Shown here: positions 1 to 32,000 of the stretch, in pieces
How the letters are laid out: each line of letters starts with the position of its first letter
How positions within the stretch are numbered: position 1 is the first letter of the stretch
NCBI GenBank assembly: GCA_030149205.1
Contig: JASBSB010000001.1
Location: 480,001 to 512,000, forward strand
Reading direction: 5' to 3'
Origin: Candidatus Heimdallarchaeota archaeon
Lineage (GTDB): Archaea > Asgardarchaeota > Heimdallarchaeia > Heimdallarchaeales > Kariarchaeaceae
Length of the DNA: 32,000 nucleotides
Position numbers and translations under genes: made by a program
Notes under the pieces: generated by a model
Seen by the model: only the letters and a program-made list of their open reading frames with translations
Told to the model about the DNA's origin: nothing
The model's database searches: none

Positions 1-4
1 GATT

Positions 5-1468
5 TTATTGAAATAAGGTTGTAATGATTGTACTCGGTGTGAGTGCAAAAAATATGAGGGGAAAAGCTAAGGTGATCAGAGCTAAAATTGCTAATACAAC
101 CTTTGCAGGGGTAGATGGTAACACCTCAATATCATTGGTTGGATCTCTGGTGATGATCCAAATAAATCGACCATAGTAATAGACAGAGATCGCACTTCCA
201 ATCACTAATGCTACCGCAGTAATTAGCCCAATCGATGTGTTCGTGCTAACCACCGCAGTTACCAAAAAGAATTTTCCAACAAAACCTGCAGTCGGAGGTA
301 TGCCAATTAAGGAGAATAAAAAGATCACGAGTGACCAACCCACAACCTTGTCTTTCTTAATAAGCCCTCTAAAGTTCTCAATATGGTCATTCCCAAAGGA
401 GTTCATAACAATTAACACTCCAATTACGAGTCCACCCTTCATAATCACGTTGGCAATCATGTGAGTCATCGCTGCAAACAATGCAAATCCACGCAATTCA
501 GGGGTTGTGGCCTCTGCATAAGCAACCAAGGCAACCGCGATGTACCCTGCATGCGCGATTGAAGAGTAAGCCATCAACCTCATTATTCTATTTTGAATTG
601 AAGCAATTGCATTCCCAAACAGCATAGAAAGGATAGCAAGGGTGGCGATCATCGGCCCCCAAACCCCTACACTTCCAATCAATGCAAACATGAAAACCTG
701 GAACGCAAATGTAAAGGCCATCTTTTTAGACCCTACTGCTAGATAATTTACAACAGTGACAGGTGCACCGGTATAAATATCACTCACCCACCAGTGAAAG
801 GGAATTAAAGCCAGCTTAAATGCGATTCCTCCTACAAGTATGAGTATACCGAGGTTATAGAAATTTGAACCATTTGTTAAGATTAGAGCATCATAAGATA
901 AAGAACCAGTTGCTCCATAAATTAATGAGATTCCATATATTATCAACCCAGAAGATAGAGCGCCTAGGATCACCAGTTTCATAGCAGCCTCTGTAGCCTC
1001 TCTACTTCTCTTGTAATATGCCACCATAGCATATATTGGAATTGTCATTAATTCAAATCCTACGTATAGGGGGATATAATTGGCAGAACTTGCTATTACC
1101 ACCCCTCCCATATTGGAAAGGAGAAGTAATGAACCAAATATACCAAGGTCTTTTTGTACTCTGAAATCCATAGCTGCAGAGAAAACAACAAGAAGTGAAG
1201 CGGAAAGTCCAATTATGGCAAAGATCTGATAAAAGGGATTAAACTTGAATCCAGGTACTATTGTTATCGATGTCATAGAACCTGGTGATAAAGCAACTGC
1301 CACTATTGTGAGGATGAGAGTTGAAAATACAGTGATTATGAAAAATCTCCTGTTAGTATCTGCTTTCTTAGTCACGATATCACCAAGTAAGGAGACAGTA
1401 ACTCCAATAAGTAATATAATACTTGGAGAGAAAGCTTTGAAGAGTTCGGTTATTGCAATAGCCATCAC
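5..1468 (-). CDS. nuoN: NADH:quinone oxidoreductase-like (complex I/Fpo) subunit N
   Basis: Hydrophobic 487-aa ORF with YVGFELMTIP, AFKLALIPFHWWVSDIYTGAP, RLMAYSSIAHAGY and GIPPTAGFVGKF motifs. SD AAGGAGG precedes GTG 1468/ATG 1465. Stop TAA at 5-7, so the gene is complete. Confidence 0.93.
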   Translation of the reverse strand: MMAIAITELFKAFSPSIILLIGVTVSLLGDIVTKKADTNRRFFIITVFSTLILTIVAVALSPGSMTSITIVPGFKFNPFYQIFAIIGLSASLLVVFSAAMDFRVQKDLGIFGSLLLLSNMGGVVIASSANYIPLYVGFELMTIPIYAMVAYYKRSREATEAAMKLVILGALSSGLIIYGISLIYGATGSLSYDALILTNGSNFYNLGILILVGGIAFKLALIPFHWWVSDIYTGAPVTVVNYLAVGSKKMAFTFAFQVFMFALIGSVGVWGPMIATLAILSMLFGNAIASIQNRIMRLMAYSSIAHAGYIAVALVAYAEATTPELRGFALFAAMTHMIANVIMKGGLVIGVLIVMNSFGNDHIENFRGLIKKDKVVGWSLVIFLFSLIGIPPTAGFVGKFFLVTAVVSTNTSIGLITAVALVIGSAISVYYYGRFIWIITRDPTNDIEVLPSTPAKVVLAILALITLAFPLIFFALTPSTIITTLFQ

Positions 1469-1478
1469 TAAATCCTCC

Positions 1479-3032
1479 TTACGGGAAGAAGTTCAACTTA
1501 ACCCACTGATCGAAGATTTTTTGGATGATTCCAGGGAGTACACCGAAGAGCAGTGCAAGAAGTGCTAAAACAAAAACAGGTCCACTTTCCCACCATTTTG
1601 CATCTTCTGCATTCTCTAACTCTTCTGTAACAGTCCCGAAGGCTACTCTTCTAACTGCCCAGAGATAATAACTTGCAGTGACAATTATTGATAAGAGAGC
1701 GATTATAGGAATCCAAACCCAACTTGGCTGTATGAACAATTGTGAGGTAAACAGGGATGAAAATCCAAGGAATTCTGCAACGAAGCCCGCTAAACCTGGA
1801 AGACCGGCTGAAGCAAAGGTTAAAAAGACATAGAGAGCTGTAAGAAATGGTAACTTGTGACCAAGACCCCCAACAATGTCCATATTTCTTGTGTGGTTTT
1901 TGGTATGGTGTTCCACTATACCTGCAACTAAAAACAGACCTGGAGATATTAATCCATGAGCTATCATCATAAACAAGGCTGCATTCAAACCTAAACTATT
2001 GAAAGCTGCAAGACCAAGTAAGACTATTCCCATGTGAGAGATGGAAGAATATGCAATCATTTTCTTCAAGTCTGTCTGTCTTAAAGCAATAAACGCAGGA
2101 TAAATCATGGAAACTGCACCTATTACCCCCATGATTATTCTGCTTGTATCTCCAATTGATGTTGTAAAGAACCCTGTATCAGCAATTAACCAAAAACCAA
2201 TACGGATCAGTCCATATCCACCCATTTTCAACAATAAACCTGCCAAAATAGATGATCCGGGAGAAGGCGCTTGCACATGTGCATCGGGTAACCAGGTATG
2301 AAATGGTACCTGTGGGAACTTTACTATGAAACCTATAAAGACCAACCAGAAGATCAAACTTAATTCATTGACGGATATTTTTCCTGCATTGAAATTGCTT
2401 AGAAGGTTTGCCTTGAGTGACACCATATCAAAGGTGTTGTTTCCGAAGTGATACATGAGTATTAGACCAATCAACATAACCAGTGAGGCTAAATTAGTGT
2501 AGATGAAAAATTTAAAAGCAGCATATCTTCTGTTCTCCCCACCCCACATTATAATGATAAAGAACATTGGAACAAGAACAATTTCCCAGAAGATGTAAAA
2601 TAAAAACAGATCAAGTGAGATAAATGTACCAATCAATCCTGTGAACAGAAATAGATACAAAGCATAGTATATGTCTTCTTTATCGTGAATATAAAAACTT
2701 GAGAAAACAGTCACTAAAAACACTACTTGCGATAGCATCACCAAAGGCATTGACAAACCATCAACCCCTAGATGATAGTTAATTGTAAGATTTCCTGCGG
2801 TAAACCAATTTACGTTAGTTACATAGAGAAATCCTGAGCCGTCATAACTTGGAAGTCCAAAAGTGAAATCTCTGAACCAAAGTATAAAACTAAGAACAGT
2901 GGTAACACTGATTGTTCCCACAGCAGTCCATTTACTGAAGCTTGTTTTATACCGACCTGCGTAGTATGTTGGAATAGACATTAATGCAGGAAGCCAAAGA
3001 ATAATATTCAATAAAATTTCTTCAGGTGTCAT
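1479..3032 (-). CDS. nuoM: Complex I-like subunit M (antiporter-like)
   Basis: LGVDGLSMPL, FYIFWEIVLVPMF, VKFPQVPFHTWLPDAHVQAP, LLKMGGYG, LKKMIAYSSISHMG and LPGLAGFVAEF motifs. Ends 10 nt before nuoN. Confidence 0.95.
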   Translation of the reverse strand: MTPEEILLNIILWLPALMSIPTYYAGRYKTSFSKWTAVGTISVTTVLSFILWFRDFTFGLPSYDGSGFLYVTNVNWFTAGNLTINYHLGVDGLSMPLVMLSQVVFLVTVFSSFYIHDKEDIYYALYLFLFTGLIGTFISLDLFLFYIFWEIVLVPMFFIIIMWGGENRRYAAFKFFIYTNLASLVMLIGLILMYHFGNNTFDMVSLKANLLSNFNAGKISVNELSLIFWLVFIGFIVKFPQVPFHTWLPDAHVQAPSPGSSILAGLLLKMGGYGLIRIGFWLIADTGFFTTSIGDTSRIIMGVIGAVSMIYPAFIALRQTDLKKMIAYSSISHMGIVLLGLAAFNSLGLNAALFMMIAHGLISPGLFLVAGIVEHHTKNHTRNMDIVGGLGHKLPFLTALYVFLTFASAGLPGLAGFVAEFLGFSSLFTSQLFIQPSWVWIPIIALLSIIVTASYYLWAVRRVAFGTVTEELENAEDAKWWESGPVFVLALLALLFGVLPGIIQKIFDQWVKLNFFP

Positions 3033-3211
3033 ATTGTCAAGTGGTCATTGAACTGATGTATTTTAAGGAATACGACAGGATTCTTATTTTGAACATAACT
3101 TTTTGAAAGAAAAGTTGTCAATAACTTATCGGAGACCAGAGAATATAGTTATTTTCAGTGTCCCCTCAATCTCCAAATAAACATACAACTAACTCTTGAA
3201 ATATATAATGT

Positions 3212-3919
3212 TCACTGATTTTTTCTAACGTCTGGATGCTTCCTTAAGTAATATACTTCATGTGTTATCAATAAAAGGTTAATTGCCAAAAGGACAACCC
3301 ATTGTGGATATGACCCAATTAGAGAAAAGAGAAAACTTCTTTCAATACTTGCTACTTCAATTGGGATATTAGGGAATTGATGATCACGGATTGATAAATA
3401 TGAAAATACTCTTGTGTTGTTTTTTAACAAAAGATAAATCGAAAAGTAAAGTTCTAATTCCGCCAAACTTGGACCCTTAAAGGTTAGATTAAAAATAGTA
3501 TATCGGAATTTCAAACTTGTATTCAGCTGATATGGATCAACTATCGTTCCTATAGTTTTATCCCTATTGTTCCCTATCTCTACCAAATAACCCCTTCCTA
3601 TAGAGGACCTGTTATATTCTTTCCAGAAGATTAAACCAGAGGAAGATATTCCTATTTCTTTGAAATTTAGTGAGGTTTTAGTCAAAGAAATATCAAGTGA
3701 AACGAAATAATTGACATGACTTGAAATATAAATGTGATCAGGGTATATGACCTTAGAAATTATCAGTGTAAAATTTGTGTTATTAACTCTTTTATCAACA
3801 AATTTCTCGTGATATTTCGGTTCGAGATTAAGAGTTGGGACTGAGATAAGAAAAGCTATTAGAACCAAAATTATGATAATTAATGCTAGATAAATAGATA
3901 TTATTTGTCTATTATTCAA
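3212..3919 (-). CDS. Hypothetical membrane-anchored surface protein (N- and C-terminal hydrophobic segments, beta-rich middle)
   Basis: 235-aa ORF with TTG start, GAGGT SD at 3931-3935 and TTTATATA box at 3960-3967. Six N-x-S/T sequons. No recognisable family. Confidence 0.65.
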   Translation of the reverse strand: MNNRQIISIYLALIIIILVLIAFLISVPTLNLEPKYHEKFVDKRVNNTNFTLIISKVIYPDHIYISSHVNYFVSLDISLTKTSLNFKEIGISSSGLIFWKEYNRSSIGRGYLVEIGNNRDKTIGTIVDPYQLNTSLKFRYTIFNLTFKGPSLAELELYFSIYLLLKNNTRVFSYLSIRDHQFPNIPIEVASIERSFLFSLIGSYPQWVVLLAINLLLITHEVYYLRKHPDVRKNQ

Positions 3920-3959
3920 TTTTCTGATTTACCTCAATAAATTTGTAAGATAACTAATG

Positions 3960-3967
3960 TATATAAA
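3960..3967 (-). promoter_or_regulatory. Archaeal TATA-like box for the gene between nuoL and nuoM
   Basis: TTTATATA on the minus strand, about 25 nt upstream of a GAGGT SD and about 40 nt upstream of the TTG start. Confidence 0.45.
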
Positions 3968-4156
3968 TGTGCTCTAAATAAGATTGGGTCAGTGCTAACC
4001 AACCGTCAAACGCTAATTGTGAACATTTAATCATGTGGTTAACATTAAAACTGTATCAAATTCTTTTTGGTTCTATTTGAAGATATCCTTCATCAGGTAA
4101 TTCTGTTAAACATACAAACTTTAAGTTAAATTTTGAGTTATTTATAGAAATGTCAT

Positions 4157-6298
4157 CTAGAACAGTTTTAGTTGGTTTGATACTCCGAAAGCAATCAAAA
4201 ATACTGCCAGGGAAACCATCATTAAGGTTGCGTAATTTCTGACGATACCATCCTGCAATCTTCTTCCATATCTAGCTGTGGACCTTGTGAGAGCGGCGAA
4301 GCCATTAACCACTCCATCTATGATATTTTGGTCAAATCTGTCACTTTCCTCAGCTGTCATTAGAGCACCTTCGAATACTATGTCATTTATAATGAGCTTG
4401 TCAATTACATTATAATCAAAAGTTTTGAGTGCTTCAGCAGTGGGCATAGCTACATAATCAACAAACCCGTAGATTGATTTATCAACGTAAAATCTATTGT
4501 TTATGAAGTCTTCCGCCCAAAGCAATTTTTGCCTGATTGCTTGCAATGTGTCAGGATATTTCCAGTAAAACAGCAATGCAGCTAATGCACCAGAAATCGA
4601 GAATAGACTACCAATTAACCAACCTTCAACTTCACCTGCAGTACTTGGATGAACACCAAACAAGTCACCTAATATCTTCTCGAAATTTAGCGATTCAAGT
4701 CCAGGAATGTATCCAATTGAGAACCAGAGCGATTCAAGGATTACAAGGGATGCTACACCAATCAACGGTATTGCCATCAATTTTGAAGAATCTCTTGGGA
4801 TAACCTTCTCCTTATCAAACCTTTCCTCACCGAGGAAGACGACATAGAACATCCTCATTGAATAGAAAGCTGTGATGAATGCGGTAACAATTTCTAACCA
4901 CTGTAAGAAGACTGCACCTTCGACGTTCGAATTTGCGATTCCTAGAATAATTGAATCTTTTGACCAGAAACCACTGAAGGGTGGAATCCCCGCCAGAGCA
5001 ATAAGTCCTATACCCATAGTTATTCCTGTGATCTTCATGTGTCTAAACAACCCACCCATCTCGCGAATATCTTGAGTGTGGTGTAGGTTATGAATGACTG
5101 CTCCTGCACACAAAAATAGTAGTGATTTGAATGTTGCATGTGAGACAATGTGGTAAAACGCTGGGGAAGTAGCCCCCGCACCAATACCTGAAGCAATGTA
5201 CCCCAGTTGGGAAATTGTTGAGAATGCGAGTATTCTTTTGATATCAGTGGAAGTAAGAGCCATTAAAGCACCAAGCAGTGCAGTAATCGCACCTATCCAT
5301 GTGATGACAGTACCAGTTGGGAGGTAGAATCCGGTAAACCAACTCACAGTTGGTAAGGTAGCATGAAAATTGTTAACGTCATAAAATGTCATAAAGTTAC
5401 GAATTAGTAAGAATAAACCTGCTTTTACCATAGTTGATGAATGTAACAATGCTGATACAGGCGTTGGCCCTTCCATGGCCTCTGGTAACCAACCGAACAA
5501 TGGGAACTGTGAGGATTTACCAACAGCACCTATAAAAATCAATAAACTAGGCAGAAGAAAGTCATTCGCAGAGAGCGCTCCTGTATGAACAAGTTCCATT
5601 ATTTTCACATAAGAGACATCTCCACCTGTTAATCGCATGACAGTAAATATTCCCACCATAAAGCCTACATCACCAACTTTGTTGTAGAGAAATGCTTTCA
5701 TTCCTGCAGCACTTGCTGAGGCTTTATGCCAGTAGTATCCAATCAGAAAGTAGCTAGATACCCCAAGTAATTCCCAGAACACAAAACTGGTGATTAGATT
5801 TCCAGCGTATACAAATCCCCACATTGCAGCAGTAAAGAAGTTCATAAATGCAAAAAACCTTGTGATTTCAGGTTCACCGTGCATCATATAGTCTGATGCA
5901 TAGATGTGAATAAAGAGACCAATAACTGCGAGGACAAGACTCATCAGTATACTTAATGGATCAACCATTAATTCCCAGGTCAGCTTTGTTCCTACAATAA
6001 ATGGAACTGATCCATGAATATAGGTAGGACTACCCGAAACAAAGTTCACAAAATACTGTATTGCTAATATAATTGATAGGCCTGAAGAAATCGCAATAGA
6101 TCCAACACCTATAATACTACTAAATTTTGGATTAACCTCTCTTCCCTTGTAGATCTCTAAATATCTCCAGAATATCAAGAATACAGCAGCCAACATAGGA
6201 ATGAATATTGTCCAAGCTGCGATTACTATCATATTGTCAACAGAGACATTTCCAGTGAATGCCTCAAGAATTTTTAGTGTGGTTGGAGCTTCTGCCAT
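4157..6298 (-). CDS. nuoL: Complex I-like subunit L with extended lateral helix
   Basis: FVFWELLGVSSYFLIGY, GKSSQFPLFGWLPEAMEGPTPVSALLHSSTMVKAG, ILAFSTISQLGY, HATFKSLLFL and GIPPFSGFWSKD motifs, plus C-terminal LQDGIVRNY. GGAGGT SD. Confidence 0.95.
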   Translation of the reverse strand: MAEAPTTLKILEAFTGNVSVDNMIVIAAWTIFIPMLAAVFLIFWRYLEIYKGREVNPKFSSIIGVGSIAISSGLSIILAIQYFVNFVSGSPTYIHGSVPFIVGTKLTWELMVDPLSILMSLVLAVIGLFIHIYASDYMMHGEPEITRFFAFMNFFTAAMWGFVYAGNLITSFVFWELLGVSSYFLIGYYWHKASASAAGMKAFLYNKVGDVGFMVGIFTVMRLTGGDVSYVKIMELVHTGALSANDFLLPSLLIFIGAVGKSSQFPLFGWLPEAMEGPTPVSALLHSSTMVKAGLFLLIRNFMTFYDVNNFHATLPTVSWFTGFYLPTGTVITWIGAITALLGALMALTSTDIKRILAFSTISQLGYIASGIGAGATSPAFYHIVSHATFKSLLFLCAGAVIHNLHHTQDIREMGGLFRHMKITGITMGIGLIALAGIPPFSGFWSKDSIILGIANSNVEGAVFLQWLEIVTAFITAFYSMRMFYVVFLGEERFDKEKVIPRDSSKLMAIPLIGVASLVILESLWFSIGYIPGLESLNFEKILGDLFGVHPSTAGEVEGWLIGSLFSISGALAALLFYWKYPDTLQAIRQKLLWAEDFINNRFYVDKSIYGFVDYVAMPTAEALKTFDYNVIDKLIINDIVFEGALMTAEESDRFDQNIIDGVVNGFAALTRSTARYGRRLQDGIVRNYATLMMVSLAVFLIAFGVSNQLKLF

Positions 6299-6300
6299 AA

Positions 6301-6651
6301 TTAATCAACCTCCGTATTTTCAGCAAGAGAGAAGATATCTAAGACAGATATTTCTCCAAAGTTTCTGTATAATGAAATAAAAATTGCTAATGCAATTGCT
6401 GCTTCTGCAGCGGCAATTGCTACTACAATCATTGCAAACGCCCAGCCAAGATATTGATCACTAACAGCGGCATTAGAAGCTGCTGTAGATCTCAAATAGC
6501 TGTTGAAAGCTACAAAGTTGATGTTTGCTGAATTTAAGATAAGTTCAATTGAGAAAAGCAATCGAACAGCGCTTCTTTGGGTAAGAATACCAAGTATTCC
6601 TACTGAGAATAATACCATGGATAAAGCAACAAAATATTCTAAAGGTATCAT
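6301..6651 (-). CDS. nuoK: Complex I-like subunit K
   Basis: SIELILNSANINFV and AIAAAEAAIALA, with both conserved glutamates. ATGA overlap with nuoJ. Confidence 0.93.
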   Translation of the reverse strand: MIPLEYFVALSMVLFSVGILGILTQRSAVRLLFSIELILNSANINFVAFNSYLRSTAASNAAVSDQYLGWAFAMIVVAIAAAEAAIALAIFISLYRNFGEISVLDIFSLAENTEVD

Positions 6652-7214
6652 GTGGTAGTTTCCTCCGGATATAATTTGGGTTTTTCTTCGTAATCGTCTG
6701 AGTCATCTGACATTGCCAACTTTACCGAACCCAGAAGGGCAGCTAAGAATAGAGCGGATAAGAAGGGAAGAATAAATGCGAGCCCAAAATTTTCCTGCCA
6801 AATGTTGTGGAAGAACTGTTCTAACAGTGTGTTCCCATTGTTTGTTGTAAAGATGTTTCCGGTGCTCGCTGGGATTTGGGCGACTAGAGTCCCCAACAGA
6901 ACCAATAACAGAACTCCAGCAACAATAACTGGCATCACAAGATTGCTGTTAAAAAATTCGAAATTGTCCTCTGTGTAACTGGTTAACCTTCCAGCGAAAA
7001 GTAATAACACAGCTATACCTCCAGAATAAACACTTAGCTGTATAACCCAAAGAAATTCTGAATTTGCAAATAGAAAGACATTAGCCACTCCAATAAGCGT
7101 AAGAATCAGAAAAAGGGCGCTTCGGATAACTGTTCTAGAGTAAAGAACACCTATCCCCATTAACACTGTGTATATTGCATTCAAAACAAATAAAATCAAT
7201 AAGTAATCTACCAT
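6648..7214 (-). CDS. nuoJ: Complex I-like subunit J
   Basis: VIRSALFL, SEFLWVIQLSVYSGGIAVLLLF and C-terminal F..LSALFLAALLGSV helix. Lies between nuoH and nuoK. Confidence 0.9.
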   Translation of the reverse strand: MVDYLLILFVLNAIYTVLMGIGVLYSRTVIRSALFLILTLIGVANVFLFANSEFLWVIQLSVYSGGIAVLLLFAGRLTSYTEDNFEFFNSNLVMPVIVAGVLLLVLLGTLVAQIPASTGNIFTTNNGNTLLEQFFHNIWQENFGLAFILPFLSALFLAALLGSVKLAMSDDSDDYEEKPKLYPEETTT

Positions 7215-7218
7215 ATTT

Positions 7219-8334
7219 TCACCCCAACACTCCTGTTGACCATATCATAATAAACGATCCAAAAATACTCGCTAAGAGTAATTGTTTCCAACCGAAGCTT
7301 AACAACTGATCTATTCTCATTCTTGGAAAAGCGGTTCGAAAAGTTGTAGCTACATAAATAAAGAAATATGCTTTGACAGTGACTGTGATGAATTGGATCC
7401 ATAAGTTGCTTCGAAGCTCATATAACCAGGTTGGCCAAGTAAAAATCACACCACCATTAAAATTGTAAATTGCGTTTCCAAATGGCCAGAAGTCAAATCC
7501 ACCAAAGAACAAGAAGATAAACAAAAGGGAGTTTACTGTAAGATGAACATATTCAGTCATCATAATTAACGCGTATCTCCATCCTGAGAACTCTGTTCTT
7601 GGTCCCATTACTAACTCTGCTTCAGCTTCTGGAATATCAAAGGGAACTCTCTCGGTTTCGGCAAGTCCTGCAATATAAAATACAAAGGCTGCAATTAACC
7701 CACCAATTCCAAATCCACTAAATAGAAACCAGCCAGCATGCATTTGATAAAGAGCTATGTCATTTAATGAGAAGGAATTTACAATTGCGATAACTCCTAA
7801 AACAGAGATGAACATTGGGATCTCATAAGCCAGTAATTGACCTGCTGCTCGAAATCCACCTATGAGTGCATATTTTGAGTTACTTGCCCATCCACCAATA
7901 AACATGGCTGGGGGAACAATAGAAAATATTGCGAAAACATAAAGTACACCTATTGTTAAATCTGCACCCAATACTCCATTTGCAAAGGGTAGAGGTACAA
8001 ATGCCATTATAGAGCTAACTCCTATGAAAAAGATTGCCATAAAGAATCCAAGTGAATCAGCCGTCTTTGGCATAGTATCTTCTTTAAGTACAAGTTTTAG
8101 AAGGTCTGCAGGTATCTGTAATATACCTCGCCATCCAACATAAACTGGACCTCTTCTACCCTGTTGACGGGCCATAACCTTTCTTTCTACATAAGGCATG
8201 ATTAATTGATTAATCATAATATAGTTTGCCAGTAGAAAGGTTCCCAAGGCTATTGCAACAACATCTGGAATTGTGATCTGAATTCCAAGAATATTAAAGG
8301 TTCCTGATAGGAAAGGGTTTACTGGTGATGCCAT
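7219..8334 (-). CDS. nuoH: Complex I-like subunit H
   Basis: ERKVMARQQGRRGP..VGWRGILQIPADLLKLVLKED, SNSKYALIGGFRA, ETERVPFDIPEAEAELV and PRMRIDQL motifs. Confidence 0.95.
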   Translation of the reverse strand: MASPVNPFLSGTFNILGIQITIPDVVAIALGTFLLANYIMINQLIMPYVERKVMARQQGRRGPVYVGWRGILQIPADLLKLVLKEDTMPKTADSLGFFMAIFFIGVSSIMAFVPLPFANGVLGADLTIGVLYVFAIFSIVPPAMFIGGWASNSKYALIGGFRAAGQLLAYEIPMFISVLGVIAIVNSFSLNDIALYQMHAGWFLFSGFGIGGLIAAFVFYIAGLAETERVPFDIPEAEAELVMGPRTEFSGWRYALIMMTEYVHLTVNSLLFIFLFFGGFDFWPFGNAIYNFNGGVIFTWPTWLYELRSNLWIQFITVTVKAYFFIYVATTFRTAFPRMRIDQLLSFGWKQLLLASIFGSFIMIWSTGVLG

Positions 8335-8441
8335 AAATCATATCAAAATTTTTGTACCCTATTAAAATTCTAATCATACTGCAAATACTGATTACCACAA
8401 AAACGGAGTAAATTTAATCGATTTAAATCCAGATTAAAATT

Positions 8442-8714
8442 CTATTTGGTTCGCATTATAATATGATATCCAAATTTGGTCTTTATTGGCTCTGAAATTT
8501 GGTTTACGTCCAATTCAAATGCCGCTTTTTCAAATTCTTTCACCATTTGACCTCTCCCGAACTCACCTAAATCACCACCCCTCTTTTTGCTGGGGCAGGT
8601 GGAATACTGTTTTGCAAGTTCAGCGAAGTTTTTTAGATTTACCTGGTCTTTTATTTTCAGGGCTTGAGATTGTTTTTCAACGAGGATATGAGAGGTTCGA
8701 ATCTTATTTGCCAT
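8442..8714 (-). CDS. ppiC: Single-domain parvulin-type peptidyl-prolyl isomerase
   Basis: [42 protein letters not shown] and KFGYHII motifs. Likely start ATG 8714 (90 aa); the ORF track extends to 8747. Confidence 0.92.
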
Positions 8715-8813
8715 ATAATTAATCTGAATTCTATGATATTTATGCATTACTTCAAGAGACTATTTTAGCCACATCAAACTAATTATAACATATAAATACA
8801 GAAACGATTCAGG

Positions 8814-9536
8814 ATGACAGAGCTTGTTTATTATGAAAACCAGTATCTTAAAAAGCTTAATGCAACCATCACACAGGTCAAAGGGAATGAAATTGTCTTA
8901 GACAAAACTATCTTCTTTGGAAGGTCTTGTGGGGTAAAACCAGATCGAGGAGTTATTATAGCTGGTAACCAAAAATATAACATTGTAGATATAAAAAAGG
9001 AAGGTGACTCCATTTTTCATGTAACTGATAATCCAATTGATATTGGTCTTGTAGGGAAGGAGGCAGAACTTCAGATTGAGTGGCCCAGAAGATACGCCAT
9101 GATGAAGCTACACACCACACTTCATATAGTGTCAGGGCTGATTTGGCAGAAATACCATGTTTTGGTCACTGGTAGTGATATTACTCCTGAAAAAGCCAGT
9201 ATTTACTTTGATTTTGATCGAAATCTATCAAAAGAGGAATTAGAAGAACTAACAACAGAGGTCAACAGAGTTATTATGGAGGATCATAACACCTACTCAG
9301 AGGAAATGGACATAGAGGAGGCAGAAAACACACCAGGGATAATTCGCTCAAAAACCAATATTCTCCCAGACGGACTTAAAGTTGTCAGGATAATGAATAT
9401 TGGAACTGTTGACAGACAAGCTGACGGTGGAATTCACGTCAAATCTACGAAAGAACTTGGGAAATTTAAAATTACAAAGCAGAAAAATAAGGGCAAAGGA
9501 AACAGAAAACTTGAAGTTAGGTTGTTGGATGAATGA
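8814..9536 (+). CDS. alaX: AlaX-M family trans-editing (Ser/Gly-tRNA(Ala) deacylase) protein
   Basis: N-terminal AlaRS editing-like domain, W.RRY.MMKLHTTLH (HxxxH) and QADGGIHV. 240 aa fits AlaX-M size. Confidence 0.88.
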   Translation: MTELVYYENQYLKKLNATITQVKGNEIVLDKTIFFGRSCGVKPDRGVIIAGNQKYNIVDIKKEGDSIFHVTDNPIDIGLVGKEAELQIEWPRRYAMMKLHTTLHIVSGLIWQKYHVLVTGSDITPEKASIYFDFDRNLSKEELEELTTEVNRVIMEDHNTYSEEMDIEEAENTPGIIRSKTNILPDGLKVVRIMNIGTVDRQADGGIHVKSTKELGKFKITKQKNKGKGNRKLEVRLLDE

Positions 9537-9605
9537 ATTGGCGAAATTGGAATAGTTATCGGTTATTTATATACAACCTTAGATGAACTTCTGAAGTGCA
9601 GACAA

Positions 9606-10160
9606 TTACAAGTTAAACATCGATTCAGCCTGATTAAATATTTTTTTTAAAGCTGGGTGAGTGATATATTTCTTAGCTGTTATCAAGAAATCATACGTCC
9701 TTTCATCTCGGGAACTTTGGTAGTATACTAAAGCTTGTAACACCATTTCAAGTTTATCGATCTGCTGTACTAAACGTGCTTCGGGTGAAGATTTGTTAAG
9801 ATATTCAACTATAAGTTGTTGTAATGAAATTGAGGTCGTAATAGACTCAGGGAGAATCTTATTGAGTGAGTTCAATTCGAGTTTATCCTTATCTGCCTTT
9901 AGTTTTAAATTCTGTTGTCCAGAGGTCTCCCAAACAACATCACCGATTTCAACTTCTGCAAGATCGTGTAAAACTGCCAGTTGTAAGAGTTTACACTGAT
10001 CCAATCCATCAAACTCATCTTTGAGTAGGAGAATCAATAATGTCATCATGTAAGAGTGATCAGAAACACTTTCAACAGAAGTCAACCCAATACGTCTCCA
10101 ACCTTCGCGTTTCACATTTTTTATAGAATACAAATTTAAAATAGCATCAAGCTTACGCAT
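9606..10160 (-). CDS. HD-domain hydrolase (YfbR/HDDC2-like 5'-deoxynucleotidase)
   Basis: KNVKREGW, ESVSDHSY, HDLAE..GD and DKLEM..QA..Y motifs. Confidence 0.85.
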   Translation of the reverse strand: MRKLDAILNLYSIKNVKREGWRRIGLTSVESVSDHSYMMTLLILLLKDEFDGLDQCKLLQLAVLHDLAEVEIGDVVWETSGQQNLKLKADKDKLELNSLNKILPESITTSISLQQLIVEYLNKSSPEARLVQQIDKLEMVLQALVYYQSSRDERTYDFLITAKKYITHPALKKIFNQAESMFNL

Positions 10161-10252
10161 ATAAATAGAGTTATATCTTGATTTATCAAGTGGTTTATTG
10201 ATTTTAGTACAAATTTATAATTTTCAAGGTTAAGTACAATTCGAAACTAGGT

Positions 10253-11416
10253 TCAAGACCGTGTTTTGATCTGCTCTAAATCCTGCTGAAGTCTCTCTGT
10301 CCTTTCAAGATTAAAGTCCAACACTGTATTTTTTATCTGTTCTTCTTTCAAAATAACTTTCTTACGAACATCTCTTGCGATTTGCATGATTTCCATTACT
10401 TTTGGAGAAAAGGGCAGACCCGCTAGTATGGCATTTAATGAGGGTTTCCCAATGGTTTTATACTCTTTTACTGAGTCCAATTTAATATATTTTAAGAAGG
10501 GTTTTTCGAGAAATGAATCTCTAAAACGGGTCGCTTCATAGCTATAATCAATGTTTTTGAATCCCTCCTTAAAAATTGAACAAAAGACCTTTTTAGATTT
10601 TAAGATTAATTCTTCAGGTAGATTTGTCTGTTCGATGACTGATTCAACCACCATATCCTTGTATCTGAAGTTTGTTTCACCACTGATAGATTCTTTTAAC
10701 TCTTTGTAAGTTATCACAGAGATTCCTGGTGTAAATAGAACCTCAAGCAGGTCTTGGTAACCCGCCTCAAAATCTGGTCTTACTGCTTCTTGGAATCCCG
10801 AGACAAATAAATTCGTAAGTCCTATCACAGTAGAATCCAAATTATAATCAACTGTCTCTGAAAAAGGAAGAGTATTTATCTCAGAGGGGGGATCATTATG
10901 AATTAAGATTAGATTGTTCCTAGTTGCAGTATCCGAGCCCGAAAGTTCGAATATAAGAGTGGAAATATTAAAATAAACCCTGGAACTCTCAAATTCCATA
11001 GGAAGGACAACTAAAATAGGGGGTATCTTGTTAAACTTTGTTTTGAGGATCTGACTTACCAGTAAAGTGGATGCTGTTCCTGTACCTCCACCTCCTGTAA
11101 TTATAAGAGTGATACCTTCTTTCTTTCCAAAGAGTTTCGATAATTCTCTTTCAATCTCCTCAGCATTCTCCAGAGCTGCTTCATAGGCCATGGATAAATT
11201 CCTTGCAAATCCTGCCTGGTTTTTGGTTATTTGAATCCTTCGAGAGTAGACTTCTCTTCCAGAATTAGAATGTTTTGAATTAATTGCCAAACTTTTCACA
11301 TTTATTTCTCCACCCTCTTGTATAGTGTGAATCATTTTTTCCCCAACTTTCTCTCCTATGTCTCCACATGCAATAATAGAAACATCAATATTTTTAGAAA
11401 ATAAATTAAACTTCAT
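10253..11416 (-). CDS. Divergent tubulin/FtsZ-superfamily GTPase, CetZ-like (paralog B)
   Basis: Motifs in the expected order: T1-like IIACGDIGEKVG, T2 LAINS, T3 AGFARNLSMA, T4 GGGGTGTA, T5 LPMEFE, T6 LIHND, T7-like FEAGYQDL, then a C-terminal LAGLPFSPKV..I..A helix. ATG 11416 follows an AGGTGA SD that overlaps the upstream stop; the ORF track starts at GTG 11425. Confidence 0.8.
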   Translation of the reverse strand: MKFNLFSKNIDVSIIACGDIGEKVGEKMIHTIQEGGEINVKSLAINSKHSNSGREVYSRRIQITKNQAGFARNLSMAYEAALENAEEIERELSKLFGKKEGITLIITGGGGTGTASTLLVSQILKTKFNKIPPILVVLPMEFESSRVYFNISTLIFELSGSDTATRNNLILIHNDPPSEINTLPFSETVDYNLDSTVIGLTNLFVSGFQEAVRPDFEAGYQDLLEVLFTPGISVITYKELKESISGETNFRYKDMVVESVIEQTNLPEELILKSKKVFCSIFKEGFKNIDYSYEATRFRDSFLEKPFLKYIKLDSVKEYKTIGKPSLNAILAGLPFSPKVMEIMQIARDVRKKVILKEEQIKNTVLDFNLERTERLQQDLEQIKTRS

Positions 11417-11425
11417 AATATTCAC

Positions 11426-12730
11426 CTAGCTGATTAGTTCTAATATCAATGGAATACCTCTCCAAGCATAGATCGTAAATAATGTTGAGAAGTAAAGCAA
11501 GCGGAACGGATTGATAGGGCTTGGTTTCATTCCGTGAATGTATTGTCGAATTATGAAAATGAATTGAAGGTCTGTCTGCAATTCTTTTTTCTTCCCCAGT
11601 GCAACATCAGTAATTTGTTCATAAATATAAGGATCTAATTCCATCAATGCTTTTTTACGGAACTTTCCCATATTGTTAGAGATCGTGATAATTGGTTTTA
11701 AAATCTGGCTAAATGAGAGGAGCAACGAGAACACCAATGCCCCTAATACTATATTTCGGATGATATTTATTTTAGTCAGAAGGATGGTAGGAGAACTTCC
11801 TAGGTTGAAAATATAAAATAAAGAAATTGGGGCGGTAATGAGTAAAACAAGAGAGTTTGACAGGAAAGTTGATGTAAGGAGCCCTTGTAAAGGAATGTCA
11901 CCAAGTGATTGAATTGATAATCCTGGTGTATCTGTTAAAACTTTGACCACCTCATAATTATTTTTTGACAGGATTGAATCATGTCCTTTATTGTAACCAC
12001 CTGCCCTTCTAGATATCTCATTTAACATTAAATTGTACAATTTTGAATTTGTTCTAACAAATATTAAAATTGAGAGGTTGATGTATATGACTATAAGTAC
12101 GCCTATGGAACCTATTAACCCAATTATTGAAGCAATGATAATATAGATGATATGAATTTTTAACATGAACATTATAAATAGAAACTCAACGTCTATCAGT
12201 ACTGTAATAAGAATGGAAATATAGAAAAGATTTTTTGAGAGTTTTTGACTATACATTTCGACAAATTGTGATTCAAAGACTTCTGCTATCCAGGGTGCTA
12301 ATTTATTTGATTGGATGGATTTGAATTTCTCATAAGTTGATCGAAAATATATCGGGCTATAAATTAACCCTGAAATTATAAGAATAGCTAAGAAGATAGC
12401 CACCCCTAAAGATTTCATTATGTAACCTGTCCAAATTAGTAGTCCAATATGGGTCATTGAAATAATCAATGGTAATAATATAAACAAATTTCGGTATGAG
12501 TTTTTTGACATAAAGAAGTACCCATTGACTGGGAGGTTTCGGAAAACATTGGGAAGCTTTAGAATGTTGCGAAATGGTGATTCCAATAAGTCTATTAAAT
12601 TTACGTATTGTGCATCTAAACCTTCGGGGGCTTCATTTTCAAATTTCTCTAAGAATGGTTCAAAACTGAATTGAATATCATTTGGTGTTTTTGGATTCGG
12701 AGTGGCATTGACAAATTTTTTTGTGTACAT
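11426..12730 (-). CDS. Uncharacterised polytopic membrane protein (about 6-7 TM helices)
   Basis: Several 20-30-aa hydrophobic stretches with soluble N-terminal, central and C-terminal loops. ATG 12730 follows a GAGGAG SD at the end of the upstream gene; the ORF track starts at 12769. Confidence 0.8.
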   Translation of the reverse strand: MYTKKFVNATPNPKTPNDIQFSFEPFLEKFENEAPEGLDAQYVNLIDLLESPFRNILKLPNVFRNLPVNGYFFMSKNSYRNLFILLPLIISMTHIGLLIWTGYIMKSLGVAIFLAILIISGLIYSPIYFRSTYEKFKSIQSNKLAPWIAEVFESQFVEMYSQKLSKNLFYISILITVLIDVEFLFIMFMLKIHIIYIIIASIIGLIGSIGVLIVIYINLSILIFVRTNSKLYNLMLNEISRRAGGYNKGHDSILSKNNYEVVKVLTDTPGLSIQSLGDIPLQGLLTSTFLSNSLVLLITAPISLFYIFNLGSSPTILLTKINIIRNIVLGALVFSLLLSFSQILKPIITISNNMGKFRKKALMELDPYIYEQITDVALGKKKELQTDLQFIFIIRQYIHGMKPSPINPFRLLYFSTLFTIYAWRGIPLILELIS

Positions 12731-12734
12731 TTTA

Positions 12735-14063
12735 TTAATCTCCTCTTCGAAGCCTAGCCGCCTCTGCATCTAGTTCTTCATTTAATTCACTCGCATCTTT
12801 TACATCAATTTCAGAGTTTACTTCTAACTTATCAATTTTAGGATTTCCCTTACTATAATTCGACCTCTCGATTTCTTTCTCTATCTGATGGACTCTAAAA
12901 TCTTCTGCATCTCTGAGAAGAACTCTTACTCTTTTTGGTGGTTCCAAACCTGACAATATTCCTGTAATTTCTGCACCTTCAGTCTCTTTTAGCAGATATT
13001 TTTGAAAGACGTCAATATTTTTAAAATGTTTGAAGATTTCAAAGTACATTTCACTACTAAAGAAGTTCTTCTCAGAAAACATCTGAACAAATCCTCGGGT
13101 AGCACTTTGTAAGCTAGTAGAAATTAAAGTTGACTTATCAAATTCTTCATACAAACTTTCACTTCCTAGTTTGTCAATCTTATCAACTTTCAGACCAAAA
13201 AAAGTCCCAATTCCTCTATAAACCTTGGTGGCTTCTAGAAGTTCATTCAAATCACTTGATACGCCATAACTCCTTTGCAATGTGCCAAGTAATAATTCAG
13301 AGAGAATTTTCCCTATTGAAGCGTTAATTCTCAATAGCAATGTTTCCTGAGAAAGTGCTCGATTTGCCTCAAAATAATGTTGATTATCAATTAACAGCAA
13401 ATTGCAATTTTCGGAACGATCAATTGGTGCAGAGTTAAGGCAATAAATACCATAGGCTGCTGTAAATTGAACAAGAGTTGGTTCGATCTCAAACGGTAAA
13501 ATCAGAACAGGGATTGGAGACTTTCCCAACTTTTTAAGTAACTTTACCAAAACTAGTCCTGCTCCTATTCCAGTACCTCCCGAACCCATAACTACAAACA
13601 CACTCTGATCTTCTAGTTGTTGGTCAAAGGCTTGGAAATATTCCGTAATCTTGACTTTAAGGGGTTCTATATCCTTAGTAAATAAACCCTCAGCTTTTTT
13701 AACCTGCTTTGCAGATGTGGAGACATTTGTTGAGTATTTGTAGATATAATCTAAATCTTGAGGATTTGTTGCAAAATCCCCCAAAAGTCCAACTCCCATT
13801 GACTTGTAACCTGGACAAAAATTTTTAATCGTGTGAGTGATCAAATTTACAATTTCAATCCCCGCACCACCGACCCCAATTATAGGCAGTTGGGGGTAAG
13901 GATAGAGCTGAACTTGAGATGGTTGTATAAAATTATATGACAAGAGGTCAGGTAATTTTGAATATAACTCGTCTTTAATCTTAATTTGTTCAAACATAGA
14001 TAAATTTGAGAGGGATATAACAGAACTCTGTGATTTTTTTCTTTGAAAGGGAAGTTGAACCAT
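12735..14063 (-). CDS. Divergent tubulin/FtsZ-superfamily GTPase, CetZ-like (paralog A)
   Basis: T1 IIGVGGAGIEIV, T4 GSGGTGIG, T5 LPFEIE, T6 LLIDNQ, T7 VSSDLNELL, C-terminal LSGLEPPKRV..L..A helix and an acidic tail. Likely start ATG 14063; the ORF track starts at TTG 14105. Confidence 0.82.
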   Translation of the reverse strand: MVQLPFQRKKSQSSVISLSNLSMFEQIKIKDELYSKLPDLLSYNFIQPSQVQLYPYPQLPIIGVGGAGIEIVNLITHTIKNFCPGYKSMGVGLLGDFATNPQDLDYIYKYSTNVSTSAKQVKKAEGLFTKDIEPLKVKITEYFQAFDQQLEDQSVFVVMGSGGTGIGAGLVLVKLLKKLGKSPIPVLILPFEIEPTLVQFTAAYGIYCLNSAPIDRSENCNLLLIDNQHYFEANRALSQETLLLRINASIGKILSELLLGTLQRSYGVSSDLNELLEATKVYRGIGTFFGLKVDKIDKLGSESLYEEFDKSTLISTSLQSATRGFVQMFSEKNFFSSEMYFEIFKHFKNIDVFQKYLLKETEGAEITGILSGLEPPKRVRVLLRDAEDFRVHQIEKEIERSNYSKGNPKIDKLEVNSEIDVKDASELNEELDAEAARLRRGD

Positions 14064-14082
14064 ACTTGTATCTTTCGTGATT

Positions 14083-14091
14083 TTTATTAAG
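14083..14091 (-). promoter_or_regulatory. TATA-like box for the tubulin-like operon
   Basis: CTTAATAAA on the minus strand about 20 nt upstream of ATG 14063, compatible with a leaderless transcript. The AT-rich background limits certainty. Confidence 0.3.
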
Positions 14092-14188
14092 ATTTTATGT
14101 GACAATACTTGACGATGAGTAATTTTTCTCTAATTGCTGTTCACAATTTACATTTATGTTCGAAATAATTCCTAGTGCAATAATTTAA

Positions 14189-14196
14189 TTTAATAA
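14189..14196 (+). promoter_or_regulatory. TATA-like box for pyk
   Basis: TTTAATAA ending 23 nt before ATG 14220 with no SD, typical leaderless archaeal spacing. Confidence 0.35.
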
Positions 14197-14219
14197 GAAT
14201 TGATATCTTTGGTACTCCA

Positions 14220-15653
14220 ATGACAAACTCTCATCAGAAAAAAGCCAGCATCATTGGCACTATTGGTCCAACATCAATAGATAAAGGAGTATTAGAAGAT
14301 CTTTTCCATCATGGTTTAGATATTACAAGAATCAATCTTTCTCATGGTGATCAAGCTACTGCCAAAAAATGGTTTGAAACTATTAGGTCAGTTGATGATA
14401 CTGTTCCAATAATGTTTGATTTGTCTGGCCCCAAGATGAGAATCGGAGAAATTAAATCAAAGTTAGTTCATTTAGTAACTGGGAACACTTTTGTCTTATC
14501 AAAAGAAAAAGTTAGTGGCACAGTAGAAAAAGTGGGTACAACATACCCAGAATTAATAGATTTGGCATCTGTTGGTAACACAATCTACCTTAATGATGGA
14601 TTAATCGAATTAAAGGTTAAAGAAAAAAGAGATGAGGAGCTAGTATGCAAAATCGTCAGAGGTGGTCCATTAAGTTCAAGAAAGGGGATTAATGCTCCTG
14701 AGGTACCCATAAAACTTTATGCGCCAACTGATAAGGATATTAAGGACATTGAATTCACTAAAGAATTAGAACCTGATTTTTATTCTGTTTCATTCGTCAG
14801 AAGGATTGAAGACCTGTTGAAGGTCAGAGGCATGCTATCAGATATGTCGTATCAGCCACCCTTAATAAGTAAAATCGAACACTCAGATGGTGTAAGAAAC
14901 TTTGATGAGATTCTAAAAGTTACTGATGTGGTGATGGTTGCACGAGGTGATCTTGGTGTTGAACTCGACCCTGCTGATATCCCGCTATTACAAAAGAAGC
15001 TGATTAAAAAATGTAACCAGGTTGGTAAACCAGTGATTGTCGCAACACAGATGCTCGAAACTATGGTCAGTTCTCCTCGCCCAACCAGGGCAGAAGCCTC
15101 AGATGTGGCCAATGCGATCTTAGATGGTGCGGATACTGTCATGCTGAGTGCTGAAACTGCCACAGGAATGTATCCTGTTAAAGCGGTAGATGTCATGAGT
15201 AGGATCATCAAAAAAGTCCAGGGAAACGTAAATGCTTTGCAGGTTAAATTTGATCCCACACTGTCTCCAAAATGGGATGCTGTTGCAAACGCTGCAGTCA
15301 TCTTAGCGAATTCATTGAATGCGAAAGCAATCATTGCAAACACCAGATCTGGGGATACAGCCAGGGCAATCTCCAAATACAGGCCAACTCAACCAATAAT
15401 TTCGATAACCCCTGAACTCCATACTTTCAGGAAGCTAGCAATATACTGGGGAGTTGTTCCAGAACTTTTGGAACAGAATTACTCAGATACAGATGATATG
15501 ATAGCTGCTTCGATCAATCTGGCATTTAAAAAGGGGTATATTCAGAAAGATGACATTGTAGTGTCAGTAGCTGGTTCTTTATTGGGTCTCCCCTATACTA
15601 CCAACCTTGTTCAATACCACCTGGTTAGTGACATCTTAAATGCTAGAACCTAA
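14220..15653 (+). CDS. pyk: Pyruvate kinase
   Basis: IIGTIGP, RINLSHG, DLSGPKMRIG, SKIE, MVARGDLGVE and ATQMLETMVSSPRPTRAEASDVANAILDGADTVMLSAETA motifs. Confidence 0.97.
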   Translation: MTNSHQKKASIIGTIGPTSIDKGVLEDLFHHGLDITRINLSHGDQATAKKWFETIRSVDDTVPIMFDLSGPKMRIGEIKSKLVHLVTGNTFVLSKEKVSGTVEKVGTTYPELIDLASVGNTIYLNDGLIELKVKEKRDEELVCKIVRGGPLSSRKGINAPEVPIKLYAPTDKDIKDIEFTKELEPDFYSVSFVRRIEDLLKVRGMLSDMSYQPPLISKIEHSDGVRNFDEILKVTDVVMVARGDLGVELDPADIPLLQKKLIKKCNQVGKPVIVATQMLETMVSSPRPTRAEASDVANAILDGADTVMLSAETATGMYPVKAVDVMSRIIKKVQGNVNALQVKFDPTLSPKWDAVANAAVILANSLNAKAIIANTRSGDTARAISKYRPTQPIISITPELHTFRKLAIYWGVVPELLEQNYSDTDDMIAASINLAFKKGYIQKDDIVVSVAGSLLGLPYTTNLVQYHLVSDILNART

Positions 15654-15789
15654 TGTTTTACGTTTTTACAAAAAATTATTAATTCGATTAACTTCAGCAT
15701 TTGCATTATGATTTTTTGAAATTGAAATTCAAATACTATAAATAGCTTAATACATAAACTTTCTATGATATGCTAGGTGATGTACACCC

Positions 15790-17802
15790 GTGAGTTTTGA
15801 TGATAAAGAATTATTTGGAGAATTAGCCAACAAGATCGGTGCTGAGGATTTGACAGATCCAGGATTGTTATTAGAACGGGGAGATAAAGAAAAAGCAAAT
15901 TCAAACAATGCAACAGCACAATCATTTTTTGAAAAAGCATTAGCTGCATCTACAGCCAAAGCTGCAAGGTTGGAAGAGAGTAGCCAGTATCGATCAGCAG
16001 CAGAAATGAACTTTATCGGTGCAGAGGCAAACCTAAGACTTGGGAAGACTGAAGAAGCAATGGGGTTATATAACAAGGTCGGAGAACAATTACTAATTGC
16101 GGGAAAAAATTACATCGATATGTATAATGAGTACTTTGACGGAGTCCTCTGTGTAACCTTAGGAAGCTTAGTAAACATATTACAAGGTAAAATTGATGAG
16201 GCAAAGAGTGTTTATTTAGAATACATAAAGAAACTAGATGAAGCGGGAGAATCAGGAAAACTTCAGCAAGGTGGAGAAACTCTTAAACAGACTATTTGGT
16301 CGGTCGGGTATATCCTCAAAGCATTGCAAGATACAGATCATGAGGCTCTTCAAAATGCACAACAACTTATCTCAACCAATATCAAGCCGAATTTAATCAA
16401 AGCAAAACTATCTAAAATAGCACCGTTACTCGATCAAGTGGTCTCATACACGTTAAATTACTTTCAATCTCAAATCAAGCTACCAAAGATTACTCATAGC
16501 CTGACTCTCCCTAATGAGATGCTTCTAAATCAGATATTTGATATTAAGATGACGATTGGAAATACTGGAGAAGGGGACGCTTCAAATCTACATGTGACAT
16601 TTAATTTGCCAGAAGACTTTGAAATATTGGGTGGTAAAAAAGAGATTTCAATATCTCAAGTCCCTAAAAATACGCAGGAAGAGATTAATCTAAAACTGAG
16701 AATATTATCTTCAGATAGTGAAGACAAGGTGATTCCCTTCAATGGGAAAATTACTTATCAAGATATGCTCCAGAATGATTTGGTTTCATTTATTGGTCCT
16801 TTAGATCTAGAGATAAGAGCAAACAGCCAAAAGGATGAATTACAAAAGAAATTTACCGAAATTAAAGGAGCAATTGAATCTTTATTTCTAGAGGTAAAAG
16901 ACCAGAAATATCCAAATTCGTTTATTCAAAATCTAACCAATAAAATGAACAAAATATTTGAAACCACTGAGAGTGAATTAAGAGTTGAACATTTTGAAAC
17001 TGTTAAAGCAAATCTAAGTCAACTTACAAATGAAAAGGAATGGCTACAAGAACTTTTCAGAGGAAACTCAGGTAAGATGATTCAAGAAGAACTAAAATCT
17101 AGCAAGGAAAAATATGCCAATGAACGTGTTTCATCACGTGAATCTGAGCTACAATCTCAGTTTGACAAGACAAAGGAAGAGCTTATTTACACTAAAGAAA
17201 AAGAAAAGGATGCAGCTTTACTAAGTCTTAGAAATGAAATTGAGGAAAAAAACAAAAAATTGGTTGAAGGTAAAGAAAAAGAATTTGAAGAGAGATTGAA
17301 GGCAGAAGAGAAAAAATATGAGATTAAATTAAAACAGGTTGTAAATGAAACGAAGGAACGTCAGGCTCTAGAACACCAACAAAAAATTGAGGTTATTAAC
17401 AATAAAAACGAAGTTGGTATCCGTCAGATTCAAGAAGAATATCAAAATGATCTTAAGACAAAAGTTGAGGAAATTAAGAAGCAAGAGGATATAAAGTTAG
17501 AAGAAGAGCTCCGTAAACTTAAATCAGAACACTATGAAGAGTTACGTAAATTAGAAGCGAGCCTACAAGAAGAAAAGGAGTCTGAAATTCAAAACATGAA
17601 AGCACAACATGCAAATGAAATCGATGCTTTGAAAAATCAATATTCAAGTCAACATTCGTCAGATTTACAAGAAAAAATCAGCTTTGCCAAGGATGAGACA
17701 AAAGCTGAACTCACCAGACAATTCCAATTAAAGGAAGAAGAATACAAAAAGGAAATTGAAGGGTTAAAACACAGAATAGCCCAGTTGGAGAGTAATTTTT
17801 AA
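15790..17802 (+). CDS. Soluble multidomain protein: TPR/SNAP-like helical repeat (aa ~25-228), Ig-like/CARDB-type domain (aa ~231-343), long coiled coil (aa ~345-670)
   Basis: GTG start with AGGTGAT SD. Ala-rich helical repeats, then I..TIGNTGEGDASNL.V...LP..F and G.ITYQD beta pattern, then an E/K/Q-rich heptad region. No TM segment or signal peptide. Confidence 0.75.
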   Translation: MSFDDKELFGELANKIGAEDLTDPGLLLERGDKEKANSNNATAQSFFEKALAASTAKAARLEESSQYRSAAEMNFIGAEANLRLGKTEEAMGLYNKVGEQLLIAGKNYIDMYNEYFDGVLCVTLGSLVNILQGKIDEAKSVYLEYIKKLDEAGESGKLQQGGETLKQTIWSVGYILKALQDTDHEALQNAQQLISTNIKPNLIKAKLSKIAPLLDQVVSYTLNYFQSQIKLPKITHSLTLPNEMLLNQIFDIKMTIGNTGEGDASNLHVTFNLPEDFEILGGKKEISISQVPKNTQEEINLKLRILSSDSEDKVIPFNGKITYQDMLQNDLVSFIGPLDLEIRANSQKDELQKKFTEIKGAIESLFLEVKDQKYPNSFIQNLTNKMNKIFETTESELRVEHFETVKANLSQLTNEKEWLQELFRGNSGKMIQEELKSSKEKYANERVSSRESELQSQFDKTKEELIYTKEKEKDAALLSLRNEIEEKNKKLVEGKEKEFEERLKAEEKKYEIKLKQVVNETKERQALEHQQKIEVINNKNEVGIRQIQEEYQNDLKTKVEEIKKQEDIKLEEELRKLKSEHYEELRKLEASLQEEKESEIQNMKAQHANEIDALKNQYSSQHSSDLQEKISFAKDETKAELTRQFQLKEEEYKKEIEGLKHRIAQLESNF

Positions 17803-17844
17803 TAATTTTAATAGATATTAAGAGATAGGAGTATAATACTCGAT

Positions 17845-18666
17845 TTACAGTATAACATTTGTTGCAACTAAAATACCTAATAATATCAATACAATAGCTA
17901 AAGTTAATGCCACTCCTGTAAAATTAACATTTCTTGCAAATTCAATGAGGATCTTTAGGGTTAATATTCCAATAATGAATGCACTAACAATCCCTACAAA
18001 TATGCCTAGAAAATCTATTGAAACAGAGGAGGTTGACCGGATGTATAAATCTAAGACATCAAGAACGGCTGCACCTAAGACAGCAGGAACAGACATAAGA
18101 AATGATCCACGAAACGCATCCTCTGAATCAACTTTGAACAGCAATAAGGCAGATACTGTGCTCCCTGATCGGCTCACACCAGGTATAATGGTTACTCCTT
18201 GAACCAGACCAACCAGAAACTGTTGCTTCAGAGACAAATCTTGAAGTCTAATTGTTTCTACATCAGACTTGTTGTTTGCATACCATAATAACCCAGCAGT
18301 AATCAACAATGCACCACCGATTATAAAGTATCCAAGAACAGACATCAGTTTTGCGTCTAGGTATTTTAAGAGGAAATTAATTGGGAGGCCCAAAACTCCG
18401 GTTGCAATTGTGGTAATAATTAAAAAATTACGTTCAAAAACATATTCCTTCCAATTGAAAAGAATGTTCTTCCAATCTCTCCAGTAAACCACTAACACTG
18501 CACCTAATGTTCCAATATGAAGCCACAAAGCAATTCTGATTGCAAGATCAAAATTATTCCCAGAGAGCAACCCAAGAGTGGTGAGGACCCCTTCACTTGA
18601 GACAGGCAACCATTCGGCAGTGCCTTGGATAAGACCTAGAAACAGATAATATAAATAATCGGTCAT
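17845..18666 (-). CDS. uppP: Undecaprenyl/polyprenyl-diphosphate phosphatase (BacA/UppP family)
   Basis: QGTAEWLPVSSEG, LHIGT, PGVSRSGSTV and SFLMSVPA motifs; multi-TM. Confidence 0.92.
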   Translation of the reverse strand: MTDYLYYLFLGLIQGTAEWLPVSSEGVLTTLGLLSGNNFDLAIRIALWLHIGTLGAVLVVYWRDWKNILFNWKEYVFERNFLIITTIATGVLGLPINFLLKYLDAKLMSVLGYFIIGGALLITAGLLWYANNKSDVETIRLQDLSLKQQFLVGLVQGVTIIPGVSRSGSTVSALLLFKVDSEDAFRGSFLMSVPAVLGAAVLDVLDLYIRSTSSVSIDFLGIFVGIVSAFIIGILTLKILIEFARNVNFTGVALTLAIVLILLGILVATNVIL

Positions 18667-18797
18667 ATTTGTGCTGAACTCATAACATATTTACATGTTT
18701 AGAAATTATCGGATGATTCTACTAATTACAAACTTGATATTACACAAAAAGTCTATTTCTGCCTCATTTAAATAGAAAAACAACGATGGCTGATTGT

Positions 18798-19640
18798 CTA
18801 CAGTTCGTTTTTGAGACTAAAAATGTAATGATTTTTTTGATGTTTTGAGTCGGAAAGATAGTCGATTATTTGATATCCTCTCTTGAACAATTGAATTGCT
18901 GTTTCCCTAAAATACCTCCGCCAATAAATTGCCTGTTCTAAGTCTGCTACTCTAATATCTTGGTAATTTGCTGGAACTTCAACAGCCAAATAACTTTGTT
19001 GGGTCGAATTTAAACCCTCTTTTTTTTCGTTCCTCCTAAAGTCAATGATCTGATTTAAGTAAACAAGGTTTTCATATTCTCTTTCTGAAAATCCCTGCAT
19101 ACAGTTTTTTACAACCTCTGAATCAACAATCCATGAGACATACAATCGATCTGAAGAAACTCCCTCATATATTCCTATTCCTTTGGGTTTTCCATAATAG
19201 TTAACTCTATAATCTGCACAAACACAACCTAACTTGTGAAAATTCAAATATGCATTTTGGGGGAGAAGGGGGTCAAAAGTCCAATGAATCGTCCTAACTC
19301 TTGGATTTGTGGAATTCAAAACCAAATTATAGTGGGCTTTTTTCAATAGGAAGCCAATATTTTGATTTTGGTAATTTGGGTCAATCGCCATCATATGACT
19401 GTAATGCTTATCTGGGAACATGGGAAACCCATAAATATAACCAACAATTTTTTCTGGATCTTCTCTTGGTCTCGCTGTTAATACGATCCCGAAATCAGAG
19501 ACAGCTTTGATTTCAAAGGATGGTACAATTTCTAAGTCAGATAAATCCCAAGCTTTTCTCATAATTTCCATTATTTGATGAACTTCATCCATTGTAGAGA
19601 TACGTTTAATCAGATAGGAATCAGATACCACATTTTCCAA
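18798..19640 (-). CDS. GNAT-family acyltransferase (COG3375-like, N-succinyltransferase type)
   Basis: YSHMMAIDPNYQNQNIGFLLK, WTFDPL..NA.LN..KLG, Y..NYYG and SDRLYVSW, then LAVEVP and WR...R motifs. Start uncertain (TTG 19640). Confidence 0.75.
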   Translation of the reverse strand: MENVVSDSYLIKRISTMDEVHQIMEIMRKAWDLSDLEIVPSFEIKAVSDFGIVLTARPREDPEKIVGYIYGFPMFPDKHYSHMMAIDPNYQNQNIGFLLKKAHYNLVLNSTNPRVRTIHWTFDPLLPQNAYLNFHKLGCVCADYRVNYYGKPKGIGIYEGVSSDRLYVSWIVDSEVVKNCMQGFSEREYENLVYLNQIIDFRRNEKKEGLNSTQQSYLAVEVPANYQDIRVADLEQAIYWRRYFRETAIQLFKRGYQIIDYLSDSKHQKNHYIFSLKNEL

Positions 19641-19699
19641 ATGGTCTTCGAATTTAATTCTTTTTTACAAAGGTCAGGTCATTATCATAATTTGCCAAT

Positions 19700-20179
19700 T
19701 TAAAATTTCCAAAGCGTGGGTGAGTTTGCAAAATTCTCAAGTGTCCATGCAAAAACCTTCTCTGGAACCAATGCCCAAAATTCTGATCCATGCTCCATCT
19801 TGTATTTTTTATGGTATTCTTGATTAATCAATATTGAAATTTCAGAATTGGCTAACCTTGCAACTCCTTCAATAATGATAACATTATCTCCACTTTCAGA
19901 ATGAATGGTCACAAGAGGGTTGTTTTTTACATTTTTCTTCCACTGTATTTCCCCTCCAGAAAAGAATATGTAATTTTCAAACCAAATACCCCAGATAGGT
20001 CTAACATGCGGTTTGTTGTTCACTCCGACAGTTCCAATCCAGTAATTTCTGGAGCTTGACATGATTTTTGAAACAAATTCCCAGGATAATAAGCCATTCT
20101 CCCCTTCATCTATACCATAACTTGGAAGTCTTGGTCTAATTGGTTTTGGAATTTTTAATGGTAATTTTAGGTCGTACAT
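19700..20179 (-). CDS. Pyridoxamine 5'-phosphate oxidase-like split-barrel flavin/F420-binding protein
   Basis: PIRPRLPSYGI, GLLSWE, SRNYWIGTV...KPHVRPIWGIW, KNVKNNP and V..IEG motifs. Likely start ATG 20179; the ORF track starts at 20239. Confidence 0.8.
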   Translation of the reverse strand: MYDLKLPLKIPKPIRPRLPSYGIDEGENGLLSWEFVSKIMSSSRNYWIGTVGVNNKPHVRPIWGIWFENYIFFSGGEIQWKKNVKNNPLVTIHSESGDNVIIIEGVARLANSEISILINQEYHKKYKMEHGSEFWALVPEKVFAWTLENFANSPTLWKF

Positions 20180-20301
20180 CAATGAGCTACAGATCGATAA
20201 TATAATAGGATTTTGGTTCACAGATAAAATGAGTGTCACAAAGTCTCAGGAATCGCTGTTACAAATCTAACAATTTATACAAGCAAAATAAATTGATAAT
20301 C

Positions 20302-20883
20302 ATGGTCTGGAACAAGACTCTTGAAGACCTTGAAGAATTCCCACCTATTGCTCAGCTAGACTCCACAGATGTAATTCTATGGAACTATAAAGCTGCATCT
20401 ATTCTATATACACAGGGATTTTTTGGAAAACCATTAGGTGAGCGAAAAATAAAACCAGAGTTCATTGAGAGACCATTTGTGCTATCTTATTTTGACACAC
20501 TCTATCTCTTGGAACATAATATTATAAGAATATCCAAACAGGGTCAACAAGTGGGAATCGAAGAGTTCAAAGAGTTCGCAATCCAAAATTATGAAGATTT
20601 TATCAATAAATATTTCTTCTACAAGTTTTTGAGGAAAATGAATTTTGTTGTTCGACCAGGAATGAAGTTCGGTTCAGATTTTATTGTTTATTCAAAAGGC
20701 CCAGGACTAGAACATTCTCAATGGGTTTTTCATGCGGAAAATCAAAATTTAAGACTTAGAGCCATAAGAATAGTTAGAGCTGGAAGATTGGCACAATCAG
20801 TCAAGAAGAAATATATGGTCGCAATTCGAGATGAGCAGACTGATCAACCAAAATTTTTTATGTTTGAAAGAGTGAAAATTTGA
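20302..20883 (+). CDS. endA: tRNA-intron (splicing) endonuclease, catalytic alpha subunit
   Basis: RPGMKFGSDFIVYSKGPGLEHS supplies the catalytic Tyr and His, and RAGRLAQSVKKK supplies the Lys. Likely start ATG 20302 (193 aa); the ORF track starts at 20233. Confidence 0.92.
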   Translation: MVWNKTLEDLEEFPPIAQLDSTDVILWNYKAASILYTQGFFGKPLGERKIKPEFIERPFVLSYFDTLYLLEHNIIRISKQGQQVGIEEFKEFAIQNYEDFINKYFFYKFLRKMNFVVRPGMKFGSDFIVYSKGPGLEHSQWVFHAENQNLRLRAIRIVRAGRLAQSVKKKYMVAIRDEQTDQPKFFMFERVKI

Positions 20884-20892
20884 GGGAAGTTC

Positions 20893-21792
20893 ATGGACAT
20901 TTTGACGCTTTCTGTTCTGGTTTTATTGCTCTTCCTGATTATAGGCTTTAGCTCTTTCTGGTACATTATTAAACAGATTTATCTCCCACCTTATCCACCA
21001 CATCTTCGTGGAAAGATCCCCTCAATCCCAGATTTTGATGGATATATCGCACCAACCAAAAGTTGGGAGAAACGATTAAGAGTAAGAGTATGGGAGGTAG
21101 AGGGGAAAAAGATCATATTGTTTTTTCACGGGTGGGATTCTTCATCAGGATTTTTTAGCCAGTACGTGATGCAATTCAAAGAGAAAGGATGGACTGTGGT
21201 CACAGTAGACCTTAGATCAATGGGCGAAAGTGAAAGACAAGCTCTGGTTTCACAAATTGATTTTGCTGAAGATATTCAACAGGCTTTATCTTGGGTTCTT
21301 GAAAAATACCCATCAAAGTCAGACATAACAATTTATGGACACAGTATTGGAGGGGTTTCCTTGATTTTAGGGTTGGGATGGAAAATTATTGATCAGTCTA
21401 AACTGAATCAGATTGTGACTGAAGGAATATATGCAGATAGTAATTATCTTTTAAATCGAATGGTAAACAAATTTCCGTTTAAATCTCAAATTAAACCGAT
21501 TTTTTTGAAATTTCTAATGATAAGGTTAAAACAAGTTTACAAGAACAATCCACATAAATGGGTCCTTAACAGTACCACAAATCTGGATCCATTCCGACAA
21601 TTAAACAAAATTGATGTACCACTGTTAATGATCCATACTGAGAATGATGAAATCGTTAACTATTCTGAAACTGAACTGTTCAAACTTCACAAGAAAGCAA
21701 ATGTGAGATTCTTAAGTTTCAGGACTGGTGGTCACTTTCGCCTATCTTATGAAAATGAGTTCTTTGTAAAACTCTTTAACGAGATTGAATAA
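20893..21792 (+). CDS. Membrane-anchored alpha/beta-fold hydrolase
   Basis: N-terminal TM helix, FFHGW, VDLRSMGES, nucleophile elbow GHSIGG, then IHTENDEIV (Asp) and GGH (His). Confidence 0.85.
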   Translation: MDILTLSVLVLLLFLIIGFSSFWYIIKQIYLPPYPPHLRGKIPSIPDFDGYIAPTKSWEKRLRVRVWEVEGKKIILFFHGWDSSSGFFSQYVMQFKEKGWTVVTVDLRSMGESERQALVSQIDFAEDIQQALSWVLEKYPSKSDITIYGHSIGGVSLILGLGWKIIDQSKLNQIVTEGIYADSNYLLNRMVNKFPFKSQIKPIFLKFLMIRLKQVYKNNPHKWVLNSTTNLDPFRQLNKIDVPLLMIHTENDEIVNYSETELFKLHKKANVRFLSFRTGGHFRLSYENEFFVKLFNEIE

Positions 21793-22468
21793 TTTCTGAT
21801 GTAAGCGTAGCTTTTGCTCCAAACTTTCGTTCACTTCCACTTAAAAGACGTTTAATGTTTTCTCTATGAGTATAATAAAGCAATCCAATATAGAAATAGA
21901 TTAAAAAGAAATACATATCCATACCAGATGACCCTGTATTTAATAGAATAGCATCTTGTCTCATGAAAAATATTGGATAAAGTGCAACAACACCTATTAA
22001 GTTCCCTAAACTTGTGAAACGGGTGGATCCAACTACCAAGAGCCATATGACTAACAGAAACATGAAGGATACTGGGTCAATTCCAAGAATTACACCCGCT
22101 GTGGTCGCACCACCCTTTCCTCCTTTAAATTTTAAAAATATTGAAAAACAATGACCTATGACCACTAAACCTGATGAAATTACAACAATTACAGTAGGGT
22201 CTGCAAAAATCCCTGTGGAGGGAAAGGCATTAGTGTACCAATATGCAACCCTAACGACGAAGGTGCCCTTTAATACATCTACAATACCAGCAAATAGACC
22301 TACTTTAACTCCCATAGTCCTTGCAGCATTAGCACCACCCACATTCCCAGAACCTACCTTTGTAATATCAAAACCATAGCCATATCGAGCAATAACATAT
22401 GAAGTTGGAAATGACCCGACAATGTAGGATAGTACAATGATTATAATTTCATACACATACATACCCAC
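21776..22468 (-). CDS. plsY: Acyl-phosphate:glycerol-3-phosphate acyltransferase (PlsY family)
   Basis: All three PlsY motifs: GSFPT/GSGNVGGANAAR, GHCFSIFLKFKGGKGGAT and HRENIKRLLSGSE. Confidence 0.92.
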   Translation of the reverse strand: MGMYVYEIIIIVLSYIVGSFPTSYVIARYGYGFDITKVGSGNVGGANAARTMGVKVGLFAGIVDVLKGTFVVRVAYWYTNAFPSTGIFADPTVIVVISSGLVVIGHCFSIFLKFKGGKGGATTAGVILGIDPVSFMFLLVIWLLVVGSTRFTSLGNLIGVVALYPIFFMRQDAILLNTGSSGMDMYFFLIYFYIGLLYYTHRENIKRLLSGSERKFGAKATLTSEIIQSR

Positions 22469-22666
22469 TCTTGTAAACCTAAATAGGTTTCGTGGATAAT
22501 TCTATCAAATATGAAAATTCTATTGAAATATTCTTCAGATTGATTGATTCTTGAGAAGTCAACTTAATTCCTGAAGTAGAACCTTATGAATAGAATTAAA
22601 GAGTAAAATTACAAAAATTTACATGCTTTGTCCTAATATTCATAACATAAGTAACAATTTAAACGC

Positions 22667-23053
22667 ATGAACAAAGAGATCATTTCATCTGATAAAGCTC
22701 CTGCAGCAATAGGACCTTACTCACAAGCTATTAAACTTGACAACCTACTTTTTTCTAGTGGGCAGGTTGCTTTTATACCTGGTACAAAACAATTAGTCCA
22801 AGATACAATAGCTGAAGAAACTCGTCAGGTATTAACCAACTTGCAAAATCTGGTTGAAGAGGCGGGGTCCTCATTACGTCATGCTCTGAAAATTACCATT
22901 TTTATGACTGATATGAACAATTATTCAATAATAAACAAAGTTTATGCAGAATTTTTTGGAGAGTCGAAACCTGCAAGAAGTGCGGTTAGTGTTTCAAAAT
23001 TGCCTGCAGGTGCAAATATTGAAATAGAGGGTATTTTTTACATCCCAAAATAA
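22667..23053 (+). CDS. ridA: RidA/YjgF enamine-imine deaminase
   Basis: APAAIGPYSQA, SSGQV, NKVYAEFF, PARSAV (conserved Arg) and LPAGANIEIE motifs. Confidence 0.93.
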   Translation: MNKEIISSDKAPAAIGPYSQAIKLDNLLFSSGQVAFIPGTKQLVQDTIAEETRQVLTNLQNLVEEAGSSLRHALKITIFMTDMNNYSIINKVYAEFFGESKPARSAVSVSKLPAGANIEIEGIFYIPK

Positions 23054-23191
23054 AAATATTAATCGAAGATGTAGTTAGATAACTGATTTACAACAATGAT
23101 CTGATCAAATTAATCTCTCCTTTCTTACAGATATTGAGTGTTCTTTATATGGTTTAGATGTTTGTACTCACTATCTGAGAATTTACTTTTT

Positions 23192-24538
23192 TCAATCTTC
23201 TGCATAAAAGAAACAGGATTTCAGGTTATTGCTTAAAATTGAACTCTCTTCAACTCCTGGCAATTCACTCTCTGCAAGAGAATCGATAATCGGATTGGAT
23301 TTTATTGCAAAATCTCTCAGACCAACCCTGTGTCGGATATCGAAATCATTTGCAATAAGAACATATATATTTTTTCTAATTCGGTATATAGAAATTACAC
23401 CACCTTCATAATTGATGGTCTTTATCTCAGCTGATTCCTGAAGAGTCTCCTTCAGGAAATCTGAAAGAGCGACAACGAATCCACCAAGTAAAGTGGCTTC
23501 TGTATCAGTGTCTGTGTCTGAGTAATGATAGATTGGCAATGATTCCCTAATAACAATAAGATGGTTTATTCTCAGTAATTTTGAATCATCAAATTTTAAC
23601 AAATCTAAACTTATGGTGAGAAGATCTTCCAAATCAATCTTAAACAGGCGTCCTATGGTTTCATAAATTTCTGATTTTATTGAATCGAGATCACTAACCT
23701 TAGTGTCAGAATCTACTGGGAATGATTGAATTGCAAAAAGTAGTGTACTTTGAATTTTACTCAGCTCCAGCCATTTTAGAAGTGAGTTTACTGCAAGATC
23801 ATATTTTAAAGCCTTCTTTAAATCATTCTTTATAATATAAAGGTAAGAAAGTATAGAATTAAATAACAACGATAAATATTTCTGTCCTTGTAAGTTTGCA
23901 ATTGAATCTAAATCCTCAATGTAGGTGATAGTAGTATCTAGCGCAGTGTAATCTGTTGTGTTTATAAAAATATGAAATGAGATTTCACCCATGGTAACAT
24001 AACCTTTCATTATTTGAACAAAATTGTTAACAAAATCAAGCTGCTTTTGTTTATCTCCCTCAATCGAAGCCATTAGTTCAATCATGCTGTTGGACTTGGA
24101 ATTCTGCTTTTCCAGGCGTCTTGAATAGTTTCTTAGCATCACCTGCTCTAGATACACATTTTCAAATTTTGACCACAAAAGATCCAAATCTAGCGATATT
24201 TTTGATAAATCATCCTTTTCCCTCCAGATCTTCTCTGGTGATCTCAAGTTGATGATGTCAATAAGATTTTTTGTGGTGATACCATTAGACACCCTGTAAA
24301 CAACAAAGGCTTCTGTAAATTTAAGATACAATGATTTAATTGACTCCAATTCGAATTTCGGATTTATTAAGTCCAGAATGATTAACCAAATACTATCACT
24401 CTTAAGGGTTTGTTCTTCTGAAATATCCTCAAAATTTAGAATATCAATTGTGTGCTCAAGTTGATTTAATTTCTCAAAAAATTGTTCGTCTCCTAAATAT
24501 AATGACTTTACTAGTTTTCGATTCAGTAACTTAGGCAC
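23192..24538 (-). CDS. Receiver-like domain + coiled coil/helical region + C-terminal longin-like domain protein
   Basis: N-terminal LIILDLINP and ..KNLIDIIN receiver-like pattern. C-terminal HLIVIRESLPIYHY..TLLGGFVVALSDFLKE..IKTINYEGGVI, typical of Asgard longins. Confidence 0.7.
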   Translation of the reverse strand: MPKLLNRKLVKSLYLGDEQFFEKLNQLEHTIDILNFEDISEEQTLKSDSIWLIILDLINPKFELESIKSLYLKFTEAFVVYRVSNGITTKNLIDIINLRSPEKIWREKDDLSKISLDLDLLWSKFENVYLEQVMLRNYSRRLEKQNSKSNSMIELMASIEGDKQKQLDFVNNFVQIMKGYVTMGEISFHIFINTTDYTALDTTITYIEDLDSIANLQGQKYLSLLFNSILSYLYIIKNDLKKALKYDLAVNSLLKWLELSKIQSTLLFAIQSFPVDSDTKVSDLDSIKSEIYETIGRLFKIDLEDLLTISLDLLKFDDSKLLRINHLIVIRESLPIYHYSDTDTDTEATLLGGFVVALSDFLKETLQESAEIKTINYEGGVISIYRIRKNIYVLIANDFDIRHRVGLRDFAIKSNPIIDSLAESELPGVEESSILSNNLKSCFFYAED

Positions 24539-24656
24539 ACTAATAGTTAAATTCTGTTATTAATAAGTTATTTGGAACTTATTTGTTGAAATTAGGTAAC
24601 CTTATTCTATACCAAATGGGTTGGACTAAAAGATACCTTCATTTAACACCATTCAT

Positions 24657-25892
24657 TTGTATTTTGTGGATAAATCTTCAATTCTCCTCCAAGCGTTTTA
24701 CTGGAATACGGAAAATTATTGGTTTAAATTATTATCATCAAAGTGCAAAAATGGTGAATTTTCAGATTTTACACATTTATGGTTACCTCCTGTCTCAAAG
24801 GGTGCGTCTGGAGTCAGTTCGATGGGTTATGATCCTTATGATTATTATGACCTTGGAGAATTTGAACAGAAAGGAACAAGACCGACAAGATTTGGCGCTC
24901 GAGAGGACTTGGATGAATTAATAAAATCCTGCAAGCTTGCTAATTTAAAGTTGATTGCTGACATCATACCAAACCATAATAGTGGAGGTGCTTCAGAGTG
25001 GAATCCAAATGTTGGAAGATACACCCACACAGATTTTTCAGAGATAAAAAGTGGCAGATTTAAAAGAAACTATGAATCCTTTCATCCTTGTTCTTCAAGG
25101 ATTAGTGATCGAGGTTTCTTTAGTGACTTTGCTGATCTAGCATTCTCTTCGAACCCTGTGAAGGATGAGATTATAAACTGGGGGCTTTGGATGAGTGAGC
25201 AAGGGTTTTCAGAATGGAGATTTGACTTTGTCAAAGGGTTAGAGCCAGAAGTGATCAAACTATGGAGGGAAAGGGTTCCTGGGGAAATAATTGCAGAATA
25301 CTGGGATGGTGATGTTAATGAGTTGGTAGATTGGCTTGAAGAGGTTAATTTCTCATGTCTTGCATTTGATTTCCCACTTTATTACAAATTTGAAAAACTC
25401 TCAAACAACCCGAGTAATTTTTCAATGTTTGACCTTCTATATTCTGGATTGTCTGGACAGGTTCCACAAAACTCGGTAACCTTTGTTGCAAACCACGACA
25501 TTGATAATGTTTCTGACAAATTCAAACCGTTTGCTTATGCATACATACTAACACTTGATGTCATTCCATCTGTGTTTTGGAAGGATTTTGAAAAACCTTC
25601 ATTAAACAATTTTATTCTATCCTTCTTGAGAATTCGAAAAGAATTTCGACATTTTGCTTATTCTGTTCCATATTGTGATGAGAGACTCATGGTGATGGAA
25701 AGATCCAATCAATCTGAGGCATTCATCGTCTGTCTCAACCTAGCTCCTGAGCAGACCAGAGTACATCTTAATTTTCCGTTTAACGTTAGCAAGGTAAGCC
25801 AGATACTTTCTGATGGAAATCACCAAATTTTGAATCAAAATTCAGTAGAATTTGAAGTTAGTCAATTAGTTTCGGTCTTCAAAGTTTGTTGA
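24657..25892 (+). CDS. GH13 alpha-amylase (Thermococcales GH13_7-like), no signal peptide
   Basis: LQAFYW, WLPP.SKG, MGYDPYDYYDLGE, ADIIPNH, WRFDFVKG (Asp), AEYWD (Glu) and FVANHD (Asp). Start uncertain (TTG 24657 or GTG 24666). Confidence 0.9.
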   Translation: MYFVDKSSILLQAFYWNTENYWFKLLSSKCKNGEFSDFTHLWLPPVSKGASGVSSMGYDPYDYYDLGEFEQKGTRPTRFGAREDLDELIKSCKLANLKLIADIIPNHNSGGASEWNPNVGRYTHTDFSEIKSGRFKRNYESFHPCSSRISDRGFFSDFADLAFSSNPVKDEIINWGLWMSEQGFSEWRFDFVKGLEPEVIKLWRERVPGEIIAEYWDGDVNELVDWLEEVNFSCLAFDFPLYYKFEKLSNNPSNFSMFDLLYSGLSGQVPQNSVTFVANHDIDNVSDKFKPFAYAYILTLDVIPSVFWKDFEKPSLNNFILSFLRIRKEFRHFAYSVPYCDERLMVMERSNQSEAFIVCLNLAPEQTRVHLNFPFNVSKVSQILSDGNHQILNQNSVEFEVSQLVSVFKVC

Positions 25893-25905
25893 ATTTTTTG
25901 CTTTT
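25893..25905 (+). terminator. Possible oligo-T terminator after the amylase gene
   Basis: ATTTTTTGCTTTT immediately after the TGA stop. Confidence 0.3.
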
Positions 25906-25979
25906 CCTTCAACCATACCATATTATCAGTCTTTCATTTAGAAGCCAAGCTTCAAATAATTTCAATCATAATTTATCCT

Positions 25980-26426
25980 GTGCAACAAATCGATGTTCCA
26001 ACTATTTTTGATATTTACATCCTTAAAACCTCAGGAATTCCTTTGATGACTGGGTGTACCATGACAGATTTCTGCAAAGCCAGAATGAAGCATCATGAAT
26101 TGCAATCTGGATTTTTTGGTGCCCTTTTCTCTTTCTCTCAGGAGCTTTTCGCAGATGAACACATTCAGTCAATTATCTTCGAAAACTTTCAGATTAATTT
26201 TCTTATTGATCCGTTCACAGAAATTATGTTTATTGTAGTTCATCCAATCACAGCCCATGTAGAAACAATTCAGCGAAAATTACTGGAGGTTAAAAATGCT
26301 TTTCTGAAGAGGTTTCCTGACATTCATCAACAAAAGGTAGTTAATCAGGTTATTTTTGATCAGTTTCTTCCCATCTTGAAATCCATTAACATTAGTAAGT
26401 CTCCTCTCTACTGTGTTGTCACCTAG
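25980..26426 (+). CDS. Stand-alone longin-like domain protein
   Basis: IYILKTSGIPL, ELQSGFFGALFSFSQE, IQSIIF..FQINF, IMFIVV, LLEVKNAFLKRF and IFDQF match the Asgard longin pattern. Ends in CVVT. Confidence 0.72.
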   Translation: MQQIDVPTIFDIYILKTSGIPLMTGCTMTDFCKARMKHHELQSGFFGALFSFSQELFADEHIQSIIFENFQINFLIDPFTEIMFIVVHPITAHVETIQRKLLEVKNAFLKRFPDIHQQKVVNQVIFDQFLPILKSINISKSPLYCVVT

Positions 26427-27232
26427 TCAAAAAAATCGATCAGTGTAAGCTGTTCTTCAGATTTGTCAAGCTTTTGAGAGATTACACTGTTTCTCTCTTT
26501 GTATGGGTGGGCAAGCAGTCTGTCTGAAAATTCTCCAGATTCTGAGGTATGAAGCTGTAAATGAACCTTTGCCCCGTATGCCAATGATTTTGGAATGTCA
26601 ACTGGTCTTGCCTCTGGTGTAACTCGTTCTCTTGACTGAATTTTACGATTGAGATTATCTGTAAGAATAACAGTGGCATTATTTAAAGCCAGTTTTTTTA
26701 GTGTCCCGACAACACTCGAGAGGAGCATATAGTTATTCTGATCGAGCTCAGAGTTTATTGCTGGTTCCAAAAACAGTTCTGACACAGATGTGACGACCAC
26801 CAAATTTTCTTTCTCTGAAGAAAGCTGAGAAGTTAGATTGTTTACTATTTCTTGTGTTTGAAACATCTGAAATGGCCGGGCGATTTTTATTTGTTCAAGA
26901 ACTTCAATGGTTGAGATACTGCTGTTATATGCAATTTCATCCAGATTATGTGGGTTGAAACAATTTGCATTATCAACAAGGAGGACAAAATACCCGCTAA
27001 TTATCGCATCAACCATGACCTTGTGAAGAGTGGTGTGCAGTTCCCTTAAGGTATTACTCTCCACAAGATGCAGTGTGGCAGGCTCCCATTTATCAAGCAG
27101 GACACCCAATCGAGGGTACCTCCAAACTGGAAGCGACAAGCGGATGGATGGTTGCAAGAAAGATTCTGCTGATAGTAGGGAAGCATGCACATTATGATTT
27201 TTATTCAAGGTATTTAAACAACTGAACCTCAA
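26423..27232 (-). CDS. Inactivated RadA/Rad51-like ATPase (arCOG07300-like) with C-terminal PIP box
   Basis: VLLVDNANCFNPH.L, VLEQIKIARPFQMFQ and LVVVTSVSELF match the RecA core. No Walker A GKT. Ends in QLTLIDFFD. Start uncertain (TTG 27232 or GTG 27190). Confidence 0.75.
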   Translation of the reverse strand: MRFSCLNTLNKNHNVHASLLSAESFLQPSIRLSLPVWRYPRLGVLLDKWEPATLHLVESNTLRELHTTLHKVMVDAIISGYFVLLVDNANCFNPHNLDEIAYNSSISTIEVLEQIKIARPFQMFQTQEIVNNLTSQLSSEKENLVVVTSVSELFLEPAINSELDQNNYMLLSSVVGTLKKLALNNATVILTDNLNRKIQSRERVTPEARPVDIPKSLAYGAKVHLQLHTSESGEFSDRLLAHPYKERNSVISQKLDKSEEQLTLIDFFD

Positions 27233-27318
27233 TTATTTTGGAGGATTATAGAAATATACCCACAGAAAAGGTGAAAATTAAAAACCATTTCATAACTATA
27301 GTTTAGGAATAAAAAGAT

Positions 27319-28062
27319 ATGAAATATATAGTAGAGACAGAAAACCTGATGAAACACTATGAGAAAGGAAAGATCAAAGCTGTTAATGGGTTGAATCTGA
27401 AGATCAAAGAGGGAGAGATCTATGCCTTTATTGGGGCAAATGGAAGTGGTAAAAGCACAACCATAAATATGATCACTGGAGTGTTAAAACCAACATCAGG
27501 ACACATTAAGGTAATGGGATATGACATGGTCAAGAACCGTCATAAACTTTCACAGTACATTGGGGTGGCACCTCAAGATTACAGTGTATACACCGATCTA
27601 AGTGTTGAGGAAAATGTGATGTTTTTCAGCAGAATGTATGGTGTAAAAGGAAAAATAGCGAGAGAAAGAATGAAGAGCATTTTAACCATCTTAAGACTGG
27701 AAGAACGACGTAAAGAGAGGGTGAAAAACCTTTCAGGGGGGATGAAACGAAGAGTTTCTATTGCCTGTGCATTAATTCATAACCCAAAAATCCTATTGTT
27801 TGATGAAGCAACTGTTGGGGTGGACCCAGTATTACGACGTGATTTCTGGGAGTATTTCAGATCCCTTAAAGAAAATGGACAAACTCTAATTATTACAAGT
27901 CATGTGATGGATGAGGCAGAAAGAGCGGATCGGATTGGACTTATCAGGGCTGGTGTATTGATTGAGGAAGGTACTCCCGCAGCGTTAAAAAACAAATACA
28001 ATGCGCAAACAATAGAAGATGTGTTTTTGACATTATCAGGAGATGAAGCAGTAGATGAGTGA
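27319..28062 (+). CDS. ABC-2 type exporter ATP-binding subunit
   Basis: Walker A GANGSGKST, signature LSGGMKRR, Walker B LLFDEATVGVDP and H-loop TSH. Confidence 0.95.
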   Translation: MKYIVETENLMKHYEKGKIKAVNGLNLKIKEGEIYAFIGANGSGKSTTINMITGVLKPTSGHIKVMGYDMVKNRHKLSQYIGVAPQDYSVYTDLSVEENVMFFSRMYGVKGKIARERMKSILTILRLEERRKERVKNLSGGMKRRVSIACALIHNPKILLFDEATVGVDPVLRRDFWEYFRSLKENGQTLIITSHVMDEAERADRIGLIRAGVLIEEGTPAALKNKYNAQTIEDVFLTLSGDEAVDE

Positions 28063-29209
28063 AAAATTGAAGAGTCCAGGGATGTTCTCTGTCAGACGGA
28101 CATTTTATGTATCAACAAGAGTGTTAAGACAGTTTGTAAGAGACAGAAGAACCTTTGGAATGATGATTATGATGCCTATTCTTATAATGTTAATATTTGG
28201 ATTTGCTCTCAGTGGTGAGGTCACCAATGTTCCAATCATCGTACAAAATAGCGATCAGGGAGCAACTGTGTTTGGAAACTCAGTTAACTTTGGTTCAAAA
28301 CTAACTGACAGCCTAGGAAAAGATTCAAGGGTCTCAGTGACATTGGGAGATTATCAAGCAGGAATAACTGAAATTGATAATGCAAAAGGATATTTCGCTT
28401 CAATATTGATACCTAAAAACTTCACGAATGAGATCCTTGCCAAATTAAATAAACAACCTGTAAACATCACTATAAATCTGTATATTGACAAAACTAAGCC
28501 TGCGATAAGGGCATCAATTCTTGGAGCAATAGGAGATGCAATCAAATCTCTTTCAGGGCAGTCATTTATCAATGTAGATGAAATTGGTGCATTTGGAGGG
28601 GCTAGTTACTCTGGGCTTGATGTCGCCGTACCATCGGTTATGGGACTTGTATTGACATTTTTGGTGTTACTGGTTTCTCTTCTAACTGCTATACGTGAGG
28701 ACTTAGGAGGAACGAAGTTTAGGTTATTAAGTACCCCTTTAACTGCAAGAGAGAAGGTAATTGGGTATGTTGCAGCCCTCACACTCTTTGCACTTGTTGA
28801 GGCAATGTTGGTTCTTGTGTTTGGGGTATATCTGTTTGGAGCAACAGTGAAGGGGAATATTTGGCTGTTGGTGTTTTCAGCATTTATTTATGGGATGGTA
28901 AATGTGTTCCTGGCAATATTTCTTTCTAACTTTGTAGAAAATGAATTACAAGCTGTCCAAATGGGACCATTAATTGCATTTCCAAGTATGGCGTTAAGTG
29001 GTATGCTGGTTCCAGTTGAGAGTATGCCCCCAGTGGCTCAATTCTTCTCTCAATTTATTCCAATGACTTATGCCATTAATATCTTTGAGGGGATTATGTT
29101 GAAAGGATTTTCATTTGACAAATTGGTTCCACAATTTCAAGCTCTTGGGATATTTGCACTTATCTTCCTTCTGTTCTCATTTTTATCAAGTAGAGACACA
29201 ATGAAATAG
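28055..29209 (+). CDS. ABC-2 type exporter permease (YbhS/YhhJ-like)
   Basis: One TM, an extracellular domain, then 5 TMs; LSGMLVPVESMP and IPMTYA motifs. Overlaps the ATPase gene by 8 nt. Confidence 0.92.
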   Translation: MSEKLKSPGMFSVRRTFYVSTRVLRQFVRDRRTFGMMIMMPILIMLIFGFALSGEVTNVPIIVQNSDQGATVFGNSVNFGSKLTDSLGKDSRVSVTLGDYQAGITEIDNAKGYFASILIPKNFTNEILAKLNKQPVNITINLYIDKTKPAIRASILGAIGDAIKSLSGQSFINVDEIGAFGGASYSGLDVAVPSVMGLVLTFLVLLVSLLTAIREDLGGTKFRLLSTPLTAREKVIGYVAALTLFALVEAMLVLVFGVYLFGATVKGNIWLLVFSAFIYGMVNVFLAIFLSNFVENELQAVQMGPLIAFPSMALSGMLVPVESMPPVAQFFSQFIPMTYAINIFEGIMLKGFSFDKLVPQFQALGIFALIFLLFSFLSSRDTMK

Positions 29210-29230
29210 ATACTAAAGAGAGAACACTTC

Positions 29231-30166
29231 TCAGATTTGATTTATGATTTCGTCATTAAAATATTGCAAATCTCTGTTTACATTAGTTTTATGTAGGACT
29301 GGAGCAATAACCATCATCTTTATGTGATTATCCTCTAAAAGTCTTAGTTTCTCAATAATTTCTTCATTGGTTCCAATCAGATATCCCTCTCTAATTTCAC
29401 TTCTTGAAAGTTTCATCCTCTTAGAGAGCTGATTTAGATGATCATTTATTTCAACTTCATTTCTACCTAAATAAACTCCAGCAAATCCTGACATTGTATA
29501 ATCTTCCAAACTTTTTCCAATTAAATTTGCTTCTTTTTCGAATTTCCTTATTAAACTTAACATTGTTGGGATATGCCTCTCGGAAAGATTCATGCCATCT
29601 GCATGTAGAGCGCTAATTCTCATCATACGAGCTCCCTGCCCTCCAACGATTATCTTCATTGGTTTTTGTATTGGTTGAGGTAAATTGATTGCCCCTTTGA
29701 GTGTCCAAAATTTTCCATTAAAATCTGTGGATTCCTGAGAAAGCATCATTCTTAATATTTGTAGAGATTCTTCTAATCTGTCTACTCGCTCTTTTGCAGA
29801 AGGCATTCCTGATCCATTTTCCATCAAATCATATCCTTCATATTCTTGAGAATTCCATCCGGCACCTATTAAAAGATCATACCTTCCACCAATCATACTA
29901 TCCAAAGTGCTGACAGACTTAGCAAGAAAAGCAGGGTTTCTTAAGCTGTTAAAGAGAACTATATGTCCAATTCGAATTTTAGATGTTAACAACCCTATAC
30001 CTGTCATAACTGTCCATGCTTCAAGATACGATTCAAACCCTTCATCCGCAAATCCTATAACATGATCATTAATGAATACACCATAATAGCCAAGCTCTTC
30101 AGCCAACTTTGATTGATCAATCATTTCACTAAATGTGGGTTTTCTTATGTATGCTCCAAAATCCAT
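29231..30166 (-). CDS. LLM (luciferase-like) flavin/F420-dependent oxidoreductase
   Basis: AEELGY..VFINDH, EAWTVM, TSKIRIGHIV..NSLRNPAFLAK, GGRYDLLIGAGW, P.P.Q.P and IIVGGQG motifs. Confidence 0.88.
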   Translation of the reverse strand: MDFGAYIRKPTFSEMIDQSKLAEELGYYGVFINDHVIGFADEGFESYLEAWTVMTGIGLLTSKIRIGHIVLFNSLRNPAFLAKSVSTLDSMIGGRYDLLIGAGWNSQEYEGYDLMENGSGMPSAKERVDRLEESLQILRMMLSQESTDFNGKFWTLKGAINLPQPIQKPMKIIVGGQGARMMRISALHADGMNLSERHIPTMLSLIRKFEKEANLIGKSLEDYTMSGFAGVYLGRNEVEINDHLNQLSKRMKLSRSEIREGYLIGTNEEIIEKLRLLEDNHIKMMVIAPVLHKTNVNRDLQYFNDEIINQI

Positions 30167-30240
30167 TTGTTTTAATTTTGTGAGACTTTAGATACTTTAT
30201 GATTACGGAGACATTAACAAATATAGTTTATACGTCAATT

Positions 30241-31476
30241 TCAATCAGCAAATACTTTATCTTGCAATATCTGTTCAGCCATTGAAAGTGCTTGTTCAAG
30301 GTCATCAATAATGTCCTCAATATTCTCTATCCCTACAGATAGTCTGATGTAAGTGTCGGTAATATGAGCTTTTAATCTATCTTCTGGATCTACTATAGCA
30401 TGTGTTGTCGATGCAGGATGAGTAATGAGGCTTTCAACTCCACCAAGAGAGACAGCCCTTGTGATCAATTTTAATGAATCTACGAATTTTGTTGCAACTT
30501 CGAATCCTCCCTTAATTTCGAAACCAATCATTGCACCGTAACCTTGTGCTTGTTTGCTTGCTAATTGATGTTGAGGGTGGGAAGGTAAACCAGGATAATA
30601 CACCTTTTCAATCATACCGTGCTTATTCAGAAAGTTCGCAACCTGTCTTCCATTTTCTTCATGTACCTTCATGCGAAGTTCTAATGTTTTCAGTCCTCGA
30701 GAAATAAGAAAAGCTTCAAATGGGCTTGACATCCCACCGTTATGAACAGCTTTCATTCTACACTCTGCAATGCCTTCTGTCTTACCACAGATTACTCCAG
30801 CTATAAGGTCTGATTGCCCGTTAAGATATTTTGTTGCTGAATGAACCACAAAATCGACCCCTAAATTTAATGGTTTCAGAAGACTAGGGGACATGAATGT
30901 AGAATCAACAGCTGTGATTATGTGATGCCCATCATATGAATTGGCAATATCAACAACAGCTTTAATGTCGATGACTTTTAAAGTCGGATTTGAGGGGATT
31001 TCAAAGTAAAGCATCCTTGTGTTTTCTTGAATACTTTCTTTAATTTGACTGTGATCGGTAAAATCTACAAGCGTAACCTCTATTCCATATTTTTCAAGTT
31101 CATGGGTTAACAAACTCAATGTTCCCCCATACAAGGTGTTATCCGCTAATATATGGTCTCCAGATTTTAAAATTGTATAAAACAATGTGGAGATGGCAGC
31201 CATTCCACTGGCAAGAAGAAGAGCAGCTTCTGCATTTTCTAAGGCCGCTATCCTATACTCAGTGTCTCTGATCGTGGGGTTTGCAAGTCTACCATAGGTG
31301 TAACCATTGGGGTCTTCTCCAGCAAATATCTTTCGGCCATGCTCAACACTTGTAAATGCAAAAGTTGAGGAAGCGTAAATTGGAGGATTCACTGAATGTG
31401 GGTACATATCTGTCCAATCCAAGCCCCCATGTATTGCTTTGGTTCTTTCTCCAAAGGCTTTTTGTTTGTTATCCAT
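30241..31476 (-). CDS. PLP-dependent trans-sulfuration enzyme (methionine gamma-lyase/cystathionine gamma-synthase family)
   Basis: PPIYASSTF, YGRLANPT, SGMAAI, FEIPSNP, HSATKY (PLP Lys), AVSLGGVESL and IRLSVGIE motifs. Confidence 0.92.
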   Translation of the reverse strand: MDNKQKAFGERTKAIHGGLDWTDMYPHSVNPPIYASSTFAFTSVEHGRKIFAGEDPNGYTYGRLANPTIRDTEYRIAALENAEAALLLASGMAAISTLFYTILKSGDHILADNTLYGGTLSLLTHELEKYGIEVTLVDFTDHSQIKESIQENTRMLYFEIPSNPTLKVIDIKAVVDIANSYDGHHIITAVDSTFMSPSLLKPLNLGVDFVVHSATKYLNGQSDLIAGVICGKTEGIAECRMKAVHNGGMSSPFEAFLISRGLKTLELRMKVHEENGRQVANFLNKHGMIEKVYYPGLPSHPQHQLASKQAQGYGAMIGFEIKGGFEVATKFVDSLKLITRAVSLGGVESLITHPASTTHAIVDPEDRLKAHITDTYIRLSVGIENIEDIIDDLEQALSMAEQILQDKVFAD

Positions 31477-31709
31477 TTAATTCAACCTCAGTTTGATAGT
31501 AAATTAACAATTTGTCAAACTTACAATCAACTTACAAATATTATATATCTTCGTATGTTAATAATATGGTTGTTTAATAGGATTCACAATGTAAAATTCA
31601 TAATTTGAGTATATTAAGTATATTGAATATTGGTTACATAATGTAAATAATTCATCAGAATAACTATTCAATTTGAATACATTTTTTTGTATCCAATTTT
31701 TGAAAACTT
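31477..31709. promoter_or_regulatory. Divergent promoter region with repeated TTACA/TGTAA half-sites
   Basis: Perfect palindrome TTACAT-A-ATGTAA at 31634-31646. Further TTACA at 31521 and 31532, and TGTAA at 31590. Confidence 0.4.
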
Positions 31710-32000
31710 ATGAATTCTAAAAATCGATTTTATGTAGAAGATCACTCAACTTGGTTAATTGATCATCTTCTTGAAGAAAATTCGATTGATCAAATTGATA
31801 CCAAGATTCTAAAAGAATTATTTCAAGACAGTCGAACGTCTATTCAAGAATTAGCAAACAAATGTAAAATATCTCGTCCAACCGTGTATGAAAGAATCAA
31901 AAAATTAAAACAAAGAGGCCTCATTCGAAAATTTCAAATTGAATTTGACTTTGAAGCAGCGGGAATGCAGTTAAACGCGTTTATTTTAGTTAGCTATAAT
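31710..32000 (+). CDS. Lrp/AsnC-family transcriptional regulator (runs off the window end)
   Basis: Not in the ORF track. Own translation from ATG 31710: MNSKNRF...IDQIDTKILKELFQDSRTSIQELANKCKISRPTVYERIKKLKQRGLIRKFQIEFDFEAAGMQLNAFILV, a typical AsnC HTH. Confidence 0.9.
   Translation, partial: MNSKNRFYVEDHSTWLIDHLLEENSIDQIDTKILKELFQDSRTSIQELANKCKISRPTVYERIKKLKQRGLIRKFQIEFDFEAAGMQLNAFILVSYN

Follow-up and report, generated by a model that had tools for sequence, protein, structure and literature searches.

A lengthened NuoL lateral helix beside a single nuoM in a Heimdallarchaeotal complex I

Complex I variants with a lengthened NuoL helix

The 2M complex I of Chadwick et al. (2018), named for its second nuoM, is described in the papers citing it as having an insertion of ~26 amino acids in the lateral helix of NuoL (PMC9040806, PMC6606698), and its criteria are used here as they are given in such citing papers (PMC6606698, PMC9040806, PMC7300363, PMC9038741). 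In genome papers, a lengthened NuoL helix serves as the mark of a 2M complex I and of its higher proton-pumping ratio. A described exception is found in Ca. Manganitrophaceae, in which two clusters, Complex_I_1 and Complex_I_2, encode a NuoL with an insertion of the 26-aa type and contain no extra NuoM (Yu et al., 2022; PMC9040806). Yu et al. called this mismatch curious, and suggested either a capacity for extra pumps or a transition towards or away from them (PMC9040806). As to the helix itself, work on the E. coli complex I identified its kink module as the contact of the lateral helix with NuoM (Belevich et al., PMC3274701), and insertions of 6-7 residues were tolerated at several sites of the helix (PMC3274701).

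Here we describe a nuoL of a Candidatus Heimdallarchaeota archaeon with the same combination of a lengthened helix and a single nuoM, and compare it with its relatives within the archaeal class and with a wider set of NuoLs.

The membrane-arm operon

The window, i.e., the whole stretch of 32,000 nucleotides that was analysed (GCA_030149205.1, JASBSB010000001.1:480001-512000), contains the following genes, with positions counted from its first letter:

5..1468, minus strand: nuoN, 487 aa (best match TIGR01770, 302 bits, cut-off 332.6; groups with NuoN in the tree)
1479..3032, minus strand: nuoM, 517 aa, the sole M-type gene of the genome (TIGR01972, 435 bits)
3212..3919, minus strand: inserted ORF, 235 aa, between nuoL and nuoM, outside the conserved operon
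4157..6298, minus strand: nuoL, 713 aa (TIGR01974, PF00662, PF00361)
6301-6651, minus strand: nuoK (PF00420)
6648-7214, minus strand: nuoJ (PF00499)
7219-8334, minus strand: nuoH (PF00146), start of the membrane-arm operon

The nuoL product passes the NuoL subfamily model (TIGR01974, 475.2 bits against a cut-off of 407.5) and contains both antiporter domains, Proton_antipo_N (PF00662, E = 3e-13) and Proton_antipo_M (PF00361, E = 5e-70). Its neighbours fit the operon context of a NuoL, the gene order on the minus strand being H-J-K-L-(inserted ORF)-M-N. An earlier sequence-only reading of the window had seen only one nuoM in view, and this was confirmed by the assignment of 1479-3032 to NuoM and of 5-1468 to NuoN. 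Elsewhere in the genome, a phmmer search of all ORFs found one nuoA-C-D locus and one gene each for nuoB and nuoI. The genes nuoA, B, C, D, H, I, J, K, L, M, and N are all single-copy, and E. coli NuoE, NuoF, and NuoG match no ORF of the genome at E <= 1e-3. The assembly comprises 3.3 Mb in 12 contigs and is 93.5% complete.

The lateral helix and its two modules

The C-terminal part of NuoL, which includes the lateral (strap) helix, is composed of the following elements:

4256..4555, minus strand: lateral (strap) helix HL, residues 582-681 (AF2 secondary structure)
4481..4483, minus strand: Asp606 of FYVD, anchor motif on the NuoL side, counterpart of E. coli D542 (from the E. coli NuoL alignment)
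4337..4420, minus strand: module 1 (extra), residues 627-654, FDYNVIDK..., exactly 28 codons (insertion relative to E. coli)
4253..4336, minus strand: module 2, residues 655-682, FDQNIIDGVVNG..., (FDQNIIDG) (aligns to the single module of solved chains)
4232..4255, minus strand: Q-x-G-x4-Y turn (QDGIVRNY), which precedes the last transmembrane (TM) helix (conservation)
4163..4243, minus strand: terminal TM helix, residues 686-712 (AF2 H686-712)

From Asp606 to Tyr689 of GIVRNY (codon 4232-4234), the span is 84 residues counted inclusively; the sequence-only reading had the coordinates of both ends exactly right, and its count of 83 codons was one short. It had also correctly placed the 28-codon FDYNVIDK unit at 4337-4420 with FDQNIIDG following it, the two starting at residues 627 and 655 respectively, and the 52-54 aa that it gave for E. 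coli agree with the annotated record of E. coli K-12 NuoL, in which the same span runs from D542 to Y594 and is 53 residues long. The net insertion that it proposed in the NuoL C-terminus is borne out by alignment (84 vs. 53 residues), which places this NuoL in the two-module class described below. The excess is 31 residues over E. coli and 27 over the usual one-module class, and it aligns as a single block at the place of module 1. In position and size, the extra stretch also matches the 2M insertion as reported in the citing papers.

Module 2 corresponds to the E. coli kink D563-P564-L565-N566, and aligns to the single module of the solved chains 8e9g_L and 6hum_F. When a profile of the two-module helix was compared with the solved NuoL/NdhF chains, all of them were found to have one module and none a two-module helix, and both halves of the profile matched that same single module, so the two units are homologous. 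Direct comparison of the two modules points the same way. In the NuoL studied here, their alignment score was reached by 8 of 5000 shuffles, and in three orthologues of the same genus, where the units are more alike, by 0 of 5000 shuffles each. The 28-codon unit is therefore an old tandem duplicate of the module with which, in E. coli, the lateral helix contacts NuoM.

Both ends of the helix are strongly conserved. Across 114 NuoLs the Asp606 column is nearly invariant, while in the same 114 NuoLs, which include all helix classes, G684 and Y689 are invariant and Q682 is conserved in at least 90%. The Q-x-G-x4-Y motif is present in 114/134 one-module, 84/91 two-module, and 12/12 three-module NuoLs. 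Between the ends, mean pairwise identity among 14 clade members is 0.37 for module 1, 0.40 for module 2, 0.38 for the last TM helix, and 0.25 for the start of the helix, and the length of module 1 varies by indels of no more than one residue across the two families to which these members belong. Since the conservation of module 1 matches that of the remaining helix, it is unlikely to be a decaying relic, and sequence conservation suggests that it is under selection. In this clade, module 1 is a distinct 28-residue variant (xD-x-x-I-I-D-x-x-I-I-D...), whose score on the generic module profile is below 0 bits in the genome studied here. A search with NuoL residues 560-713 alone returned 13 weak matches, none of them to a close relative, as few exact words are shared in this region.

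The AF2 model of NuoL (114-sequence alignment) has a mean pLDDT of 89.4. Its C-terminal extension consists of a TM helix (H557-580), the lateral helix with two short breaks (H582-681), and the terminal TM helix (H686-712). The strap is predicted as H582-591 and H593-600, followed by one unbroken 80-residue helix, H602-681, with a pLDDT of ~70-90 in this region. The extra module would make the predicted continuous helix about 40 Å longer than in an ordinary NuoL.

The search for a second nuoM

In a 2M complex I the lengthened helix comes with a second nuoM, and the sequence-only reading had suggested that this gene had moved elsewhere or had been lost where the L-M junction is disrupted. Two observations leave some room for a gene that lies elsewhere, unassembled, or that was lost recently: at 93.5% completeness a gene could be missing from the assembly, and the L-M junction does hold an inserted gene. 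The searches speak against both versions. The genome contains three PF00361 genes only, i.e., L, M, and N, and a phmmer search of all ORFs with the L, M, and N of E. coli, of a relative with a true 2M cluster (G015, see below), and of the genome itself recovered the same three and no further antiporter-like ORF. Exactly three antiporter-like genes are likewise present in four other genomes of its family (G001, G002, G004, and G008; family f1). Moreover, the L-M spacer contains no nuoM remnant detectable by tblastn, the best match covering 15 residues at E = 3.3, and the same-genus genome G002, also with one M and this two-module helix, has nuoL directly next to nuoM without interruption. A second gene that was relocated or lost in this way is thus very improbable, and no nuoM was lost at the L-M junction.

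The inserted ORF itself is a species-specific insertion. It is flanked by gaps of 237 and 179 bp, matches no Pfam or NCBIfam family, and is missing from the L-M junction of the relatives; at this junction G001 has a different ORF on the opposite strand, and G003 three other genes, one of which encodes a MarR-type regulator. We also considered the 235-aa ORF as a new subunit that fills the gap under the longer helix. This was rejected, as the protein has hydrophobic stretches near both ends and no more than two of them, belongs to no family, and is absent in relatives with the same helix.

Relatives within the archaeal class

Within the archaeal class, sampled as 83 species genomes, the number of modules differs among families. 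The family of the present genome (f1) and family f4 both have the gene order H-J-K-L-M-N with one M and a two-module helix, the distance between the two anchor profiles (defined below) being ~81. Family f5 has a complete A-B-C-D-H-I-J-K-L-M-N cluster, also with one M, and a NuoL of ~760 aa that contains three modules, its anchor distance being 105-106 compared with 81 in the NuoL studied here. In the closed f5 genome G057, the only PF00361 genes are again L, M, and N. A conserved gene of 405-410 aa that follows nuoN in f5 was examined as a possible extra membrane subunit and rejected, as it encodes a geranylgeranyl-reductase-type flavoprotein. A true 2M cluster is found in the closed genome G015 of family f2, which has the order J-K-B-C-D-H-I-M-L-M-N-A and a 676-aa NuoL with two modules. 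Other members of family f2 commonly have a shorter complex, whose L-like subunit lacks any module and has one antiporter-like partner only. Hence, one archaeal class contains helices with zero, two, or three modules, the extra length being 40 or 80 Å in the lengthened ones, and the pump genes track the module count only in some of the clusters.

In a tree of the NuoL core, the two-module NuoLs of f1 and f4 group together as a clade (support 0.98), with the G015 group as its sister (support 0.73), and the three-module NuoLs of f5 are nested among two-module sequences. In the M/N tree, the NuoM studied here is orthologous to the second M of G015 (M2), while the first (M1) takes a basal position relative to all M sequences and was found only in that lineage among those sampled. 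As M1 is deep-branching and the M studied here is the orthologue of M2, nothing indicates that its lineage once had M1. This family and a sister family have both conserved the combination of two modules and one nuoM. The 2M-type complex proposed by the sequence-only reading is contradicted by the refuting condition which that reading itself had set, as no second antiporter gene is found in genomes with this NuoL.

These data also bear on whether the extra module could be a relic, kept without function after an ancestor with a true 2M complex had lost its second nuoM. A relic would be consistent with the presence in the same order of a true 2M cluster with a two-module helix (M-L-M-N in G015), whose NuoL is sister to that of f1 and f4 at 0.73. 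However, the conservation of module 1 is on a par with that of module 2 and of the last TM helix, and its length is fixed within one residue; the same state is kept in many bacterial phyla; and because M1 of G015 is deep-branching and confined to one lineage among those sampled, its gain is more parsimonious than repeated loss. We therefore regard a functionless remnant as improbable. This also applies to the fallback offered by the sequence-only reading, a relic or neutral duplication, which fits poorly with an extra module as conserved as its neighbours. In deep time, a 2M ancestor may nevertheless have existed.

Helix length and pump genes in a wider survey

To compare helix length with pump genes more widely, helix class was defined by how far apart two separately searched profiles lie, one for the L anchor and one for the terminal turn. 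A total of 245 NuoLs were measured, consisting of 150 representatives of an exhaustive search, 80 named genome loci chosen without regard to helix length, and the relatives. The classes are as follows:

One module: anchor distance 50-55, 134 NuoLs
Two modules: anchor distance 78-91, 91 NuoLs (the NuoL studied here, 81)
Three modules: anchor distance 105-107, 12 NuoLs

The proteobacterial NuoLs L112 and L120 belong to the first class. All one-module named clusters with enough flanking sequence (48/48) have exactly M plus N. Among the 15 two-module named clusters, 11 are clearly L-M-N, three are ambiguous because of split or fused ORFs, and one is L-M-M-N; nuoEFG is missing from the locus in 13 of the 15. 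Whole-genome checks of a Zixibacteria and an Acidimicrobiia genome found two L-M-N triplets each and no orphan M. A Binatia genome contains two L-M-N triplets and one further antiporter-like pair of 815 and 504 aa, which we read as Mrp-like judging by these sizes. A three-module helix occurs with plain L-M-N in two bacterial contigs (L140 and L141), and with five antiporter-like genes in one archaeal contig.

Every cluster with extra M genes (G015, L116, and L143) has a lengthened helix. The rule is thus one-sided: extra M genes are found only with a lengthened helix, and a lengthened helix is mostly found without extra M genes. Two modules with one nuoM are the usual state of complex I clusters that lack the NADH module in many bacterial phyla, with examples in Ignavibacteria, Acidobacteria/Terriglobia, and Acidimicrobiia. 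The sequence of the modules differs between the two kinds of clusters. A strong consensus, common to all modules (20-38 bits each), is kept in the single-M clusters of bacteria, whereas in the multi-M clusters G015, L116, and L143 the module motifs are degenerate.

Three pumps with a longer strap, or one NuoM built in twice

We consider it highly probable that the unit is an old module duplicate, that there is no second nuoM, and that the locus belongs to a conserved class with one M and two modules; a hidden pump cannot be read from the length of the helix alone. What the extra length does is less certain. We favour, with a probability of roughly one in two, a complex in which L, M, and N are the usual three antiporter-like pumps and the strap is longer. 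In such a complex the extra module would be a selected structural part of the strap, adding ~40 Å, so that the strap and its terminal membrane anchor may extend past NuoN in the direction of NuoK/J/A-NuoH and hold together a larger part of the membrane arm. Alternatively, the surplus helix may bulge along the cytoplasmic face. The lengthened strap could also have been a precondition for the later addition of real extra M subunits in some lineages.

The main rival holds that the helix is a ruler along which the single NuoM is built in twice (L-M-M-N), or three times in f5, giving four pumps in the former case from three genes. Lineages with two nuoM genes would then result from a later duplication or acquisition, a paralogue having taken the place of one copy. 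We consider this unlikely, yet considerably less so than a relic, since several findings count against three pumps and in its favour. Helix lengths are quantised in steps of ~26 residues, with exact increments (~26-28) that are close to the width of one antiporter as an alpha helix, and the duplicated unit is the kink module that contacts NuoM; both suggest an M-sized body under the helix. So does the AF2 helix, which is straight and runs on for 80 residues without a hairpin. The conservation of both helix ends in all classes is most simply explained by the same docking points. Extra M genes were never seen with a one-module helix (0/48) and in every case with a lengthened one, which again favours an M-sized body under the helix, and the L-like subunit with only one antiporter partner, found in Heimdall-type complexes, has no module. 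The near-perfect repeats in bacterial single-M clusters, with their strong consensus, as opposed to the degenerate motifs in G015, L116, and L143, also count in its favour. The lengthened helix also accompanies the absence of nuoEFG, which is missing from most two-module clusters, which would fit a larger driving force that pays for one more pump. Finally, M1 of G015 is not a lost paralogue of the M studied here and is basal among the M sequences, so the doubling of the helix seems to be earlier than the second gene. Repeated use of one NuoM thus explains the exact step size, the conserved ends, the helix predicted to be straight, the one-sided rule, and the absence of nuoEFG better than three pumps do.

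The use of three pumps is nonetheless favoured for the following reasons. The number of modules changes between related families while the pump genes remain unchanged; if one NuoM were built in once per module, families f1 and f4 with two modules and f5 with three would be relatives with the same pump genes and different H+/e- ratios. In the clade studied here, module 1 differs from module 2 despite the single M, and its score below 0 bits on the generic profile in the present genome is not predicted by identical docking sites. None of the solved complexes in the complex I/Mrp/Mbh superfamily is known to contain the same antiporter-like subunit at two places in the row, and repeated use of NuoM would be without known precedent. 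In addition, the E. coli helix tolerates small insertions, only three PF00361 genes are present both in the genome studied here and in the closed f5 genome G057, and the same insertion occurs in the one-nuoM clusters of Manganitrophaceae (PMC9040806). A complex prediction of NuoM with NuoM (residues 6-505, 19-row alignment) gave scores of 0.00 and 0.00, which speaks for neither reading.

Significance and comparison with known systems

This locus shows the helix mark of a 2M complex I without the extra pump gene, and does so more cleanly than the bacterial cases, as no pump genes other than L, M, and N exist anywhere in the genome and no subunit could be borrowed. As modules are uncoupled from pump genes, bioenergetic inference from helix length alone is unsafe, including for the Asgard archaea near the origin of eukaryotes. 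Should the helix indeed be a ruler for a repeated NuoM, Asgard archaea and many bacteria would run a four- or five-pump complex I from three pump genes, and the known 2M clusters would represent a later stage in which the gene was duplicated or replaced. The instance itself adds little beyond its class, the mismatch being normal in its own lineage and in many bacteria; the main contributions here are a very clean genome-wide count of pump genes and a graded series of modules inside one archaeal class.

Similar to the solved canonical NuoL/Nqo12/ND5/NdhF chains (3rko_L, 4he8_L, 8e9g_L, 6hum_F, and 8qby_L), the NuoL described here has a 14-helix antiporter core, and it shares with them the L-anchor motif, one conserved module, the QxGxxxxY turn, and the terminal TM helix. 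It differs in having two modules and a span of 84, where the canonical chains have one module and E. coli a span of 53. The three-module NuoLs of f5 and of the bacterial contigs L140 and L141 contain the same tandem module in plain L-M-N clusters without nuoEFG, and have one module more than the NuoL described here.

Compared with the 2M complex I as outlined in the citing papers, of which G015 with its M-L-M-N order and two-module NuoL is the example within the class, the present complex likewise has one additional NuoL module at the same place of the helix and lacks nuoEFG. The defining second nuoM, however, is absent from both its cluster and its whole genome, and its extra module is a clade-specific sequence variant of 28 residues rather than the ~26 given there. 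With Complex_I_1 and Complex_I_2 of Manganitrophaceae it has in common the lengthened helix, one nuoM and one nuoN, and the lack of nuoE, nuoF, and nuoG. Manganitrophaceae genomes contain further complex I clusters with an extra NuoM, which could in principle be shared; in the archaeon, by contrast, borrowing of a subunit from another cluster is excluded because its genome holds only L, M, and N. The locus is thus an ordinary member of a widespread, little-described class of complex I that combines a lengthened NuoL helix with one nuoM and no NADH module.

Repeat modules of the NuoL lateral helix

Module 1, the extra copy of the repeat unit in the NuoL lateral helix, is 27 residues long in the other species of the genus (G001-G003; loci L039, L040 and L041), and its likeness to module 2, the counterpart of the ordinary single unit, is far greater there than in the source genome of the window (G000), where module 1 retains a 28-residue, family-type variant. 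The likeness of modules 1 and 2 in G001-G003 could stem from intragenic homogenisation of both. The junction between nuoL and nuoM is a hotspot for insertions within this genus:

window 3033-4156, G000: insert with a 235-aa ORF, hydrophobic close to both ends and without family
L039:5742-6563, opposite strand, G001: insert with a 273-aa ORF
L040:7657-12023, G003: insert of three genes, one encoding a MarR-type regulator
L041, G002: no insert

In the sister family f5 (22 species, genomes of 3-6 Mb), NuoL is ~760 aa long and carries three tandem helix modules, while the only antiporter-like genes are L, M and N, including in the closed 4.9-Mb genome (G057).

L144:7261-9534 (G057; also L046-L051): three-module NuoL of f5

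Throughout f5, nuoN is followed by a geranylgeranyl-reductase-type gene (405-410 aa).

Clusters with more or fewer antiporter-like genes

A true 2M cluster, with the unusual order J-K-B-C-D-H-I-M-L-M-N-A (L035:6184-17433), is present in G015, a genome of family f2 of the same class. The additional M diverges basally to the NuoM sequences as a whole and is therefore no recent duplicate; the module motifs in the NuoL helix of this cluster are degenerate. Another archaeal cluster (L143:5870-12977, on a contig of NCBI GCA_964347045.1) has a three-module helix and five antiporter-like genes, two M-like followed by L, M and N. This cluster, from outside Ca. Manganitrophaceae, is a candidate for a five-pump complex I.

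A short complex I-like system of H-J-K, an L-like subunit and a single antiporter-like partner, adjoined in divergent orientation by B-I-D-C genes, is common within f2. The L-like subunit (~600 aa) has a helix without a module, with ~27 residues from the anchor to the last TM.

L145:7374-17243 (G020; also L021-L033): short system of f2

Gene organization

In G000, complex I is encoded at four scattered loci: nuoH-J-K-L-M-N, nuoA-C-D, and nuoB and nuoI each on its own. nuoEFG is absent from the genome.

window 5-8334: nuoH-J-K-L-M-N
C8:220946-222946, C2:228163-228903 and C2:35697-36311: the three remaining complex I loci of G000, on contigs C8 and C2

Directly upstream of nuoH (window 8442-10160), no peripheral-arm genes precede it; the near-upstream genes are:

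8442-8747, minus: small PPIC-type peptidyl-prolyl isomerase
8814-9536, plus: AlaX-like tRNA-editing protein
9606-10160, minus: HD-domain 5'-nucleotidase-like protein

A separate H-J-K-L-M-N operon is common to G000 and its relatives in its own family (f1) and f4, whereas f5 has a single A-to-N cluster.

What the first reader, a model, noticed from the sequence alone, without database searches (positions are those of the whole stretch)
10253..14063. Candidate new cytoskeletal system: two divergent CetZ/tubulin-like GTPases flanking a polytopic membrane protein
Seen: three same-strand genes with near-zero spacing. Paralog A stops at 12735 and the membrane gene ATG is at 12730 after GAGGAG. The membrane gene stop (11426-11428) overlaps the AGGTGA SD of paralog B. 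Both soluble proteins show tubulin/FtsZ motifs T1 and T4-T7 in order and end in an L(S/A)G...P(K/R)...A helix resembling the CetZ C-terminal helix. They are very divergent from each other and from FtsZ, and no sepF or other division gene is nearby. Known: FtsZ, CetZ, TubZ, Odin tubulin and Asgard AtubA/B are described, but I do not recall a described paralog-membrane protein-paralog operon. Inference: a dedicated membrane-anchored two-component filament for cell shape, protrusion or membrane remodelling in an Asgard archaeon.
Basis: partly seen in the sequence, partly recalled or inferred. Interest (0 to 1): 0.9.

Follow-up and report, generated by a model that had tools for sequence, protein, structure and literature searches.

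The report
Tubulin-like pair flanking chemoreceptor-fold membrane protein
A Heimdallarchaeon, like every sampled family of its order, carries a compact gene module of two divergent tubulin-like GTPases and a seven-helix membrane protein shaped like insect smell/taste receptor channels; no paper found in four full-text searches of the held library describes it, and it may be a new membrane-coupled cytoskeletal system in close archaeal relatives of eukaryotes.

Summary
Three tightly packed minus-strand genes lie at 10253-14063: paralog A, membrane protein M and paralog B.

- **A and B:** both are tubulin/FtsZ-superfamily proteins and are full-length paralogs of each other (hhalign E 9e-41). Their nearest solved relatives are RepX/TubZ by sequence profile and CetZ, roughly tied with TubZ, by structure. 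They pass no FtsZ or FtsZl1 test, lack the TubZ system's partners, and CetZ membership is untested.
- **Conservation:** M was found in 46 of 400 Asgard genomes, covering all four families of one Heimdallarchaeial order plus one doubtful bin, and nowhere else. Wherever the contig allows it, M is directly followed by B. A sits just upstream, or within 5 kb and divergent.
- **GTP pocket:** it has decayed in A in one family and in B in another, which argues that the paralogs work together.
- **M-B contact:** the complex prediction gives only weak support.

Best reading (0.55): a membrane-coupled two-paralog filament system. Its cellular role is unknown. No paper I found describes the module.

The parts
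12735..14063 (-). Paralog A (442 aa): tubulin-superfamily GTPase. It has canonical T1 (GVGGAG), T4 (GSGGTGIG) and a T7 D..E pair, plus a conserved acidic C-terminal tail ending in RRG(D/E).
   Evidence: Translation. Pfam Tubulin scores 26.7 bits, below the cut-off of 33. The family profile hits RepX at 1.4e-10, CetZ at 1.6e-9 and FtsZ at about 2e-8. hhalign against the B family gives probability 100. Only 20 relatives were found among 1.84 billion representative proteins.
11426..12730 (-). M (434 aa): seven-helix membrane protein with the 7TMIC (insect Gr/Or-like) fold. TM4-6 are long, TM7 is split, the outer loops are 3-4 residues long, and conservation sits on the cytoplasmic face.
10253..11416 (-). 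Paralog B (387 aa from ATG 11416): tubulin-superfamily protein. T1 is weakened (GDIGEKVG), T4 is GGGGTG, the T7 Asp is kept, and a long C-terminal helix pair follows.
12740..12745 (-). GAGGAG Shine-Dalgarno-like site, 9 nt before the ATG of M and inside the end of gene A.
   Evidence: Sequence read.
11422..11427 (-). AGGTGA Shine-Dalgarno-like site for B. It overlaps the TAG stop of M (11428-11426) and lies 5 nt before ATG 11416.
   Evidence: Sequence read.
14064..14219 (.). Intergenic spacer (156 bp, AT-rich) between A and the divergent pyruvate kinase gene. It is the presumed promoter region of the A-M-B operon.
   Evidence: Sequence. A divergent pyruvate kinase neighbour is confirmed by Pfam in this window and in f3 locus L025. 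An ORF of similar size holds the same position in f1 and f4 loci. The promoter itself was not tested.

Best explanation
The locus encodes a three-part module that is conserved across one order of Heimdallarchaeia. Its parts are two paralogous tubulin-superfamily proteins (A and B, from a previously unnamed CetZ/TubZ-like branch) and a 7TMIC-fold membrane protein (M).

Most likely mechanism: A and B act as one unit. Either they form an alternating heteropolymer, or the GTP-competent paralog forms the polymer and the degenerate one serves as cap, nucleator or adaptor. This unit is coupled to the membrane through the conserved cytoplasmic helical domain of M. That domain corresponds to the 'anchor domain' of insect receptors. 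The result would be a membrane-attached, GTP-driven filament that is separate from the FtsZ division machinery.

Shown here: the genes, their tight packing, their order-wide linkage, the homologies, the folds and the motif pattern.

Inferred: A-B assembly, GTP turnover, binding to M and any cellular role (membrane or shape remodelling, or positioning or gating of M).
For: 1. Gene linkage.
- The M family was found in f1 11/11, f2 1/1, f3 30/31, f4 2/3 and f5 1/22 genomes, and in none of 330 other Asgard genomes.
- Full-length B-family matches (E 1e-15 or better) lie in the same genomes except G010 (f2), where the contig ends inside M. Weaker matches elsewhere are shorter; those sampled grouped with FtsZ. 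Where the contig allows, B starts within about 10-50 bp after M.
- A lies directly upstream in f1, f2 and f4. In f3 its ortholog A' sits on the opposite strand, mostly within 5 kb.

2. Homology.
- A and B profiles align over 351 columns, E 9e-41.
- RepX is the top solved relative of both.
- The B model has the complete tubulin fold.

3. One-sided decay of the GTP pocket in opposite directions.
- In f3, 0 of 22 A' proteins keep the T4 GGTG, and 20 of 22 have Asn at the position of FtsZ D212. In the same family 25 of 27 B proteins keep GGGTG and 27 of 27 keep the Asp.
- In f4 the reverse holds: B has lost T4 in 2 of 2, while A keeps it.
- A' belongs to the A clade, with support 100/99.8.
- The decayed copies keep intact 418-448 aa frames, which points to a retained non-enzymatic partner role.

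4. Cytoplasmic face of M. Of the 39 columns of M that are at least 90% conserved, 37 lie in predicted cytoplasmic segments and none in outer loops.

5. Complex prediction for M+B: weak support.
- ipSAE is 0.42 (runs 0.37, 0.42, 0.52) and the best control is 0.01.
- The mark was reached by 58 of 80 solved complexes and 2 of 110 mismatched pairs. At 0.60 or under, only 7 of those 80 solved complexes reached it, and so did both mismatches.
- The runs agree in at least 95% of contacts, and the partner's pLDDT is at least 73.

6. The genome also has one canonical FtsZ (165 bits), so division is covered separately.
Against: - No binding, polymerisation or GTPase activity is shown.
- The complex score is in the band where passes are more often wrong than right unless the prior is high.
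- A-B contact was not modelled.
- In f3, A' lacks both a nucleotide pocket and the catalytic T7 residue. A strictly alternating A'-B filament could therefore not hydrolyse GTP there, so the heteropolymer form cannot be general.
- A 7TMIC fold suggests a channel with a function of its own, so 'anchor' may be the wrong word for M.
- A itself was not folded.
Confidence: 0.55

Rival explanations
1. M is primarily an ion channel or sensor, as 7TMICs are in insects. The two tubulin-like proteins are its regulators or effectors: they might cluster or position it, gate it from the cytoplasmic side, or assemble in response to its signal. On this reading they do not use M as a passive anchor.
For: M has the 7TMIC fold, with a split TM7 and long TM4-6. 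Himmel et al. 2023 place Heimdallarchaeota 7TMICs structurally nearest the eukaryotic ones. The tight operon linkage fits this reading equally well.
Against: The membrane-embedded helices and outer loops of M are its least conserved parts. No column in TM3-TM7b or in the outer loops is 90% conserved, which is unexpected for a ligand site or a conserved pore. No channel activity is known for any prokaryotic 7TMIC (one search reports none).
Confidence: 0.2
2. The module is a chromosomal TubZ-type (type III) DNA segregation system. A and B would move or anchor DNA as TubZ does for plasmids and phages, with M as a membrane tether.
For: RepX/TubZ is the best sequence-profile match for both paralogs. 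They share its C-terminal GLP.PKR motif and long terminal helix.
Against: No TubR-like small winged-helix gene lies upstream: the 156 bp spacer runs straight to pyruvate kinase. No iterated centromere-like repeats were found. The context is housekeeping genes rather than a mobile element. The genes are single-copy and found in every sampled family of the order. No PHROG family of known function was hit. The tail of A is acidic, not basic.
Confidence: 0.07
3. A and B form separate homopolymers with unrelated roles, and their proximity to M reflects inherited synteny rather than a shared complex.
For: In this genome both keep T4 and an acidic T7 residue. In f3, A' has moved to the other strand with up to two genes in between.
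Against: The GTP pocket has decayed in A in one family and in B in another, while both genes stay intact and linked. M and B stay adjacent or overlapping in all sampled lineages, at protein identities down to about 21% for B and 20% for M.
Confidence: 0.12

Closest known systems
TubZ / RepX (type III plasmid and phage partition tubulin-like GTPases; PDB 4ei7, 2xka)
   Same: It is the best sequence-profile match for both paralogs (B 6.6e-18 over the full length, A 1.4e-10). It shares the C-terminal AGLP.PKR motif followed by a long helix. Foldseek's top hit has TM 0.70. A has the same T7 D..E pattern as RepX.
   Different: This module is chromosomal and archaeal. It has two paralogs instead of one. 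It has no TubR and no centromere repeats, and is linked to a membrane protein instead. Identity is only 17-18%. B. thuringiensis TubZ is not detected by sequence. In the tree the Heimdall clade stands apart from RepX, whose branch is long.
CetZ (archaeal tubulin-like cell-shape proteins; PDB 4b45, 4b46, 3zid)
   Different: Sequence-profile scores are much lower than for RepX in B (31 against 68 bits) and slightly lower in A. The papers read describe no CetZ encoded as a paralog pair around a 7-TM gene.
alpha/beta-tubulin, BtubA/B and Asgard AtubA/B heterodimers
   Same: All are two paralogs encoded or used together, with one nucleotide site that loses catalytic turnover. The one-sided decay of the GTP pocket seen here is the same evolutionary logic.
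   Different: The sequence match is weak (E 5e-4 to 4e-3). There is no Tubulin_C domain. Which paralog decays differs between families. No microtubule features are evident, and the pair is linked to a membrane protein.
7TMIC superfamily (insect Or/Gr channels, PHTF; 'Heimdallarchaeota 7TMICs' of Himmel, Moi and Benton 2023, bioRxiv 10.1101/2023.08.30.555482)
   Different: There is no detectable sequence similarity. Channel function is unknown. The paper's text does not mention tubulin, FtsZ or operons. I could not confirm that its accessions are this family.
FtsZ with its membrane anchors (SepF, FtsA, ZipA) and the FtsZl1 operons of Makarova and Koonin 2010
   Same: The concept is the same: a tubulin-like filament tethered to the membrane by a protein encoded nearby. 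FtsZl1 was likewise predicted from gene context to act in membrane remodelling.
   Different: A and B score 29 and 26 bits against the FtsZ model, whose cut-off is 295. Neither hits Tubulin_2. There are no vWA, P-loop GTPase or OmpA neighbours. The membrane partner is polytopic with a channel fold, not a peripheral anchor.

Membership tests
Tubulin/FtsZ superfamily | GTPase domain recognised by the PF00091 profile | tested here: met
   B scores 36.4 bits, above the cut-off of 33. A scores 26.7 bits, below the cut-off. However, the A family profile hits RepX, CetZ and FtsZ at 1e-10 to 1e-8 and aligns with the B family at E 9e-41.
Tubulin/FtsZ superfamily | T1 glycine loop, T4 signature GGGTG(S/T)G and an acidic T7 residue | tested here: met
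   A has GVGGAG, GSGGTGIG and D..E. B has a weakened T1 (GDIG), GGGGTG and the T7 Asp.
Tubulin/FtsZ superfamily | Two-domain fold: Rossmann-like GTPase domain, core helix H7 and C-terminal domain | tested here: met
TubZ/RepX (type III partition) | Closest sequence relationship and the C-terminal GLP.PKR motif plus terminal helix | tested here: met
   RepX is the top PDB profile hit for both paralogs. The motif is aligned in both.
TubZ/RepX (type III partition) | Operon with the DNA-binding adaptor TubR and a centromere of iterated repeats | tested here: not met
   There is no small ORF between A and pyruvate kinase. No iterons were found. By contrast, pBtoxis and pXO1 each have a small gene directly upstream of tubZ/repX, annotated as a MarR wHTH regulator in pBtoxis.
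TubZ/RepX (type III partition) | Carried on a plasmid or phage | tested here: not met
   The gene lies on a 995 kb contig among nuo, AlaX, pyruvate kinase and UppP genes. It is single-copy and present in all sampled families of the order.
TubZ/RepX (type III partition) | Branches inside the TubZ clade | tested here: inconclusive
   The Heimdall A+B clade is separated from RepX and TubZ with 91 SH-aLRT in the quick tree. RepX and TubZ are long branches, and CetZ, PhuZ and tubulins were not in the tree.
CetZ | Structural similarity to solved CetZ proteins | tested here: met
CetZ | Branches with CetZ in a superfamily phylogeny | not tested
   No CetZ sequences could be obtained. Profile scores to CetZ are lower than to RepX.
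FtsZ | Reaches the TIGR00065 equivalog score and has the FtsZ_C domain | tested here: not met
   The scores are 29 and 26 bits against a cut-off of 295.2, and there is no FtsZ_C hit. The genome has a separate canonical FtsZ.
FtsZl1 / Tubulin_2 (Makarova and Koonin 2010) | Tubulin_2 domain and an operon with vWA, P-loop GTPase or OmpA genes | tested here: not met
   There is no Tubulin_2 hit at E up to 1, and no such neighbours. The family is described.
7TMIC superfamily (for M) | Seven transmembrane helices with short outer and longer inner loops | tested here: met
   Model helices are 76-104, 108-141, 166-189, 194-247, 273-309, 314-377 and 408-433. The outer loops are 3-4 residues long. Hydropathy supports TM1-6 strongly, while TM7b falls below the scan's threshold.
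7TMIC superfamily (for M) | N-terminus inside, C-terminus outside | tested here: inconclusive
   Lys and Arg concentrate in the loops predicted to be cytoplasmic, and essentially none lie in the three short outer loops. No dedicated topology predictor was available.
7TMIC superfamily (for M) | Long TM4, TM5 and TM6 and a split TM7 (7a/7b) | tested here: met
   The helices are 54, 37 and 64 residues long. TM7a is 386-399 and TM7b is 408-433, with a break between them.
7TMIC superfamily (for M) | Structural similarity to solved Or/Gr channels that stands above background | tested here: met
7TMIC superfamily (for M) | Tetrameric cation channel | not testable with these tools
   Oligomer state and conductance need experiments.

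The most novel reading that the evidence does not exclude
The cytoplasmic anchor domain of a eukaryote-like 7TMIC channel is the nucleation or docking site for a two-paralog tubulin-like filament. That would be a direct receptor/channel-to-cytoskeleton coupling in Heimdallarchaeia. It would also give the first functional context for any prokaryotic 7TMIC, and an independent case of a tubulin-like pair evolving an alpha/beta-style division of labour.
Probability: 0.3. Interest if true: 0.9.

Novelty: new variant of a known kind. Interest (0 to 1): 0.78.

Why it matters
Heimdallarchaeia are among the closest known archaeal relatives of eukaryotes, and their cytoskeleton is studied for clues to how eukaryotic cell architecture arose.

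This module adds an undescribed branch of the tubulin superfamily. In it, two paralogs have split roles, with one repeatedly becoming a pseudo-GTPase. That parallels the logic of alpha/beta-tubulin.

The module also ties this pair to the archaeal version of the insect chemoreceptor fold. No function is known for that fold in any prokaryote.

The three genes are small and could be tested directly by co-expression, GTPase and pelleting assays, electron microscopy and liposome reconstitution. The question is therefore open to experiment now.

Tried and rejected
- **The search for related loci with the B alignment:** it failed because no stretch was conserved enough. I used the single protein M instead.
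- **Annotation of M:** Pfam, NCBIfam and PHROGs gave nothing. The protein-atlas feature search gave only unnamed clusters.
- **Foldseek on M against the PDB:** it gave no hit at E 0.001 or better. The fold became clear only with the Foldseek-independent aligner.
- **Hits of the A profile in family f5 (E about 1e-9):** the three I inspected are canonical FtsZ genes, two of them next to ribosomal-protein and Pelota-like genes. They are not relatives of this module.
- **A possible shared fourth component:** the 670 aa coiled-coil protein after pyruvate kinase in this window is not homologous to the roughly 1000 aa protein after A' in f3. I dropped the idea.
- **'Asg.Tub' of Santana-Molina et al. 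2023:** this group consists of proteins from LC-3, B3-JM-08 and Thorarchaeales. Those are lineages in which the M/B module was not found, so it is a different group. Its sequences were not compared directly.
- **B. thuringiensis TubZ:** the joint HMM did not detect it. It sat on a very long branch and was left out of the careful tree.
- **Accessions of the 7TMIC preprint:** its supplement held no accession numbers, so I could not match M to its Heimdallarchaeota proteins.
- **Earlier notes of this scan:** they covered only this same stretch.


Full report
**1. The observation**

The window is G000:C4:480001-512000 of a 3.3 Mb, 12-contig genome. Genus-level relatives are titled Candidatus Heimdallarchaeota.

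- A, 12735-14063, 442 aa
- M, 11426-12730, 434 aa
- B, 10253-11416/11425

The junctions are as described:
- The TAA of A (12737-12735) is followed 4 nt later by the ATG of M (12730), with GAGGAG at 12745-12740.
- The TAG of M (11428-11426) overlaps AGGTGA (11427-11422).
- The real start of B is most likely ATG 11416. Its homologs begin there and the database copy has 387 residues.

**2. The two soluble proteins**

- Pfam Tubulin matches B above its cut-off (36.4 bits against 33) and A below it (26.7 bits).
- The FtsZ equivalog model gives 26 and 29 bits against a cut-off of 295, so neither protein is FtsZ. The genome has one canonical FtsZ elsewhere (165 bits).
- Pairwise, A and B share 30% identity over only 89 residues. 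Profiles built from 16 A and 21 B homologs, however, align over 351 columns (hhalign probability 100, E 9e-41). A and B are therefore full-length paralogs of a single subfamily.
- Against all PDB sequences, both profiles hit RepX (the pXO1 TubZ homolog, 4ei7) best. B scores 6.6e-18 over residues 11-343, and A scores 1.4e-10. CetZ and FtsZ follow.
- The family therefore sits in the CetZ/TubZ neighbourhood and is not demonstrably inside either.
- It is rare. An exhaustive HMMER scan of 1.84 billion representative proteins found 20 relatives of A. Every source name I saw is 'hypothetical protein' from Heimdallarchaeota.

**3. The membrane protein**

M has no Pfam or NCBIfam family. Its model is confident (pLDDT 82.6, pTM 0.80).
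- It has seven membrane helices.
- The outer loops are 3-4 residues long.
- TM4, TM5 and TM6 are 54, 37 and 64 residues long and project into the cytoplasm.
- TM7 is split into 7a (386-399) and 7b (408-433).

These are the criteria that Himmel, Moi and Benton (2023) used to define 7TMICs, the insect odorant/gustatory receptor superfamily.

Fold searches agree:
- Foldseek finds only weak matches (TM 0.3-0.4), but they point consistently to gustatory and odorant receptors and PHTF in both PDB and AlphaFold DB.

The same preprint reports 'Heimdallarchaeota 7TMICs' whose long TM4/TM5 look eukaryote-like. It does not mention tubulin, FtsZ or operons, and I could not check accessions.

Conservation in M is one-sided. 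Of the 39 columns that are at least 90% conserved, 37 lie in predicted cytoplasmic segments: the N-terminal peptide, IL1, the TM4 extension with IL2, the TM6 extension, and TM7a. None lie in outer loops or in the membrane parts of TM3-7b.

**4. Conservation of the module**

- Across 400 Asgard genomes, the M profile hits f1 11/11, f2 1/1, f3 30/31, f4 2/3 and f5 1/22, and none of 330 others.
- Full-length B-family matches (E 1e-15 or better) lie in the same genomes and on the same contigs. The exception is G010 (f2), where the contig ends inside M. Wherever the contig continues, B begins about 10-50 bp after M.
- The lone f5 case is a 4 kb contig and may be misbinned.
- A lies directly upstream in f1, f2 and f4, and in a metagenomic contig.
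- In f3, a diverged A-type gene (A') lies on the opposite strand, adjacent or up to two genes away, and mostly within 5 kb.
- A divergent pyruvate kinase gene is confirmed by Pfam as a neighbour in this window and in f3 locus L025. An ORF of similar size holds that position in f1 and f4 loci.
- A maximum-likelihood tree places A' inside the A clade (support 100/99.8). B monophyly is unresolved at 71/41. The duplication therefore predates the order's families.

**5. Motif pattern**

| Group | T1 | T4 | T7 |
|---|---|---|---|
| A, f1 (this family) | canonical | (S/A)GGTG 12/12 | final Glu 12/12 |
| B, f1 | GDxG | xG(G/A)TG | Asp 12/12 |
| B, f3 | G(V/I)GNAG | GGGTG 25/27 | Asp 27/27 |
| A', f3 | lost | 0/22 keep GGTG | 20/22 have Asn at the FtsZ-D212 position |
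| A, f4 | mostly kept (GVGQAG) | kept | Glu kept |
| B, f4 | weakened (GDFAG) | lost 2/2 | mixed: Asp in one, Asn in the other |

One paralog has decayed into an intact pseudo-GTPase, and which one decayed differs between families. This is what is expected if the two proteins act in a single complex that needs one active site. It does not show whether that complex is an alternating polymer. The alternative is a homopolymer of the competent paralog with the other as cap or adaptor. The f3 pattern favours the second arrangement there.

**6. Link to the membrane protein**

The single complex job went to M+B. The result was 'weak support':
- ipSAE was 0.42 (runs 0.37, 0.42, 0.52), and the best control was 0.01.
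- The mark was reached by 58 of 80 solved complexes and 2 of 110 mismatches. At 0.60 or under, only 7 of those 80 reached it, and so did both mismatches.
- The runs agree in at least 95% of contacts, and the partner's pLDDT is at least 73.

The tool says such a pass is more often wrong than right unless the guess was likely beforehand. Here the prior is raised by invariant adjacency and by the cytoplasmic conservation of M. Binding is still not shown.

**7. Rivals**

- **TubZ-like DNA partition:** this is disfavoured. There is no TubR-like gene or iterons, whereas pXO1 and pBtoxis have them. The chromosomal context is housekeeping genes, and no PHROG family of known function was hit.
- **Channel-centred reading:** here A and B regulate or position a 7TMIC channel. 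This remains open at about 0.2.
- **Independent homopolymers:** this is made unlikely by the motif pattern.

**8. Literature**

- Santana-Molina et al. 2023 describe an 'Asg.Tub' CetZ-like group. Their files list it from LC-3, B3-JM-08 and Thorarchaeales, lineages where this module was not found.
- Papers on Asgard tubulins and Odin FtsZ do not mention the module.
- FtsZl1 operons (Makarova and Koonin 2010) have different proteins and partners.

**9. Verdict**

I rate it a new variant of a known kind and of high interest. Function remains inferred.

Noticed in passing
window 15790-17802 (+): This is a 670 aa protein with no Pfam family: a helical N-terminal part, a beta-rich middle and a roughly 300 aa coiled coil. 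It lies directly after pyruvate kinase. ORFs of 668-685 aa hold the same place in three genus-level relatives (L033, L035, L036). It is not homologous to the roughly 1000 aa gene that follows A' in f3.
   Followed up: partly
window 21776-22468 (-) and 22667-23053 (+): A PlsY-type glycerol-3-phosphate acyltransferase homolog and a RidA/L-PSP gene lie here. In relatives one or the other lies right after B: PlsY-like in f1 loci (L033; 216-220 aa ORFs in L006-L008, L010, L014 and L015) and L-PSP in the Logan contig. In this genome they are about 10 kb away, so a local rearrangement has occurred. A bacterial-type PlsY in an archaeon is also unusual.
   Followed up: no
L031 (G061:C52, whole 4 kb contig): This is the only genome of family f5 (1 of 22) with the A-M-B triplet. 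It carries it on a 4 kb contig whose proteins resemble those of family f1. The likely explanations are a misbinned contig or a recent transfer.
   Followed up: no
relatives: G040, G024 (B, 1 TGA each), G020 and G041 (B, 1 TAG each), G046 (M, 1 TAA), G010 and G044 (A, 1 TAA each): Single in-frame stop codons lie inside otherwise full-length matches to the module's genes in seven draft genomes. They may be assembly errors or pseudogenes.
   Followed up: no
Supplement of PMC9871819 (Asg.Tub C-terminal alignment): The 'Asg.Tub' proteins of LC-3, B3 and Thorarchaeales carry a C-terminal FGLP(K/R)(V/I)PE motif followed by a helix. This recalls the GLP.PKR motif of A, B and RepX, so Asg.Tub may be a distant sister of this family.
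   Followed up: no
L025:1088-4015, L029:312-3380, L030:659-3691, L032:4336-7326: In family f3, A' is followed on the same strand by a gene of about 1000 aa. Of the two scanned, one has no Pfam hit and one has only weak LVIVD-repeat and CD36 hits. It may be a lineage-specific fourth component.
   Followed up: partly
window 5-8334 (-): A run of complex I membrane-subunit genes lies here (three Proton_antipo_M genes, nuoK-, nuoJ- and nuoH-like). An unannotated 235 aa ORF is inserted at 3212-3919.
   Followed up: no

What the first reader, a model, noticed from the sequence alone, without database searches (positions are those of the whole stretch)
10253..14063. Candidate new cytoskeletal system: two divergent CetZ/tubulin-like GTPases flanking a polytopic membrane protein
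Seen: three same-strand genes with near-zero spacing. Paralog A stops at 12735 and the membrane gene ATG is at 12730 after GAGGAG. The membrane gene stop (11426-11428) overlaps the AGGTGA SD of paralog B. Both soluble proteins show tubulin/FtsZ motifs T1 and T4-T7 in order and end in an L(S/A)G...P(K/R)...A helix resembling the CetZ C-terminal helix. They are very divergent from each other and from FtsZ, and no sepF or other division gene is nearby. Known: FtsZ, CetZ, TubZ, Odin tubulin and Asgard AtubA/B are described, but I do not recall a described paralog-membrane protein-paralog operon. Inference: a dedicated membrane-anchored two-component filament for cell shape, protrusion or membrane remodelling in an Asgard archaeon.
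Basis: partly seen in the sequence, partly recalled or inferred. Interest (0 to 1): 0.9.

Follow-up and report, generated by a model that had tools for sequence, protein, structure and literature searches.

The report
Heimdallarchaeal tubulin-like pair with membrane partner
Three tightly packed genes in a Heimdallarchaeota genome encode two very divergent tubulin/FtsZ-type proteins and an unknown multi-pass membrane protein; the trio is kept throughout one order of these close archaeal relatives of eukaryotes and has not been described, so it is a good candidate for a new membrane-bound cytoskeletal module.

Summary
On the minus strand lie A (12735-14063, 442 aa), M (11426-12730, 434 aa) and B (10253-11416, 387 aa), separated by 4 and 9 nt.

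In a 60-sequence tree A and B are sister clades (100/98). They sit outside FtsZ, haloarchaeal CetZ, two TubZ clades and Asgard tubulins.

M occurs in 45 of 47 genomes of the window's order. Elsewhere in Asgard it was found once in 353 genomes, on a contig that is probably mis-binned. These genomes carry only one canonical FtsZ.

GTP-binding motifs have decayed in A in one family and in B in another. Both are intact here, which fits two proteins working together. An M-B complex prediction gave only weak support.

The most likely reading is an A/B polymer docked on M, but polymerisation, binding and cellular role are inferred, not shown. All public copies are named "hypothetical protein", and I found no paper describing the operon. 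I rate it a new variant of a known kind, interest about 0.7.

The parts
12735..14063 (-). Gene A: 442-aa divergent tubulin/FtsZ-superfamily protein (P0001). It has an N-terminal extension of about 55 aa, a GTPase domain, an activation domain, a C-terminal helix and a tail of about 50 aa.
   Evidence: PF00091 scores 26.7 bits, below the 33-bit cut-off. The AF2 model has pLDDT 76 and pTM 0.81. Foldseek top hits are TubZ-Bc 4ei7 (E 7.6e-18), M. jannaschii FtsZ and CetZ. The A-family profile scores RepX/TubZ 59 bits and Methanosaeta CetZ 51 bits.
13860..13877 (-). A, T1 loop GVGGAG (aa 63-68)
   Evidence: Aligned to FtsZ GVGGGG. Lost in the A-like proteins of family f2.
13563..13586 (-). A, T4 signature GSGGTGIG (aa 160-167)
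   Evidence: Aligned to FtsZ GGGTGTG and one residue shorter.
13242..13259 (-). A, T7 loop SSDLNE (aa 269-274). Acidic residues occupy both positions equivalent to E. coli FtsZ D209 and D212.
14034..14063 (-). A, N-terminal peptide MVQLPFQRKK. Orthologues carry a clearer short basic-hydrophobic peptide (for example MAKKRSLFRFFKK, MSKRNRLFGLF), a possible membrane-targeting sequence.
   Evidence: This is inference only. The precedent is the N-terminal amphipathic helix of OdinFtsZ1, which binds membrane (PMC12583498).
12744..12794 (-). A, C-terminal tail helix (aa 424-440). It follows a low-confidence linker and is conserved within family f1. It is a candidate docking peptide.
   Evidence: The docking role is inferred.
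12740..12745 (-). GAGGAG ribosome-binding site for M, inside the end of A
   Evidence: Read from the sequence.
11426..12730 (-). Gene M: 434-aa polytopic membrane protein (P0002) of no known family.
   Evidence: No Pfam or NCBIfam hit for P0002. No meaningful Pfam hit among 21 family members: two stray single-member hits, E 7.5e-4 and 5e-3. No PADLOC hit. The Atlas search gave no lead. Public names are all 'hypothetical protein'. Found in 45 of 47 genomes of the order.
11708..12484 (-). M, six hydrophobic helices in three hairpins (aa 83-103, 108-128, 170-192, 195-219, 283-305, 319-341). A seventh hydrophobic helix lies at aa 413-431 (window 11438-11494).
   Evidence: Kyte-Doolittle scan. The outside loops are 4, 2 and 13 aa long and hold 1 Lys/Arg in total. 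The long loops hold 6-11 Lys/Arg each.
11885..12073 (-). M, cytoplasmic loop aa 220-282 holding the best-conserved motif of the family (GY.EG..SIL.K.NYEVV..L.DTPG.SI..LG.IP)
   Evidence: Alignment A5; coordinates.
11495..11707 (-). M, cytoplasmic loop aa 342-412 with the conserved F(K/R)xKALxELDPYI(F/Y) motif
   Evidence: Alignment A5; coordinates.
11422..11427 (-). AGGTGA ribosome-binding site for B, overlapping the M stop codon
   Evidence: Read from the sequence.
10253..11416 (-). Gene B: 387-aa divergent tubulin/FtsZ-superfamily protein (P0003).
11354..11371 (-). B, T1 loop ACGDIG (aa 16-21)
11075..11095 (-). B, T4 signature GGGGTGT (aa 108-114)
   Evidence: Degenerate (SSDGFST) in the B proteins of family f4.
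10751..10768 (-). B, T7 loop EAGYQD (aa 217-222). The Asp equivalent to FtsZ D212 is kept; the one equivalent to D209 is lost.
   Evidence: D222 is nearly invariant in the family.
10355..10429 (-). B, 'AGLP..PK' element and the long C-terminal helix (aa 330-354). A further terminal helix spans aa 367-384 (window 10265-10318).

Best explanation
A, M and B form one conserved chromosomal module, specific to one lineage. It encodes a membrane-associated tubulin-superfamily cytoskeletal system.

A and B arose by duplication before the order diversified. Both keep the complete tubulin/FtsZ fold. In this genome both keep the nucleotide-binding loops and at least the key acidic T7 residue.

I propose that A and B co-assemble head-to-tail into a mixed polymer or A/B heterodimer. 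GTP bound to one subunit would be hydrolysed with the help of the T7 loop of the next, as in FtsZ, CetZ, TubZ and tubulin. The assembly would be held on the cytoplasmic face of the membrane by M, whose roughly 260 extramembrane residues all face the cytoplasm. The short basic-hydrophobic N-terminus of A may add a second membrane contact.

The most probable cellular role is shaping, remodelling or constricting the membrane.

Shown here: gene structure, folds, paralogy, order-wide conservation, M topology by hydropathy, and the pattern of motif decay.

Inferred: polymerisation, A-B pairing, M docking and the cellular role.
For: 1. Operon-like packing: spacers of 4 and 9 nt, with ribosome-binding sites inside the preceding gene. 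There were no more terminator-like sites than chance would give.

2. Both proteins have the full two-domain fold plus a C-terminal helix.

3. A and B are each other's closest relatives. The B-family HMM scores B at 334-504 bits, A at 64-177 bits, and only one other protein anywhere in 400 Asgard genomes at E<=1e-8 (34 bits, an FtsZ-type protein). In the tree, the A+B clade has support 100/98, A 97/91 and B 95/92.

4. All three genes are co-inherited. M is in 45 of 47 genomes of the order. The B-family profile matched in 46 of 47: B itself in 44, and only A in two fragmented assemblies. A or A-like is in 42 of 47, and it lies near M-B (0-4 kb) on the same contig in most assemblies where the contig reaches it.

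5. GTP motifs decay reciprocally. Family f1 has both intact. Family f2 has A's T1 and T4 destroyed but B intact. Family f4 has B's T4 destroyed and A partly kept. Yet the degenerate genes stay as intact ORFs. This is expected if the two proteins act in one assembly where one nucleotide site can suffice.

6. In M, the long Lys/Arg-rich, best-conserved loops are predicted cytoplasmic.

7. The M+B complex prediction returned 'weak support'. The score was 0.39 (runs 0.35, 0.39, 0.47) against a best control of 0.00 out of 3. The pass mark was reached by 58 of 80 solved complexes and 2 of 110 mismatched pairs. However, scores of 0.60 or under were seen in only 7 of those 80 solved complexes and in both mismatches that passed. 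The runs agree in at least 77% of contacts and the partner pLDDT is at least 72. My own alignments were used, so these counts hold only roughly.

8. Precedents: OdinFtsZ1 binds membrane through an N-terminal amphipathic helix (PMC12583498). The polytopic protein CdpA anchors FtsZ2 in haloarchaea (PMC12126565).
Against: - No experiment or transcript data exist for these genes.
- The M-B prediction is weak by the tool's own calibration, and no interface was reported.
- GTP-binding motifs are dispensable in one paralogue or the other in some lineages, and in f4 both are eroded. Nucleotide-driven dynamics may therefore not be central.
- B in family f1 lacks the D209-equivalent residue in T7.
- The window's own A has only a weak N-terminal basic-hydrophobic peptide.
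- M could not be modelled on its own, so nothing is known of its fold.
Confidence: 0.5

Rival explanations
1. The module is a derived cell-division apparatus. It would replace the missing second FtsZ and, in the window's family, the missing SepF anchor. A/B would supply the constriction or ring-organising polymer and M the transmembrane anchor. This is a more specific version of the best explanation.
For: - Nearly every genome of the order with a match (41 of 45) shows exactly one canonical FtsZ; the few second PF00091 matches are A or B themselves, and G008 also has two Atub-type tubulins. A sister family (f7) has two in 11 of its 12 genomes.
- SepF was not found in any of 12 genomes of the window's family, either with PF04472 or with a SepF protein from the sister family f2.
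- SepF is reported to accompany FtsZ throughout archaea (PMC12583498).
- CdpA shows that archaeal FtsZ rings can use polytopic anchors.
Against: - Family f2 has SepF as well as M-B (28 of 31 genomes).
- Family f5 has neither SepF nor the module, so the distributions are not complementary.
- A and B branch on the CetZ/TubZ/tubulin side of a 100/100 split from all FtsZs, so they are not simply fast-evolving FtsZ2.
- No division genes lie nearby.
- Failing to detect a 110-aa SepF in draft genomes is weak evidence of absence.
Confidence: 0.2
2. A and B do not form filaments. They would be GTPase or pseudo-GTPase regulatory subunits of a membrane complex in which M is the working part (a channel, transporter, sensor or lipid-handling protein).
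For: - GTP-binding loops are lost in A-like (f2) and in B (f4), yet the genes persist.
- M is the best-conserved of the three. Its family-profile scores are roughly 490-570 bits across families.
- The M-B pair is the invariant core of the module.
Against: - Both proteins keep the complete polymerising fold, including the activation domain and a conserved T7 acidic residue.
- To my knowledge, every characterised family with this fold forms protofilaments.
- M has no similarity to any transporter or enzyme family. Its external loops are only 2-13 aa long.
Confidence: 0.17
3. The genes are a TubZ-type (type III) DNA-partition system, or the remnant of an integrated plasmid or virus. A/B would segregate DNA.
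For: - Both family profiles score best against Bacillus RepX/TubZ (66 and 59 bits).
- Foldseek's top hit for both models is TubZ-Bc.
- The remote sequence hit P0020 belongs with clostridial plasmid TubZ-like proteins.
Against: - No TubR-like small DNA-binding gene is adjacent. The neighbours are M, pyruvate kinase and an HD hydrolase. By contrast, the pBtoxis TubZ sits next to a winged-helix gene.
- The location is chromosomal and syntenic with pyruvate kinase in three families.
- The A and B trees follow the genome families, as in vertical descent.
- The A+B clade lies outside both TubZ clades.
- No integrase or mobile-element genes are in the window.
Confidence: 0.06

Closest known systems
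CetZ (archaeal tubulin-like cell-shape proteins; PDB 4b45, 4b46, 3zid)
   Different: The five haloarchaeal CetZ form their own 100/100 clade that excludes A and B. The B profile matches CetZ2 at only 31 bits. CetZ genes are not paired with a paralogue and a polytopic membrane gene; the contexts of CetZ and CetZ-like genes are described as unrelated in PMC9871819. The taxonomic range also differs: Euryarchaeota for CetZ, one Heimdallarchaeial order here.
TubZ/RepX (type III plasmid and phage partition GTPases; PDB 4ei7, 2xka)
   Same: TubZ/RepX is the best sequence-profile match for both families (66 and 59 bits) and the top Foldseek hit for both models. It also has a long C-terminal helix and tail.
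   Different: Here there is no TubR adaptor or centromere. The location is a chromosomal housekeeping context, and the partner is a membrane protein. The A+B clade lies outside both TubZ clades in the tree.
FtsZ with its membrane anchors (SepF, FtsA, ZipA; haloarchaeal CdpA)
   Same: The logic is the same: a tubulin-superfamily polymer tethered to the cytoplasmic face of the membrane by a dedicated protein. CdpA is polytopic and archaeal. OdinFtsZ1 uses an N-terminal amphipathic helix, which is comparable to the N-terminus of A.
   Different: A and B score 29 and 26 bits against the FtsZ model, whose cut-off is 295, and they lie across a 100/100 split from FtsZ. M has 6-7 helices with structured, conserved loops. 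CdpA has 4 helices, a disordered linker and a small C-terminal domain. Homology between M and CdpA was not tested. Here the anchor gene sits between or beside the polymer genes.
Alpha/beta-tubulin-type heterodimers (eukaryotic tubulin, BtubA/B, Asgard AtubA/B)
   Same: Both involve two adjacent paralogous genes of the superfamily. The unequal nucleotide sites in some lineages recall the non-exchangeable and exchangeable sites of tubulin dimers. AtubA/B are also encoded as an overlapping gene pair (PMC13394414).
   Different: A and B are not tubulins. PF00091 scores are 27-36 bits, against 191-197 bits for the Atub-type pair in relative G008, and the clades are separate. A membrane gene is interposed. 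There is no evidence for tubules.
FtsZ-like families FtsZl1 and FtsZl2 (Makarova and Koonin 2010, PMC2875224)
   Same: They are also divergent superfamily members, proposed from genome context to act in membrane remodelling.
   Different: FtsZl1 proteins are about 1000 aa, with coiled coils and no recognisable T6-T7 or C-terminal domain, and their neighbours are vWA, GTPase and OmpA genes. FtsZl2 is proteobacterial. A and B are 387-442 aa with the complete fold and different neighbours.
'Asg.Tub' (PMC9871819) and the 'CetZ-related Asgard archaeal clade' (bioRxiv 10.64898/2026.02.15.705738)
   Same: These are uncharacterised CetZ-like Asgard sequences noticed in phylogenies, with unknown neighbouring genes. 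Some A or B sequences may be among them.
   Different: Asg.Tub is described as joining Heimdallarchaeia and Lokiarchaeia, with coiled-coil neighbours. The A/B/M families were not found in any Lokiarchaeial genome searched. Neither paper describes a paralogue-membrane protein-paralogue operon. I could not establish whether the sets are the same, because no accession lists were read.

Membership tests
Tubulin/FtsZ superfamily | N-terminal Rossmann-type GTPase domain with T1-T6 loops, including the GGGTG-type T4 signature | tested here: met
   B scores 36.4 bits on PF00091, above the 33-bit cut-off. A scores 26.7 bits here, but A orthologues score 44-54 bits. Motifs aligned.
Tubulin/FtsZ superfamily | Second (activation) domain following helix H7, with a T7 loop carrying an acidic residue | tested here: met
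   Models. Full-length structural matches. T7 reads SSDLNE in A and EAGYQD in B.
Tubulin/FtsZ superfamily | GTP-dependent head-to-tail polymerisation | not testable with these tools
   Needs biochemistry or electron microscopy.
FtsZ (cell division) | Reaches the family model's score and branches with FtsZ | tested here: not met
   TIGR00065 gives 29 and 25.7 bits against a cut-off of 295.2. A 100/100 split separates all FtsZ from the A+B side of the tree.
CetZ | CetZ-type fold with a C-terminal helix packed on the body | tested here: met
CetZ | Branches inside the CetZ clade | tested here: inconclusive
   A+B lies outside the clade of five haloarchaeal CetZ (100/100). However, no methanogen or other CetZ-like sequences could be included, and deeper relations among CetZ, TubZ, Atub and A/B are unresolved (83/59).
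TubZ / type III partition system | Adjacent TubR-type DNA-binding adaptor and centromere, on a plasmid or phage | tested here: not met
   The neighbours are M, pyruvate kinase and an HD hydrolase. Chromosomal synteny holds across families. For comparison, pBtoxis TubZ sits beside a winged-helix gene.
TubZ / type III partition system | Branches with TubZ | tested here: not met
   A+B (100/98) lies outside both TubZ clades (100/98 and 99/99). TubZ-Bc is nevertheless the best profile hit.
Bona fide tubulins (Odin tubulin, AtubA/B, BtubA/B, eukaryotic) | Strong match to the tubulin domain and placement with tubulins | tested here: not met
   27-36 bits here against 191-197 bits for the Atub-type pair of G008. 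The B profile scores AtubA at 22 bits. The clades are separate.
FtsZl1 / FtsZl2 | FtsZl1: about 1000 aa with coiled coil, no T6-T7 or C-terminal domain, and vWA/OmpA/GTPase neighbours. FtsZl2: proteobacterial, with a 300-aa C-terminal region. | tested here: not met
   The architecture and neighbours differ (compared with the description).
CdpA-like archaeal membrane anchors (for M) | Four N-terminal transmembrane segments, a disordered linker and a small C-terminal domain; homology to HVO_0739 | not tested
   No CdpA sequence was available in the collections. M's architecture (6-7 helices with structured, conserved loops) differs from the published description.

The most novel reading that the evidence does not exclude
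A and B form an obligate heterodimer that polymerises directly on a dedicated polytopic receptor, M. Labour would be divided between one working and one degenerate nucleotide site, echoing alpha/beta-tubulin. This would be a membrane-integrated tubulin-superfamily cytoskeleton invented in Heimdallarchaeales. In lineages with a single FtsZ and no detectable SepF, it would have taken over membrane constriction or shaping.
Probability: 0.25. Interest if true: 0.85.

Novelty: new variant of a known kind. Interest (0 to 1): 0.72.

Why it matters
Heimdallarchaeia are the closest known archaeal relatives of eukaryotes. Their cytoskeletal inventory is central to models of how the eukaryotic cell arose. 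Work so far has concentrated on actin, ESCRT, FtsZ and the rare true tubulins.

This module is different. It is a distinct tubulin-superfamily clade, present in essentially every genome of one order rather than in about 1% of genomes. It is duplicated into two co-inherited paralogues and genetically tied to an unknown membrane protein.

If A and B co-polymerise on M, this would be a new way of coupling a tubulin-like polymer to a membrane. It would also be a natural series for studying how a two-subunit polymer tolerates loss of one nucleotide site, because the series runs from both sites intact, to A degenerate, to B degenerate.

The proteins are small and soluble, so the proposal can be tested directly in vitro.

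Tried and rejected
- The word-indexed homologue search with B alone found only B itself. The exhaustive search found just 19 clusters.
- The search for related loci with the 11-sequence alignment failed for lack of a conserved stretch. A 5-sequence alignment worked.
- tblastn of B against plasmids found no match.
- tblastn of the genome's FtsZ against plasmids returned only FtsZ. CetZ references had to be reached through a Natronorubrum replicon.
- The Atlas search for M returned only its own family and unnamed clusters.
- PADLOC gave nothing for A, M or B, so a defence-system reading has no support.
- The sigma-70 promoter scan was uninformative: 20 sites against 19.1 expected. It is also the wrong promoter model for an archaeon.
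- I checked whether the divergent tubulin-family paralogues of the sister family f5 are orthologues of A or B. They score only 29 and 13 bits on the B profile, branch elsewhere, and have different neighbours (about 1150-aa proteins).
- The single copy of the module outside the order (G052, 8% contamination) sits on a 4-kb contig. Its A is nearly identical in tree position to a family-f1 sequence, so I treat it as a probable mis-binned contig rather than a transfer.
- The GTDB names of the order and families are not given by the tools. 'Heimdallarchaeales' is my inference, based on record titles and the presence of LC_2.

Full report
**What is in the sequence**

Three genes lie on the minus strand:
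- A: 12735-14063, 442 aa.
- M: 11426-12730, 434 aa.
- B: 10253-11416, 387 aa.

A's TAA stop is 4 nt before M's ATG, and a GAGGAG site lies 9 nt upstream of that ATG, inside A. M's TAG stop overlaps an AGGTGA site, and B's ATG follows 9 nt after the stop. No excess of terminator-like sites separates the genes.

The remaining genes of the 32-kb window are housekeeping. They include complex-I subunits, a parvulin-type isomerase, an AlaX-like editing protein, an HD hydrolase, pyruvate kinase, BacA, tRNA-intron endonuclease, a PlsY-like acyltransferase, RidA, a RadA-like protein, an ABC transporter and a Cys/Met PLP enzyme. No division genes are present.

**The organism**

The window is contig 4 of a 3.3-Mb, 12-contig genome that is 93.5% complete. 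The closest public relatives are titled Candidatus Heimdallarchaeota. The M family includes HeimC2_02670 of Heimdallarchaeota LC_2.

**What A and B are**

- B reaches the Pfam Tubulin domain cut-off (36.4 bits against 33). A does not (26.7 bits), though its orthologues do (44-54 bits).
- Against the FtsZ equivalog model they score 29 and 26 bits, where 295 is needed.
- AlphaFold2 models built from family alignments are confident. B has pLDDT 85.5 and pTM 0.83; A has pLDDT 76 and pTM 0.81. A's N-terminal 50 residues and its linker 392-404 are disordered.
- Both models show the GTPase domain, the activation domain and a long C-terminal helix.
- Foldseek places Bacillus cereus TubZ first for both (E 7e-17 and 8e-18), followed by CetZ and FtsZ.
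- Family profiles searched against PDB sequences give RepX/TubZ-Bc as the best hit: 66 bits for B and 59 for A. Next come CetZ (31 for B, 51 for A), FtsZ (about 30) and AtubA (22 for B).
- Aligned to E. coli FtsZ, both proteins carry T1, T4, T5, T6 and T7 in order. A has acidic residues at both catalytic T7 positions (SSDLNE). B keeps the D212 equivalent only (EAGYQD).

**Relationship between A and B and to known families**

The B-family HMM scored against 400 Asgard genomes gives B 334-504 bits and A 64-177 bits. Only one other protein matched at E<=1e-8 (34 bits), and in the tree it is an FtsZ-type protein.

I assembled named references:
- TubZ of pBtoxis and three relatives.
- A Natronorubrum CetZ2 orthologue (501 bits to 4b45) and four further haloarchaeal CetZ.
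- Bacterial, haloarchaeal and Asgard FtsZ.
- An Atub-type tubulin pair from relative G008.
- The divergent paralogues of sister family f5.

In the IQ-TREE analysis (60 rows, 380 columns, LG+C20):
- A together with A-like and B forms a clade (100/98). A (97/91) and B (95/92) are each monophyletic.
- This clade is separated from all FtsZ by a 100/100 branch.
- It lies outside the haloarchaeal CetZ clade (100/100), both TubZ clades and the Atub pair.
- Its position among those groups is unresolved (83/59).

A and B are therefore a distinct family that duplicated before the order diversified. An exhaustive HMMER search of 1.84 billion representative proteins found only 19 clusters for B at E<=0.001. 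The remote ones are FtsZ-like or TubZ-like.

**The membrane protein**

M has no Pfam, NCBIfam or PADLOC hit. Among 21 family members there were only two stray single-member Pfam hits. The language-model atlas gave no lead. Every public copy is named 'hypothetical protein'.

Hydropathy shows three helical hairpins with outside loops of 4, 2 and 13 residues, plus a C-terminal hydrophobic helix. The long, Lys/Arg-rich loops and the 82-residue N-terminus fall on the other side, which the positive-inside rule assigns to the cytoplasm. The most conserved parts of the family are two of these loops, residues 220-282 and 342-412.

**Conservation**

M is found in 45 of 47 species-representative genomes of the window's order. 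The two misses are 76% and 87% complete. In the other 353 Asgard genomes searched, it was found once. That one case is a 4-kb contig in a bin with 8% contamination, and its A sits beside a family-f1 sequence in the tree. I read it as mis-binning.

The B-family profile matched in 46 of 47 genomes of the order. B itself is in 44. In two fragmented assemblies only A was recovered.

Gene order differs by family:
- The order A-M-B is colinear in families f1 and f4. In f3 the contig ends after M.
- In the largest family, f2, M-B stays colinear. An A-like gene lies inverted on the far side of the neighbouring pyruvate kinase gene, or directly divergent from M. It is intact in 27 of 31 genomes and near M-B on the same contig in most assemblies where the contig reaches it.

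Pyruvate kinase is the conserved neighbour. Other flanking genes are metabolic. This is a stable chromosomal locus, not a mobile element.

**A pattern that bears on mechanism**

The GTP-binding loops are not uniformly kept:

| Family | A | B |
|---|---|---|
| f1 (includes this genome) | intact | intact |
| f2 | T1 and T4 destroyed (e.g. FAGNKE, NNAFLLG) | canonical |
| f4 | partly retained (AGSTGVG or SDSIGVG) | T4 reads SSDGFST or SSGTFSS |

The degenerate genes remain full-length and linked to the module. The simplest reading is that A and B act in one assembly in which a single nucleotide site can suffice, as in heterodimeric tubulins. This is inference.

A orthologues also begin with a short basic-hydrophobic peptide, such as MAKKRSLFRFFKK or MSKIGSLFGKKKRK. 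It is weaker here (MVQLPFQRKK). The peptide resembles known membrane-targeting sequences. OdinFtsZ1 binds membranes in this way (PMC12583498).

**Direct test of M-B binding**

The one complex job was run on full-length M and B with family alignments. It returned 'weak support':
- Score 0.39 (runs 0.35, 0.39, 0.47); best of three controls 0.00.
- The pass mark was reached by 58 of 80 solved complexes and 2 of 110 mismatched pairs.
- Scores of 0.60 or under were seen in only 7 of those 80 solved complexes and in both mismatches that passed.
- The runs agree in at least 77% of contacts, and the partner pLDDT is at least 72.
- No interface was reported.

Given order-wide adjacency of the two genes, this nudges the odds up but settles nothing.

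**Context in the lineage**

Nearly all genomes of the order (41 of 45 with a match) carry exactly one canonical FtsZ at this threshold. The extra matches are A or B themselves, plus the tubulin pair in G008. Sister family f7 carries two canonical FtsZ in 11 of its 12 genomes. Family f5 carries one FtsZ plus one or two other divergent paralogues, which sit next to proteins of about 1150 aa and are not kin of A or B.

SepF was detected in f2 (28 of 31) and f7 (12 of 12). It was not detected in the window's family with the Pfam model, nor with an f2 SepF protein as query (0 of 12). This leaves room for a division-related role. However, the distributions are not complementary, because f2 has both SepF and the module while f5 has neither.

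**Comparison with the literature**

- FtsZl1 and FtsZl2 have different architectures and neighbours.
- Santana-Molina et al. (PMC9871819) report an uncharacterised CetZ-like 'Asg.Tub' group joining Heimdallarchaeia and Lokiarchaeia, with unknown coiled-coil neighbours.

Some A or B sequences may be in those sets. Neither paper describes the paralogue pair, the membrane partner or the motif decay, and the families here were not found in Lokiarchaeia. Recent papers on Asgard tubulins concern true tubulins.

**Verdict**

It is wrong or unproven in detail. The proteins are CetZ-like in fold but not members of the sampled CetZ clade. TubZ is the nearest known family by sequence. The gene order is not universal. 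No function has been shown.

I rate it a new variant of a known kind, with high interest for archaeal cell biology and eukaryogenesis.

Noticed in passing
L059:3098-4399 and L059:4383-5681 (G008:C52, same family as the window): This relative also carries an adjacent, slightly overlapping pair of bona fide tubulin genes (PF00091 197 and 191 bits). They resemble the AtubA/B operon described for Kariarchaeaceae. A 385-aa protein with about 5 hydrophobic segments follows at 5852-7009. This genome therefore has FtsZ, A/M/B and true tubulins together.
   Followed up: partly
L052:5420-6745 with L052:6758-10180; L053:6404-7774 with L053:2849-6364 (G057, sister family f5): Genomes of family f5 carry one or two other divergent tubulin-family paralogues (441-470 aa, PF00091 60-76 bits). 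Each lies next to a 1140-1171-aa protein without a Pfam hit. They are not kin of A or B. This may be the published 'Asg.Tub' group and is another uncharacterised module.
   Followed up: partly
Whole genomes of the class: SepF was not detected in families f1, f3, f4, f5 and f6 although all have FtsZ. It was detected in f2 and f7. In f1 it was also not found using an f2 SepF protein as query. SepF is reported to accompany FtsZ throughout archaea.
   Followed up: partly
window 21776-22468 (-): A PlsY-type glycerol-3-phosphate acyltransferase (PF02660, E 1e-42). This is a bacterial-type ester-lipid synthesis enzyme in an archaeal genome.
   Followed up: no
window 15790-17802 (+), 23192-24538 (-), 3212-3919 (-), 18798-19640 (-): Four sizeable ORFs (670, 448, 235 and 280 aa) have no Pfam match. 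The 670-aa ORF lies just beyond pyruvate kinase, near the module.
   Followed up: no
L033:4077-5492 (G039:C13): In one f2 genome, a TnpB/Cas12f-like gene (PF07282) is inserted between pyruvate kinase and M. It splits the A-like gene further from M-B without disrupting either.
   Followed up: no
L058 (G052:C52, 4055-bp contig): A complete A-M-B copy sits in a bin of another family with 8% contamination. Its A is almost identical in tree position to a family-f1 sequence, so it is probably a mis-binned contig.
   Followed up: partly
window 14852-15376 (-): A 174-aa ORF lies antisense inside the pyruvate kinase gene. It is most likely spurious.
   Followed up: no
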